A DNA stretch of 63,023 bases, the filler included, from Atractiella rhizophila (taxonomy: Eukaryota): NCBI GenBank assembly GCA_021432655.1. It is 8 parts of 4 records of this genome, joined end to end, with 100 filler letters (N's around TTAATTAATTAA, not from the genome) between each part and the next. Parts side by side here need not be neighbours in the genome. Positions count along the whole stretch, not along the records: positions 9,618 to 31,472 come from MU271277.1; 7 more parts are not named here. One strand, given 5' to 3'. The position numbers and the translations under genes were made by a program. Shown here piece by piece: positions 1-63,023 of this stretch (positions are counted from its first letter, which is position 1; each line of letters starts with the position of its first letter). Under the pieces are notes generated by a model. That model made no database searches, was not told the DNA's origin, and saw only the letters and a program-made list of their open reading frames with translations.

Positions 1-38
1 TCAATGATAGTCGAAGCGATATTGAGATTCACACTTAC

Positions 39-1522
39 CATTGCAGTTGAGGCCGGTCCAGCCTTCGGTACATTGGCAGTCGTCGCCTTGACGTGGGTAG
101 CGGTCTCGTCCTTCTGCTAACGAGCCACAAACTGTGCAACGATACGGAATTAGCGAAGTGATCCTCTGACAGCACAAGTACAGCAATGTAAAGCAGGAAA
201 CTATGAAGTTCTTCCATTTTGAGTTCGAGACATCATCCTGCAGCATACAGCGCTCCTCTGTTTGGACGGAGGTCAAGCAAGAACGCAAAGGGATACCCAA
301 GGCAACCTAGAGAGGCAACCTGAATGAACGAGAGGTCGTTAAATTAACTATATTCATTCCACTCCACAAGGTGACGATTGACAGGGTAGAATTGGCCGGC
401 TACAACAGCAATGTAGCCGACACACTCGCAAAAAGACTCCGTAGAGAGGGAAAGGCAGCCTGAATTCGTGTCGTGGCGTGGTGAGCTCCGTGCTTCAGTT
501 ATGCAGCGCACGGAGATATGAAAATTTGAGAAGAAAGCGAACATCACTGGCTACAGATGGATCGGTTCTTTAACACTGTCTAGTTTTACAGTACTGGGTC
601 TTTCGCCTACACAGGTTTCGTCCCACTAACCCAATGAGAAAGCGGCGCGAAGAGGACTACCGACTTCTGAACGCGAAAACAGCCTAGCGCAAAGACAACA
701 GTCGATTCGATGTAAAATCAGAGAAGAAACAAGATGCCGGGTTAAATAAAGCTCAATTCCATGAGAGGTTGACTGCAAGGAGCAAGGATGGAGGAATTTG
801 CAATTGCTATTCCCGTGCAAGTCTCGTTCGGCATGATTGCTAGTGGCCAATTTCCAACAGCAATCCATTGCCCAACCTCACAATCGCTATTTCATGATTG
901 TTGTTGCTAGTCCAAACAGCTTTAGAATGAATCCCAATCAACATCAAATGAGTAATGCAATTTCTGTGCTCACAGAGTACAGAGTAACCTCCATTTCTGG
1001 CTCGGATCTGCCCAAGAGCCGTTGCAACACCCATGATGCAGAAAAAGGAGAGACCTTTCCTTCTTGGAGAGGTAGGAGTAAGAGAGCTGGCTCAGTTTGC
1101 GCAGCTCGCAGGCATTTCGTGTCACGGCCACGTCCCTCGTCGCCGTAGCTCCCACTCATCAAGAAAGTAGACAGTAGCTCCGTAAACACTCCAGCCACCA
1201 CTTCCTTCCCAACTCTCGCAAAATGGACCGAAACAAACATACGCGGCGTGCTACAATCCTCTCCACCCCACCCCTCCGGACATTTACACATCCCATCGAA
1301 CTCCCTGCACTCTCCATACTGCAGACACTTGAACGCAGGAAGCAAGCAGTTGAAACACGGCGGGCAGTCAGCTGGTGCCTTTGGCGGCGGCCTTGCGAGG
1401 TAGGAGTTGGTGAGGGAGGTGTGGGCGAGCTGTTGCGGCGGCGGGACGGTGGCGTTGCGGAAGAGGGCGTAGCGCGCGCTGGTGAGAGAGCTGAGCGGGA
1501 GAAGGAGCAGAGGTAGAATCAT
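39..1522 (-). CDS. ADP1: ADP1-like ABC transporter (ABCG type with N-terminal EGF-like repeats); exons 1-2 only, gene continues off the left edge
   Basis: Signal peptide, then [42 protein letters not shown]. Exon 1 (1522-1243) ends in GTATGT and splices in phase to exon 2 (131-39) [31 protein letters not shown], which ends in GTAAGT. Matches the Cys-rich N-terminus of yeast Adp1-type proteins. Confidence 0.85.
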
Positions 1523-1748
1523 GGTGATCCTGTCCTGAGGAGGTCGTCGTTCTGCGTCAACGTCAACACCTTTCTTGTGGTCGTGGGCGGCGTATGAGTC
1601 ATTGGTTGACTGTTCACTGTTTGGAAATGGAAAATGAACGAGGGACCTCGCACATCGAGATTGATGAGGGGGAGTTCATCATCGGGACGCGACTGCTAAT
1701 GTGTAGCCATCGATGGGGCAGATGACGGTGTGCGTATGGACGGATGAC

Positions 1749-3717
1749 AGGTTGGAGAAATGGATGTCACAAGAATATGCTGAGTGAGTTTTTTCCCAGG
1801 GGCAGATTATATAGGGGAGACGCGGCGCTAGAAGTCTGTTGCAGAGCTCCTGAGAGACATTGAATTTTTTAAATCTCTCTTTGACAGTGAAAAGCCTTTC
1901 AGTTCAACGTCGAACTTGATAGCATGTGCTCAGAACTTTTCTCGGCAATTTCTCTTCTTACAACATGGATAATGCTCATGGTGGGCAGAATGTTCGTGTT
2001 TTCATTGAAATCAGCATCGTCTCAATTATTATTGAGGTCGCAACCCTTTTCTTGGCCAAAGTACCTAAAGAATACCTGAAATGTGGGGAAAGTTCATTGA
2101 CTTGAAGATCTTCTTTCCCTGTGTCTTTCTGGTGTCCAGAACTGGTTGGTTTTGTTTTTATGGCCTATTGTCTAGTTACCGAGTCTTTCATCGACGTTCT
2201 TCAATACTGCGTGGATCAAGTCAGCGTCTTGGAGATTGTACAATGATATATTCTTTCGCTTATTCCTAGTTGATGACATGATACTAGCTGATCCCTAAAA
2301 ATACAAATAAACATGGACCTCCCTGGAGGTCCATCACAAATATGCCATATCTTATCTCTCATGCCGTTCCTCCAAAATATCCCCTTAGTTGTACCAATCT
2401 CTCCTGTTTCCTCTTTGCTAGATCCCTCAGCCCATCGAGCGTTTCTTCGCCCTCAGCGAGGCCACTTTCCTCTTGTGCGAGGGCTGTCCATTGACGTCCA
2501 GCTCGCCTCTGAAGCTGATATGCATCACGTGGCTCCTCCTGAAGCCTGCTGGTGTCTCCAGCTTCAGCGTTGCTACCGGGTATGGTGGAACTGAAACTGA
2601 TAGTCTCCGTCCATCTGACGTGTCTGTCACTTGAATCTTGAGCGGCATTCAGAGAACTGGGATGAGTGTTCGGACCAGTGGACGTCGTCAACGGGACGGC
2701 ACGAGAGGTCGATGCCTGGTTGTGATTGAAGGCATGAGACAGGGAGCCACGAAGAGTGTATCCCCTCGAAGCTGACGTAGAGCCGAGGTTTGGATCGTGA
2801 ATGATGGAATGGTCCAAATCTGGGTGTCGTCTCCTGTAGTCATCTCCAATGAGATGGTAGGCGGACGCCGAGAGAGGTCTGGGATAGACGCCGTTTCGAG
2901 TGGCGGTCCAAGTGACGGCCGGAACAGGCAGCTTTCGGTGCTCCCATACGTATCTGCGCACAGCGTTCCTTCAGTTTCTTGCTACGATTGTTAGTGGCTA
3001 CGTACTCCCATGCCAAACTCTTATAGAACCTGTCTCACACATTAGTCAGGTTCATTTGGTTTCTTGAAACGTACTGGAGCAACTCCACGCAGATGTAGCG
3101 AATGTTTGAACTGCTGTTGATGGGTACGACCCAGTCCTGCATTGGTATCATCAGGTTCGATGTCCGTTCGGTAGTGCGTTGAAATTGCGAACCGAGATGA
3201 TCGTGGTTTCGATGGGATCGAAAGCATAGGACTCCCAATTGACCAAGTGTCCGCCTTGGAAGATATCCCACGGAGTGTCGAAGACAGTGCTGCAGTACTG
3301 ACAATGAAGCGAAGCGGGGGTGTTTGAAGCGCCGTGCGCTGGAAGGACCTAACACCGTTGTTCAGTCCAAGGCTTTAGATGAGTATGGAAGACTACTCAC
3401 ACTGCCCAGGTACATCTCTGGTATGGGTAGATGGGTTTGAGGAGGCTGTCCCTCAAGCTTCCCCATGGATTCGACAGTGCCATAGCAGAGTATGTTGGCA
3501 GCCTGAATCCTCGCTGGGCAAGTCCTGGATACGTTGCCCAAGAAGTCCTTTCGCAATCGTCAGGGCACCGTAGAGGTCGTAAGATGATCATGATCGTATC
3601 GCACCTTCAAGGACGTAGAAGGTACGAGAGTTTCGTGCTTCTTGAGCTCTGCTTCGTTGGCGAAGTAGAAGCCACAGTGGATGCAGAGCAGCTGGTCAGA
3701 CATAGCAGTTGTGGTCA
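1749..3717. repeat. ~2 kb dispersed direct repeat, copy 1 (copy 2 at 7467-9517)
   Basis: Near-identical sequence starting AGGTTGGAGAAATGGATGTCACAAG at both 1749 and 7467, with parallel ORF translations throughout. Confidence 0.95.
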
Positions 3718-3718
3718 T
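2359..3718 (-). CDS. Hypothetical multi-exon protein with an N-terminal C2H2-like zinc finger (start and internal exons uncertain)
   Basis: LCIHCGFYFANEAELKKHE motif near 3700, several GT..AG-bounded segments, and a long terminal ORF at 2359-2961. Confidence 0.45.
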
Positions 3719-4420
3719 TGTGTTATATGGCGAAGCTGGGGGACGGGGAGGATATGGAGGAAGGGGAATCGACGAGATCCTTTGAAGGGAAAGCTTGCCC
3801 TTTGGTCCAAAGGACTTGTTCTCGCGGCCCTCGACGCGGGATGGAAGATAGAGTTTGAGTCGCATTCTGCGGTAGCTTTTCAGTTGATACACTGCTCTGC
3901 ACGCGCTGTACGGCTGCCGAATTTTTGCGGGCAACAGTGAAGAGATGTGGACGCATGTCGGAAATGACACCCATGACGTAGCTGGAAGGTGGGAAGGATT
4001 ACGACGCCTGACCGGAGGTTCAACGTTCATCGTTCGTCTCTGCCACTCATCAGCCCTGCACCAATGTAAATATTCTGCCCTAATTCTCACTCTCATCACT
4101 CATTACTTCGGATGCCAGTGACCATGAGGTATTTAGCAAGCAGTAGGACGTAGCACGGATCAAAGAATCGAGAACAGGTTGAGTGGCGGATTGCATGGGA
4201 ACCGGAAGGCGAATGGGTCATGAGCTGTGGCGTCGATAGGACCTCGAGGATCCATGGATGCGTGGCTAGGGATGAATGTTGGAGGCAATTGGGGAGACCA
4301 CAGGTGCACGGATTGGAAATTTGGGCAGTGGATTAGATCGGGAGGGATTGATTCGTCTGTGCAGCGGATGAGAAGATTGCGAGTGCTGAGGCGACGATTG
4401 GACGAGGAGAGAATTGTACA

Positions 4421-4819
4421 TTAGTGGTACTCATGAACCGTCTTGTCTCCAAGCCTCTCCACTCCATCAATGGCTCCGGAGAGACGCCGTGCCAACCTTC
4501 TGCGACCTTTTCGATCCCTCAGCAACCACAGCACATGCAACCAAAGCCACAAAGCGATCAATACGAAGGCTCTACCAAGCACGATCCTGACCCATCCAAA
4601 CTCATCCTCATCGAAGTAATCAGGCGGTGGTCCAATCCATCCGTCGTCGTCTTTCCCGCGCTGAAAATGCCGTCGCCGCTGCCGCCAATGATACCATCCG
4701 AACCACGAAACGAGCAGGATGAAGACGATTCCGAGGACGACTCCGACTACGATAAGTCCCATGGCTGGCCCAGAGAGACCACTTGGCGTACTACTAGGAG
4801 TGGTTGACGAGTCCGACAT
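4421..4819 (-). CDS. Small putative membrane protein (Ser/Thr-rich N-terminus, TM helix, basic cytoplasmic flank); 3' end uncertain
   Basis: MSDSSTTPSSTPSGLSGPAMGLIVVGVVLGIVFILLVSWFGWYHWRQRRR follows the positive-inside pattern; a PPPDY motif lies downstream. Confidence 0.5.
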   Translation of the reverse strand: MSDSSTTPSSTPSGLSGPAMGLIVVGVVLGIVFILLVSWFGWYHWRQRRRHFQRGKDDDGWIGPPPDYFDEDEFGWVRIVLGRAFVLIALWLWLHVLWLLRDRKGRRRLARRLSGAIDGVERLGDKTVHEYH

Positions 4820-5598
4820 GACGCCGGTGATGAAAGTCGTGGAGCAGCGGAGATAGAAGATTAGAATGAGGTTGGAGTGGCTAGAGTCCACCGGTCGTGA
4901 CAGATATCTGTGCCTTTCAATTAGGATGGGAAATTCTGTGGGTGTGACGAGCGAATTTACCTCCCCCCAAGGTATCTACAAAAGTCAAAGGTGATTCGCA
5001 AAATCCAGGTGATCCTACCTGAGACAGATAGAGGAAGAGGATGAAAGCGAGTGGCGTCTATATTTCCGTGAGGCCCTTGATATGAACTGAGAATGGAAGA
5101 GTAATTCCGTTGTCAGAAAGCTTCAAAGGAATCCTCCTTTGTTGTTGTGCTGTTGTTGTGGATTCGCTTGGTCTTGTTATTGGTACCTGCACAAGGAACA
5201 GGTTTATCTTCTCCCCCTTCACAGATGTTTCAACGCTTCACCCTTTACGTTCTGATACTCTTGCGAACCCGTTCTCACCACACTGCATTAGCGCTTTCAT
5301 TCGCTAGTAGCGACGATCGGAAATCGAGGGCGGCGGGAAGAGGTGCGGGAAGCAACAAAAGAACCGAAAAGTTGCAACAAAGGGACCTGAGGTGTACGAG
5401 GACACAAAGACGAGGATGGCGAATCAACTTGGGTGGCGGCGACAAGATGGATGTAGATGCTAAAGTGATGACATTTTTGCATGAAATTTATTGATACACT
5501 CACACATGTTGAGATGAAGAAAAGGAAGAATCAACAACATCAGCCGAACAGAGGTTTTTCATGGCCTTGCCAATCTAGCTTTCTTTCTAGTCCTCGTA

Positions 5599-7152
5599 TC
5601 ATCCCCTCCTTGACCTGGGCTTCACATCAGTAAGCCACCTTGCTCAAGTAGACGAAGAGATCCACACCTTTTAGTACCGAAAGGCATTCCTCCACTTCCA
5701 CTCCTTCCATACATCATCCAATCTTCGTCCATCTCCATTCCACCCATACCCATACCGCCCATACCCCCCAAACCCCTCAAACCATGGATTCCCATCCCTC
5801 CGAACCCCATCTTCTCCTTCTCCTTCGGCATCTTCTTCCCAACCTCATCCACCAGCTTCTCCAACGCGACCCTATGCTCCGAATTCGCCTTCTCCCTCGC
5901 CGTTTCCGTCTTCTGAATCTTATCAATATACCCATCCAAAGATGATATAACATTCTTGATCCGTTCAGAAAACACTCCCAGGCTCTCACGGAGCGCGACA
6001 ACCGTATTCCCTCCCTCGCCTTCGGGCGTTGTGTCCATTGCATCCTCAGACGAGGAGGGAGGAGGGAGACGAACGTCCCGTCCCATTCCCCAATCGATCT
6101 CTAAACACGAACGTCTCTGGTCCAATCGTCCGTGGATGACTCCCGCATAGATCGCATCGATCACGAGCGATTCGAGATCTTTGACGTCTTGTGGGTTCGG
6201 AGTGAGGAGGGGAGATGCGGATGGGGTATCGGATAGGCGGGTGAAGAGAAGAGGGTACGGAATCGTCTGTCTTTATGTGAGTTTGGATAGTATGGGAAGG
6301 CAAGTGACGAACGCGTGAGATACGCATGAGCGTGACGATTGTTAGTTGCTTTAACTTCTTCGACATTGCTGGTGTGAGCGCTGGCAAACTCGATTGATGT
6401 TCTTTATGGATGGTCAGAGATGAAGGAGGCGATAGGAAAGACTCACCAAGATATTCACCCCATGTTCCGTAAGCAAAGATTTCTAGAAGTCGATAATGTC
6501 CCGCAAATTGCTCATGGTCTTTAAGCTGGAAGGTATCATGATTAGCAATGGGACTGGAAAGAGGAAGGAGTGCAACAGAGTTTGGTTCTCAAACTTGGAG
6601 ACGCGGTACTGAGTCAATTAAATCCAGCCTTCAACTGTCTTGCCTGGCATACTCGATACTGGCACAATCTATGTCCTATAAATCTTATGCATCCTTGATC
6701 TCGAACCATGGAGAGTTTAATATAGAGGTCTCTTAACAGAACTTGCTCTCCTTCAAAGAACAGGCGACATCATTGTCCTAAACAAATTCGAAGGGTGCCA
6801 GAAATCGGATCAACAAAAGCAACCAAATCACGTTGAGAAACGCGATCCAAACCCCCAACATCCCAAAATTCGGAAAAGTATAACGAACGCGTACCTCCCT
6901 CACACCAGGATGATTCATGACCTCGCTAAAGACATATATCCCCTCCGCCTTGAGCGCCTCCAAAACGAGCTGCGCGGCGGCCGCGCCCCTGTTGTTCTTG
7001 CCGGTGGTGAGGAGGAGGCGGACTTTGGGAGGTGGATCGAGGTCGATTGTCTTGGAAGGACCTGGTGCAGCCGTACTCGTTGGAACAGGCGCGGAGGGCG
7101 TCGTGAAGCGGATGGTGCTCGCTACGTCATCTGCAGAGGTGACTGCGGCCAT
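5599..7152 (-). CDS. CSN7: COP9 signalosome complex subunit 7 (PCI domain)
   Basis: Spliced motifs GIYVFSEVMNHP / LLEIFAYGTWGEY / KKLKQLTIVTL / DLESLVIDAIYAGVIHGRLDQ...GRDVR. Last exon and stop are approximate. Confidence 0.85.
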
Positions 7153-7466
7153 GGTTTTGTGATCTGATCAACTGAAAGTGCTGTAGCGATGCCGTTCGTT
7201 CGACCAGGAGAAGTTGATCGAGAGAGATATCATCACGTGATCAATATGTCTCCATCAATATGGTCCCTCAGAGCAAGAACAAACAGGAAGCTTGCTCCTG
7301 ACAGTGCTTGCTCAGGCTTGCTGAAATCCTTTGCTCAAGTTCCTTCTTGTTCCCATTGAACTTGGACGTTGAAGAGTCCATGACAGCCTTCTTCCTGTGC
7401 TTCTTCGAACATCGAACTTGGTTCAATCAATCTTACCATCTTCAGGTTCGCTTCCCGTCAGGAATT

Positions 7467-9517
7467 AGGTTGGAGAAATGGATGTCACAAGAATATGCTG
7501 AGTGAGTTTTTTCCCAGGTGCAAATTATATAGGGGAGACGCGGCGCTAGAAGTTGGTTGCAGTGCTCCTGAGAGACGTTGAAATTTTTAAATCTCTCTTT
7601 GACAGTGAAAAGCCTTTCAGTTCAACGTCGAACTTGATAGCATGTGCCCATACCTTTTATCGGCAATTTCTCTTCTTACAACATGGATAATGCTCATGGT
7701 GGGCAGAATATTCGTGTTTTCATTGAAATCAACATCGTCTCAATTATTATTGAGGTCGCAACCCTTTTCTTGGCCAAAGTACCTAAAGAATACCTGAAAT
7801 GTGGGGAAGGTTCAGTGACTTGGAAGATCTTCTTTCCCTGTGTCTTTCTGGTGTTCAGAACTGGTTGGTTTTGTTTTTATGGCCTATTGTCTAGTTACTG
7901 AGTCTTTCATCGACGTTCTTCAATACTACGCGGATCAAGTCACCGTCTTCAAGATTGTACAATGATGTATTCTTTCGCTTATTCCCAGTTGATGACATGA
8001 TGCTAGCTGATCCTTAAAAATACAAATACACATGGACCTCCCTGGAGGTCCATCACAAATATGCCATATCTTATCTCTCATGCAGTTCCTCCAAAATATC
8101 CCCTTAGTTGCATCAATCTCTCCTGTTTCCTCTTCGCTAGTTCCCTCAACCCATCGAGCGTTTCTTCGCCCTCAGCGAGGCCACTTTCCTCTTGTGCGAG
8201 GGCAGTCCATTGACGTCCAGCTCGCCTCTGATGCTGATATGCATCATGTGGCTCCTCCTGAAGCCTGCTGGTACACCCAGCTTCGGAGCTGCGACCGGGT
8301 ATGGTGGAACTGAAACTGATAGGCTCCGTCCATCTGACGTGTCTGCCACTTGAATCTCGAGCGCCATTCAGAGAACTGGGATGAGTGTTCGGACCAGTGG
8401 ACGTCGTCAACGGGACGGCACGAGAGGTCGATGCCTGGTTGTGATCGAAGGCATGAGACTGGGAGCCACGAAGAGTGTATCCCCTCGAAGCTGACGTAGA
8501 GCCGAGGTTTGGATCGTGAATGATGGAATGGTCCAAATCTGAGGGAGCCACGAAGAGTGTATCCCCTCGAAGCTGACGTAGAGCCGAGGTTTGGATCGTG
8601 AATGATGGAATGGTCCAAATCTGGGTGTCGTCTCCTGTATTCATCTCCAATGAGACGATAGGCGGACGCCGAGAGAGGTCTGGGATAGACGCCGTGTCGA
8701 GTGGCGATCCAAGTGACAGCCGGAACAGGCAGCTTTCGATGCTCCCATACGTATCTGCGCACAGCGTTCCCTCAGTTTCCTGCTACGATTAGTAGTGGCG
8801 ACGTACTCCCATGCCAAACTCTTATAGAACCTGTCTCACACATTAGTCAGGTTCATTTGGTTTCTTGAAACGTACTGGAGCAACTCCACACAGATGTAGC
8901 GAATGTTTGAACTGCTGTTGATGGGTACGACCCAGTCCTGCATTGGTATCATCAGGTTCGATGTCCTTTCGGTAGTGCGTTGAAATTGCGAACCGAGATG
9001 ATCGTGGTTTCGATGGGATCGAAAGCATAGGACTCCCAATTGACCAAGTGTCCACCTTGGAAGATGTCCCAAGGAGTATCGAAGATCTTGCTGCAGTACT
9101 GACAATGAAGAGAAGCAGGGGTGTTTGAAGCGCCGTGCGCTGGAAGGACCTATCAATGTTGTTCAGTCAAATGCTTTGGATGGAGTATGGAAGACTACTC
9201 ACACTGCCTAGGTACATCTCTGGTATGGGTAGATGGGTTTGAGGAGGCTGTCTCTGAAGCTTCCCCATGGATTCGACGGTGCCATAGCAGAGTATGTTGG
9301 CAGCCTGAATCCTCGCTGGACAAGTCCTGGATACGTTGCCCAAGAAGTCCTTTCGCAATCGTCAGGGCACCGCAGAGGTCGTAAGATGATCATGATCGTA
9401 TCGCACCTTCAAGGACGTAGAAGGTACGAGAGTTTCGTGCTTCTTGAGCTCTGCTTCGTTGGCGAAGTAGAAGCCACAGTGGATGCAGAGCAGCTGGTCA
9501 GACATAGCAGTTGTGGT
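7467..9517. repeat. ~2 kb dispersed direct repeat, copy 2 (runs into an assembly gap)
   Basis: Aligns by eye to 1749-3717 with scattered substitutions and an extra 82-bp internal tandem duplication. Confidence 0.95.
8078..9517 (-). pseudogene. Second copy of the C2H2-like hypothetical gene, frameshifted by an 82-bp tandem duplication
   Basis: The unit GGGAGCCACGAAGAG...GGTCCAAATCTG starts at 8461 and again at 8543 (period 82, not a multiple of 3). The terminal ORF is split into 8244-8762 and 8078-8650. Confidence 0.55.
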
Positions 9518-9617
9518 NNNNNNNNNNNNNNNNNNNNNNNNNNNNNNNNNNNNNNNNNNNNTTAATTAATTAANNNNNNNNNNNNNNNNNNNNNNNNNNN
9601 NNNNNNNNNNNNNNNNN

Positions 9618-10225
9618 TAAGGGGTGGAGGAGCGTATACGTTTGGAGGGGTGGAGAAGGAGTGGATCAGGGGAACGATGGTGTATGCGCCAGTCACGAGT
9701 TCGTTCTACTGGTTCGTCTCCTTTCCCTTATCCCCATCCTCCAGCGACTCACGCTGAACACTAACGGAACGGTTGGTTTTGGGCAGGGGTATCGAGCTCA
9801 CAGGCATCTTCGTGCGCAACGTAAACCAATTCTCACCTTCGACCCCACCTCGCGGTCTGATAGACACCGGCACCTCACTCATCTACACCTCGACCTCCAT
9901 CGCGGCCTCCATCCACAACTCCATCACCGGCTCCGCCTTCCTCGCCTCCAACAAACTTTGGACCGTCCCCTGCACCATCCCTCCCACGACACCAAATGTC
10001 TTCTTCGAGATGGGAAAGTCCAGGTTCGGGCTCCCAGCGCAGGAGTTGGCGTTTAAGGACCTCGGCGGTGGGAGATGTTTGAGCGCTATCCAAGGTGGAA
10101 GTGAAGGATTCACGGTCTTGGGTGCGGCTTGGATCAAGAATGTTTATGTCGTTTTGAGGGATGAGGGAGGGGGGAAGAAGAGCGTAGGTGTTGCGAATAG
10201 GACGGATGTTCCTGTCCTTTTTTGA
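9618..10225 (+). CDS. Pepsin-like (A1) aspartic protease, 3' part; 5' part lies in the gap
   Basis: GGAYTFGG...YAPVTSSFYW, intron, then GLIDTGTSLI...WTVPC...CLSAIQG...VLGAAWIKNVYVV. Confidence 0.85.
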
Positions 10226-10548
10226 GCCGTAGAAGCTTTTTGGGTTTTTGTTCTTCCTTTTGAGGGTGGAGGTGTGCGTAATTATTCTTCAATTCTTCAT
10301 CGTGACATCGACATAGTGCTGGTAGATATAAATACTTGGGGCGTCATCGAATTGCACACCTAACTCCATCATGCGTATGCACAATCGAACAAAAACTTGA
10401 AATTGAACCGACTTATCCAATGAAAGGAACTGAAAAGCTTGACAGGAGCACTACCAGCACAGGTGTAAACGAGACAAACATTTCTGAAACATCAAAGCTA
10501 AGAACCACTCATCAAAGCTCCAAGCACACACTGAACAAGGGCTAAGGG

Positions 10549-12427
10549 CTACGACGCCAGCACGGGCTGCCTCGCTGCTGACGGTGGTACCCCTGGCGCA
10601 CCTGTCGTCGTCCCTGTCGTAGGAGGTGCTGTTGCAGAAGCAGAAGGCGGGGGAGTCCAATCATCGACCTCTGCGAAGAAGCGGTCAAAAGAGGATTCGG
10701 CATATGCGACGCAATCGTGTCCGTATATGTTTTCTTGCATCCGTCTATATCATGCACAATTGCATCAGAGGGTCGTCCCTTTGCTGCCTACACATTGATT
10801 GGAGAAGGAAAAACCCACTGATCCGATACTTTGTCTGTGTTCACGTCCCCACCAACGTTCACCCGCCGACCTCGATCGTCCCGCTGCCCTCCTAGACTGG
10901 TATCCATTACCAAATGAACCTCTTTGCCAGAGTTCACCGCTTTGGCAAGCATCTCTTCGGCTCGCGTCTTTCGAACCCTCTATCGGCACATCCGAAATGA
11001 TCAGTTCAGATAGGTCGAGGAAGCAGAATGGGAAGACGAACCTCGTAGACTTTCAAACACTTGTGAATATCTTTCTTATCCTTTACCCGTGCAAGACAGG
11101 CAGCGATAACAGCTCCGTCCTCGATTGCTTGCGCTGCTCCCTATCATGGGCAGGACATCACTTCATGGGAACAACAAACAAGCGTCAAGACGCACCTGAG
11201 CTAAATGGGGTAGTGTAGCGTGACAAGCGTCCCCTGCCAACGCGACGTTCCCGTGCACCCAACTCCTGAGGTTTCCATGCATGACAAGTTTCCACTCGCA
11301 AATCTTGTCGTCTGGTGCAAGGTCCAAGAGTTTATGGATCAACTCGCAATAATCAGCGAAGACTTTCTTCATTCCCGCTTTCGTGCCTGTCGAAGTCCAA
11401 TTGTCTGATTGTGCAAAATTGATGTCGGGATGGGCGGTGGAGATGTTGAACAGAGTGTTGCGATGTATCGGGTAACCCTGTTGCAAATTTTCGGGGACAG
11501 AAGAAGAGTCAGTTTGGTCCCGAGGAGAAGCAGAACAGAGGGACGAACGAGGATGTACCGCCGGGTCCCGATCCAGCGATAGACCGTATTGGAGTCGATG
11601 AGCTTTCGCAGCTCCGGGTCGGCAAGCATCTTCTCTCTCGGGATCGTTATTCGATAGGCAGCTGTGCCTGTGTCAATTGCTGCTGTTATTTCAATTAGCT
11701 TTCTGGACGGAAATCCTCAAATCTCGAGAACGGACTCTTGTCCTCTTCCCCTAATGATCTCAGCATCAAATATCTCGCTTTGCTCTTAATGCCATCAGCG
11801 GCAATGATAACGTCGCCGTCAATCGTCATCTTGTTTCCTTCTCGATTGAAAGCAAAAATTGAGACTTTGTCAAAGTCCACATCCCCGACTCGATGATTCA
11901 AGATGAACCTGACGGAGCCGGCATATTCCGTTATGAGAGGCCGGTAGAGCGCGTCTATGAGAGATGCTCGATGTGCAACCTGGATTCGTTTAGCCCAAGT
12001 AAACAATCCACAGAAAGATGTAATTCAAGAACGGACCATATGCGGATATCCGTACTTCGCTCGAATGTTGGGTAAATTTAAATCTGCCAAACTCTCTCCG
12101 GTTGTTCCGCCTATCCACAAAGATGTCAGCCAGTAAATAGATATACGTCACACAAAGGCACATACGTCGGATGCTCGTCGCCTTCATCTCCACCGCGTCC
12201 TCCAAAACGCTATCCCACACTTTCATCCTATCCAATAGCCTCGCCATATTGGGAGCTACCTGAATTCCAACGCCGACAAAAGTCAAATCTCTCGCCTGTT
12301 CAATTACTGTTATGTCCTTGAATCCTCTCCGCGCAAGCGCCAGAGCAGTTGAGAGTCCGGCAATTCCAGAACCTAGAATGATTATACGCAGGTTTTGCGC
12401 TACGGGAGAGATGGGAACGGAATCCAT
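10549..12427 (-). CDS. FAD-dependent monooxygenase (salicylate hydroxylase-like, group A flavoprotein), copy 1
   Basis: GSGIAGL Rossmann motif, IAADGIKS (DG motif) and LAGDACHATLPHLAQ/GAAQAIEDG (GD motif), across GT..AG introns. Confidence 0.9.
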
Positions 12428-12827
12428 GTCGGCGACTTCAGGAAGTGATATGTAAGGAGCAGAGGGGGTTGAAGGGGTGAAGAAGAGAGGTTGTGGATTG
12501 TGGAACTAGATTGTTATCAGATTAACTATATCTTGAGCCAACAAACCCACAGTTTGGACAAGATATCGCCTGCCACTAAGCTGAAATTGCGAATTTGTGA
12601 GTTCCCTGACAGAAGGTAAGCAAAGAACGAACGTTAAGAGTGATGGTTGATGCGTCGCTCTGCTCCTGGATTTTCTTTATTTCTCGCTTGATCTCCTCCT
12701 TTTCTAAGATACCTCCACCAGAGTCTCTCAGAAAAACCTTTCTGTATCTTTCGCTTTGGTCTTCTGGCTCGAAGCTTTTCTCTCGCTTTCCTGTCTTCAT
12801 TCTCAGAGTCAGCATCGCCATCGCACA

Positions 12828-13955
12828 ATGAACAAATGTGAGAAACAGCTACAGGGAGGGCCAAGACAGCAAATATATGCTCGTGGGATCTTGCTGGGAG
12901 GCAGGCGTTCAGGAGGGGAGAGCCGACGAGTTGCCGTCAGAATTCCGGTAAAATCGTACGAGTTTGGAGGGGGGGGACACACCGGCTTCTCCTCTTCGAC
13001 TTGGACGGCCCTACCCAAGCCTAACGCGTTCAATATCGTCTATGCGGATGGAAGTAGCGTGCAGGGAACGAGTGGGAGGGACTCGGTCTCCCTCCCTCCT
13101 AGTGCTGGTTTGTTGGGTACATCCATTGGAGGAACGAGGGGAGTGGGAACGACAATGATCGTGAACGTCGCTCAACAAGTGACGGGGAATTGGGCTCGAA
13201 ACTCATACGACGGACTGATGGGTCTCGGACCGGACGCGTTGGCTCTCGTGCCTGGCACAACGACCTTTTTCTCTTCCCTCGTTGGGAGCGGGCAGATCGA
13301 TGGCTTGCTTGGTATCAGGCTTGTGGGTGCGAAGTCAGGAAGTGCGCTAAGGGGTGGAGGAGCGTATACGTTTGGAGGGGTGGAGAAGGAGTGGATCAGG
13401 GGAACGATGGTGTATGCGCCAGTCACGAGTTCGTTCTACTGGTTCGTCTCCTTTCCCTTATCCCCATCCTCCAGCGACTCACGCTGAACACTAACGGAAC
13501 GGTTGGTTTTGGGCAGGGGTATCGAGCTCACAGGCATCTTCGTGCGCAACGTAAACCAATTCTCACCTTCGACCCCACCTCGCGGTCTGATAGACACCGG
13601 CACCTCACTCATCTACACCTCGACCTCCATCGCGGCCTCCATCCACAACTCCATCACCGGCTCCGCCTTCCTCGCCTCCAACAAACTTTGGACCGTCCCC
13701 TGCACCATCCCTCCCACGACACCAAATGTCTTCTTCGAGATGGGAAAGTCCAGGTTCGGGCTCCCAGCGCAGGAGTTGGCGTTTAAGGACCTCGGCGGTG
13801 GGAGATGTTTGAGCGCTATCCAAGGTGGAAGTGAAGGATTCACGGTCTTGGGTGCGGCTTGGATCAAGAATGTTTATGTCGTTTTGAGGGATGAGGGAGG
13901 GGGGAAGAAGAGCGTAGGTGTTGCGAATAGGACGGATGTTCCTGTCCTTTTTTGA
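12828..13955 (+). pseudogene. 5'-truncated aspartic protease copy fused in frame to unrelated upstream sequence
   Basis: Protease-like residues begin at the duplication junction (HTGFSSSTW...FNIVYADGSSVQG...DGLMGLG). No signal peptide and no first DTG motif; only the second DTGTS is present. Confidence 0.7.
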
Positions 13956-16709
13956 GCCGTAGAAGCTTTTTGGGTTTTTGTTCTTCCTTTTGACGGTGGA
14001 GGTGTGCGTAATTATTCTTCAATTCTTCATCGTGACATCGACATTGTGCGGGTAGAGATAAATACTTGGGGCATCATCGAATTGCACACCTAACTCCATC
14101 ATGCGTATGCACAATCGAACAAAAACTTGAAATTGAACCGACTTATCCAATGAAAGGAACTGAAAAGCTTGACAGGAGCACTACCAACACAGGGTGTAAA
14201 CGAGACAAACATTTCTGAAACATCAAAGCTAAGAACCACTCATCAAAGCTCCAAGCACACACTGAACAAGGGCTAAGGGCTAAGACGCCAGCACTGGCTG
14301 CCTCGCTGCTGACGGTGGTACCCCTGGCGCACCTGTCGTCGTCCCTGTCGTAGGAGGTGCAGTTGCAGAAGCAGAGGGCGGGGGAGTCCAATCATCGACC
14401 TCTGCGAAGAAGCGGTCAAAAGAGGATTCGGCATATGCGACGCAATCGTGTCCGTATATGTTTTCTTGCATCCGTCTATATCATGCACAATCGCATCAGA
14501 GGGTCGTCCCTTTGCTGCCTACACATTGATTGGAGAAGGAAAAACCCACTGATCCGATACTTTGTCTGTGTTCACATCCCCACCAACGTTCACCCGCCGA
14601 CCTCGATCGTCCCGCTGCCCTCCTAGACTGGTATCCATTACCAAATGAACCTCTTTGCCAGAGTTCACCGCTTTCGCAAGCATCTCTTCGGCTCGCGTCT
14701 TTCGAACCCTCTATCGGCACATCCGAAATGATCAATTGAGATAGGTTGAGGAAGCAGAATGGGAAGACGAACCTCGTAGACCTTCAAACACTTGTGAATA
14801 TCTTTCTTATCCTTTACCCGTGCAAGACAGGCAGCGATAACAGCTCCGTCCTCGATCGCTTGCGCTGCTCCCTATCCGCCATGGGCAGGACATCATTTCA
14901 TAGGAAGAACAAACAAACGTCAAGACGCACCTGAGCTAAATGAGGTAGTGTAGCGTGACAGGCGTCCCCCGCCAACGCGACGTTCCCGTGCACCCAACTC
15001 CTGAGGTTTCCATGCATGACAAGTTTCCACTCGCAAATCTTGTCGTCTGGTGCAAGGTCCAAGAGTTTATGGATCAACTCGCAATAATCAGCGAAGACTT
15101 TCTTCATTCCCGCTTTCGTGCCTGTCGAAGTCCAATTGTCTGATTGTGCAAAATTGATGTCGGGATGGGCGGTGGAGATGTTGAACAGAGTGTTGCGATG
15201 TATCGGGTAACCCTGTTGCAAATTTTCGGGGACAGAAGAAGAGTCAGTTTGGTCCCGAGGAGAAGCAGAACAGAGGGACGAACGAGGATGTACCGCCGGG
15301 TCCCGATCCAGCGATAGACCGTATTGGAGTCGATGAGCTTTCGCAGCTCCGGGTCGGCAAGCATCTTCTCTCTCGGGATCGTTATTCGATAGGCAGCTGT
15401 GCCTGTGTCAATTGCTGCTGTTATTTCAGTTAGCTTTCTGGACGGAAATCCTCAAATCTCGAGAACGGACTCTTGTCCTCTTCCCCTAATGATCTCAGCA
15501 TCAAATATCTCGCTTTGCTCTTAATGCCATCAGCGGCAATGATAACGTCCCCGTCAATCGTCATCTTGTTTCCTTCTCGATTGAAAGCAAAAATTGAGAC
15601 TTTGTCAAAGTCCACATCCCCGACTCGATGATTCAAGATGAACCTGACGGAGCCGGCATATTCCGTTATGAGAGGCCGGTAGAGCGCGTCTATGAGAGAT
15701 GCTCGATGTGCAACCTGGATTCGTTTAGCCCAAGTAAACAATCCATAGAAAGATGTAATTCAAGAACGGACCATATGCGGATATCCGTACTTCGCTCGAA
15801 TGTTGGGTAAATTTAAATCTGCCAAACTCTCTCCGGTTGTTCCGCCTATCCACAAAGATCTCCGTCAGTAAATAGATATACGTCACACAAAGGCACATAC
15901 GTCGGATGCTAGTCGCCTTCATCTCCACCGCGTCCTCCAAAACGCTATCCCACACTTTCATCCTATCCAATAGCCTTGCCATATTGGGAGCTACCTGAAT
16001 TCCAACGCCGACAAAAGTCAAATCTCTCGCCTGTTCAATTACTGTTATGTCCTTGAATCCTCTCCGCGCAAGCGCCAGAGCAGTTGAGAGCCCGGCAATT
16101 CCAGAACCTAGAATGATTATACGCAGGTTTTGCGCTACGGGAGAGATGGGAACGGAATCCATGTCGGCGACTTCAGGAAGTGATATGTAAGGAGCAGAGG
16201 AGGTTGAAGGGGTGAAGAAGAGAGGTTGTGGATTGTGGAACTAGATTGTTATCAGATTAACTATATCTTGAGCCAACAAACCCACAGTTTGGACAAGATA
16301 TCGCCTGCCACTAAGCTGAAATTGCGAATTTGTGAGTTCCCTCACAGAAGGTAAGCAAAAAACGAACGTTAAGAGTGATGGTTGATGCGTCGCTCTGCTC
16401 CTGGATTTTCTTTATTTCTCGCTTGATCTCCTCTTCTAAGATACCTCCACCAGAGTCTCTCAGAAAAACCTTTCTGTATCTTTCGCTTTGGTCTTCTGGC
16501 TCGAAGCTTTTCTCTCGCTTTCCTGTCTTCATTCTCAGAGTCAGCATCGCCATCGCACAATGAACAAATGTGAGAAACAGCTACAGGGAGGGCCAAGACA
16601 GCAAATATATGCTCGTGGGATCTTGCTGGGAGGCAGGCGTTCAGGAGGGGAGAGCCGACGAGTTGCCGTCAGAATTCCGGTAAAATCGTACGAGTTTGGA
16701 GGGGGGGGA
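12978..16709. repeat. ~3.73 kb tandem duplication, unit 2
   Basis: Starts immediately after the G8-A run at 12969-12977 and ends at the identical G8-A run at 16701-16709. Confidence 0.95.
14280..16162 (-). CDS. FAD-dependent monooxygenase, copy 2
   Basis: Near-identical to 10549-12427 with the same motifs and no disabling change seen. Confidence 0.9.
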
Positions 16710-17176
16710 GGACGCTCGGTGGCTGATTGAGCGAGGAGGATCAGCTACTCCATACAAGCGAGCGATTTTATCATCAATTAGCAGAGAAAAAGGGAGAGAG
16801 CCAGAGGGCCGCACCTTGTTATACCACTTAGCGTTGGTCCAGCGGCGAAGTTCCACTTAAAAAGCACCAGAAAAGGTGCACCGAAACCTAAGATGCTCAA
16901 AGAACCCTGAGTACAGCTTTCCTATCGCGGCGCGCCCGCTCCGTACGCTAGAAGAGGTGAGACGAAGTGAGAGTCTTGCTCGATCTCGCCAACTTGAACT
17001 CTGGAAGATGATGTGGCTGTATTTGTCCACGAGAAATGGCCTTCGGGTCCGAGAGCTGCACAACCGTGAACGAATAATTCCCTTGTAATGAAATCGAACA
17101 TCTCGTCTCTCTTCATCAATGGTGTCTCGTGTTGGTAGCCAATGGGACCGCAAGTGTTGTTGAAACTGAGGTTCAT
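16311..17176 (-). CDS. Possible hypothetical multi-exon protein (its 3' end is also duplicated at 12576-12977)
   Basis: Chain of short same-strand ORFs (16922-17176, 16641-16856, 16311-16553) with protein-like composition; no recognisable motif. Confidence 0.25.
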
Positions 17177-17563
17177 CAGAGTGACAGAACGAAGAAAAGA
17201 TGAACCTCAGATAGCTGAAAAACAGACTAAACTACGGGAGCGGGCGGAACTGACACCAGATGCGATAGCCAGCTCAAAAGGGCAGAAAGAAAGTAAAAGT
17301 CAAAAACGTAATAACTTCAACAAGTGTGTACAAAGCTGTCTAATACTTCCCGCTCGTTCTGCGTGCCAGTAAATTCCTGACAACTCTCAATATGTTCCTG
17401 GGGCTTGGACTAGAGTGAACGAAAGTGAATTTCAAAGCGCAATAGAATGAGCGAGTTCCACCAGCTCTAGCATCTCCTCGCTGAGGAATAAGAATCAATC
17501 TCTACAGTCTCAACATTCTGCCATTTCAAGAAGTTCCCAAGACTTTCCAACTAAGATGCTTGC

Positions 17564-18685
17564 TTAATGCACGACTCCAAGTCTTCTCTTATCCGTGACC
17601 TTCTTGTGGCTCTTCTTGCTCCCGTGCGTCTTCTTGCTTGACTTAGCAGTAGTCGACTTAGTCGTCGTGTTCACTGCAGCAGACCTAGCAGTCGAGCACG
17701 GAGCGACCTTCTTCCATGGCAGAGAGACACCTTCGACGGGCGACTCTCCTTGAGTCCACCATTGGGCAACCCAGAGGTATCCTGTTCCCAGACAAATTAC
17801 ATCAACGACGGGAGCGGGAATGGGGCCAGAGCAAGGAATGACCTTGGAATGTAGCCTGATCGCCACCCCAGTAGATGCTGCACATGAGGTATCGTTAGGA
17901 GGAATAAGGCCAAAAAGAGGAAAACGGACGCGTTTACGTCCCAGGCTGCCACATTAGCGCAGTTTCCACTTGCAGGAGGATCGGGGTTGGTAGGAGGAGT
18001 GGTGGTCCCGTCCGTGAACTGCCACTGAAGAAATCAAGTTGGTGAGTTGAAAAGTGGTGCGCTAGGGCGAGACAGACGCTTATGGGGAAACGGCCAGTGT
18101 CAGCACCTGTTAAACACAGCCGTCATGATGAGCTTTATTGAGACTTGTGAGACCAACCGTTGTACAGAACAGCAAAGGGACCCCTTGCAAAGTCAAGATC
18201 GTTGTCCGTGCATCCAACACACCTTCATGAAGACAGAACTGTCTGTCAGGGCACGAAATTGACATGAGGAAGGTAACAATGTGCGGACCTGTCGACAACT
18301 GTGACGGTGACAGAAACACCATTGGCAGGATTCGTCGCCAGGATAGAGCGACCGCAGATAGTGGCAAGATTCGGGTTGGAGGACCCAGCTGGGATTGTGG
18401 AGTCGTACAACGCGTGTCCAACTGCTACAACGTTGTCGCTAGCCACCTATTTCGAATGCGATGGTTAACGTGGGGTTCTAGCGTGATACAACACTTGAAG
18501 GAAGATTTAAGGACGCACATTGTTGATTCCACAAGCCCCAAGGCCAACATCATAGCTGGGGTTCACTTCACTTAGCCAAAGAAAGCGGAAAACTGGTCAG
18601 AGACTCACACAGTCCCGTCACCCGTTGTAGCGAAGACTGTAGAAATGAAAGCAGCGAGGGTTGCAAAAGAGATAGCGGTTTTCAT
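17564..18685 (-). CDS. Secreted RlpA-like double-psi beta-barrel (loosenin/expansin-like) protein with C-terminal CBM5/12-like module and basic tail
   Basis: Signal peptide MKTAISFATLAAFISTVFA; spliced GDGTVYDVGLGACG...VVAV...ICGRSI...VTVTVVDR/CVGCTDNDLDF; Pro/Thr linker; CANVAAW...GYLWVAQWWTQGESP...PWKKVAPC; Lys-rich end. Confidence 0.8.
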
Positions 18686-20069
18686 TTTCAGTTTTCAAAG
18701 AAGGACAGAAAGAAAGTGATAGTGATGATACGACAATATGCTGGCTTTTCAGCACAACAACAGCTTCGACAAGTCCAGAACAAGGTAAAGCAACACTTGT
18801 CAATCAAACAAGCTGAGCCAACTTATATACGCACATATTTCGGGCAACCCAGTGGTAACCAGCGCGGAAAAGATGGAACACTTGTCCACGCCTCACTGCC
18901 CAAACCGAATCCTCTTTAAACGCGCTCATTCAGTGCAGTGTCGTTCCCTTGTGCAACGGGTGTGTAACCGTCCTCAGGAAACCGCCGGCCGCTTCAAACC
19001 ATGTGGCAGAGCATCTGTACAAAGCGTTGTTCCCGAGGGGTGTAAAAGAAACAACGAAAGCGAAAGTTCCTGATGAAGTATACGAATTGGACTCATATGG
19101 ATATTAAATTCATTTCGCCAGCAGGGTTCCTTGCTTTCGAGTAGACGTGTGAAATTACCGTTCAGGGCAGCCACAAACCGCTTTCCCCGGTATCATCCTC
19201 GTTTTATCATCCTCCTTGACCTTTACTCCCCTCTGTCTTTGCCCTCCACCAGTGTTAATGCAATTCATCAAACTGCCGTCCGCATTCTCGTATGTTCATC
19301 AGTTTGTCGGCTCCGAGGCTCCGTTGAACACTTATGAAATGCACAAAAAGTGCAATGTCAGAAGGGAAAGACGGACTAGATGAATTTCATGCTCGATCAT
19401 AGGTTTTACAAAAAGTAAGGCGGAGGGTAGAAAGCTCTTTGTGGTTTATATGGAGAGATGAGGGTAAAAGTCAAGGTGAGCAGCTGTTAGCGTTGAAGAG
19501 TTGGGAGGCGAGAGGGATTCGTGGGTTCGTTTGCCAGCGTACCAACTGTTTAGAGAGGTATAGAACGCAATTGTACAAATTGGCTAGGTATCATCTCATA
19601 TCGTAACTAATCAAGCCAATGATTGAAAAGGGGAGACTTTAAACCTAAAGCACAGACAGACCATCAAAAATTCCTTCGAAACAAAACATAACTGGGAGAG
19701 AATTGATATCATTCGGGTCGTCAATAATCATGAGTGAAACGGCGTATGAATCCATGCATATAGAAGAAACCATTGGCACTGAACACTCCATTGACCCGGA
19801 GTGGAAGTTCTGGATCTATGGAGTACAGTCTGCGCGTGCATATTGTTTGTTGTGGCGAGCTAACTGCGAGACTGAGGGCGAAAACAAAAGCTGCGAAAGC
19901 ACAATACGGAGAAGAGCACGTTGGATGGAAGCGATGTCGACGGAAATGACGTTTTCCCTCAAGTTTCTGTCAGAGAGAATTCAAGTGAAGTTCAATGGCT
20001 GATATCTCTGTGTGCCCCTTACCACGTTGTTGTTACAGCTGGTGCTTGTACAGTGTGAGATCTAGAGAC

Positions 20070-20984
20070 TTACTGACTTTGGGAGAATTGCTGAGTTCGC
20101 GAGGCTAGCTGCGTTCGAGAAGCTGGCTGGTTTCGCGAGGCTTGCTGCATTCGAGAAGCTGGCTGAGATCGAGGGGGTTGCTGAGTTCCAGAGGCTTGCT
20201 GAATTTGAGAGACTTGCTGAGTTGGAGGGTCTTCCTGAGGGTCATAATCGAGAAGTTCTAAGATCTGCATGACTCTCTCGATCTCGTCCATAGGATTCCA
20301 TGCACGAGAAACACACTGTCTCTTTTAGCATTGTTATTTGGGCCGGGAGGAAACTCACATCGATGTACACGGCCCCAATAATAGCCTTAACCAGCTCTGC
20401 ACAGGGTCCTTCCTTAAGCTCGTCCACACGGTGGTATGCGAGGTCTTGAAGCCCATACTTCTTGCATGCCTCCTCCAGGGGAGCTCCCGCAAGGCGACGC
20501 TGGATGGTGTCGGAGTGTAATTCTGAACATCAGTCCCGTCAAAAAATATCAACGGGATAGAAGTACACACTTCCATTGTCTCCCCGACCGACACGGTGGA
20601 TGACCTGCAAAAAATGAGCGTTAAAGGCACGGGAATCGAGCCGTACAACAGCCTGAACTGTCTTCATCGCCACGTCACCCAAGCTGTGGACGATTGAGTT
20701 CAGTTCACGGATGGCATCACGATACATGCGGACACTGTACCGTGCTAGCCCTGCATTTGCGCCTTGAGGCCCGCCACTGTAGCTCGAGTGTGTGATTGCC
20801 GTTAACCACAAGTCGTCGTTCTGTCGGTCCACGGGGTAGCCGATAAGTTGGTTCAGTCGGCGGAAGCGCTCTTCCATGCTTGTAGTTCCATATCCTATAG
20901 AGACCTGTCACTTTTCCTGGATGGAGAAGTGACTTGAGCAGCCTCACCAGACTGATCACGCCACTCGTTGTTGTGTAAAGACAT
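20070..20984 (-). CDS. Stand-alone RNase III-domain protein, copy 1 (~223 aa, predicted catalytically inactive, xQQASR-repeat tail)
   Basis: Six phase-consistent exons: 20984-20948, 20894-20741, 20683-20647, 20604-20571, 20522-20359, 20315-20070. Motifs AITHSS, NAGLARLGD and AELVKAIIGAVYID. Confidence 0.85.
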
Positions 20985-21289
20985 GAAAACGGATTATAGA
21001 TCAAAGCTCAGGGCGGTATCGCAGCCCGTTTTCGTCTTCTCAAGGAAATCTCGGCCATCGACAGAGGCTACGATCGTCCCTTTTAAAGCTTCTGTGACTA
21101 GACGGCACTCTAGCGAGGAGCAGGGCGGAAACTGTGCAGTCATGCAGCAGAGTGGGTCCTAGAGACATGACAATGTTTGCTTTCCCATTGATCATGTAAA
21201 CCACGGATCGACGGCTATATGACCGTCGAAGGCAGTCGGTTGAATTGCTTTCTAGCATTCGTCACCGGGAGCGTGTTTTACTGAGATTA

Positions 21290-22740
21290 ATGAGGCTCTG
21301 TTTTTTCGATCAATGTTTGTCCAGATCCTTGAGATACAGTAATATTTGCTCGCCTCCTCAAGTGTATCCGCCTAATGTTGTTGTAACCTTTGGCACCAAG
21401 TAGAAACTCAGATGGGCAATGCTGCTCTCCTTGTGTCTGTTGCGTGCAGCTCGATGGTTGCCAGTTCAGAACCAGATTTATAAGCCTGCGTGCTCTAATT
21501 CCAGTCCAAACGCTGACAGGATGACAGGGTGACAGGTTGTCAAAAATTGTCAAACTCGACCAATTAGGCTGCAATTACAATTCAGCCCGGCCTGGTTCCT
21601 GGCTCCACAGAAGGAAACAAAATGTGGATATCATGAGCTCATGGAGTTTCGTGGTAATGTAGGGCGCTCAGCGACTTCCACTCAAGTGCTGAACAGCGAA
21701 TGACAGGCTGTTCTCAAGAGTGTCTACTCACCGCAAGCAACAACCAACCAACAGGTGAATAAAGAGTGTCCGTCGCTATTAATGCAAGCGACGTCAGTCC
21801 TTTCTCATTTTTCTGAGTTTTGGAAAGATTCGGCGATTTGGTTACAATGATACTGGCGTTGTTTATTCCTCGCTTGCTCAATTCACGGTACGATAGAATC
21901 GATGTTTAACTCGAGCATTATATGGACGGTATGTCCTCCGAAACTGGGCGCTGGTGCGCTCGCCGAAGCGAAATAGTTGGGCGAGAGCACAGAGAAGTCA
22001 CACTAGGCTTGTGTGGATATGGGTACTGAATTCAAGCAAACAAACAACGACGTTAATACAATCTACATTATTTCAGTCAGATCATTTCTCTACTACGGAC
22101 TTTGGGTTAGAAAAGTGTCCATTACATTGTACGGGATCAATGAAGTTAGGTTGGATTGAGAGAATGCGCCAGCGTCGTTCACGTCTCTTACTCTTCATGC
22201 CTTCGCTAGGCTACGGATGGCGGCTTGGGTTGTCCAGCCATCTTACGCGCATTATCGGAACAGTAATGTATCCCAAATGTATCAGGAATTAGCCTGTTTT
22301 CATTGTCAACCATTCCAGGTATTTGACAATCATACCTCTTTCCTTCGATTTACGCGCAGCCATATTTTCATCGGACTTGTCCAGAGTCGTAGGGCCTACT
22401 CAGCGGGTTAGTAGCTTGAGCGTTATAATAAAGACCGGCAGTGCGCACGACATAAATGTCTGGCATAGCTTTCGCGGGAATTTTACGAAATCAGTAAAAC
22501 CCGGGATCAGAAAAATAAATCAGTAAAACGCGGGATCAGAAAAATATTGACTGTCTTCCTCCTCATTCATGGAGCAAAGATGCTGCCTGAGAAACGAAAC
22601 AAAGAACGCCTTGTGCATAAACTGACTGGGGATAGATGAGGCGATATGCTTGCCTTGTTCTTAAGAGCAGGCATCCTCGTCAATCCACAACTGAGACAGG
22701 CAGAACACATTTCCATTGAATTAATCACTCCTTCGCCATA
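21290..22740 (-). pseudogene. Decayed companion gene, unit 1 (F-box/LRR-like remnant)
   Basis: Fragments ALAQLFRFG, YNARVKH and PNRRIFPKLRK shared with units 2 and 3. In-frame stops and a 29-bp tandem duplication at 22488-22545. Confidence 0.4.
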
Positions 22741-23659
22741 GCTGGAATATGTATCCTATAGTCGACCTCCCTCCTAAGAACCTGAGCAAACAGGTAGCAG
22801 CGATAGCTGCAGAAGACCTCCACGCTTCGCCGCTTTCCAGCTAAGGTGCAACTCCTTAGGTCGTCCTCGCTGGAGAGGTGCACAATTAGCATTGGCATGA
22901 CGGACTCCGTGTTGGGAGTTGGGAGTTGTCCCGGTCGGCTCCGGAAGGGATGCGGTCGACGACACACGAACTTGACAGCAAAGGAAATAATGAACGAACC
23001 TTGTGTTTGATACTTAGGCCACAGGCTTCACAGGAAGTAGGGAGAGAGTTTCGGGGCTTATATGGGCGGGATAGGGATGCGACGGTAAAGAAAAGGTGCG
23101 GAGCTCTTCGCATTGAAGAGTCAGAGATGAGAGGGATTCATGGGTTTATTTGCCAGAGGAACTGTTGAGAGAGGTGGAGAGTTGTGATTTTACAGATCTG
23201 GCTAGGTATCATCGTCATATCGTAGCTAATCAAGCCAATGTTGAAACGGCGAAATTGTAAAGCGGACAGATCAAGTGCATCGAAAGTACAGAAAAGTGGA
23301 ACAGTTATCATTGAGGTCGTCAATAGTCAGGAGATGAAAGATGAGACGTATCTCAAACTAGTTCTCATGAAGGGCAAGAAGAAGGTGGCAGTGTATGTGG
23401 TAAAACGTAGTGCTGCTGAACGCAGACTATAGACGCGAAACGAAGGAAAGTCTTGGAAATACGGGGTATCGTGCATTAGATCATCGTAAAGGTCATTAGC
23501 TAACTGGGAGAAACTGATGAAAGAAAAAACGGCGTGGCTTAAAAATGAGAAGCAGAAAATGAATATGAGGCAATCAATTTGATGGAACCAGTGTCGGAAG
23601 TGACGTGTTTTTCCATGTTTTGTCAGACAAATTCAACCGAAAATCTACATGAATGGGTG

Positions 23660-24575
23660 TTATTTCTGTCTGGCCCTTGTCGTGTCGTCGTTCTCAGCTG
23701 GCGTACCCACCATGTTGGATGGAGAGGCTTGCTGAGTTTGAAAGAATTGCTGCGCTCGAGAGGCTCGCTGAGTTCGACAGGCTTGCTGAGTTCGTGGGGC
23801 TTGCTGATTTTGATCTTGCCGACGTTGAGGGTTATAATCAAGAATCTCCAATCTATGCATGACTCCCTCGATCCTGTCCATGGGATTGCATGCACGATAA
23901 ACACTCTGTCCCTCCACTTAGCATTGTTGTTCTGTCCAGGAAGAAACTCACATCGATGTACACAGCCCCAATGATAGCTTTGACCAGATCTGCGCAGAAT
24001 CCTTCTGCAGGTTGGGCAATGTTATGATATGCGAGATCTTGAAGTCCATAGTTCTTGCATATCTTCTCGAGAGGATGGCACGACAGGCAACGCTGAAGGG
24101 TTTGGGAAGTTAATTCTGAAATATTGGCCCATTACAACAAAAATCGACGGGATAGAAGCACACACGTCCGTCGTCTCCCAAACCGACACGGTGGATGACC
24201 TGCGAAAAAAATGAGAGTCCGGCGGTTGGGAAATCGAGACGTACCACCGTTTGAACTGTTTTCATCGCCACATCACCCAAACTGTGGACGATTTCAGTTC
24301 GCAGATGGCTTCTGCATGCGGACACTGACCGTGCAAGCCCTCCATTTGCGCCTTGACGGCCGCCAGAATAGCTCGAGTGTGTGATTGCCGTACGCCACAG
24401 GTCGTTGTATTGTCGGTCCATAGGGTAGCCGATCAGTCCATACAATCGCTCGAAGCGCTCTTCCACTGTACCTCCAGCAGCTCCATACCGTGGGAGACCT
24501 GTCACTTTTGCTGGCTGCAGAAGCAGTTTAAGCCTACTCACCAGACTGAGGGCGCCGTTCGTTGGAATAGTCCAT
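23660..24575 (-). CDS. Stand-alone RNase III-domain protein, copy 2 (~227 aa, predicted inactive, Q-rich repeat tail)
   Basis: Same five intron positions as copy 1. MDYSNERRPQS...AITHSSYSGGRQGANGGLARLGDVAMK...CADLVKAIIGAVYID...QQAPRTQQACRTQRASR. Confidence 0.85.
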
Positions 24576-24664
24576 AAGGCTGGATACGGATGAGAAGCTC
24601 AGTGCAGTATGGCAGTCACCTTTCTCGAGGCAGTCTGACCTCATAGGCTGAAGCTAATCATCCC

Positions 24665-24672
24665 TTTTTATA
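24665..24672 (-). promoter_or_regulatory. TATA box upstream of RNase III-like copy 2
   Basis: GAAGCTATAAAAA on the minus strand about 95 bp upstream of the ATG; positionally conserved in copies 1 and 3. Confidence 0.55.
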
Positions 24673-24919
24673 GCTTCTGCAACTTTTATAGCCAGATTGC
24701 GTACGAAGCAGAGGGTGCTGGGCGCAAAAAGAGTTGGTCCAAACCACTTGCCCATGTTTGCTTGTCCCTGGCTTGTTGTCCATTGATCAGTTGTGAACCA
24801 GGGATCGACAGTTCATGACCGTCGAAGAAGGAGGTCGGTTGAATGATTCGGTCACCGCAGAAGTGTTTTGCTCAAATTCATGACAGTGTTTTGACAGTTG
24901 TTTTTCCACGATCCAAAGC

Positions 24920-25958
24920 TACAATAATATTTGCTCACCGCCTTGATTTATCCTTTTGATGTGGTAACTTTTATCACGAGGTAGAAACTGCAGATCAGTA
25001 ATGCTGCTCTGCACAAGGGTGTTCGGTGCAGCTCGATGGTTGCCACTTAGAACGGTATTAGAGCAAAGGAATTGCATAATCCATGCATATTCCTGAATGA
25101 TTGATGATTTGTGTCGATCCGAATCTTTCGGATCAGGACTATTCATTGTTATCCAGATTTATAAGCACACGTGCTCTTGTCAAATCGTCAAAATCGAGCA
25201 ATCGGGCTACGTTTACAACCCCAGGCGTGCTCGGATTGTAGCTCCCGAGAATGCTGTCATGAGTTTCATAGAGTTTCATGGTAATAGAAAGCGGGAACCT
25301 GACCGAAATGCAGATTTCGTTAAAGTGCAGAACAGCGAATGACATGCTCTTCTCACGCTCACCGCAAAATACAACCATTAGGTAAACAAAGACCTGCCGT
25401 TGTTTTTGAGACCTACAACGTTGGTCCTTCGTCATTTTTCTGGTTTTGGAAAGTTTTTGGCGATTTGGTCCCGACATTTAACTCGAGCATTGGAGACATG
25501 AGTGAAAATTTCTGTTCTCCGAAACTTTCGGCGGTGTCCCTCATGCCATCGCCCAAGCGAAATAGTTTGGCAAGGGCAAAGAGGCAGTCCCACCAGGTCT
25601 GTGTCATGGCACTGAATTGAAGCAAAAAAACAACGCCGTTAACGCAATCTACATTATTTCGGATCAAATGATTTCTCTATCATGGAATCTGGGTGAGAAA
25701 ATACACAACTGCAATTTTGCCAGATCAGCGGTGTCATGTTTCACTGAGAGAAGGACTAGGGCTAGCTTCGTTCAAGTCTCAACTCTTCTGCAGCCAGGTT
25801 GACCACCGTTCCCCCTTTCCCACCTCAAAGAAGGCGCCTAGGGCTGTTCAGCCATCTTTTGCGGTATTGATGCAGTGGTGTATTGATGCAGTGGTGTATT
25901 GATGCAGTGGTGTATTGATGCAGTGGTGTATTGATGCAGTGGTGTATTGATGCAGTGG

Positions 25959-26001
<43 letters not shown>

Positions 26002-26480
26002 TGATGCAGTGGTGTATTGATGCAGTGGTGTATTGATGCAGTGGTGTATTGATGCAGTGGTGTATTGATGCAGTGGTGTATTGATGCAGTGGTTTTGCCC
26101 TGAAAGTATAGGAGTTATCTGTTTTCATTGTCAGTGCACCTCCTCCAAGCCACAGTGAATGACAATGAACCCTTTTCTTCTTTGTGCCGTCACAGTTCTA
26201 TCGGATTTGTACGGTTCTATTTTGGTTCCCTCGTACGCAAATGGATAAGGTCGCCAACTTAACCATCAAAGACTGGTAGTGCTACAAAGAAGTGAAATTT
26301 CGCGGGTTCAAAGTTCCTATGCGTCTTCATCCATGCAGCGAAGCTGAGGATACAAAGAAAGCCTTGTGCATCTGAACAGAGGAATAGAATGTGCCACAAG
26401 CTTGTCTTGTGTTCAGGAATCCCAGTCAATCCATAATGAGACACGCATCACAAATTTGAAATAATCACTCCTTCGCCATG
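24920..26480 (-). pseudogene. Decayed companion gene, unit 2 (F-box/LRR-like remnant)
   Basis: RNNVDCVNGVVFLLQ...DCLFALAKLFRLGD; frameshifts, deletions and a minisatellite inside it. Confidence 0.4.
25865..26093. repeat. 16-bp minisatellite (TATTGATGCAGTGGTG): 6 units, A40, 6 units
   Basis: Counted directly: units 25865-25958, poly(A) 25959-25998, units 25999-26093. Confidence 0.95.
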
Positions 26481-26883
26481 GTTGGATGTATATATATTGG
26501 ATCATCGATGTATCATCGAGGAAACTGAGCAAAGAGGTAGCAGAGAAGAGCTCCCGGCTCCGCCGCTTCCGTACCTATGGTGCAACCCATCAGCATCAGC
26601 TTGACCTCAGTGTTGTGTTGCGACCGTCGGCTCCGGGTGAACATCGAATGATCTGGATCGATGGTTGCTCGCTCAGAACCAGCTCGGCTCAGAACCTAGT
26701 TAAGGAACGCTGAGAAGTTGGCGGGCGAGTATTAAAAATTAAAGTGAGTGCGGAGATGAGAGGAAGCTTTCTTGTGGTTTAAAAACGGGGAAAATGTTGG
26801 ATATTGCATTCAGGTGAGCAGACGTTTTCATTGCAAGAGTGGAAGACGGGCGGCGAGAGAGATTCGAGGGTTCACGCTTTGGT

Positions 26884-28367
26884 GGCAGTTTAGAGGAACA
26901 TAGTGCGGTCGTACTCATCATCATATCGTACCTAATCAAACTGCTATCTGAAACGGAGAGACTGAAAAAAGCTCCATCAAACCAAAAATTGATTGTAGTT
27001 GGGGAGGGGAACATGGGGCAGAGAAATTGGTATCAGAAGAATTGGTATCAAGCAAGTCGTCACGCGTCAAAAGTCGTGAGGTATATCTCAGAGCTGGTTC
27101 CAACAAATAGAAGCGACAAGAGTATGTCGGTTGAATGGCTAGAACTCTGTATGCTGTAAGACATCATGAGGCATTTACGGTATCTGGGTCAAACGGGACG
27201 AAATGGAAAAACATGAAACAGGGATGAGAAGTGGGGGAGAAAACGACGGCGATGGGACTGATTATGGATGACATGCGCCATAGAGTACGATTTCTCCAAC
27301 TTTCTTTACTGAGCGAAAATCTTCCTTAATAATATTCGTAGTTGGTCTGCTGGTATTGTCCTTGACTGCTACCCCGTGGGTTGTACCCTTGGTTGTTATG
27401 TCGCTGATAGGATACCGGGTTGCCATTCGGCTGGTGGTACATCTGGTTGGCGATTGGCTGGTAGTATCCTTGGCCGCCACTCGGTTGGTTGTATCCTAGA
27501 GTGCTACTGGGATGGTAGCTGCCCATTGTCGTTAACTCGCTAGCACCACTTGTGGCTTCTACGTCTTGCTCTTGCTCTTGTCCTGGCCCTGGCTCTTGCT
27601 CGTCCTCTCGCTCCGGCCATTAAAAAGGCAGTTTAGAGGAACATAGTGCGGTCGTACTCATCATCATATCGTACCTAATCAAACTGCTATCTGAAACGGA
27701 GAGACTGAAAAAAGCTCCATCAAACCAAAAATTGATTGTAGTTGGGGAGGGAAACATGGGGCAGAGAAACTGGTATCAGAAGAATTGGTATCAGGCAAGT
27801 CGTCACGCGTCAAAAGTCGTGAGGTATATCTCAGAGCTGGTTCCAACAAAATTGAAGCGACAAGAGGATGTCGGTTCTGAATGGCTAGAACTCTGTATGC
27901 TGTAAGACATCATCAGGCATATACGGTATCTGGGTCAAACGGGACGAAGTGGAAAAACATGAAACAGGGATGAGAAGTGGGGTAGAAAACGACGGTGATG
28001 GAACTGATTATGGATGACATGCGCCGTAGAGTACCATTTCTCCAACTTTCTTTACTGAGCGAAAATCTGCCTCAATAATATTCGTAGTTGGTCTGCTGGT
28101 ATTGTCCTTGACTGCTACCCCGCGGGTTGTACCCTTGGTTGTTATGTCGCTGATAGAATACCGGGTTGCCATTCGGCTGGTGGTACATCTGGTTGGCGAT
28201 TGGCTGGTAGTATCCTTGGCCGCCACTCGGTTGGTTGTATCCTAGAGTGCTACTGGGATGGTAGCTGCCCATTGTCGTTAACTCGCTAGCACCACTTGTG
28301 GCTTCTACGTCTTGCTCTTGCTCTTGTCCTGGCCCTGGCTCTTGCTCGTCCTCTCGCTCCGGCCATT
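26884..28367. repeat. ~740 bp direct tandem duplication (26884-27621 and 27627-28367) with an AAAAA filler; copies only the 3' tail of RNase III-like copy 3
   Basis: Both units start GGCAGTTTAGAGGAACATAG and end CTCCGGCCATT. Confidence 0.95.
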
Positions 28368-29111
28368 GTTCTTTCTCAGGGTCATAAAGAAGACCCAGAT
28401 TATCCATGACTTCCTCGATATATTCCATGGGGTTGTAGTCACGAGACACACACTATCTCCCTCATTAGCATTGTTTTTCAACCAGGAGAGGACTCACATC
28501 GATGTACACGGCGCCGATGATTGCCTTGACCAAATCTGCACAACGGCTCCCAGGAAACTCTGACATGTTATAATATGCAAGATTTTCGAGCTTTATCCTC
28601 TTGCATGCTGCTTTGAGTGGGCGTTGGGACAGGCGGCCTTGGATAGCTCGGGTGTGTAAAACTGAATTGCAAGGTCATTCCAAATATCAAAGGCAGAGGC
28701 ACAGACTTGGGTCATCTCCCTTGCCAGCACGATAGAGAACCTGCAGAGAATAAGAGTGAAACAATTGTGGTATGAGGACATACTGCCGTCTGAACCGTTT
28801 TCATCGCCACGTCACCCAAGCTGCAGGAGGACCTGAGTTCGCAGATGCTTGCTCATTCAGCAGCCACGTACCGCGCGAGCCCTCCATTTGCGCCTTTGAC
28901 AGCGGTAGAATGGCTCGAGTGTGTGATTGCTTCGAGCCACAGGGGGTACTTCTCTGTGACAATAGTATATCCAGTGATCCTGGATAATTGCTGGAGCCGT
29001 TCCACTGCTGTGGGTACATCTGTTCCATTCCCTGTAGAGTTCTATTAGTCTCTTACTTTAAGACAAAAGAATTGCAGCGGCCTCACCAGCTTGACGGTTG
29101 CTGTTGGACAT
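28072..29111 (-). CDS. Stand-alone RNase III-domain protein, copy 3 (~266 aa, predicted inactive, acidic linker plus Q/N/Y/G prion-like tail)
   Basis: Same five intron positions. MSNSNRQA...EAITHSSHSTAVKGANGGLARLGDVAMK...CADLVKAIIGAVYID...GYNQPSGGQGYYQ...QGQYQQTNYEYY. Confidence 0.85.
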
Positions 29112-29207
29112 GGTGCGAAGTACCGAAGTAAAACCTTGATGAATATGACCGTATGTTCTCGCGGAGTGCGATCTGAGAGCAACCGAAGCTACAATCGTGC
29201 AATGGTG

Positions 29208-29215
29208 CTTTTATA
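29208..29215 (-). promoter_or_regulatory. TATA box upstream of RNase III-like copy 3
   Basis: GAAGCTATAAAAG on the minus strand about 100 bp upstream of the ATG at 29111. Confidence 0.55.
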
Positions 29216-29989
29216 GCTTCCGCGACCTTATGAGCAGATACTGTAACAGAGCGTGAAGCGCGAAAAATGTGGGTCCAGAACAACTTGCCAATGTTTTCGC
29301 ATCCATCGTAAACCAAGGTTGACACAGTATCTTGTGACTTTTTCGAAGCTCATCGGTTGAATGGGACTGACTTACAGGATCTGCTCATCCAGAGGGTTTC
29401 CTCAGATTTAATGCCCATAATCTGATATCCCTTTCCATCCAGTTGTTTATCACTGATCGAGTACTGATCCAGGAGATCACGCAATTGTTGCCCATTGGAA
29501 TTTTAATAGTTCGATCTTATGAGCTTTGTGACCGAGTAGATAAGTCGGAGAGTGAATAAGGCTCATGCCTGTCACCAGCTCGATTAGTGTCAGTGAGAAC
29601 AGTATGCCGAGGGTGTGGCACATTCATGAATGATAGGTTTCGATCCGAGCCCCTCGATATTCAATCAAATTGGAGTCGTTGTCAAAGAGTCGGTTCTAGT
29701 TCCAGTCCTAAGGATGCTCCAGCGGTGACACGGAGACAGGATTTGTGAACGATTGTGCTGTATTCACAACTTCGGCATCTTCGTAGCTCGAAAAGAAGCG
29801 ACGATACGCCAGGCAATAAGCGGATGTCATGGGTTTCACGGTAATATAAAGTGCAGGCTTGATCGAAACACGATTCAAAGGAAATTCCATGCGAAGTGCC
29901 AAACAGCGAAAGAGTGGCTCTTCCAAGAGGATTCGTTCATCACAGGCAACCGTCGACACGCCAAAAAGGGACCGTATTATCAAGGCAGG

Positions 29990-30910
29990 GCAGGTTAGTC
30001 TTCCGTCAGCTTTCTGAGTTTTGGAAAGATTCGACGATTTGGTGCCAATGATATCAACTTGTTTATTGCTTCCTTGCTCAATTCACGGCGCGACAAGAAC
30101 CGACGTTTAACTCCAGCATTGGAAACACGGTGGAATGTTTGTGTGCTCCAAACCTCGTCGCTCAAGGCGTCGCCGAAGCGAAACAGTTTGGCTAGGGCAC
30201 AAGAGGCAGTCCCTCAGGTTTGAGCCTGGGTACTGACTTCACGCAAACAAACAACGACGTTAATGCGATCAACATTATTTCAGATCAAATGATTTCTTAT
30301 CATGGACCTCGGGAAGAAAAATACGCACCATTCAATTTTGCCCAGATCAGTCACCTCATCTTTCATTCAGAGAACGGCCCTGCTTCGTTCCAGTCTCCTA
30401 GTCTTCCTTGGCCATTCTATGTCAAACAGTCGTGCTTGATATTGTTCCCCCGTTCTCCCGCTTATGGGAGGTGCCGTTGAGCTGTCCAACTCGAATGATC
30501 CGTTTCTGTATCCGAGCTCCTCCTCGCAGGTGAGTGACATGGATTGCGATTTTCTTCGAGTTATGCGCAGTCATGATTGCACTTGTATAGTGACGTGGGT
30601 TTGAACGTGTGCTGAGGGATTGATCATTAAAGATCGCAGTGCACCAGAAATAAACGTCTTGCAGTGTTTTCCCCAGAACTTTACGAAATCAGTAAAAGCC
30701 GGATTCAGAACATTTTTTTGGGTGTCCTCTTCATGCAGCAATCTGGGGTGCCGAACAAAGAAAGCTTTGTGCATGAACTGAGTAGAGGAATAGAAGGCGC
30801 CATAAGCTTGCCTTGTTCTCATTGTCCTTAAGAGCAGGCATCCTCGTCTCAATCCACAACTGAGACGGGCATCACACATTTCCACTGAATAAATCACTCC
30901 TCCAACGTGG
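29990..30910 (-). pseudogene. Decayed companion gene, unit 3 (F-box/LRR-like remnant)
   Basis: CALAKLFRFGD and NAGVKRRFLSRRELSKEAINKLISLAPNRRIFPKLRKLTE; in-frame stops; start codon lost. Confidence 0.4.
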
Positions 30911-30918
30911 TTGGAAAT

Positions 30919-31472
30919 ATGTACCTGTTCGCACTTCTTTTCTTCCTACAAAGTCAAACCTTCTTTGCTTATGCCATGCCGCAACAATGTGAGTATCCTC
31001 TTCCTTTCAAGTTTCTTAAGAACAACATTCTGATGCTTTCCAGCTCTACCCCTAACAACAGGGGGACTGTACCCTATAGGATTCAGCTTGGGCCCTCTGG
31101 TGACTGATGTAATCCAACCACCATCCTTGAACGAGCTGAGTGCGTTGGGATGGAGCACCATCATGTCCAGCACTAGCTTAGAAGTCACGACTGCGACTGT
31201 CACAGTTCTGGTATCACCAACTGAAAGCCACGCGAAATACTTTAGGAAAGAGAGGAAAGCTGCGTGGTTCTCTTGTCGCGAGTTGCGGACAGGGCTAGAA
31301 AATCTAAGAGTAAGTGAAAGGTGTCCCTACGGCACTACAGTGAGTGTGGTTCTTGATCAGGTCTATAATACGGGTGCTGCTGGTCGCAGTTGCAATTGTT
31401 TGCTCAAAAATCTAAGTAGTAGAAGAGGCCGCGACAACCCTATACGTCCCCACCTCCTTTGGTGTCCTTGGC
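30919..31472 (+). CDS. Possible small secreted protein (5' part; runs toward the gap)
   Basis: Signal-peptide-like MYLFALLFFLQSQTFFAYA; canonical 55-bp intron 30989-31043 joins in frame to a Ser/Thr-rich ORF. Confidence 0.4.
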
Positions 31473-33244
31473 NNNNNNNNNNNNNNNNNNNNNNNNNNNN
31501 NNNNNNNNNNNNNNNNTTAATTAATTAANNNNNNNNNNNNNNNNNNNNNNNNNNNNNNNNNNNNNNNNNNNNAACGGTACGCAACTTGTTATTGTTATCA
31601 TGAATGGCGACAATGGTGGCTTTTCGGCTAGTTTCCATATGATTGGACGCCATTTTAAGCTCGCCTCATCTTGTTTGGTCTGGTTGAATCCTCCAGCTCC
31701 AGAGAAGATGAGTTCAATGCCATAAACTCAACGGTGCCAAGAAGCGGGACAAGCGTCAGAACATTAAGGACGCAAAACATATGGATTTCGAAGTTGCACA
31801 TCAGACAACCATAAAAAGAGCTTGGATAAATTCAGTGGTCCTTCCACACGATCAAATGAGGATGATCTTCTTTTTCTTCTTCTTCTTTGCCGGTGGGCGG
31901 AGCACTGCATCATCTGTCCTTTCATNNNNNNNNNNNNNNNNNNNNNNNNNNNNNNNNNNNNNNNNNNNNNNNNNNNNNNNNNNNNNNNNNNNNNNNNNNN
32001 NNNNNNNNNNNNNNNNNNNNNNNNNNNNNNNNNNNNNNNNNNNNNNNNNNNNNNNNNNNNNNNNNNNNNNNNNNNNNNNNNNNNNNNNNNNNNNNNNNNN
32101 NNNNNNNNNNNNNNNNNNNNNNNNNNNNNNNNNNNNNNNNNNNNNNNNNNNNNNNNNNNNNNNNNNNNNNNNNNNNNNNNNNNNNNNNNNNNNNNNNNNN
32201 NNNNNNNNNNNNNNNNNNNNNNNNNNNNNNNNNNNNNNNNNNNNNNNNNNNNNNNNNNNNNNNNNNNNNNNNNNNNNNNNNNNNNNNNNNNNNNNNNNNN
32301 NNNNNNNNNNNNNNNNNNNNNNNNNNNNNNNNNNNNNNNNNNNNNNNNNNNNNNNNNNNNNNNNNNNNNNNNNNNNNNNNNNNNNNNNNNNNNNNNNNNN
32401 NNNNNNNNNNNNNNNNNNNNNNNNNNNNNNNNNNNNNNNNNNNNNNNNNNNNNNNNNNNNNNNNNNNNNNNNNNNNNNNNNNNNNNNNNNNNNNNNNNNN
32501 NNNNNNNNNNNNNNNNNNNNNNNNNNNNNNNNNNNNNNNNNNNNNNNNNNNNNNNNNNNNNNNNNNNNNNNNNNNNNNNNNNNNNNNNNNNNNNNNNNNN
32601 NNNNNNNNNNNNNNNNNNNNNNNNNNNNNNNNNNNNNNNNNNNNNNNNNNNNNNNNNNNNNNNNNNNNNNNNNNNNNNNNNNNNNNNNNNNNNNNNNNNN
32701 NNNNNNNNNNNNNNNNNNNNNNNNNNNNNNNNNNNNNNNNNNNNNNNNNNNNNNNNNNNNNNNNNNNNNNNNNNNNNNNNNNNNNNNNNNNNNNNNNNNN
32801 NNNNNNNNNNNNNNNNNNNNNNNNNNNNNNNNNNNNNNNNNNNNNNNNNNNNNNNNNNNNNNNNNNNNNNNNNNNNNNNNNNNNNNNNNNNNNNNNNGGG
32901 ACAGATTTCAGGATCTTGCATTCGCAGTGACCGCAAACAAAGCAAAAGAGAAAACGACACGAATAGAATGTGCTGGGCATGACTAGTGAGAGAAAATCAT
33001 GTGCTGTCTCGCACCAGACGCGCGACATAGTTGCTGGGAGCATCATCCAGGAGCCAGGAGACTTATCGCAGGAGACTTATCGTAGGGACCGAGGAAGAAG
33101 ATGGTGAGGCAGATTTGACAGTCCACTCTCTTGGGAAGAAAGACTACAGCTTCGCCTTCTTCCCTGACGTGAATCTCAACACGAAGCAAGTGCAAAGATA
33201 GCAAAGATGGTACCAATAGCCTAGTGAAGACAAAGGAAAGAAAC

Positions 33245-33574
33245 TTACGTCCTCGGACCAACGGTTCTCAGGATCCCACCTTTCCCCTCCTTATCCCTCT
33301 CCTTCGACTTATCCCCTTCTTTCCTCTCCTTCGCCCACCTCGCCGCCATCCTCTTTCCACCCACCACCCTCCCATTCAATCCCACAATCGCCGCCTCTGC
33401 GCTCTCCCTCGTCGAGAACGAAGCGAAAGCATACCCTCTCGGCTCGCCTGATGGTGTGAAGAGGAAGTCGAGGGCGGTGAGTCTGCCGTATGGCTGGAGG
33501 AGGCGGAGGAGGGCGTATTCGGTGAGAGTGGGAGGGAGCGAGGAGAGGTGGATGCGGGTGTTGTCAGCATCCAT
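33245..33574 (-). CDS. Single-RRM RNA-binding protein (RBM18-like); exon 1 only, 3' exons unresolved
   Basis: RNP2-like IHLSSL, DFLF...GEPRGYAFASF (RNP1), LNGRVVGGKRMAARWA; exon ends at a GTAAGT donor. Confidence 0.75.
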   Translation of the reverse strand: MDADNTRIHLSSLPPTLTEYALLRLLQPYGRLTALDFLFTPSGEPRGYAFASFSTRESAEAAIVGLNGRVVGGKRMAARWAKERKEGDKSKERDKEGKGGILRTVGPRT

Positions 33575-33852
33575 CCCTTTTTGGCTCGCGCGTCGGTGCC
33601 CCAGAAATGTCGCGCAATGAGAAAGACAATAATGCGCCAGGATCGCGATGACGATCGAGGGTGGCAAATTTAAGAGTTAGTTGGCACGGTTCGAACCGTG
33701 TTCTAGAACACCGGTCAACCTTGCCATGCTTCTTTTGGCATTTCAAACAGATGGACATCCGCATTTTTTCAATGCTTTGCCTTTCCACCAACTTTTATTG
33801 TTGCTCTATCTTGTCTCTGAGCTTGGGCTCATAATAACATAATACACACACG

Positions 33853-36682
<2,830 letters not shown>

Positions 36683-37012
36683 NNNNNNNNNNNNNNNNNN
36701 NNNNNNNNNNNNNNNNNNNNNNNNNNTTAATTAATTAANNNNNNNNNNNNNNNNNNNNNNNNNNNNNNNNNNNNNNNNNNNNCTGAAACTCAGGTAAGTT
36801 CTCCACTTCAACGAAGTTAAACGCCCTACCAGTGCAATCTCAATATTTGTGAGGTGCTTTGCTGAACCTTTCAGAGACGGATTTCTAGCCTTCTCTTGTG
36901 TCCCGGATCCGAGCAGAGAAAGGAGCAAGATTTAGACTCATCAACTTTTAATTCGAACTATTTATGAATTTGGGGCAATTTAGCCTGCCTTAATCTCAGT
37001 CGTACTTCCAAG

Positions 37013-38718
37013 ATGTTCTCCAGGATACAAAATACTTTGCTCAAGAAGATATCTACTCCAGGACCTCATTCAGACTTGTTTGTCAAGTCACCAAACTTCT
37101 TTGCCTCCGAACAAAGAGCCCTCTATAACGAAGTGCCACTTTTACGAGCTCGCCATACCAACTTTGATCACCATGCACTTGCAGAAATCGGGATAAAGAC
37201 GATGAACGCGAACTTTTGCATTTCATTTGAGAAACTTGCCGAAGGTGGCTACAACAGGACTTATCTGCTCACGTTCGATAACGGTCGCGAGCTCATCGCT
37301 AGAGTCCCTTATTCCATGAACCATCCGACATTTTACTCGACCGCCAGCCAGGTTGCCACGATGGATTTTGTTCGTAATGAGCTTTCTATCCCTTGTCCAG
37401 AAGTTTTCGCTTGGAGCGCTCGAGCTGATGCTACGCCAGTCGGGAGTGAGTTCATCTTGATGGAGAAGGTTCAGGGTGTTCCTCTGTACAAAAGGTTCTC
37501 CTGCTTTTCGTTCTATCCACGGTAATTACTAACCGTTGAAATATTGTGGCAAGGTGGGCACATATCGAGAAAGGTCAGGTTGTAGCATTCCTGAACGATT
37601 TACGAGCAATTGAGAAAAAATTTGAGAACACACACCTCTCTTCTCACGGAAGTATTTATTTCAAAAATGATCTTCCAGTTGATTTACAGTCTTCTCGGTT
37701 CTATCCAGAGGAAACCGAAGATTCGTCAAAATACGCTATTGGACCTATTGCCCATCACCTCTGGTGGCGCCATGATTATGCTGATTTGAAAGTTTCACGA
37801 GGCCCTTGGAAAACAACAGAAGATTTGTTTCAATCTTTGTCGACCGTCCAACGCTCTTGGCTCACAACGCGATCTCAGATAAGCGAGTCTAACAGCTTTC
37901 GAGTCAAGGGTCCAGAACCGCGAGCGACGCTAACGGAAGCTTTACACTTGCAAGACATATTTGAGAGGTTTTTTCCTGATTTTCTCCCCAACCTGCCTGA
38001 AATTACCTGCCCGATACTCTGGCATCCCGAGCTTTCACTGGCCAACATCGTGGTCTCCGAATCAGGAGACGCCACAATCACAGGGTTGCTCGATTGGCAA
38101 GATGCATGCGTAGGACCGTTGTTTATGCAAGCGAGTCTGGCGCCAGCCCTAGCTTATCGCGGTTCTCGCATCGAAGTTCCTGAGGGGGTTCTTGAAAAAC
38201 CATCTCTGCCGGACCTCGATGGCCTTCCCCAAGAAGAAATAGACGCCATTCGCCTGGAACACAAGTTCGCTATGCGATGGAAAGCTTACCAGGCAAGAAG
38301 CGTGGTTGGCGCGGCAAACACGACGCGAAGGATTGCAGCTAGCTTTCCAAATGCCAACGAGCTCGCAAACCTTCCTCAACTTGTTCTGCGCTCATGGAGC
38401 GATGGGCTTACACCGTATCGCGAAGCGGTTTTGAAGTGCTTGGAGAATTGGGAGATGTGGAGGGAGGATCTTCGGCCGCCTTTTCCTTTCACGGAAACTG
38501 AGTTGGACGACCACGTCGAAAAATTCAAGAGATATGAGGAGTTCGAGCAAGAGGTTGATGGTTTACTCAATAGGATTGGATGCGAGGGAGATGGCATTGT
38601 CGCTGCAGAAGGTTGGGAGGATGCAATGCAGAGGCTAAAATCGGAGAAAGAGCGGTGGGACCCCAAGTTGGGACCATTTCCACTCCAGGACGGAATGTGG
38701 AGCTATTATCTGACTTGA
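37013..38718 (+). CDS. APH/choline-kinase-fold protein (AIM9-like phosphotransferase family), copy 1
   Basis: KLAEGGYNRTY...IARVP, EFILMEKVQG, one intron near 37495-37553, LWHPELSLANI and ITGLLDWQ. Confidence 0.85.
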
Positions 38719-39083
38719 TGTGGAGTTAGGGGTTTCATGTCTGTGAACAGATATATTATCGTCATGATGGTATAAATCTTGCCGCAGAAGTCACTTTGGG
38801 TTGTTTGCAAAGTTCCTTCTATCTGAACATCCTTCAAACAAAACGTCCATTTTCTCCACTCAATCGGCGCTTCGTCATCTGCCATGTTTTAGCTCAGAAG
38901 GACAAAGGGAATGACACAGAGTGAGCGATCTAACTCGTAGGCACATTCAATTCAGGTCCATTTCCGTTAATACTAGTACATGANNNNNNNNNNNNNNNNN
39001 NNNNNNNNNNNNNNNNNNNNNNNNNNNTTAATTAATTAANNNNNNNNNNNNNNNNNNNNNNNNNNNNNNNNNNNNNNNNNNNN

Positions 39084-40070
39084 TACGCTATTGGACCTAT
39101 TGCCCATCACCTCTGGTGGCGCCATGATTATGCTGATTTGAAAGTTTCACGAGGCCCTTGGAAAACAACAGAAGATTTGTTTCGATCTTTGTCGACCGTC
39201 CAACGCTCTTGGCTCACAACTCGATCTCAAATAAGCGAGTCGAACAGCTTTCGAGTTAAAGGTCCAGAACCGCGAGCAACGCTAACGGAAGCTTTACCCT
39301 TGCAAGATATATTTGACAGGTTCTTTCCTGATTTTCTCCCCAACCTGCCTGACATTACCTGCCCGATACTCTGGCATCCTGAGCTTTCACTGGCCAACAT
39401 CATGGTCTCCGAATCAGGAGACGCCACAATCACAGGCTTGCTCGATTGGCAAGATGCATGTGTAGGACCGTTGTTTATGCAGGCCAGTCTGGCGCCAGCC
39501 CTAGCTTATCGCGGTTCTCGCATCGAAGTTCCTGAAGGAGTTCTTGAAAAGCCATCTCTGCCGGACCTCGATGGCCTTCCCCAAGAAGAAATAGGCGCCA
39601 TTCGCCTGGAACACAAGTTCGCTATGCGATGGAAAGCGTACCAGGCAAGAAGCGTGGTTGGCGCGGCAAACACGACGCGAAGGATCGCGGCTAGCTTTCC
39701 AAATGCTAGCGAGCTCGCGAACAGTCCTCAACTTGTTCTGCGCTCATGGAGCGATGGGCTTACACCGTATCGCGAAGCAGTTTTGAAGTGCTTGGAGAAT
39801 TGGGAGATGTGGAGAGACGACCCTCGACCGCCTTTTCCATTCATGGAAACTGAATTGGACGACCACGTCGAGAAATTCAAGAGATATGAGGAGTTCGAGC
39901 ATGAGCTTGATGGTTTACTTAATAGGATTGGATGCGAGGGAGATGGGATTATCGCTGCAGAAGGTTGGGAAGATGCAATGCAGAGGTTAAAATCGGAGAA
40001 AGAGCGGTGGGACCCCAAGTTGGGACCATTTCCACTCCAGGACGGAATGTGGAGCTATTATCTAACTTGA
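39084..40070 (+). CDS. APH/AIM9-like protein, copy 2 (5' end in gap; tandem paralogue or uncollapsed allele)
   Basis: 37732-38983 is repeated at 39084-40307 with scattered substitutions; the frame stays open. Confidence 0.75.
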   Translation, partial: YAIGPIAHHLWWRHDYADLKVSRGPWKTTEDLFRSLSTVQRSWLTTRSQISESNSFRVKGPEPRATLTEALPLQDIFDRFFPDFLPNLPDITCPILWHPELSLANIMVSESGDATITGLLDWQDACVGPLFMQASLAPALAYRGSRIEVPEGVLEKPSLPDLDGLPQEEIGAIRLEHKFAMRWKAYQARSVVGAANTTRRIAASFPNASELANSPQLVLRSWSDGLTPYREAVLKCLENWEMWRDDPRPPFPFMETELDDHVEKFKRYEEFEHELDGLLNRIGCEGDGIIAAEGWEDAMQRLKSEKERWDPKLGPFPLQDGMWSYYLT

Positions 40071-40947
40071 TGTGGAGTTAGGGGTTTCAGATATATCGTC
40101 ATGATGGTATGAATCTTGCCGCAGAAGTCACTTTCGTTAGTTTGCAAAGTTCCTTCTATCTAACAAACGTCCATTTTCCCCACTCAATCGGCGCTTCGTC
40201 ATCTGCCATGTTTTAGCTCAGAAGGACAAAGGAAATGACACAGAGTGAGTGATCTAACTCGTAGGCACATTCAATTCAGGTCCATTTCGGTTAATACTAG
40301 TACATGAGCAGAAACTCACGGCGTTGTCGCACTCTGAATCCGATGTTCCTGTTCCCCCGCAGGGTTTCATTACAAACCTGTCATCAAGATGGAGCCTTTG
40401 CCTTTGAGGAGCTGCCCCTAGTTCACCGACGTAGCGGGCCGCAGGCTTTGTGTCGTGTTGCGGAGTGATCCGATATCCGACCTCGTGCATAACTTTTCCG
40501 CATGCAATATCTTAGAATGGCATCATCCCGGAGTGGAGGTACCCGCGTTCGCGACAAGTGGTGCGGAGTCGTGCAGGAGCGGAAGAGGAAAGGAAGGTGT
40601 AATTTGCGTCGGGTAGCAGGATGAACGTGTGTATGTACCGCAGAGGCGTAACCCCGGAACGAGTTAGCGCGAAGCATGTTGAGAACGTTAAGCGTTGCAG
40701 GTATCCGGGTGCTGTACGACCGACCACCATCTACATTTTGGACTGAAGGTACACACATGGTCCTCCGAGCCATGGTTGAGGGTCGGAAGCTCTTTGAGCT
40801 GTGTATGTCGACAACAGTTCGTTCGTTAAAAGGCGACTCCCTGGTCCTCCCCTTCTTGTCTCCATTTGCACTCTTAGGACGATTATTCGTCAATTTCGTT
40901 CATTCACCTCTAATAAAACAGTCCATTCCTTCACCAAATAATCAAAC

Positions 40948-42919
40948 ATGACAGTCTCCTCCCTTCTCCCCGCCCTACTTACTCTCCCCCTCTCCGCCCT
41001 TGCCCAAGCGACACCATACTCACTCCCTACGGGTTCCTCCAACGTAGCCGCTCGCGCAGAAGCCATCGCCACGCTCCGCCAGAACTTCAACTACGGACCT
41101 GATGTTGCTGGAAACGGATCCTTCTACCCTCAAGGCTCCTACGCGGCTGAATTGATCAAGAACATGACAGACGCTTTCTTTGGAGAGCATTTGCCGTGGG
41201 TCACCCAATGCAGATCCGAAGCTCAGGCTGCAGCGGTCGCGGTCATTCAGGTCTGTTGCCTCGCCTCTCAAGCCTTGCAGCCAAAGAGACTGATGCGGGC
41301 TGCCTTGGAACGGGATGTAGGGCGGAGGACTGAACACCTATGAAGACTACGCAACCAAGCTTTATGACGGCTTGTGGAAGAACACCATCCCGGATGGAGT
41401 CAGCCCTGGCATGCGAACGAATTACACTTCCGACCTTCTGTTCTCCATGGAGCGTCTCTCAGTCCAGCCGTACAGCGTTCGAAGAGTTCAGAAGGGCGAA
41501 ACACTCAGCTTCAATGTCGACGATGACAGTGCGAAGAAGATCAGCACTTTCACTCAAAAGCAGCTCCAAGCTGCTGGACGTCTCTTCTACGTCGACTATC
41601 GTGACCAGGGAGACCAGACTTTGACGGAGGGAAGGTATGCCGGAGCCTGCGACGCTTTCTTCTACATCCACCCTACGTCGGGAGATTTCCTTCCTCTTGC
41701 CATCCGACCTAACAACGGCAGTCCTTTGATTTACACCCCGCTTGACAGCGAGAACGACTGGCAACTTGCTAAAATGCTGTTTGAGCAGAATGACTTCTGG
41801 TGGGCTCAATGGTGCGCAACAGTTTCTTTCGTCCCGTGCAATTCTGAGGTAAACTGTGTAGGTACCATTTGGTTGCCACTCACGAGGTCATCGACATCGT
41901 TTACGAAGCTGCTCTGAGGAGCCTGAGCGCCGACCATCCGTTGCTCGCCATCATGAACCGATGTATGTCCTCCTGCTACTCTTTGCACGATTCTCACGCC
42001 TTGGATAGTGGCGTATCAAACCTTTGCCTACCGTATCAGCGCGATTCAGACTCTCATCAACGTCGGAGGACCGGTGGACAACTACTTCGCCTGGAGTGGT
42101 TCCGCCGCAGGCACTTATTCCAGCAAACTATACTGGTCACAAGCCGCTCCTTGGAAGTCTAACTACTTCAAGACCAACCTCCAGAACCGGGGTTTGGTCA
42201 ACAGCAAGTTTGGACCTGCGCTGAAATCGTTCCCGTTCTACGAGGACGCATCCGTCATCTACAGCGCCATGAACGACTTTTTCGACCAATTCGTCAGCTC
42301 CTACTACACCAGTGACAAGGCGTTGTCGCGTGACCAGGAGCTTCAAAACTTCATCGCCGAGACCGTTCCAGCTGGCATCGTCGACTTCCCTACCTCCATC
42401 ACTCGCCGTTCAGACCTTGTCGACATCCTCACTCACTTCGGATACCTCGTTTCCGTCCTTCACGGAGTCTTGAACACCAACGACCCCGTCCATACCACAG
42501 CCTCGTGAGTTCACCTCCTTGTCACCTTGTCCATGTCTCCTGATCTCGTCTGCAGCCTCCCTCTGCATCCTACCGCTTTCTACTCCCCCCTTCCCACCGA
42601 AAAAGGCGTCCAGGACCTCGTGCCCTTCATGCCGAACGTCACTCAATCCGTCGGACAGATCACTCTGCTCGGTGCATTCAACAGGCCCTTCTTCGAGAAC
42701 GGCAACCGCACCGTCTCCGAAATGTTCGATGAGCAGGAGCTGCTCGATCGCTCGAACGCGAAGGTTAGATCTGCGGCCCAGACTTTCAAGAACAGGATGG
42801 TTGCGTTCAGCAAGGTGTTTAAGGCTAGGTCTTTTGATGAGAATGGATTGAGTCAAGGAATGCCTTTCGTCTGGACTGTGCTGGACCCGCTAGAAACCCC
42901 CTTCTACCTGACTGTTTAA
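40948..42919 (+). CDS. Secreted lipoxygenase (fungal Mn-LOX-like)
   Basis: Signal peptide; WQLAK motif, YHLVATHE, LHGVLN and C-terminal ...PFYLTV; four short introns. Confidence 0.9.
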
Positions 42920-43375
42920 AAGTGTCGTTTGTATCAAAATCGTGTTTACAATCGACATGTGTTCCAGTTGTCTCTGATGATCTATCTGATGAGCGAGACA
43001 ATTAAAAGTTATTCAGCAACTAAGAAAACATAATCGACGTAAGCCATCCAACTCAGAAAAGTACACATGGACAATGGGGGATCACCAACCCAACACTACC
43101 ATTGCACAACGTCACAAGAACAAAAGAGCCAGGATCTCGCGGCCCTCGATAACTCATCAAACAAACTCAAACCGCAAATTCATTTTGTTTCACGATCCCC
43201 TCCCAATCGCTTGCACGCCTATGGGACATTATGGGAAGTAGGATTGTGGTCGCGTCGGTTATCTTATCACTTGCTTCTTAGGGTTAGGGCAGTTTATCAA
43301 CCGGAATAAATCACCTGATCAGGCCACTTTCACAGCAATCCGATCTCAAAAAGGAACGACGAGTCCTCGAGCAAG

Positions 43376-44130
43376 ATGTCGGCCACTTCTGCGGCCTCAA
43401 TAACTCTTTTCACACCTCCACACGTCCGTAATCACCCATCGCATCTTGCTTCCTTGATCCCTTCCCAATCGCTTGCACACCTTCCCTCATTTGAGCTCGA
43501 ATCGGGTGAAGTTCTGGAAGATGTTTGGATTGGTTGGAAGAGCTGGGGAAAACTCAATGATGAGAGGAATAATGCAATGGTAGTTTGCCATGCTCTGACC
43601 GGGAGCAGCGATTTAGAGGATTGGTACGTCGAGGCTGTTTGAGAATGGCGTGTGTGTGGTCATGTTCAGGGAGAAAAACTTCTTTTGCTCTGCAAAATCT
43701 CATTGGTTTCCTGGAGGGAGTGACTGCGAGATATTCTGTGAAAAATTGAAAAGTTGTCTGAGTAATCCATTTTAGCAGCTTAGATTTGAAATAGGGATGC
43801 ACTTCCCATACACACAGGCTGCTCTGTGTATCTCGAAATCTAGTTGTACTGTTAAATCTCTTTATATAAAGCACTTTTTAACGAAATGACGGCTCGCTGT
43901 AGCTGTCTGCGTAGTTGCTTGAGATCGATTGCATTTTGGCCTTAACCTTTTGTCCCACATTCCTTTTCGTATTGTCGTGCTCTCCAATTCACAGTCGCGC
44001 CATAGTCGCATTTGCTTACACACTCTTCTTTCCTCAGGTGGGGACCCCTTCTTGGTCCAGGTCTGGCCTTTGACCCAACACGCTATTTTATAATCTGCTG
44101 CAATGTCCTCGGCTCGCCTTACGGTACTTC
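43376..44130 (+). CDS. MET2: Homoserine O-acetyltransferase, 5' part (rest in gap)
   Basis: SFELESGEVL...WGKLN..RNNAMVVCHALTGSSDLEDW, intron 43624-44037, then WGPLLGPGLAFDPTRYFIICCNVLGSPYGT. Confidence 0.9.
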
Positions 44131-44230
44131 NNNNNNNNNNNNNNNNNNNNNNNNNNNNNNNNNNNNNNNNNNNNTTAATTAATTAANNNNNNNNNNNNNN
44201 NNNNNNNNNNNNNNNNNNNNNNNNNNNNNN

Positions 44231-45440
44231 GCATAGGGAGAGTAGGCACGATAAGGAGTAGCGAGAGGGAGGCTAGGGCTAGGGTGAGGGCAAGCTCCGC
44301 CGCTGTATCTTTCGCCATTTCCACGTCCGCCACTTCTCCTCTCGCGTGCGACACCGGGATTCAGACCTCACCGCCCTCTAGCGTTCCTCCGCGGTAACTG
44401 AACGACACTATTCCGCAGGTGGACGGGCTAGTAATAGTCGAACGACTAAACCTTGCTCTAACTCAGATGGAACAATCTTTCTCGCGACTCGACTAACTCA
44501 TAGAGTCACTCTTGACACCGAAGGTACTATTTACCATTAGAACTTAAACTGCGACTGTTCACCTAAGCCTAACCAGCTGCGCAACTAGAGATCGCGAACA
44601 AGCACAAACAGAGGAAAGTCGGTTACAAAGATTCGTCTGGTCCTTAGGCGATCTCGATCCATCGAGTCTCTCGTCCGACTCGCTTCATCTGTCCTCGGTT
44701 TCTTCTCACAAATTCCCAGACTTTCCGAAGTTAGCGGTGACGGTACCGGCCAAAGCGCCAGCGGGGTTAGGTGACGGCGTGCAGAGGAAGAGTCGAGCAG
44801 TTTGCGGAGGGTCACCAGTAGTAGACCTAGGAGAAACGTACCCGGATGAAACCGTCGCAGCGTCAAACGTAGTATGTGATGTGAACCGAGTGGTCTGTAC
44901 TACCCACCTGTCGTTAGACCTCCCGACGTCACAAGGTACGCGATACCTAGCGATCACAAAGGTCGATACACAATTGGTACCATGCGAGGAAGTACAGTTC
45001 TAAAAGCGACAAAGTTCCCTACCACTATACCTTGAAGATACCCATCTTTTTTACCGCGACCTGGCCACAACCGGGTAGGAGGAGCGAGTGTTCTGAAACT
45101 TCTTGAGAGTTTCAACGGGAGAGCTTGGCAGGTGTTCGCTCCGGAGCCAGCAGGCAGCAGAAGGAAGAAGTCAGCTTTGATAGCAGGGAGAAGAGAGGAG
45201 CATGCTGTTCGAGGCATAGTTAGTTTTAGGTTTGGGTTTGTGCACGTGAGGTAGGAGGGAAACGTGTTCCTGCTAGATCTGCTTGCCCTACAAGCTCTTC
45301 TCCTCCTCCTCCTACCCTACCTCAATGAGCTGCGCGAGTGTAACTTCTGCCTCTTTACTCTTACTCGTAACCCTGCTACCTTGCCAATCTAAGGAGAAGG
45401 AGAAGTTCTTAAACTGGGTACGGGAAAACGATACCGCGCT
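44231..45440. mobile_element. Degenerate TpA-rich (RIP-like) repeat relic, family unidentified
   Basis: Strong excess of TAG/CTA/TAA compared with neighbouring genes; no intact ORF. Confidence 0.35.
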
Positions 45441-45453
45441 CGCCACGAGTTCT

Positions 45454-47471
45454 ATGCTGGACTCTGCAACCACGAGCCAGTACCCTAGTCGAGTCGTGCT
45501 TACAAGTATGTACTTTCGTTTCATGCGAAGTGGCGGCGTTGATTGCAGATTTTAGCTTATCCGGGAACGGGTGAGCCCTCCCAGTTTATGCGGCTCTTTG
45601 TTCTCTTAAAGCTGAGAGATTGTGCTACCCAGTCGGCGTTGAACCCATCCCTCTCCATTGGGGACATCCCGATCCTCTCCGTCGTGGCCCCGTCATCGCA
45701 TCCAGGTTCGGGATCCCTTTCATCCCTCACGTCGTTCTATCCCTGCGATCCAAGCAAGCTAATAAAAAGCTATTGTTGCATGATGCAGGCATCCAGCATC
45801 AATCCGCATTCGGAACTCTATTGGAGCTTATGGTGGAAGCTACTGCGTGTACAAGGGTATTTCTATTTCCGATCATGCAGTGGTGCAAAGAGCTGAATCG
45901 AGATATGATGTAGCTTTGGCTGGCGCGATTGGCGTCGTCGACCCTCTCTTCCGCCCAGATTTCACCAATACCCAACCACCGTTTTCCCTCCCGCCTCAAC
46001 CGTCCTGGTCGGATCCAGATAAAATTGTCTCACTCGATCCATACGGCCATCTCGTGCCCACAATCTTCAAAGAACACCTAGACGCCGGTGTCGATGTCCG
46101 CCCGACGATTGCGATCACAAAAGCGCATATGAAGTTGGCGGAAATCGATGATTTGGTCAGGAAGGGAGAACTGGAGGTGGATGGAAAGATTGTGATGCCT
46201 GCGCCGAAGCAGTGGAGCGCCGAATGGTCTGAAGGAAAAGAAAGCTTTGATGGGAGCAGCAATGGTGAGGTGACGATGAAGACCAGAGAGGGCTTCCACG
46301 AGGATGGAGTGGAGTTGAATGTTGGAAAGGCAGCCGTCGAACCCGTACATTGCCTTCCTCTTCCGCCTTTGACGTTTTGGGAAAAGATAACTAACTTGCT
46401 TCGGTTTGAACAAAGGTGTGGTACCTCCCCGGCGTGGCGAAACGTTTTGGCATTTCTGAGGCTTTACTCCGACGAGCATTGTTCGAGGATACAGGTGGAA
46501 TGTATCCCGAACTCATTAGTCGTCCTGATCTCAAACTCTTCCTCCCTCCTATCGGTGGTCTCACAGTTTATATATTTGGAAACCCTGCATTTGTATCAGA
46601 TGAGACCAAGGAGTTGACCCTGAGAGTGTGAGTATTTTTTCTTCCTGAGGTTATGAACATTGAGTGATGGTTTTTGATCACAGGCACGACGAGTGTAATG
46701 GCTCAGACGTCTTTGGTTCTGACATCTGTACATGCAAGCCATACCTAGTATACGGAATTTCAGAGGTTTGTCCCCTTTCCGTCCAGCAGGTGAAGAAAAT
46801 GGAATGACCAAAATATGGATTGGCAGGCAGTAAAGTGCGCACAAAGGGGAGGGAGTGGAGTCGTCATTTACTTTCGAAAAGAAGGAAGGGCTTTGGGAGA
46901 AGTGACGAAATACCTGGTCTACAACGCTCGGAAGAGGGGAGGCGATAGTGCCGAACATTACTTTCTGAGAACCGAGAACATCGCTGGTGTCAAGGTGCGT
47001 TGTTTTTTCCTTGCCAGGATAAACTCTGAAGAGAGATGGATAGGATATGCGCTTCCAAGCCCTTATGCCCGATGTGCTCCATTGGTTGGGAATTAAAAAA
47101 GTTGGTGCCTTCTACTTCCCCATTTTAAATGTCCAGCTAATGAGTTGCGGTGGATAGATTGACAGAATGATGTCCATGAGTGATATGAAGCACGACGCCA
47201 TAGGTTTGTCCTTCCTTTCTCAACTCACTGCCCTATGAATTGAGCTGTTATGAACCAGTGCAATCGGGCATTCCAATCTTGTCACGTCACGAAATTCCAG
47301 ACTCGATGATTCCGCGTGCGTCATCATTCCCTCCTTCTTTCTCAGTTGACGTGATTGGTGGAATGGGCTACAGCGGACTCTCGAGTAGAAATCGACGCGA
47401 AGATCCATGCCGGTTACTGGTCAAAGAACAAGATCGACGACCTTTCCAAAACGTCCGGGTTACGGACATAA
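45454..47471 (+). CDS. urg1: GTP cyclohydrolase II-like protein (uracil-regulated protein Urg1 family); start uncertain
   Basis: Spliced RVVLTTYPG..GVEPIPLHWG..RGPVIASR, IGAYGGSY, RPDFTNT, RPTIAITKAH, WYLPGVAKRFG, RVHDECNGSDVFGSDICTCKPYL, YFRKEGRALGEVTKYLVYNARKRG and EIDAKIHAGY. Confidence 0.9.
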
Positions 47472-49462
47472 TTTTAGAGAAGCCCACTGCGCAGTAATAT
47501 CCGATTTCTCAGCTTATAACGGAAAACTTGAACAACGGTGACGGCTCGACGAGAAAAAACAGGAAGAGCGGTCTAGACTGTGCGAGTGCGAGGAAGGGAA
47601 ACAATCTTCACCTTCTACTGCTACATAAGCATGCGACTACGCGGAATACCGAGGAGAAGAAGAGGAGAACTAGGAAATAGAACGAGCAACAGCTGCAACT
47701 CCGACTCCTAAGAAACGCGCTACAAAGGCTACCGACTCCACCACCACCCTTTCCTGCCCCTACCACGCAGCTAGCCTCGCCTGACGACGACTAGGTTCCC
47801 TTATCGCTTCTCTAGTCCCCTCCCGCCTCATTAAGAACTTTCCTAAGTCTGCATCCTCGAGACGAAGGCAGAATGGTGCCGCACCCTAACTAAACCTTTT
47901 GACTTCGTCCCTGAGGAGGCCCACATTTTCCCCTAGCATCCAACCACTCGTACAGCAACAGGATAAAATAGCAGTCAGGGAGCGAAGCGACGTTGTGTCA
48001 ATTTGACATGGAGTAGATGTTTGTGGAGCTAGGCAAGGAAGCGTTGCGGAGCAGGTCCTCAGTACCCGTAGCAGAGGGGAACGTGGGTTCCAGACTGGAG
48101 ATGGAGTAAGAGGAAGAAGGACAGGAAGGAGGGGAGGTTGAGTAGGGTGAAGGGAAGAAGAAGCAGAAAGCTCAAAGGTAAGAGCAGGAGTATCTAGCAT
48201 TTGCGGACACGAGGTAACAAAAAGTCGAAACCACCGCGCCATCTCGAGGGGTTACCGGCGCGAAATAAAGGAGGGTCACGACCCGCGCTCCTACTGCTCC
48301 TTAAACAACAGGCTAACCGACCTAGGCCCTGTCATCCACGTTGCTCGTACGCGCGAACTTTGCGAAGTATAGCGAAAACATCTGCTTATTTTCCCCTTCG
48401 AGCTGCTCGTTATGGCTCCCTTATCTAACTACGTCGGAGGAAGGCGGAAAGTCTTCGGGAGTTAGGGAAGGAGACACAAGGTTTTGTTTATTGAATGGAA
48501 GGAAGGCTGAGATTTAGGTCTCGGTTGAGGAGTATATTTGAGGGTACCGAGCACGGTTAGAGTAATCGTTTCTCTTTAGAGGTTTGTAGTTGGGACTTGA
48601 GGCACAGATTGACGAAGCGTATCTCGCAGGTGTCGAAGTCCATGGAGTTCAGGACGAATATAGACGGTAGAGGGTGTTTGAAAGAGCAGCGAAAGAGGTC
48701 GTCTCCTTACTCGCGACAGCGAGGTCGCCTTAATCTTTGTATCGAGGTGGCGATCCTATCCGTGGCTACTAGGTGAACTGTATAGCTACTATTCTCAGCT
48801 CGCCTAGAAGCTCCCGCAGGTAAGGGTGAGCAGGTCAGCTTTACTCGAGTAGTATCAGGAAAAGGGGTAAGAGTTTGAGGAGATTTCGGCGTTAGAGGAG
48901 AACCTTGACGAACACCGGGAAAAGGTTCAGCCTAACGTCACGAGCGCTTAGCCTCCTCTTGTGAAACCACTCAAACCTTCGACTGGCAGGCTTGCTCTGA
49001 CCGGCATACAAAAGAAAGACTAGAAGCTCCTGGAGTTTCAGTTGTCCACCCGCTCTTCCGCAAACCTCACCACTTAGGCAGCTGTAATACACGAGTTCGC
49101 TTTTATTAGCTCGAGCAAACAAGGGAGTTGGACTCATTTGTTTGACCTTCTCCGCTCCGCTAGATCCCAGTCCCAATGCGCAGACAGTGGACTAAAACGT
49201 CCACGCAAAGATTCACCACGGTCGACTCTTAACAAGGTATATTTTATGTTCAGAACTAAAAGTGGGTCTCAGTCACAATCACGATGTGGTCTTAGAGGAA
49301 GGGTTAAATTCGACTTCCGCTTATGTTGTAGTCATGGTGGTTTGTTTACACTATTTAAGAAGAACTGGTAGGGAGGTTGGGCCTTCCGTGGAAATTTGGC
49401 GAGGTTTCAGGCAAATTACGTTCTGCAGCAGGGTTAGGACCCAAAGGGTTCGGGATGGCTGG
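47472..49462. mobile_element. Degenerate TpA-rich (RIP-like) repeat relic, family unidentified
   Basis: Protein-like stretches broken by TAG/TAA. Hand count over 48721-48900 gives about 16 TpA versus 8 ApT. Confidence 0.4.
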
Positions 49463-49782
49463 NNNNNNNNNNNNNNNNNNNNNNNNNNNNNNNNNNNNNN
49501 NNNNNNNNNNNNNNNNNNNNNNNNNNNNNNNNNNNNNNNNNNNNNNNNNNNNNNNNNNNNNNNNNNNNNNNNNNNNNNNNNNNNNNNNNNNNNNNNNNNN
49601 NNNNNNNNNNNNNNNNNNNNNNNNNNNNNNNNNNNNNNNNNNNNNNNNNNNNNNNNNNNNNNNNNNNNNNNNNNNNNNNNNNNNNNNNNNNNNNNNNNNN
49701 NNNNNNNNNNNNNNNNNNNNNNNNNNNNNNNNNNNNNNNNNNNNNNNNNNNNNNNNNNNNNNNNNNNNNNNNNNNNNNNNNN

Positions 49783-52173
49783 CAACCACCTCGTCAGCCC
49801 GCTTTCCAAGTGTATTCAGAGGACAACTTTGATACTCCACCTCCTCCATCACTGAGAAAACCTGCTTTTGAAGTGTTCGCAGAGGAGGATGCTGTTCCCC
49901 AACCTCAAATGTCGACCCAAAAGCCTGCTTTCCAGGTCTTTAGTGAGGAAGACGAGGATGAGAAAACTCCTCCAGCATCGCGACCAGTACGGAATGTCGT
50001 CGAAAGCCATAGTGCAACTCCTCCAGGCAGAAGACAGCCGGAAGACCAATCGTTTGATACTCCAATGACGCCCGAGCAGCAACGAAGGAATAAAAACTTT
50101 CATCTCCCATCTCCTACGATGATGACTGCCGATGCACTGGCGAAAATTCACGTTTCCAGTCCAACGATGGTTACAAAGGCGGCCGAACGAGCTATCGACA
50201 ATCTTTTTGCCAGTGACGCAACACAAACCTTTGCATTTGACGGGCACAATTTTAAAGAAGAGAGTTCTGAAGATGGGCTTTCATCGACTGACGAAGAAGG
50301 AGAGCCGGAACATGTGGTCTCCAGCCAAAGCGGGATGACTTCTCACATGAACGAAGTTGACGAATCGATCTACGACCATTATACGCCTCCGGCACCTGAA
50401 ACGCACCCACTTCAAGATGAAGAGTCGATAATGGAAGAAGCTTCTGCGTATCAACAGTACCAGCAGATGCACAGAGGAATGGGAGGACGAGGTCTCGCCG
50501 GAGTACCATTCGAAAATATGATGCACATCATGACCCCCATTACTGAGCGAACACAAGAGTTCACGGCGTGGTCTCAACACACCAGTGTATACAAACCGCG
50601 GCCTCTCGACCTTATTGATGAAGATCAAGTGGATGATGACGAGTATGAGGAGAATGCGTTTATCAATACAAGGGAAGAGTCCCAGGGTGGGCACCGTCTT
50701 GTGTCATCAGCACTACCAGAAGGAGATGGAAGCGTTTGGAGGGATACGACGTGCAAGGACGGAGACATCAGCATGCCTCGACAGCGATTTAGTGACGAAG
50801 GCGTGACCTCCATTTCCATTAGGAATGGCAGTCCTAGTTTTACCAATCAATCCCACAGATCGTTTAACCCTGATGGGACTTCTCTACAGCTTCCGGAAGG
50901 TCTCACCATCGCTGGCAATCAGACGGAAGTCACGGACAGCATGGTCGTCGTTGACAAGACTTTGGGCTCTCTTCAACCTCTCCGATTCAGCAACCCGTGC
51001 GATCCATTTGATCCCACCTTGCGCGAAGCGGTCATGAGGATGGCCAGCCATCTTCCTTCAGAATGGGACAACTTCTTCAGTCTGTCCAATGATGTTGCCG
51101 ACAAGCTTGCAGGCTTGCAGAAAAAAGCGAAGAGCAGGAAGTCTGGCAGTAACGGACATTCGCGCGTCGACGAGCGGAGTTGGCCGCTAGAGCTTGGGGA
51201 CCAAAACTTTTCCGTCAAGAGCAAAATTGGAGAAGGAGCATTTGGATCTGTCTTTCTGCTTGAAGCAGAGGACTTAGATGGAGATTGCGTCGCTGTGAAG
51301 ATTGAGAAGCCATGTCAGCCCTGGGAGTTTGTTATTCTTCAGCACATCCACCGACGGCCACAGGATCGACTCCGAACGTCAATCATTCGACCTCAATCGT
51401 TTTACGAATACAGCGATGAAGGCTATCTCCTTCTCGACTATTGCGAACACGGAAGTCTGTTGGATGTGGTGAATCGCGCGTCGGAGTACAATCTTGGGCC
51501 AAGCAACGGCGGCCTGGAGGAGGTTCTCGCAATTTTCTTCACCATCGAGCTGCTGCGCGTCATCGAAGGCCTTCATTCAGCTGGATTCGTGCACGGGGAT
51601 TTCAAGATTGACAACGTTATGCTTCGTCTCGACGAAATACCCGGTGGTTCGAAGGCTTGGGAAAGTGTTTATAGTCCCTCAGGTTCGGGCGGTTGGGCCC
51701 ACCTAGGAGTGAAGGTGATTGATTTTGGAAGAAGCATAGACATGTCGCTCTTTCCGCCTTCCCAGACCTTCAATTCAGACCTCCAAACGGATAAATACGA
51801 CTGCATCGAGTTGCGCGAACCACGTCCATGGTCTTATCAACCTGACTACTACGGTCTCGCCGGAATCGCGTACTGTCTCCTCTTTGGGAAATACATGGAG
51901 ACGAACGCGGTCGTTATGTCTGACGGCTCGAAAAAGTATACCATCAATCAGACTCTGCGTCGATATCATCAAGTCGATCTATGGACACGTTTCTTTGACA
52001 TCCTCTTGAATCCTACTACAGCTCGCGACGACGGATCCCTTCCCATCACAGACGAACTTGGGGAGATTAGGGAGAGCATGGAAGCTTGGTTGACGAACGC
52101 TTCGGCATCGTCAAACAGTCGTATGAACCTCAAGTCCCTCTTACGAAAATTGGAGATATCCATTTCTTGTTAA
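49783..52173 (+). CDS. BUB1: Spindle checkpoint kinase Bub1 (C-terminal portion; N-terminus not in the window)
   Basis: IGEGAFGSVF, VAVKIEKPCQPWEF, LAIFFTIELL, HGDFKIDN, KVIDFGRSIDM and PWSYQPDYYGLA, plus CD1-like SPTMVTKAA...NLF. Confidence 0.92.
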   Translation, partial: QPPRQPAFQVYSEDNFDTPPPPSLRKPAFEVFAEEDAVPQPQMSTQKPAFQVFSEEDEDEKTPPASRPVRNVVESHSATPPGRRQPEDQSFDTPMTPEQQRRNKNFHLPSPTMMTADALAKIHVSSPTMVTKAAERAIDNLFASDATQTFAFDGHNFKEESSEDGLSSTDEEGEPEHVVSSQSGMTSHMNEVDESIYDHYTPPAPETHPLQDEESIMEEASAYQQYQQMHRGMGGRGLAGVPFENMMHIMTPITERTQEFTAWSQHTSVYKPRPLDLIDEDQVDDDEYEENAFINTREESQGGHRLVSSALPEGDGSVWRDTTCKDGDISMPRQRFSDEGVTSISIRNGSPSFTNQSHRSFNPDGTSLQLPEGLTIAGNQTEVTDSMVVVDKTLGSLQPLRFSNPCDPFDPTLREAVMRMASHLPSEWDNFFSLSNDVADKLAGLQKKAKSRKSGSNGHSRVDERSWPLELGDQNFSVKSKIGEGAFGSVFLLEAEDLDGDCVAVKIEKPCQPWEFVILQHIHRRPQDRLRTSIIRPQSFYEYSDEGYLLLDYCEHGSLLDVVNRASEYNLGPSNGGLEEVLAIFFTIELLRVIEGLHSAGFVHGDFKIDNVMLRLDEIPGGSKAWESVYSPSGSGGWAHLGVKVIDFGRSIDMSLFPPSQTFNSDLQTDKYDCIELREPRPWSYQPDYYGLAGIAYCLLFGKYMETNAVVMSDGSKKYTINQTLRRYHQVDLWTRFFDILLNPTTARDDGSLPITDELGEIRESMEAWLTNASASSNSRMNLKSLLRKLEISISC

Positions 52174-52347
52174 ATCCGTCGGGCTCTTTCGTTCTTTCCA
52201 CTTCCGTGATAAAACAGGGAAATTTCGTATGCAAATACCTATGTATAATTACAAGCATGCAGAACACTTCCAAGTTGCTGTTGGTTCGGCTCGTCACATT
52301 GAACTTCTGTGAAAGTGTATGAGAAAGTGTAGGGTAAATAGCTCTTC

Positions 52348-54297
52348 TTAATTCGATCTACGTTTCTTCTCTACCAAATTGGCGACGTGATCTATGAACT
52401 CTTGGGTATTCACATAATGCTCTGCACGATCAAAACTAGTTAGTGACTCAAGCACGAACATGTCACAAGCATACCTGGCTTCATCTTCTTCCCATGAACC
52501 GCAAGAGCAAGATCTGTCGAGTCTGGATGAGCTAATCTTGTTCAGAAAATCGGGCAGGAACAAACCTTTAGTCATGACATTATCTTGATCCACCGCCGTC
52601 ACACAGCTCTCCTCCACCATTTTCGCGAACTGTATGAGCTTGTCATTCCCATCCAACTTGCCACGATGAATCAATCCTCGGGTCCACGCGTAGATGCTCG
52701 CAATACTGTTAGTGGATGTTGGATTACCCTTCTGATGCTCGCGGTAATGCCTGTTGGAACGTTAGGGGAAATGAAAAGCTGCATGACTTTGACTTACCGT
52801 GTAACGGTACCTAAAGACGAGGAATGTAGACCCTTCAGCATTATTTAGCAACGGAAACGCGATGACGAACCGTGAGCAGCCTTTCACCTGAATGTCAGCA
52901 TTGCTCGTAGCGTTTAGAAAGGCAGACCGTACCTCAGATTCCATAATCTTTCCATCAGGTGTTAATAGCTCGCTGCTCATCAATCCGAGTGATCCGTAGC
53001 CCTGCAGAAGCTATCAGCACTGCATTCGTAAGCAGCAGTAGAGTTGTACCTGAGCGACGATGTCGCTTTGCACATCGCTTGGCGAGGCACAACAATCAGC
53101 GCTGAAGTTAACTTCGAGTATGAAACCTACCCATCGTAATTCTTGAGAGCAAGAAGGAATCCACTACGGAGGAGTGAGCGCATGAGACAACAATTCAGCG
53201 AGTAACGAACCCCTCCGACTTGATCATGAACGCGACGAGGTCATCGATCAGGCGATGCTCATACCAGATATTCAGCTTCTTGAAGTCCTGAGCGTAATGC
53301 CTTTCCAAATACTTGTAAGTAAGCGTGCTTCACTGCAAAAGAGTGAAAGCTCACGTATCGTAAATTTCCTGAAAGATGTCCTTCCACTGTCCATCGTACA
53401 CCTTCAATATCGTATTCTTGGTCGCAAGGTACATAGGCGTCTTCTTTTCGAGAGCCATCTTGAAGGAAGAGTGAGCAAAGGACCGGACTGACTCTGCGGT
53501 GTTATACATAGCCTAAGCAATTGCACAACGACTCCATCAATCGCACGCGGACCGCGAAAGAGCGAAAAGCGCACCAGTCCCATCCCCGGCCCGTCAAAGT
53601 CATTGACATCAAACCTCCTTACCTCCCCACCGTCCTTGGGCGTAAAGACGAGCTCCAGCTTTCCCGCAGAAGGGACAAGCATGTCAGTGGCACGATACTG
53701 ATCACCGTGTGCGTGTCTCCCGACTACTATCGGCTTCGTCCATCCAGGGACCAGCCGTGGGACCTTCTCGAGGAGGATTGGCGCACGAAATACTGTGCCG
53801 TTCAAGATGTTGCGGATGGTGCCATTAGGCGACTTCCACATCTTCTTCAGGTTGAATTCTGTTATCCCAAAGGATTAAGTAAAAGGGGGTAGGTGAGAGG
53901 CGGGCGTGAAAAACGAACCTTTTACTCGTGCTTCGTCCGGTGTGATGGTCGCGCATTTGACACCAACACCATACCTCTTGATGGCTATCTCCAACTTCAT
54001 GAGTTAGCAGTCTAACAGAGCAGAACAGAAGTCGCACCTTCAGCGGCGTCAAGCGTCACCTTGTCCTCTGTATAGTCACGGTGCTCGATTCCCAAACTGT
54101 TTGGACACACAAGGAAATTCGATCACGGCGCTTGTGTGATAAGCAGATGCTCACTCATGATATTTGAGATTGATGTCCAAATGAGGCAGTATTAGCTAAG
54201 ATGACCACACTTTCATCTCTTTCCTTCCCGACATACATAAGAAGGAGACACACCTTTTCTCTGATGGATTGCCAAATTATCTTTCATTTTTCGCGTC
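52348..54297 (-). CDS. IDP1: NADP-dependent isocitrate dehydrogenase (5' end in gap)
   Basis: [57 protein letters not shown] and [23 protein letters not shown] across many short introns. Confidence 0.93.
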
Positions 54298-54397
54298 NNN
54301 NNNNNNNNNNNNNNNNNNNNNNNNNNNNNNNNNNNNNNNNNTTAATTAATTAANNNNNNNNNNNNNNNNNNNNNNNNNNNNNNNNNNNNNNNNNNNN

Positions 54398-55558
54398 GCG
54401 TCGTCTGCAAAGCTTCGGAGGCAGTCCAGAGGATCCACACCTTGACGAGAAGGATACAAGCTGACGGAGTTGATGTCAGGTTTATGGCAAGGGTCAAAGG
54501 CAATGGGGATTGGGTTCTGGGGAGGATGAGTTTCCGGAGCTCCGAGGTAATACCCGCCGTCTGCAAAGCTTCGGAGGCAGTCCAGAGGATCCACACCTTG
54601 ACGCGAAGGATATAAGCTGACGGAGTTGATGTCAGGGTCAGGGAAATGGTCACCACCTGGGTGAGGGTTAGCTGTGACCAGCATGGGCTTGCGGCAATGT
54701 CAGTCCTCATCCAATCAATAAGAGCCACTAAATCTCATACATTCTCTCCTTTATTGCCCTTTTCGGCACATCGGTCCTCGCGATTATCCTCTCTCATCTT
54801 CCCGTTTGCAACGGGACCCCTATTATCTTGTTCTTCCTTCCGTACACTTCTCTCTACCTCTTCAAACCGTGGTGCCCCTGAGATGTCCGCCTTGTTGCTC
54901 TCCAGCGTAGCAAACTTTCCTTGTAATTCTTTGAGTTGCTCCTGTAGATTACGGAACTCTGCGTAAATGATCAGTGATATGACTGAGAATAGCGTGAAAT
55001 ACCTCTATCGCAATCCTTTGCATTTCCAGCAGTCTGAAGAAAGATACCATTGTGACCTGTCAAGTTGGATGAGGCACTGGGTCGGACGACTGAGAAGGAT
55101 TCTTCTCGCTGTTCGTGTTCAGTTCTGTTGACGATGCTGTCAACATTCTTTGGCCAATGTTTAGGAAAGTAGGATGAGGAATTTGAGACGGATTGGGAGG
55201 ACGCAATAAAGCTATTCGGAACTGATGGGGAATCGCGGACGGCGGCATCGCCAAGTAGGAGCGCTTTGTCCCTCACAAGCTGCAATAACGTTCCCCGCAA
55301 CTCTTTGTTCTCCTCCATCAGTCTTTGGTTCTGCTCCTTCCACTTTTGGTTCTCACCCTCCAATGTTTGGTTCTCCTCCATCAGTCTTTGGTTCTGCTCC
55401 TTCCACTTTTGGTTCTCCTTCTTCAACTTTAACTCACGCAGCGCTACATAGATAATCAATGACATCAGTGACAGGACGGTGGCGTGCAGACAGACCGTCT
55501 TTATGCTTGAGAGGCTCCCGGTGGCACTTAGCTTCGAACCCTCTCCTACACCCTTCAT
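54398..55558 (-). CDS. Hypothetical multi-exon coiled-coil protein with internal repeats (limits uncertain; 3' end in gap)
   Basis: ENQKWKEQNQRLMEEN twice (63-bp period), a second heptad segment near 54960-54900, and PDINSVSLYPSRQGVDPLDCLRSFAD twice (156-bp period). Confidence 0.45.
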
Positions 55559-56554
55559 TCAATCACACGAAAGGATGCAAAAAGAATCACTCACTCAAGA
55601 CACGGTTTACATGGTATTTCCTTGTCACCAATCAGTCACCATCACAGTTCTTCAAGACTAAAATACCTTGTCACACCCAATTCGCCTTCGTGCGCATTCC
55701 TACGCCGTCAGTTGGTCACGTCTTCCTTAAACCCATACATCCACATACCGTGCATCTGTCACTCTCTTAAGTTCCGTGGATCCACAAGTGTGAGATAGAA
55801 GACATACCTCAGCTTAGACCGGCTTCTGGTAATATTTTTATGTGACTGAGCCTCTTCTCCCTGCATCGTGCAAGTTCAGCGACCAGAGGATGAAATGAGC
55901 TCCTGGGGGGCACTCAAATATGTTCTGGGGTCGAACTTGAAACAAAATTCAGTAGAAGGTTAGATAGCTAATAAAGAAGAAACACCAGTGTTAAGAAATG
56001 TCGTGATCTTCCGCTTCTCAGAGTGCGGACCTCACTTTTTCTTCTTGGATTCCACTTTATTTGTATCACTGTTTTGAGTTCCGACTAGATCCGAGCGGCC
56101 GAAAATACAGTTGGAAAAAGATTAACTCAAAGTTCACAATCTCAAAAAAGTGAAATGTGATAGGGAATCAAGGAATCTTAAAATCGGATATCCACGGTAC
56201 CTTCATCTGTCGTTGATGTCCACAATTTTGGCGATCAACTATAAAGTATATATCTTAGAGTGCATGATAGAACAAACTAGGCAAAATGGCATCAAGCCGC
56301 AACTGATGTTGGCATATCAGGATTAGTCACACTAAGAGTCCAAAATATTGCTCCAGAAAGATACCTTAAAACTGCTAAGAATGCTTCCGGCTGCGTATTC
56401 TTCACGTTCAATCCCATCCAAATGAGGTCAAAGGGATAACAGAGGTCATCTAGACAACTCCACGTTGTGCAGGACGCTTTATGCCATAATCGATCGCACT
56501 GGAAGAGTTTGGCGGCGCCGCTCCTTCCACTTTCAACTCCTTCTGTCTTTCCCT

Positions 56555-57420
56555 TCACTCTTCTAGGTCTTCATTCATAGCCAACCCCCCAATATCTGCA
56601 TCCTGTGGAGACCCTATATCACCTCTAGCAGCCCCAGCTCCATGCACAAGCATCCAAGCTGCACGCTGCTCAGTCCTCTCTTGAGCCAGGTACCGGTCGT
56701 TCTCCCATTTGAACACTGCATCCACGTCATCATCATCCGGTCGGGATACCCAGTTGTGAAATCTAGATTGTGGATGCCAATTTGGGAGTGTGTCGCATGG
56801 GGATGTTGAGATCGGAGGTGGAAAGGCATGGAATAGGTCCAAAATGAAAGACCGTCAGTATTCAGGCAGAGAGCACAGGTGTGAGGGGACATTAGTGGAT
56901 GGGTTGGACTTCGTGATTTTCTTCTTTCCCGTTTTCTTGTCGAATGAAACTCGCGCTTTCGCATAAAGGAAGCTTGGTGGACGATAGCCACTGCCGCAGA
57001 TCCCTCCAACACTAATACCCATCCCTTTCTTCTTGAGAGTAACGGAGCAGCTACCGTCATTCATACCACAAAATCCACACGTATAGAATGCCAACTAACG
57101 GCAAGTCAGCGTGTCATCTCGAAGCTATGTGAGACAAATACCGGCACATCCCTCTCCATGATTTTTGACAGATTAATCGGTGCAAGGGGAAGGAGATGAG
57201 TAGGAAGAGATATGTGAGACGAATGGTGATACGCCAGTATGTGTGTGCAGCGACGTGGGAGCGCATTTGAAGGAGTTTGACGACAGCGTTGCAGCCAGTG
57301 CACCTTTTAGTTTCGTCCAGAGCAGGGGCACGAGAGAGAAGGGCGGAGCTAGCCGTAGGTAAACAGATTCGAGTTGTCCCTACAAGAAGCACCATTAGTC
57401 CCAACTAAATCTGAAGACGA
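56555..57420 (-). pseudogene. Frameshifted Cys/His zinc-cluster gene remnant (probably transposon-associated)
   Basis: CTGC...MRSHVAAH, TCGFCG...C, STNVP / CALC...FWTYSMPFHLRSQHP split across three frames. Confidence 0.5.
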
Positions 57421-58048
57421 TGGAACATCAGAAGAGTGTGATATACCTGGCTGATAAGGATAAGCTCTTAACTTCTTGATCAAACTCCTTGGTTTGTTGA
57501 AAGACCTTTGCCAAGATCTCATCCGACCTAGATTTCTTGAAGACCCACATCAGGTGACAATGTCCATCCTCTTCAGCACGAAGTTTAATCGTGAATCCAT
57601 TCCTTCTAAATGCCTCCTACAGCCACCAGCAAGGCACCCAGTATGGGAGTCAAATACATACTTTTCTGCCATCTTGATCTCATCCAAATCGATTCCAACA
57701 CCAAACAGCTGGCCAGTCTGTCGGAGAGTTGATGTGGGAAAGAAGACATTCAGGTTATGCTTGACTTTGGCATGGGTAGGATAAGTGTGAGAAAGACGGA
57801 TGTGAGTGTTTGCTTTATGTCGCCAGACCATGGTGCGAGATGGCAGTTGATCAAAATCCTTTCGGAGAACACCAAGGGGAATTCGCTTGCCATATGCCTT
57901 GACTATTGTTGCAACTTTAATGAGCCTATCACTATATGACCACATGTGATATAAGCCATCTGACGCTCTAGTGATGAGCTCTGTTATAGCCTTCATTCCC
58001 ATCTTTGCTAATCTAGACCATCAAATAGGTTCAGAAATATGAGAATAA

Positions 58049-58124
58049 TGTAAGGATCTAAGACTAGGAGTAGTTGGTGGTCAATAATGAGCACCAACAC
58101 TCCTAGGCAAAACTAAACTACATA
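58049..58124 (-). mobile_element. Inverted partial copia LTR (3' end)
   Basis: Reverse complement of the LTR 3' portion at 59786-59916, lacking that copy's internal duplication. Confidence 0.8.
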
Positions 58125-59916
58125 AAGTCAGATGGTTCTATTGAGTGCTTCAAGGCCAGATTCGTCATCAAGGGGTTCTCCCAACTCCCTGGATTCGACT
58201 ACTTTGATACTTTCAAATGGGCGACACTTAGGACAATTCTTTCACTCGCTTGTGTCTTGGACATGGAGTTGGAGTCAGTGGATATCTCTACGGCATTCCT
58301 TAACGGCGATATGGATGCAGAAGTCTATGCACAACAACCAGAAGGTCATCCACAGGGCCCTCCAGAGTACGTTCTCAAGCTAATCAAGGCCATCTATGGC
58401 ACAAGGCAAGAAGGACGTCAATGGCAGAAGAAACTCGATAAGGAACTCGTGGATATGGGATTTAAGAAGATCAAGAGCAACTCTAGTCTGTGGATTTACT
58501 CAAAGGGGACATCAAAGTACTTGTCCCAATCTTTGTGGATGATATTACGATCGCTAGCACATCAAAGGGTGCTGTAGAGGACTTCAAGAGGGAGTTGGGG
58601 AAGCGATTCAAACTCAGAGACCTTGGACCAATGGAATTCCTACTTGGGGTTCGTATTGGGAGGGATAGAAAGCGAAGAATGATGTGGTTGGATCAAGAAC
58701 AGTATGTTAAGGACCTCCTAGAACGCCAACAGATGGACAACTGCAACCCTGTCCTCACTCCTCTCAACGTTGGACACGATCTCAGCAAGCAGGACTGCCC
58801 TCAGACAAAGGAAGAACAAGAAGAAATGCGCACAATCCCTTACAGCAACGTTGTTGGCTCCATGATGTACTTGGCCATATCCACTCATCCAGATATCGCT
58901 CATGCAGTCTCTGTACTTGGAAAATACCTCTCTAACCCAGGAAAGAAGCACTGGGAAGCGGCCAAGCATCTTCTACGATACCTCAAAGGCACTCAGAACT
59001 TAGGAATCGAGTATTCTGCAGCTGGTTTCGACCTCAAGCAACCTTTTCATGCCTTCTGCGATGCAGATTTTGCTGGGTGCAAGGATACTGGACGTTCTCC
59101 GGGAGGCTATCTCCTCAAGATAGGCAATGGAGCGGTCAGTTGGAGCAGCAAACTACAATCCCTCATTGCTCTTTCTACTACCGAAGCAGAATATGTCTCA
59201 GGAGTCTCAGCAGGTCAAGAAGTTGTCTGGCTAAGGAATCTTCTAGAAGAAATTGGCTTCACTCCTCAAGGTCCTACAGCTCTCTTCACAAACAGTAGCA
59301 GCGCTCTCCAGGTATCCAAGAACCCTGAACACCATGGTCGAATGAAACACCTGGACCTTCGCTTTTATTGGCTTAGAGATGTTGTTGAGATGGGCAAGAT
59401 CAGTCCAGTGTTCTGTCCAGGGGTCAATATGCCAGCGGACCTCCTTACCAAGGCACTTCCGGTTGCCAGTGTGGAAAAGTTTCGAGTTATGATGGGTTTG
59501 CGCCCCTACCCAAATGTCTGAGGAAGTTATGGGGGGCAATAAAAATTCCTTTCCTCCTCAATGGGGTTATAAGACGCCGCTTTAAGCGGTGCGAGGACTT
59601 TCGCTCTTCTTTTCACTGAAAAACTAATATGCTTTCTGCTTTATATCGAGTATACATTGTACGAATTCGGTGGGAGATTCTCTGGATGTGGTGGGTGCGT
59701 CAAGATACAGCTGCCCAGGTGGGAGTGTTAGTTGTAGTGTGTTGTTTTGGTCATCTGCGTCCTGTGACGCATATGAGTCATCACTATGTAGTTTAGTTCT
59801 GCCTAGGAGTGTTGGTGCTAATTATTGACCACCAACCACTCCTAGGTATATCTCTCTATACTTCTCTAATGTGCTTATTATTGACCACCAACCACTCCTA
59901 GCCTTAGATCCTTACA
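58125..59916 (+). mobile_element. 5'-truncated, degenerate Ty1/copia LTR retrotransposon (RT-RNase H, PPT, 3' LTR 59726-59916)
   Basis: FKARFVIKGFSQ, VDISTAFLNG, IFVDD, DADFAG, SWSSKLQ..IALSTTEAEY and ADLLTKAL; frameshift near 58500; PPT AGGTGGGAG followed by TGTTAG...CTTACA. Confidence 0.95.
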
Positions 59917-60463
59917 TGGTAGCGAGAGCTGGTGGCTAGGATTACACTTTGCCACACCCATCACCTTCCCCCTCCTCCAGACCACATTTTCACCCCTCCT
60001 GCACTCAAATTTCGCTCAATTTCGATGATCAAGACAGATCTGTGATCCTCAGACCTTCCTTTACCACCTTAGAAGGTGTCTGCCTACTCAGGAATCAAGA
60101 AATATCGAAATCTATCACCTTACCACCCATCACCTGCCTCAAAACGCACTTTGCTGCCCTGGACTCAAACTTTGACGAATTTGGACGTTAAAGGGCTTAT
60201 GTTGATCGTGAAACACTGCGCTACAACTTTACTAGGAACCTTCTTGGTCACAATAAGCGAAAATTTCGAGATAGCCACTCCATCACCTCCTTCATACCCC
60301 CAAAAGGCATTTTTCGACTTTTTGAACTCAGATCTGGTCTGATCTGGACAATTTTATTGCTACTAGATTCACAATAGGCTATTCTACTATCCTACAACAG
60401 ATCACCTTGATCAGAAGAGTCAAATTTTCGAAATTTGCCACCATCACATCATCATCACATCAG

Positions 60464-60529
60464 TGTAAGGATCTAAGGCTAGGAGTGGTTGGTGGTCAAT
60501 AATAAGCACATTAGAGAAGTATAGAGAGA
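60464..60529 (-). mobile_element. 3' end of another copy of the same LTR, opposite orientation, running into a gap
   Basis: TGTAAGGATCTAAGGCTAGGAGTGGTTGG... is the reverse complement of 59851-59916. Confidence 0.85.
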
Positions 60530-60671
60530 NNNNNNNNNNNNNNNNNNNNNNNNNNNNNNNNNNNNNNNNNNNNTTAATTAATTAANNNNNNNNNNNNNNN
60601 NNNNNNNNNNNNNNNNNNNNNNNNNNNNNAAAACGGGAGAATAATATGGCATATAGCAATTTCATCACGTC

Positions 60672-61000
60672 TCAAGTGTCACGTGTCACACTTTCGTCGC
60701 TTCTGACCAGCTCTGCAACGTCATCCTCCAATGTCATCAGCTCTATTTGCAAACTCTGTAAGCTGAGATTTCCGAAGGAAGCGCGCAATGTGATCCTGAG
60801 CATGATAAGGTCGTGTATCTCAGTATCTGGACAATGACAGCAAATACCTATGGTATCATGAGCACCAGAGAAGATGTGCTTGACTCCCACAGCACAACAT
60901 ATAGCCCTGAAAACCCTGAAAGCAAGTGAGAACACTTTGGGGAGACCCGTTCTGAAATAGCCAGAATATCTCGAGCCAGAAAAGACAAGTTGTGCAAGTT
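60672..61000 (-). mobile_element. hAT transposase C-terminal dimerisation domain remnant
   Basis: FW...PKVFSLAFRVFRAICCAVGVKHIFSGAHDTI...DTEIHDLIML resembles the P-x-L..LA...S.VERxFS hAT signature with CpG-type changes. Confidence 0.6.
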
Positions 61001-61336
61001 GTGCTTTGACTCTTACTTCAAAAGGAAAGCGGATCAGCTCCCAAGCCAGGGTTACATGCTTGAAGAGATGGTTAATTTACTTCATTACTCTATTTTCATC
61101 TGCTCCCGCCTTTGGACCATGACCGATAGAAGCGAGATAATCGAGAATGGAGAGAGTCGAAGACGTTTATATGTTTGAGGAGAGGAAGGATGTGTTATCG
61201 GTGCGAGCGCTCGTCTTGTTTCATAAGCTGCAGCCTCAATGTGTCAGTTTTGTTGAAGAATCTAAGAACGCTGAAAAGGAAGCACGGACCATCGCCTCCA
61301 CTGTCCTCCTTTGTAACCCATTCCTCCAGCTGCAAA

Positions 61337-61870
61337 ATGCCTTCCGCCACCGTAACCCGTAATACGACGGATTTTCTGGATGAAAACGGACGGGACGTGG
61401 AGGATGGCGTATCGTATCGTATCGTCCTGAAGAACAGTCAAGCAGGACGGACCGGTACGGTACACGTATCGGACACGTACGTCTGGGACGGTGCGATCCG
61501 ATTGCCATCCCTAGTAACAATCGTGCTGTGGTACCGCTGTAAAAGGGCCGTTTGTGAGATGACGTTGGTGGATTATTCGTTCTGGGAAGTCTCAGTGTTC
61601 GCAGGCTTCAACGATACAGAGACCGCAGAGGGCCTGTGGGCACAGAAGTTGAAGCCTCCTTCAATGAATGAAGTGATTCAAACGAAAGATGTGGGGAACA
61701 AACCCTGTCAAATCTGCAGTGCTCAGGTGTCCGGACATGCTTCGTTTGACGCAAACTGGACGCTCCCATCCACGAAAGCGAGTTTAACGAACTGCCTCCG
61801 GACAGGAAACATGACGAGAGCCATCTCCCCTCGCGATAGAGCTGCGAAGGGAGGCTCTGCGACATACTAG
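61337..61870 (+). CDS. Hypothetical protein (possibly spliced)
   Basis: Good ATG context (CAAAATG) and an open frame with protein-like composition; no motif recognised. Confidence 0.3.
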   Translation: MPSATVTRNTTDFLDENGRDVEDGVSYRIVLKNSQAGRTGTVHVSDTYVWDGAIRLPSLVTIVLWYRCKRAVCEMTLVDYSFWEVSVFAGFNDTETAEGLWAQKLKPPSMNEVIQTKDVGNKPCQICSAQVSGHASFDANWTLPSTKASLTNCLRTGNMTRAISPRDRAAKGGSATY

Positions 61871-63023
61871 ACCTGAACAAGGGTCAAGGACACAGTCGAC
61901 AATTGAATGATGACTGGGACAGTGTTTCCATTATATCCATTATACGATGACCCTGAAGTGAAGCCTGCAGCCAGTCGAGACAGACGTGGAGTGAAGTGAG
62001 TACCATTGAGATCCACTCCACTGCTTGTGTTTTCAACTTTACCTTGGCGGTGTAGATTGTATATGTACTCGTTCGTCGCAATTGCAATGGACATATGAAA
62101 GTTCTATCATGGGATATTTGCTTGACGAGCTCGAACAATAGCTGAATATCGTCGAAAGCTTTTTGATAACTAGTTGTCAGGTTTTATAGTACTACCTCCT
62201 AAGGTAAGTTGTAGCAGTCAAACGCTCTGAATGCGACGGGCAAGTGATTCAATTTCTAGGCCTTCAAGTCGTATCTTAGAGCTAAGGCGTACCTTCGTCA
62301 AAACATCACTCCTCCCGAACTTTTACTCTCGCCCAAAGGTTCATGGCACACTCGTTCATGATCTTCCGGAGCTTGGTTCGAGAAAAAACCGTTGCGTTCG
62401 GTACATGTATTGACTTAGTATCCTCACATTGGGAAACCGCAATGTCGATGGAGCCTGTAGTAAAATTGCTCGTGCTTATGTTCCAGCCACATCGCATTTT
62501 TGGTAGAATCATTGGCAGGAAAGAGAAGAGTAAACGAGGTCGTAAGGCAACTACTTTTGTTGACGTCTGGGGATAATGAGCGTCACACACGGCGTTATCT
62601 GCTTGCACAAACCGTCAAGCACGTGTGAAAATCTAAAACGAGCGAGGCGCTCAAGAAAAGGAAAGACAAACGACGCAAACACATATAACCCCCGTTTTAC
62701 TGACATGCCAAGACGTCTTACCGTATCCCGTATTTCTTAGAGACGATGTACTTTCGCTTTAGTAGAATCCTCTTCCTTGCTCTGATCCTTTATTCGCTAC
62801 CTGGTCTGTCGGGACTTCAACTAACCTTATTCTACCTTCTCCGCCGTGCCGACGAGAGGAAAGGAAGTTACGGTGCCCTACCTAAATTACGACTTATAAA
62901 AACAACCACGTGTCTGCCTCTCGATCATGTAGAACTTCCGCTTTACAACAAGCCGTTCTGCCTCCATTGAAGGAAACTGTCCTGAGGTACTTAGGTTTGT
63001 GCCGAACTCACTTAGGTACATTT

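Follow-up and report, generated by a model that had tools for sequence, protein, structure and literature searches.

Stand-alone RNase III-like genes of Atractiella rhizophila as a candidate family of pseudo-enzymes

Three neighbouring minus-strand paralogues, c1, c2 and c3, lie in the Atractiella rhizophila window (the whole stretch of DNA that was analysed, 63,023 nucleotides). Each is transcribed and spliced, and encodes a small RNase III-like protein whose catalytic residues are in part replaced. They probably belong to a pseudo-RNase III family restricted to Atractiella, whose members would be non-catalytic modules acting by binding. Each protein has a single domain of the RNase III nuclease type and, C-terminal to it, a disordered tail of low complexity, and would be cytosolic or nuclear. 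The domain retains its fold, with the two helices that are most conserved in it, and two-metal cleavage of dsRNA would be lost. The former catalytic valley would bind structured or double-stranded RNA; alternatively, the dimer interface would bind another RNase III-domain protein. The tail would serve interactions with partners or in condensates.

Known non-catalytic RNase III folds serve as parts of ribosomes, as splicing factors and as obligatory partners of editing endonucleases. To our knowledge, no free-standing, expanded family of non-catalytic RNase III genes has been described in fungi. A recent survey of fungal Dicers demanded two RNase III domains and so missed such proteins (PMC12663654, section 2.1). 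If the Atractiella proteins bind dsRNA or cap an RNase III or Dicer, they would add a new level of regulation to RNA processing in a symbiont of plant roots, and would be a natural experiment on the RNase III valley after loss of catalysis. If they are inert or purely structural, the gain in annotation is modest: a gene without annotation so far, a corrected C-terminus and the label of pseudo-enzyme.

Gene structure and transcripts

A first-pass annotation had proposed, from the sequence alone, three minus-strand genes with the same five intron positions. Gene models and spliced RNA contigs bear this out (Table 1). The contigs come from four public runs, namely X1 and X2 (root metatranscriptomes), X5 and X8, and carry spliced forms of all three genes. 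The five common introns occupy equivalent positions, all 16 modelled introns (42-76 nt) have GT..AG ends and the frames are intact, as had been claimed for every copy.

The products had been given as 223-266 aa. The TAA at 20070-20072, formerly read as the stop codon of c1, falls within a sixth intron of this gene, and its C-terminus is 11 residues longer than first described. This intron is absent from the X2 and X5 contigs (joint 20016->20073, cut +1); the joint has a depth of 23.1 and a side of 117 in X2, a side of 117 in X5 and an 11-letter loose end in X1. Introns 20316-20358, 20523-20570, 20605-20646 and 20684-20740 are each spliced out in at least three runs. For intron 1 (20895-20947) the joint is found in X5, and X2 shows a variant with replaced letters, so that all six c1 introns are seen as joints. 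The translation carries the motifs GLARLGD and AELVKAIIGAVYID.

Spliced contigs of c2 are present in X1, X2 and X8. Joints are listed for introns 24200-24244 and 24282-24329; introns 4 and 5 are deduced from X1 record 5, where 71 letters equal exons 4 plus 3, and from short loose ends. The exon 2 boundary is at 24480 in X1 and at 24465 in X2. For c3, all five introns are spliced out in X5, and intron 28453-28497 in X8 as well; the X5 joint of intron 4 is 2 nt off the GT..AG model, with equal length.

The 216-aa model of c2 is identical to P0015 (A. rhizophila BT69DRAFT_1332371) and that of c3 to P0016 (BT69DRAFT_1348918). Both already have entries as hypothetical proteins carrying PF14622, so the earlier epithet "undescribed" holds only in part. 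The c1 product has no counterpart among the proteins that the searches return; c1 would be a so far unannotated gene.

RNA contigs of c1 terminate at about 21038-21040, the loose end in X2 consisting of adaptor letters. This places the mRNA start about 55 nt 5' of the start codon, which no other ATG precedes. As read from the DNA, the putative TATA-like block of c1 would also stand upstream of c2 and c3.

Table 1. Coordinates of the features in the window
Feature	Position	Strand	Details and basis
c1, stand-alone RNase III-like gene	CDS 19981-20984	-	7 exons, 234 aa; model, GT..AG check, RNA joints
c1 exons	20948-20984, 20741-20894, 20647-20683, 20571-20604, 20359-20522, 20074-20315, 19981-20017	-	
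c1 stop, TGA	19981-19983	-	
c1 sixth intron, GTAAGT..AG	20018-20073	-	56 nt; RNA joints, frame check
18-nt tandem repeat coding for the Q-A-S-R-T-Q-like c1 tail	20056..20239	-	10.2 copies; Tandem Repeats Finder, translation
Putative TATA-like promoter block of c1, AGCTTTAAAAGGGA	21077..21090	-	Read from sequence
c2, stand-alone RNase III-like gene	CDS 23660-24575	-	6 exons, 221 aa, or 216 aa with alternative intron 1 acceptor
c2 exons	24542-24575, 24330-24480 (or -24465), 24245-24281, 24166-24199, 23952-24115, 23660-23905	-	
Two putative TATAAAA(G) boxes upstream of c2	24664..24690	-	Read from sequence
c3, stand-alone RNase III-like gene	CDS 28072-29111	-	6 exons, 266 aa
c3 exons	29087-29111, 28872-29031, 28784-28820, 28707-28740, 28498-28661, 28072-28452	-	
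Putative TATAAAAG box upstream of c3	29208..29215	-	Read from sequence
Partial duplicate of c3 tail	27329..27619	-	Residues 170-266, 99% aa identity; tblastn, blastn
Three diverged tandem units of about 3.5 kb	19467-22852, 23087-26586, 28370-30923 (span 19467..30923)	.	blastn self-comparison

RNase III fold and active-site residues

PF14622 scores 44.7 bits with c2 (P0015) and 38.4 bits with c3 (P0016). Since both values exceed the cut-off of 35, the RNase III match is not due to chance. PF00636 scores 19.7 and 17.4 bits, respectively, below its cut-off of 27, and c1, scanned exon by exon only, gives weak Pfam matches (E 0.039). The all-alpha fold of the RNase III nuclease domain is recovered by profile and also by a predicted structure, that of P0003, a paralogue from outside the window with about 90% core identity to c2. 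In agreement with the stand-alone architecture first proposed, Pfam returns only PF14622 and PF00636 for c2 and c3, with no dsRBD, helicase or second RNase III domain, and PF00035 has no match in the seven family proteins scanned. Membership of the Dicer, Drosha or Rnt1-Pac1 groups is ruled out by the single RNase III-type domain, the lack of any other Pfam family and the size of 216-266 aa. Likewise, the proteins are not equivalogs of bacterial class 1 RNase III: TIGR02191 gives 20.5-24.3 bits against a cut-off of 166.25, and the C-terminal dsRBD is missing.

The "complete RNase III-type helical core" announced earlier is thus complete as a fold but not in its catalytic residues. This degeneracy of the active site had been overlooked. 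RNase III has four metal-binding carboxylates, E40, D44, D107 and E110 in Aquifex numbering, the last of which bridges both metals and is termed functionally essential (PMC3867540). We mapped these positions onto the family from alignments. The E40 equivalent is Ala in all eight Atractiella proteins aligned. That of E110, which is Glu in 18/18 bacterial rows, is Lys in five of the eight, and Gln in the other three; c1, c2 and c3 all have Lys. The D44 and D107 equivalents are each retained in 7/8, the exception being P0017 with Glu and Gln, respectively. At the four ligand positions c1 reads Ala, Asp, Glu, Lys. The signature motif is L-A-R-L-G-(D/E) in 8/8 Atractiella proteins, with G-E instead of G-D in P0017, versus L/I/F-E-F/Y-L-G-D in the 18 bacterial rows. 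The family thus lacks the residue set of a catalytically competent RNase III of any class: every member has other residues in place of two of the four carboxylates, so that c1-c3 probably bind rather than cut. By their entry titles, 1rc7, 1yyo and 1yz9 are crystal structures with dsRNA of Aquifex E110K or E110Q mutants.

The residue that follows the lost signature Glu is Arg in the family versus Phe or Tyr in bacteria. We take this bacterial Phe to be part of the dimer junction, and the dimer interface of the family, if its members dimerise, may accordingly differ. Where bacterial sequences have the G-x-G-E segment, the aligned loop of the family is 3-5 residues shorter. Devoid of a dsRBD, an isolated RNase III domain may have a low affinity for RNA.

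Loss of the canonical ligands need not entail inactivity, to judge by analogy with Mucor R3B2. In this protein the RNase III fold holds a non-canonical acidic cluster and nevertheless cleaves RNA, though ssRNA only (PMC8136814). Since the D44 and D107 equivalents are kept, one-metal chemistry could likewise persist in the family. The presence of these two acidic residues in c1-c3 and the strong constraint on the valley residues would suit an enzyme that still cleaves, at an altered active site and with another substrate, e.g. single-stranded RNA. By the same account (PMC8136814), the Mucorales R3B2 proteins are also fungal and lineage-restricted, with a shortened RBM4. However, they are active ssRNA nucleases with three acidic positions and two dsRBDs, whereas the family has two such positions and no RNA-binding domain, and in c1-c3 a lysine replaces the metal-bridging Glu. 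R3B2 is absent from the matches of the PDB profile and fold searches. We regard a surviving nuclease of this kind as quite unlikely.

Constraint, tails and the duplicated locus

Over 149 core codons, pairwise dN/dS among c1-c3 (Nei-Gojobori) is 0.32, 0.23 and 0.32, with dS of 0.57-1.45. The core is therefore under purifying selection, as had been supposed for the copies, although values of this size indicate only moderate constraint. The signature helix (N..LARLG.xAMKT) is unchanged even in the distant paralogue P0017. In the tails dN/dS rises to 0.48-0.73. They are disordered in the predicted structure (pLDDT <50), and Q, N, S, G, Y, P and T make up 54-76% of their residues; those of c1 and c2 are repeats of the hexapeptide Q-A-S-R-T-Q, while Q, G, Y and N abound in the 100-residue tail of c3. 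The N-termini are, by eye, hydrophilic and acidic.

The three tandem units share 66-79% DNA identity, and each comprises one gene with non-coding flanks. These flanks resemble one another in all frames and contain stops (tblastx), indicating that there is no second conserved ORF. A truncated copy of the c3 tail adjoins c3 within a 741-bp direct tandem duplication (26884-27621 ~ 27627-28367, 97.3%); it has no upstream exons and could be either a recent real duplication or an assembly artefact. Apart from it, tblastn reveals no further family copy in the window.

That these are recently duplicated genes drifting without function, and transcribed from surviving promoters, would accord with this truncated copy, with the almost free evolution of the tails and with the abundance of young tandem duplications in the window (blastn self-comparison). 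Such a history is very unlikely, however, since frames, splice sites and core motifs are intact at the dS values reached, the core is constrained, and the three types recur in a second array on another contig.

The family might instead supply non-catalytic subunits that pair with a competent Rnt1- or Dicer-type protein, either forming an asymmetric dimer with a single active site or blocking the partner. RNase III domains act as dimers, and in the trypanosome editosome, whose endonucleases need a degenerate RNase III partner, only one subunit per pair is catalytically competent (PMC6800513, PMC9508840). The two helices that vary least within the family also build the RNase III dimer interface, and several diverged paralogues would fit several partners or states. 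Conversely, genes for Argonaute, Dicer or RNase III are absent from the window, and we consider partner subunits of this type unlikely. The neighbours of c1-c3 are ordinary genes, and nothing found here supports the involvement in dsRNA processing, RNAi or antiviral defence that the first-pass annotation suggested.

Distribution and comparison with known systems

A phmmer search with P0003 of 1,835,955,588 representatives gives 11 matches at E <= 1e-3: four family members, all from A. rhizophila, six bacterial RNase III with a dsRBD and one unrelated repeat protein. The family, with at least nine genes in Atractiella, is thus found only in A. rhizophila among these representatives, in keeping with the lineage-specific expansion postulated earlier.

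Small RNase III-like proteins without a dsRBD (precomputed Pfam) have nevertheless been annotated in numerous species of Aspergillus and Penicillium, as well as in lichen fungi, Aureobasidium and Akanthomyces. They have 117-195 aa and a single RNase III domain, and are labelled "ribonuclease III domain-containing"; no study or published name was found for them. Like the Atractiella proteins (8/8 Ala), they show the Glu-to-Ala change in the signature (L-A-x-x-G-D, 26/26 rows), and they share the V-M-x-x-L-x-L C-terminal helix. They differ in having lost another ligand pair, the D107 equivalent being kept in 1/26 and that of E110 being Glu in 25/26, and they lack the repeat tails and the T-H-S-S-Y motif. 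A tree that sets them against bacterial, Dicer and plant RNase III, with no Rnt1, mL44, mL57 or Mini-III rows, places both sets on one side of a branch (UFboot 79, SH-aLRT 84, 83% of 200 bootstrap trees). By hhalign, however, the ascomycete set (9.6e-21) is no closer to the family than bacterial RNase III (3.4e-21). Kinship of the two sets, as judged from these comparisons, is no more than moderately supported. It is possible, though doubtful, that together they form a clade, spread across fungi and so far unstudied, whose stand-alone RNase III domains are non-catalytic and have the Glu-to-Ala change in common. This clade would have expanded in Atractiella into arrays with prion-like Q/N/Y tails, and its members would act as modulators that bind dsRNA or RNase III/Dicer. 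For example, they might sequester dsRNA within RNA granules, or cap active RNase III domains there, while the fungus colonises roots.

Mitoribosomal mL44 and mL57 are conserved components, whereas the Atractiella family is multi-copy and found in one genus only. PF22935 (RM44_endonuclase) has no match at E <= 0.01 in P0015 and P0016, and reaches 13.6 bits with c2 exon 5, under the cut-off of 27; the profile search of PDB returns no mitoribosomal chain. The genes are therefore most probably not plain mL44/mL57 orthologues, and duplicated structural mitoribosome proteins of this type are an extremely improbable explanation.

Mini-III shares the dsRBD-less state and is catalytically active (PMC3867540). 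The incomplete catalytic set, on which this comparison is based, excludes the family from this class. The editosome proteins KREPB4-8 also have RNase III-like domains without catalytic competence and act by dimerising with an RNase III partner (PMC6800513, PMC9508840), which offers a model of how the family might function. They carry further motifs and belong to a mitochondrial editing complex; their likeness to the family would be one of mechanism only. Arabidopsis RTL4/NFD2 (PDB 9h4a), from a plant of unrelated lineage, has 18% identity, tying with other RNase III domains, and no match at the sequence level in the sequence and PDB profile searches.

Among the closest known systems is bacterial class 1 RNase III (E. 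coli Rnc and the Aquifex aeolicus enzyme), in particular the E117K and E110K mutants. Unlike these, the family lacks a dsRBD, has lost the E40 equivalent too and has a shorter RBM4-like loop. Its proteins carry an insert of 4-5 residues after V-Y-I-D and a low-complexity tail, and are encoded by eukaryotic genes that contain 5-6 spliceosomal introns.

Gene models and transcripts of the tandem locus

Splice sites of the three minus-strand genes c1, c2 and c3 were picked by hand from the sequence, and the resulting splice models were then tested. All 16 modelled introns (42-76 nt) are bounded by GT..AG, and five of them occupy equivalent positions in the three genes. The description of three paralogues with five matching intron positions, put forward in the first-pass annotation, is borne out by these models.

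Coordinates of the genes and of other features in the window
Feature	Position	Strand	Details
c1 CDS	19981-20984	minus	7 exons, 234 aa
c1 stop codon	19981-19983
c1 additional intron	20018-20073		GTAAGT..AG; skipped in X2 and X5
c2 CDS	23660-24575	minus	6 exons, 221 aa, or 216 aa via alternative acceptor of intron 1
c3 CDS	28072-29111	minus	6 exons, 266 aa
Duplicate of c3 end	27329-27619		99% identical to the final 97 c3 residues, within a 741-bp direct duplication (tblastn)
Conserved block of ~175 bp	19467-19643; 23087-23261		78% identity; the c1 and c2 stops lie 340-570 nt upstream
Outside RNA contig cover	21470-22411; 24924-25865
GT..AG joint in X8, crossing 3' part of c2	23093-23964	plus
Second GT..AG joint in X8	26810-26886	plus
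16-nt tandem repeat between c2 and c3	25864-26093		14 copies surrounding a 40-A run
Assembly gap	31927-32897		~970 N; six frames appear open, apparent GC lowered
RRM-domain frame	33248-33676	minus	PF00076, E 7.9e-13; ~4 kb upstream of c3, beyond the assembly gap
Direct duplication	1749-3715 / 7467-9517		95-96% identity; unknown ORFs
Direct duplication	9618-12977 / 13348-16709		98.7% identity; aspartyl protease and FAD-oxidoreductase genes
Direct duplication	37732-38983 / 39084-40307		93% identity; APH-like kinase genes
Copia-type reverse transcriptase fragments	58107-59518	plus	PF07727
Short inverted and direct repeats flanking the copia fragments	58048-58124; 59785-59917; 60464-60529

Parts of the stretch occur in eight public runs, of which five are recorded as RNA. 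Four of the eight were compared (X1 and X2, both root metatranscriptomes, X5 and X8), and contigs skipping predicted introns are present in all four. These contigs speak for transcription and splicing of c1-c3, not for expression levels. In c1, four introns are each skipped in at least three runs, while intron 1 is skipped in X5 and, as a variant with replaced letters, in X2. The TAA earlier read as the c1 stop falls within the additional intron; the protein thus ends further downstream, with a C-terminus 11 residues longer. All five c3 introns are skipped in X5, the intron 4 joint lying 2 nt away from the GT..AG model at equal length. For c2, introns 2 and 3 appear among the joints listed for RNA contigs. 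Introns 4 and 5 are deduced from one X1 contig that carries 71 letters, exactly exons 4 plus 3, between exons 5 and 2, and from short loose ends of contigs. The end of exon 2 lies at 24480 in X1 but at 24465 in X2, indicating that both intron 1 acceptors are used. A TATA-like block is common to the three genes; it lies some 40-50 nt upstream of the point, near 21038-21040, where c1 contigs end.

Two plus-strand joints in X8 hint at antisense or overlapping plus-strand transcripts but may be spurious, since their sides comprise just 27-28 letters. The joint crossing c2, with a side of merely 28 letters, is not read as an antisense transcript. The c2 copy of the ~175-bp block appears in X8 as a short contig at a depth of 78-103, versus 0.5-8 in the coding part. 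It may mark where a long 3' UTR ends, in a library biased towards 3' ends, or derive from a transcript of its own.

Arrays, further copies and surroundings

The genes are housed in three diverged tandem units of ~3.5 kb each (66-79% DNA identity). The flanks of these units are alike in DNA but have no conserved reading frame by tblastx: their similarity extends to every frame and is interrupted by stops, hence carries no coding signal, and a second conserved gene per unit was rejected. No fourth family copy was found in the window by tblastn. The interval 18500-31900 has no Rfam match (E <= 0.1), and tRNA scanning of the window was negative.

The 216-aa model of c2 and the 266-aa model of c3 are letter-identical to P0015 and P0016, respectively, both entered at NCBI as hypothetical proteins from Atractiella rhizophila and encoded on one 109,738-bp contig. 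The fungus is described in paper titles as root-associated and a member of the Pucciniomycotina. No c1 product is among the matches listed from two profile searches, and c1 therefore seems to be an unannotated gene. A word-based search with c1 exon 5 returned a single homologue; it is uninformative because it missed c2 and c3, both present in the collection.

A second array with the same three types is found on an 83,635-bp contig; its proteins P0004, P0003 and P0006 have accession numbers that almost run in sequence. They are 66% (P0004-c1), 81% (P0003-c2) and 78% (P0006-c3) identical to their counterparts, and the two arrays may be either paralogous or diverged haplotypes. Three more members (P0005, P0007 and P0017) on other contigs bring the family to at least nine genes in A. 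rhizophila. P0007, annotated at 387 aa, has a 230-residue N-terminal extension and is missing the central part of the RNase III domain, which probably reflects an error in the gene model or a fusion.

Pfam hits were collected for 86 of the 109 listed frames, those left out being overlapping duplicates or within the assembly gap. They comprise aspartyl proteases and an FAD oxidoreductase within the 98.7% tandem duplication, duplicated APH-like kinases, a lipoxygenase, a GTP cyclohydrolase and a Ser/Thr kinase. None of the Pfam matches in the window points to RNAi. The RRM-domain frame is the sole other RNA-related gene seen there. The three young direct duplications listed in the table may be genuine tandem copies or, alternatively, haplotypes that the assembly placed next to each other.

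Fold, active site and tails

An RNase III-type domain, as read by eye in the first-pass annotation, is recovered by profile: PF14622 (Ribonuclease-III-like) scores 44.7 bits in P0015 and 38.4 bits in P0016, above the cut-off of 35. The Pfam scan revealed no other domain in these two proteins, and exon-by-exon scans gave sub-threshold matches only. A four-member profile searched against the PDB retrieved bacterial RNase III from E. coli (5e-5), Thermotoga (9e-4) and Aquifex (3e-3), then Dicer-2 (0.09). No mitoribosomal, Rnt1, Mini-III or R3B2 chain (the last a Mucorales RNase III-like protein) appeared at E <= 10, an absence that says nothing against kinship. The AlphaFold model of P0003, a protein with ~90% core identity to c2, is confident over residues 11-160 and disordered from residue 166. 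Ranking by structural similarity did not tell RNase III subfamilies apart.

The active site of the family is degenerate as judged from the alignment, a point overlooked in the first-pass annotation. The bacterial signature motif N-E-R-L-E-F-L-G-D reads N-G-G-L-A-R-L-G-D in Atractiella, and the second motif, D-x-x-E-A-I-I-G-A in bacteria, reads D-L-V-(K/Q)-A-I-I-G-A. The first metal-ligand Glu is replaced by Ala in all eight Atractiella proteins and the last by Lys (five) or Gln (three), whereas both are kept in 18 of 18 bacterial rows; in c1 the four ligand positions are occupied by Ala, Asp, Glu and Lys. In Aquifex numbering the ligands of the two Mg ions are E40, D44, D107 and E110, according to passages of a review (PMC3867540), where E110/E117 is described as functionally essential and bound to both metals. 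Entry titles record Aquifex E110K and E110Q mutants crystallised with dsRNA. Lys or Gln at the E110 position, the natural state of this family, is thus the type of change by which RNase III has been made to keep binding while losing cleavage. Relative to bacterial RNase III, the Atractiella loop aligned with the G-x-G-E segment is 3-5 residues shorter, and an insert follows V-Y-I-D.

The core is under constraint. Over 149 core codons (Nei-Gojobori), dN/dS is 0.32 for c1-c2 (dS 0.57), 0.23 for c1-c3 (dS 1.45) and 0.32 for c2-c3 (dS 1.04), and the signature helix is invariant in seven family proteins, the distant P0017 among them. The tails that follow, for which a poor alignment gives a dN/dS of 0.48-0.73, span 33-100 residues, of which 54-76% are Q/N/S/G/Y/P/T and few are hydrophobic. 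In c1 and c2 the tail is made of Q-A-S-R-T-Q-like hexapeptides, specified by an 18-nt repeat present in 10.2 and 4.6 copies, respectively; that of c3 abounds in Q, G, Y and N. Tail pLDDT is below 50 in the P0003 model. Taken together, the three genes are expressed and encode an RNase III fold under constraint, with half of the metal ligands gone, no RNA-binding domain and a disordered tail.

Relatives, possible mechanism and known kinds

An exhaustive phmmer search with P0003 of 1,835,955,588 representative proteins gave 11 matches at E <= 1e-3: four family members, all from A. rhizophila, six dsRBD-containing RNase III proteins of bacteria and one unrelated repeat protein. Since the best matches outside the family are bacterial, horizontal transfer from bacteria was considered; it is not claimed, given bacteria-dominated libraries, an unrooted tree and 5-6 introns per gene. 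A second profile, built from the family and two distant fungal matches, retrieved at least 25 named ascomycete proteins of 117-195 aa among the matches listed (120 of 1029), from Aspergillus, Penicillium, lichen fungi, Aureobasidium and Akanthomyces. None of these 25 has a dsRBD, and their annotations read ribonuclease III or RNase III domain-containing. An Atlas search also hints at a group of RNase III-like proteins, ~185 aa long, in Basidiomycota.

In the 26 tabulated ascomycete rows (25 named and one unnamed), the signature-motif Glu is Ala throughout, as in the Atractiella family. The ligand pair lost is nonetheless a different one: just 1 of 26 rows retains the D107 equivalent, whereas 25 of 26 have Glu at the E110 position. 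An unrooted maximum-likelihood tree (47 rows, 176 columns) places seven Atractiella, 17 ascomycete and one unnamed protein on one side of a branch (UFboot 79, SH-aLRT 84, 83% of 200 bootstrap trees). It uses 17 of 26 tabulated ascomycete, 15 of 18 bacterial and 8 of 10 other rows, and omits P0007 (broken gene model), c1 (no protein id) and any Rnt1, mL44, mL57 or Mini-III. In hhalign, the Atractiella profile scores equally against the ascomycete (9.6e-21) and bacterial (3.4e-21) profiles. Kinship with the ascomycete group is plausible from these comparisons, not established.

The 'RNA-regulatory system' proposed in the first-pass annotation is not evidenced. The most likely mechanism, by analogy, would be a non-cleaving dimer whose former catalytic valley would bind structured or double-stranded RNA; alternatively, the dimer interface might pair with another RNase III domain. 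The proposal of a non-cleaving dimer draws on dsRNA binding by E110K, on dimerisation as a pervasive feature of RNase III domains (an excerpt of PMC8136814) and on the degenerate RNase III partners in trypanosome editosomes (excerpts of PMC6800513 and PMC9508840). Nuclease activity can persist with an odd RNase III site, as R3B2 shows (PMC8136814). A 2025 fungal Dicer survey kept only proteins with two RNase III domains, according to an excerpt (PMC12663654). Our literature search found no published study of the Atractiella family or of the ascomycete small proteins.

The c1-c3 genes are real and odd. Stand-alone RNase III domains are a known kind, exemplified by Mini-III and RTL4, as are non-catalytic RNase III folds, found in mitoribosomal proteins and editosome partners. 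The Atractiella family differs from all of these in its own pair of substitutions (Ala plus Lys/Gln), its repeat or prion-like tails, its expansion as tandem arrays and its confinement to one genus.

Follow-up and report, generated by a model that had tools for sequence, protein, structure and literature searches.

RNase III-fold proteins with substituted metal ligands form a tandemly duplicated, probably non-catalytic family in the fungus Atractiella rhizophila

Three neighboring genes of the basidiomycete Atractiella rhizophila raise the question of what an RNase III domain does once residues that hold its catalytic metals have been replaced. The genes (c1, c2 and c3) are intron-bearing tandem paralogs on the minus strand, found in a window of 63,023 nucleotides (the whole stretch of DNA that was analyzed, filler included). 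From their motifs, an initial annotation had proposed that the products carry the equivalent of the E117K substitution, lack the signature glutamate, and are pseudonucleases, which could be natural decoys or dominant-negative partners. The window is eukaryotic in character, with short GT..AG introns and fragments of aspartyl protease, kinase, lipoxygenase and copia-type RT, and the region around c1-c3 is rich in tandem duplications. A partner gene in the repeat unit was considered and rejected, as the two conserved intergenic blocks, at 21810-22089, 25471-25728 and 30011-30297 (block 1) and at 22429-22757, 26352-26486 and 30628-30926 (block 2), lack an open frame that recurs consistently, whichever strand is read. 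They are provisionally treated as non-coding remnants of duplication.

The c1 gene (19981-20984, minus strand, 234 aa; the model plus a 3' intron taken from RNA contigs) consists of exons 20984-20948, 20894-20741, 20683-20647, 20604-20571, 20522-20359, 20315-20074 and 20017-19981. The exons of c2 (23660-24575, minus strand, 216 aa) are 24575-24542, 24465-24330, 24281-24245, 24199-24166, 24115-23952 and 23905-23660, and those of c3 (28072-29111, minus strand, 266 aa) are 29111-29087, 29031-28872, 28820-28784, 28740-28707, 28661-28498 and 28452-28072. In the initial models each of the three genes had six coding exons, separated by five GT..AG introns of 42-76 nt. The lengths of exons 3, 4 and 5 are 37, 34 and 164 nt in each gene while the introns vary in length, which is the pattern expected of real exons. 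The c2 and c3 models are identical to deposited A. rhizophila hypothetical proteins, P0002 (216/216 residues, 100%) and P0005 (266/266 residues, 100%), respectively; for c1 no identical protein was found among the database matches, the closest being P0001 (67-71%).

The splice joints were read from contigs of several runs (X1 and X2 are metatranscriptomic RNA on record, X5 is guessed to be RNA, and X7 is of unknown kind). For c1, the joints of introns 2-5 are found at 20683>20741 (runs X5, X1 and X2), 20602>20645 (the cut +2), 20522>20571 and 20315>20359, and at intron 1 the two sides are set apart by 1 or 21 unaligned letters. The contigs also reveal an extra 56-nt intron near the 3' end of c1 (20018-20073), which takes out the previously assumed stop codon and thus gives the 234-aa product. 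The joints of c2 introns 2-5 are present, that of intron 2 (24281>24330) in four runs. In c3 the intron 5 joint (28452>28498) is present, and the intron 4 joint has the predicted length with a position 2 nt off; introns 1-3 of this gene lie outside the splice-joint rows used, regions without RNA cover were not counted, and contig depth is not a measure of expression level. All three genes are expressed, as spliced RNA contigs are found for each of them.

Both motifs are legible only in the spliced sequence, since the signature motif spans intron 2. In c1 it reads N-A-G-L-A-R/L-G-D (20674..20757, minus strand; the slash marks the junction), split by intron 2 (20684-20740) within the Arg codon CG/C. 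In c2 and c3 it reads N-G-G-L-A-R/L-G-D, at 24272..24346 and 28811..28888 (both minus strand), split by introns at 24282-24329 and 28821-28871, respectively. This type of reading across intron 2 is given by the RNA joints in c1 and c2, and by the identity with the deposited P0005 in c3. The second motif is A-E-L-V-K-A-I-I-G-A-V-Y-I-D in c1 (20359..20400, minus strand, Lys codon AAG at 20386-20388) and A-D-L-V-K-A-I-I-G-A-V-Y-I-D in c2 (23952..23993, minus strand, AAA at 23979-23981) and c3 (28498..28539, minus strand, AAG at 28525-28527). The spliced motif pairs are NAGLARLGD with AELVKAIIGAVYID in c1, and NGGLARLGD with ADLVKAIIGAVYID in c2 and c3. Both motifs in all three copies, the location of the c1 pair and the Lys codons (AAG, AAA and AAG) agree with the initial annotation. 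As c1-c3 are paralogs, their common motif state represents one inherited event and not three independent ones.

The rnc70 allele of E. coli RNase III, E117K, yields an enzyme that binds dsRNA and does not cut it. Aquifex enzymes with E110K and E110Q substitutions have been crystallized with dsRNA, as stated in the PDB titles. HMMER places the Lys of the family opposite E117 of the E. coli enzyme (7r97; E 5.7e-5 with a profile of six family members), and likewise opposite the Lys introduced in the Aquifex mutant E110K (1rc7, 1yyo). This equivalence is a sequence alignment within a matching fold, with 1rc7 also as the best fold match, rather than a residue-level superposition, and it supports the proposed placement of the Lys at the E117 position. 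Residue columns were counted in an alignment of six family members (c1 not among them) and 129 other RNase III-domain proteins, which were chosen by similarity to the family profile and are not an unbiased sample. The E38 column holds Gly or Ala in all six members (Glu in 103/129 others), the E41 column holds Ala in 6/6 (Glu in 120/129), and the E117 column holds Lys in five and Gln in one (Glu in 125/129). Asp is kept at D45 in 6/6 (126/129 others) and at D114 in 6/6 (c1, outside the alignment, has Glu; among the others 86 have Asp and 30 have Asn). The E65 column has Asp in four and Asn in two members (Glu in 109/129), and F42, the interface 'ball', is Arg in 6/6 (Phe in 106/129). Near the site, the acidic residues left are three: D45, D114 and the E65 equivalent, the last being D or N.

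By this alignment, the equivalents of E38, E41 and E117 are lost and those of D45 and D114 are retained. The loss of the signature glutamate, claimed at the outset, is found at the E41 equivalent (Ala in 6/6), and the E38 equivalent is lost too. Of the four metal-binding carboxylates of catalytically competent RNase III (classes 1-4 and Mini-III), the family retains two: E41 is represented by A, D45 by D, D114 by D/E, and E117 by K, or by Q in P0006 and P0007. In the account of the mechanism given in PMC3867540, the two metals of RNase III are held by E40, D44, D107 and E110, and E110 of Aquifex (E117 of E. coli) coordinates both Mg ions jointly and is functionally essential. With two of the four metal ligands missing, canonical two-metal cleavage of dsRNA would be very unlikely under this established mechanism. 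With E117 described as essential in that source (PMC3867540), the prediction of pseudonucleases is well founded as far as canonical dsRNA cleavage is concerned.

Each of the three products comprises a single, all-helical RNase III domain of ~150 aa and, after it, a disordered tail rich in Q/N/Y that differs in length between the proteins. The domain is recognized by PF14622 with scores of 44.7 bits in c2 (P0002) and 38.4 bits in c3 (P0005), both above the cut-off of 35, while the PF00636 scores (19.7 and 17.4 bits, respectively) are below the cut-off of 27. Single-exon translations, the only form in which c1 was compared with Pfam, gave sub-threshold Pfam matches only (E 0.015-0.085) and no meaningful match to the PDB. 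At E up to 0.01, PF00035 matched none of P0002, P0005 and P0006, which together with the PF14622 scores bears out the earlier description of RNase III-domain proteins without a dsRBD. The AF2 model of c2 has a mean pLDDT of 82.5 (84-98 in the domain blocks, with 141 residues at 90 or above). The values exceed 90 across approximately residues 11-160 and are 45-65 beyond residue 160, where the C-terminus is predicted to be disordered. Foldseek with this model gave 23 matches in the PDB with E no higher than 0.001 (TM normalized by target up to 0.83), headed by the RNase III of Aquifex, E. coli and Campylobacter. The best of them is 1rc7, Aquifex E110K (E 2.4e-5, rmsd 2.3 Å over 140 columns). The RBM4-like loop of the family, with 18-19 residues, is only slightly shorter than that of other RNase III domains (median 21). 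The products of c1-c3 are RNase III-fold proteins without a dsRBD.

The RNase III-like domain of c1-c3 is under purifying selection, with dN/dS of 0.23-0.32 at dS of 0.57-1.4 (pairwise Nei-Gojobori, own script). For the tails dN/dS is 0.90 in the c1-c2 pair, and the remaining tail pairs are saturated. The Lys codon differs synonymously between the copies (AAG/AAA). Across six family members 58 columns are invariant, among them the block D-L-V-x-A-I-I-G-A-V-Y-x-D and the N-x-G-L-A-R-L-G-D-x-A-M-K-T helix over its full length.

When 1.84 billion representative proteins were searched with the family profile, 125 matched at E up to 0.001; four of them reach E up to 1e-10, and all four are family members. 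A search of 5.8 billion proteins returned seven family proteins on four contigs, all from A. rhizophila, the next match having an E of 3.1e-8. With c1, which this search did not return, the family comprises eight members, and in the databases it is confined to this one basidiomycete species, in a fungal class of which the sampling may be thin. The next-best sequence matches after the family are bacterial-type RNase III with dsRBD (E ~1e-8 to 1e-9). Horizontal transfer from bacteria is not claimed, as the trees, with long branches, join the family to short, eukaryote-like, non-canonical proteins.

The nearest outside relatives in the domain trees are P0065, P0026 and P0097 (155-217 aa; SH-aLRT 93 for the wider group and 96/93), with an identity to c2 of ~25-28%. 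They resemble the family in the L-A-R-L-G-[DE]-x-[AV]-M-K-T stretch, which in the three relatives reads L-A-R-L-G-E-x-[AV]-M-K-T, and they carry Gln at the E117 position. Unlike the family, they have E in place of D45 and Q in place of D114, and no Q-rich C-terminal tail. As a lead, the ESM Atlas puts P0065 nearest to a cluster of 162 aa in which the known members come mostly from Ascomycota (score 0.95). The next relatives outward, P0046 and P0123, have lost E41 but still have Glu where E117 stands. In the family itself the E117-equivalent residue is Gln in P0006 and P0007, and Lys in the other six members, so that either residue is tolerated there. The simplest reading of these states would be a stepwise decay, with loss of E41, then replacement of E117 by Gln, and then of Gln by Lys in part of the family, in trees that have long branches and leave the fork around P0006 without resolution. 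Since Gln is found in two members and in the nearest relatives, the catalytic loss probably predates the Lys at the E117 position, and the Lys appears dispensable. It had been suggested that the Lys might replace a metal ion as a phosphate contact; such a special role is weakened by the Gln in P0006, P0007, P0065, P0026 and P0097.

The conserved signature helix coincides with a predicted subunit interface. For residues 8-168 of c2, modeled without the family alignment, the predicted homodimer has an ipSAE of 0.79, compared with 0.00 for the best of three controls, with 100% contact agreement between the runs and a partner pLDDT of at least 83. The ipSAE mark is reached by 21 of 30 proteins solved as one-chain pairs and by 0 of 23 solved as single chains; in eukaryotes it is reached by 17 of 29 pairs, and by only 1 of 7 among those without an older solved relative. 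The predicted interface is formed by residues 48-72, 77-83 and 133-144, i.e. the signature helix. A homodimer through this helix is thus predicted, with a score that may be a memory of solved RNase III dimers and that expresses likeness, not binding. The exchange of the 'ball' Phe for Arg makes the interface chemistry of the family unlike the canonical one.

The net charge of the domain is 0 to +7 in the family, in comparison with a mean of -2.6 (sd 4.4) in the 129 others. In the tails, Q/N/G/Y/S/P account for 0.44-0.74 of the residues, and hydrophobic residues are few. The tails of c1 and c2 are made of 18-nt repeats. In c1 (20074..20250, minus strand) there are about eight such Q-rich hexapeptide units, [TSMN]-Q-x-A-S-R (direct-repeat family D2), and the Q fraction of the tail is 0.29. 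The last ~100 aa of c3 are rich in Q/G/Y/N/P/S (QNGYSP fraction 0.63). RNA contigs of related strains have 39 extra letters within the c2 repeat, which indicates that the tail length is polymorphic. No N-terminal hydrophobic stretch was found in the family proteins examined, which argues against secretion, and by inspection the N-terminus is acidic and not presequence-like.

The family is best matched in sequence and fold by the class 1 RNase III of bacteria, namely E. coli Rnc and the Aquifex enzyme (7r97, 1rc7, 1yyo). The shared features are the helical domain, the LGD and IGAxYxD cores, and the predicted dimer helix, and the natural Lys of the family is aligned with the engineered Lys of the E110K mutant. 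In contrast to the bacterial enzymes, the family has no dsRBD, a domain that class 1 enzymes (bacterial Rnc, yeast Rnt1) carry at the C-terminus, has lost E38 and E41, carries Arg as the 'ball' instead of Phe, and has 5-6 introns and a eukaryotic low-complexity tail; the identity is only ~20-30%. Mini-III likewise has one RNase III domain and no dsRBD, but it is described as catalytically active (PMC3867540), whereas the family is short of two of the four metal ligands. The fungal R3B2 of Mucor is similar in having an atypical RNase III domain and in forming a homodimer, according to PMC8136814; it differs in having three acidic residues, two dsRBDs and ssRNA cleavage (PMC8136814), compared with two acidic ligands and no dsRBD in the family.

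Catalytically silent RNase III domains are represented in PMC3867540 by RNC1 and KREPB4/5. RNC1 of plant chloroplasts, as presented there, is similar to the family in that active-site substitutions silence its RNase III domains and in its non-catalytic action on RNA (PMC3867540). It differs in having two tandem domains per chain, in being targeted to the organelle, and in working with WTF1, whereas the family has one domain per chain, no visible targeting signal, and Q/N-rich tails. In trypanosome editosomes, KREPB4-10 have degenerate RNase III domains that act as pairing partners and are called pseudoenzymes (PMC6800513, PMC5648035 and PMC9508840). Unlike the family, in which none of these features is seen, they have zinc-finger and PUF modules and belong to a defined mitochondrial complex with the catalytic KREN1-3. 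No specific sequence kinship between the family and RNC1 or the KREPB proteins was found. What the family has is the fold, a substituted active site and selection on the domain, the features of non-catalytic RNase III-like proteins, which are a functional category and not a monophyletic group. The family is set apart from RNC1, KREPB, mL44/mL57, Mini-III and R3B2 by its architecture and tandem amplification. Literature searches on ribonucleases of A. rhizophila and on RNase III pseudoenzymes yielded no paper on this fungal family; the papers listed in the first search do not name the species, and those on RNase III pseudoenzymes concern trypanosome complexes or methods.

Taken together, we consider it rather probable that these proteins are non-catalytic dimers of the RNase III fold, a lineage-restricted pseudoenzyme family that acts without cutting. 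Three conserved glutamates are gone from the site, among them the bridging ligand of the two catalytic Mg ions, and the signature helix would be kept because it is the predicted subunit interface of a symmetric dimer. The proteins could then act as homodimers or as mixed dimers of paralogs, with no cutting. A partner protein or structured RNA may be bound in the former catalytic valley, now de-acidified and neutral to basic, with further multivalent contacts perhaps made by the low-complexity tails. As the family has neither a dsRBD nor another RNA-binding module, RNA binding is not assured; R3B2, as reported in PMC8136814, lost most of its RNA affinity once both dsRBDs were deleted. A more specific proposal is an 'rnc70-like', lineage-specific and still-expanding family in which the valley, once a metal-dependent acidic site, has turned into a neutral-to-basic groove joined to prion-like Q/N/Y tails, and in which dimers or mixed dimers build multivalent assemblies that sequester structured or ds RNA from Dicer/Rnt1. 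This proposal appears quite doubtful to us; if true, a root-associated basidiomycete would have in such dimers its own modulator of RNA silencing, or of dsRNA from mycoviruses or transposons.

Among the other explanations, the strongest is that the dead domain is a regulatory partner that heterodimerizes with Dicer, Rnt1 or another active RNase III, resulting in a one-site 'nickase' or a dominant-negative complex, as KREPB proteins do with KREN1-3. Non-catalytic RNase III partners of this sort (KREPB4/5) are described in PMC3867540, PMC6800513 and PMC9508840, activity is cited for E. coli heterodimers in which a single subunit is functional (PMC3867540), and the signature helix is a conserved interface for which pairing is predicted. 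No catalytic RNase III is present within the window, however, and the Arg in place of the 'ball' Phe may block pairing with canonical domains. Eukaryotic Dicer and Drosha pair their own two RNase III domains intramolecularly, which also speaks against this arrangement, and on balance we regard it as unlikely. That the proteins are still active nucleases whose site or substrate is non-canonical, in the manner of the ssRNA-only Mucor R3B2, seems to us improbable. With the D45 and D114 equivalents retained and D or N at the E65 equivalent, the domain may have a one-metal or other non-canonical activity. Purifying selection on the domain is in line with this reading; R3B2 itself cuts ssRNA despite uncommon substitutions at catalytic positions, as PMC8136814 reports. 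The parallel is limited by the metal-bridging position, which holds Lys or Gln in the family, and by the engineered E110K and E110Q Aquifex enzymes, which according to the PDB titles were crystallized bound to uncut dsRNA. The site of R3B2, as described in the same source, has three acidic residues in the canonical arrangement and one Asn only, against two of four in the family, and it needs its two dsRBDs for binding (PMC8136814), while the family is without any.

Decaying duplicates or annotation artefacts without function are largely refuted, and we give this explanation hardly any credence. The wealth of tandem duplications in the region, the absence of a protein identical to c1 among the database matches, and the near-neutral tails (dN/dS 0.90) would fit with decay. 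Against this, no frame of c1-c3 is interrupted over its 6-7 exons, the GT..AG introns are intact, each copy is represented by spliced RNA contigs, the domain dN/dS is 0.23-0.32 at dS of 0.57-1.4, and 58 columns are invariant in six members. In the large subunit of the mitoribosome, mL44 and mL57 form a pair of RNase III-like proteins that are inactive. A structural protein of this mitoribosomal type is similarly far-fetched: mL44 and yeast mitoribosome chains are found in the fold search, 7o9m_c at rank 24 and 3j6b_9 at rank 28, and PF22935 weakly matches the c2 exon-5 fragment (E 0.072), but no mitoribosomal chain was found in the PDB sequence or profile searches at E up to 1, and full-length c2 and c3 have no PF22935 match at E up to 0.01. 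The eight diverged copies, the variable Q-rich tails and the acidic rather than presequence-like N-terminus are also at odds with such a role.

In general, silent RNase III domains have so far been described in few settings, namely RNC1, the trypanosome editosome partners and mL44/mL57. The non-catalytic family favored here would be a minimal version, with one domain, no RNA-binding module, low-complexity tails and eight diverged copies in one fungus. For annotation, the label 'ribonuclease III' is unsuited to these genes. The alternation of K and Q at the E117 position suggests that inactivation came first and the Lys later. The family would thus offer a natural experiment on the role of an RNase III dimer once its metal site has been removed, and on whether the interface helix alone accounts for the conservation of the 'signature motif'.

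Each of the three minus-strand tandem RNase III-like genes c1, c2 and c3 is preceded by a conserved block (21810–22757, 25471–26486 and 30011–30926, respectively), and the three repeat units show 73–85% identity to one another in these blocks. No consistent open reading frame was found on either strand of the three upstream blocks, which may be the remains of a second gene that has decayed, or else promoter or UTR sequences common to the three genes. The interval between c2 and c3 also contains a microsatellite array (25817–26140) with a 16-nt unit, TATTGATGCAGTGGTG, present in 14 register copies and interrupted by a poly-A run of ~40 nt.

A tandem duplication of ~745 bp, with copies 96–99% identical, is located at 26884–27431 and 27627–28177. 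The second copy extends over the 3' flank of c3 and the final ~100 nt of its coding sequence, and the first is covered by contigs of X7, a run of unknown kind. A larger, recent tandem duplication (~3.73 kb) occupies 9500–17300, and its unit contains fragments of an aspartyl protease and of an FAD oxidoreductase. The Pfam scores are equal within the corresponding ORF pairs (9758–10222 and 13488–13952; 11993–12505 and 15728–16240).

At 23813/23814, within the hexapeptide-repeat tail of c2, 39 additional letters are present in contigs from two RNA runs. This insertion is a repeat-number polymorphism, and it is comparable to the longer tail seen in P0001, the database protein best matching c1. The maximum contig depth of run X7 (~104) is observed directly downstream of c2, at 23040–23600, and a GT..AG joint (23093>23964) has a short side of only 28 letters; this signal may correspond to an unannotated plus-strand transcript that overlaps c2 in the antisense direction, or to an artefact. 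In the metatranscriptomic RNA run X1, some contigs join c2 and c3 at homologous exon ends (24280>28872 and 28809>24330), and these are most likely assembly chimeras of the paralogues.

Further gene fragments are found at 36968–40067, 41957–42505, 45784–46614, 49783–52170 and 58107–59518, and comprise three APH-family phosphotransferase ORFs, a lipoxygenase, a GTP cyclohydrolase N-terminal domain, a protein kinase and a copia-type reverse transcriptase (RVT_2). The window also contains seven pairs of 44-N runs, the members of each pair being separated by 12 bases (9518–9617, 31473–31572, 36683–36782, 38984–39083, 44131–44230, 54298–54397 and 60530–60629), and two longer N runs (31926–32897 and 49463–49782); all are read as sequence that was masked or withheld.

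A lysine at the position equivalent to E. coli E117 is also present in P0044, a two-domain RNase III protein of 1165 aa from the representative library. The motifs of its second domain read Y-H-K-L-K-F-L-G-D and A-D-A-L-K-A-I-F-G, with lysine at both the E41 and the E117 positions. Because the second domain of P0044 carries this residue, natural lysine at E117 is not restricted to the A. rhizophila family.
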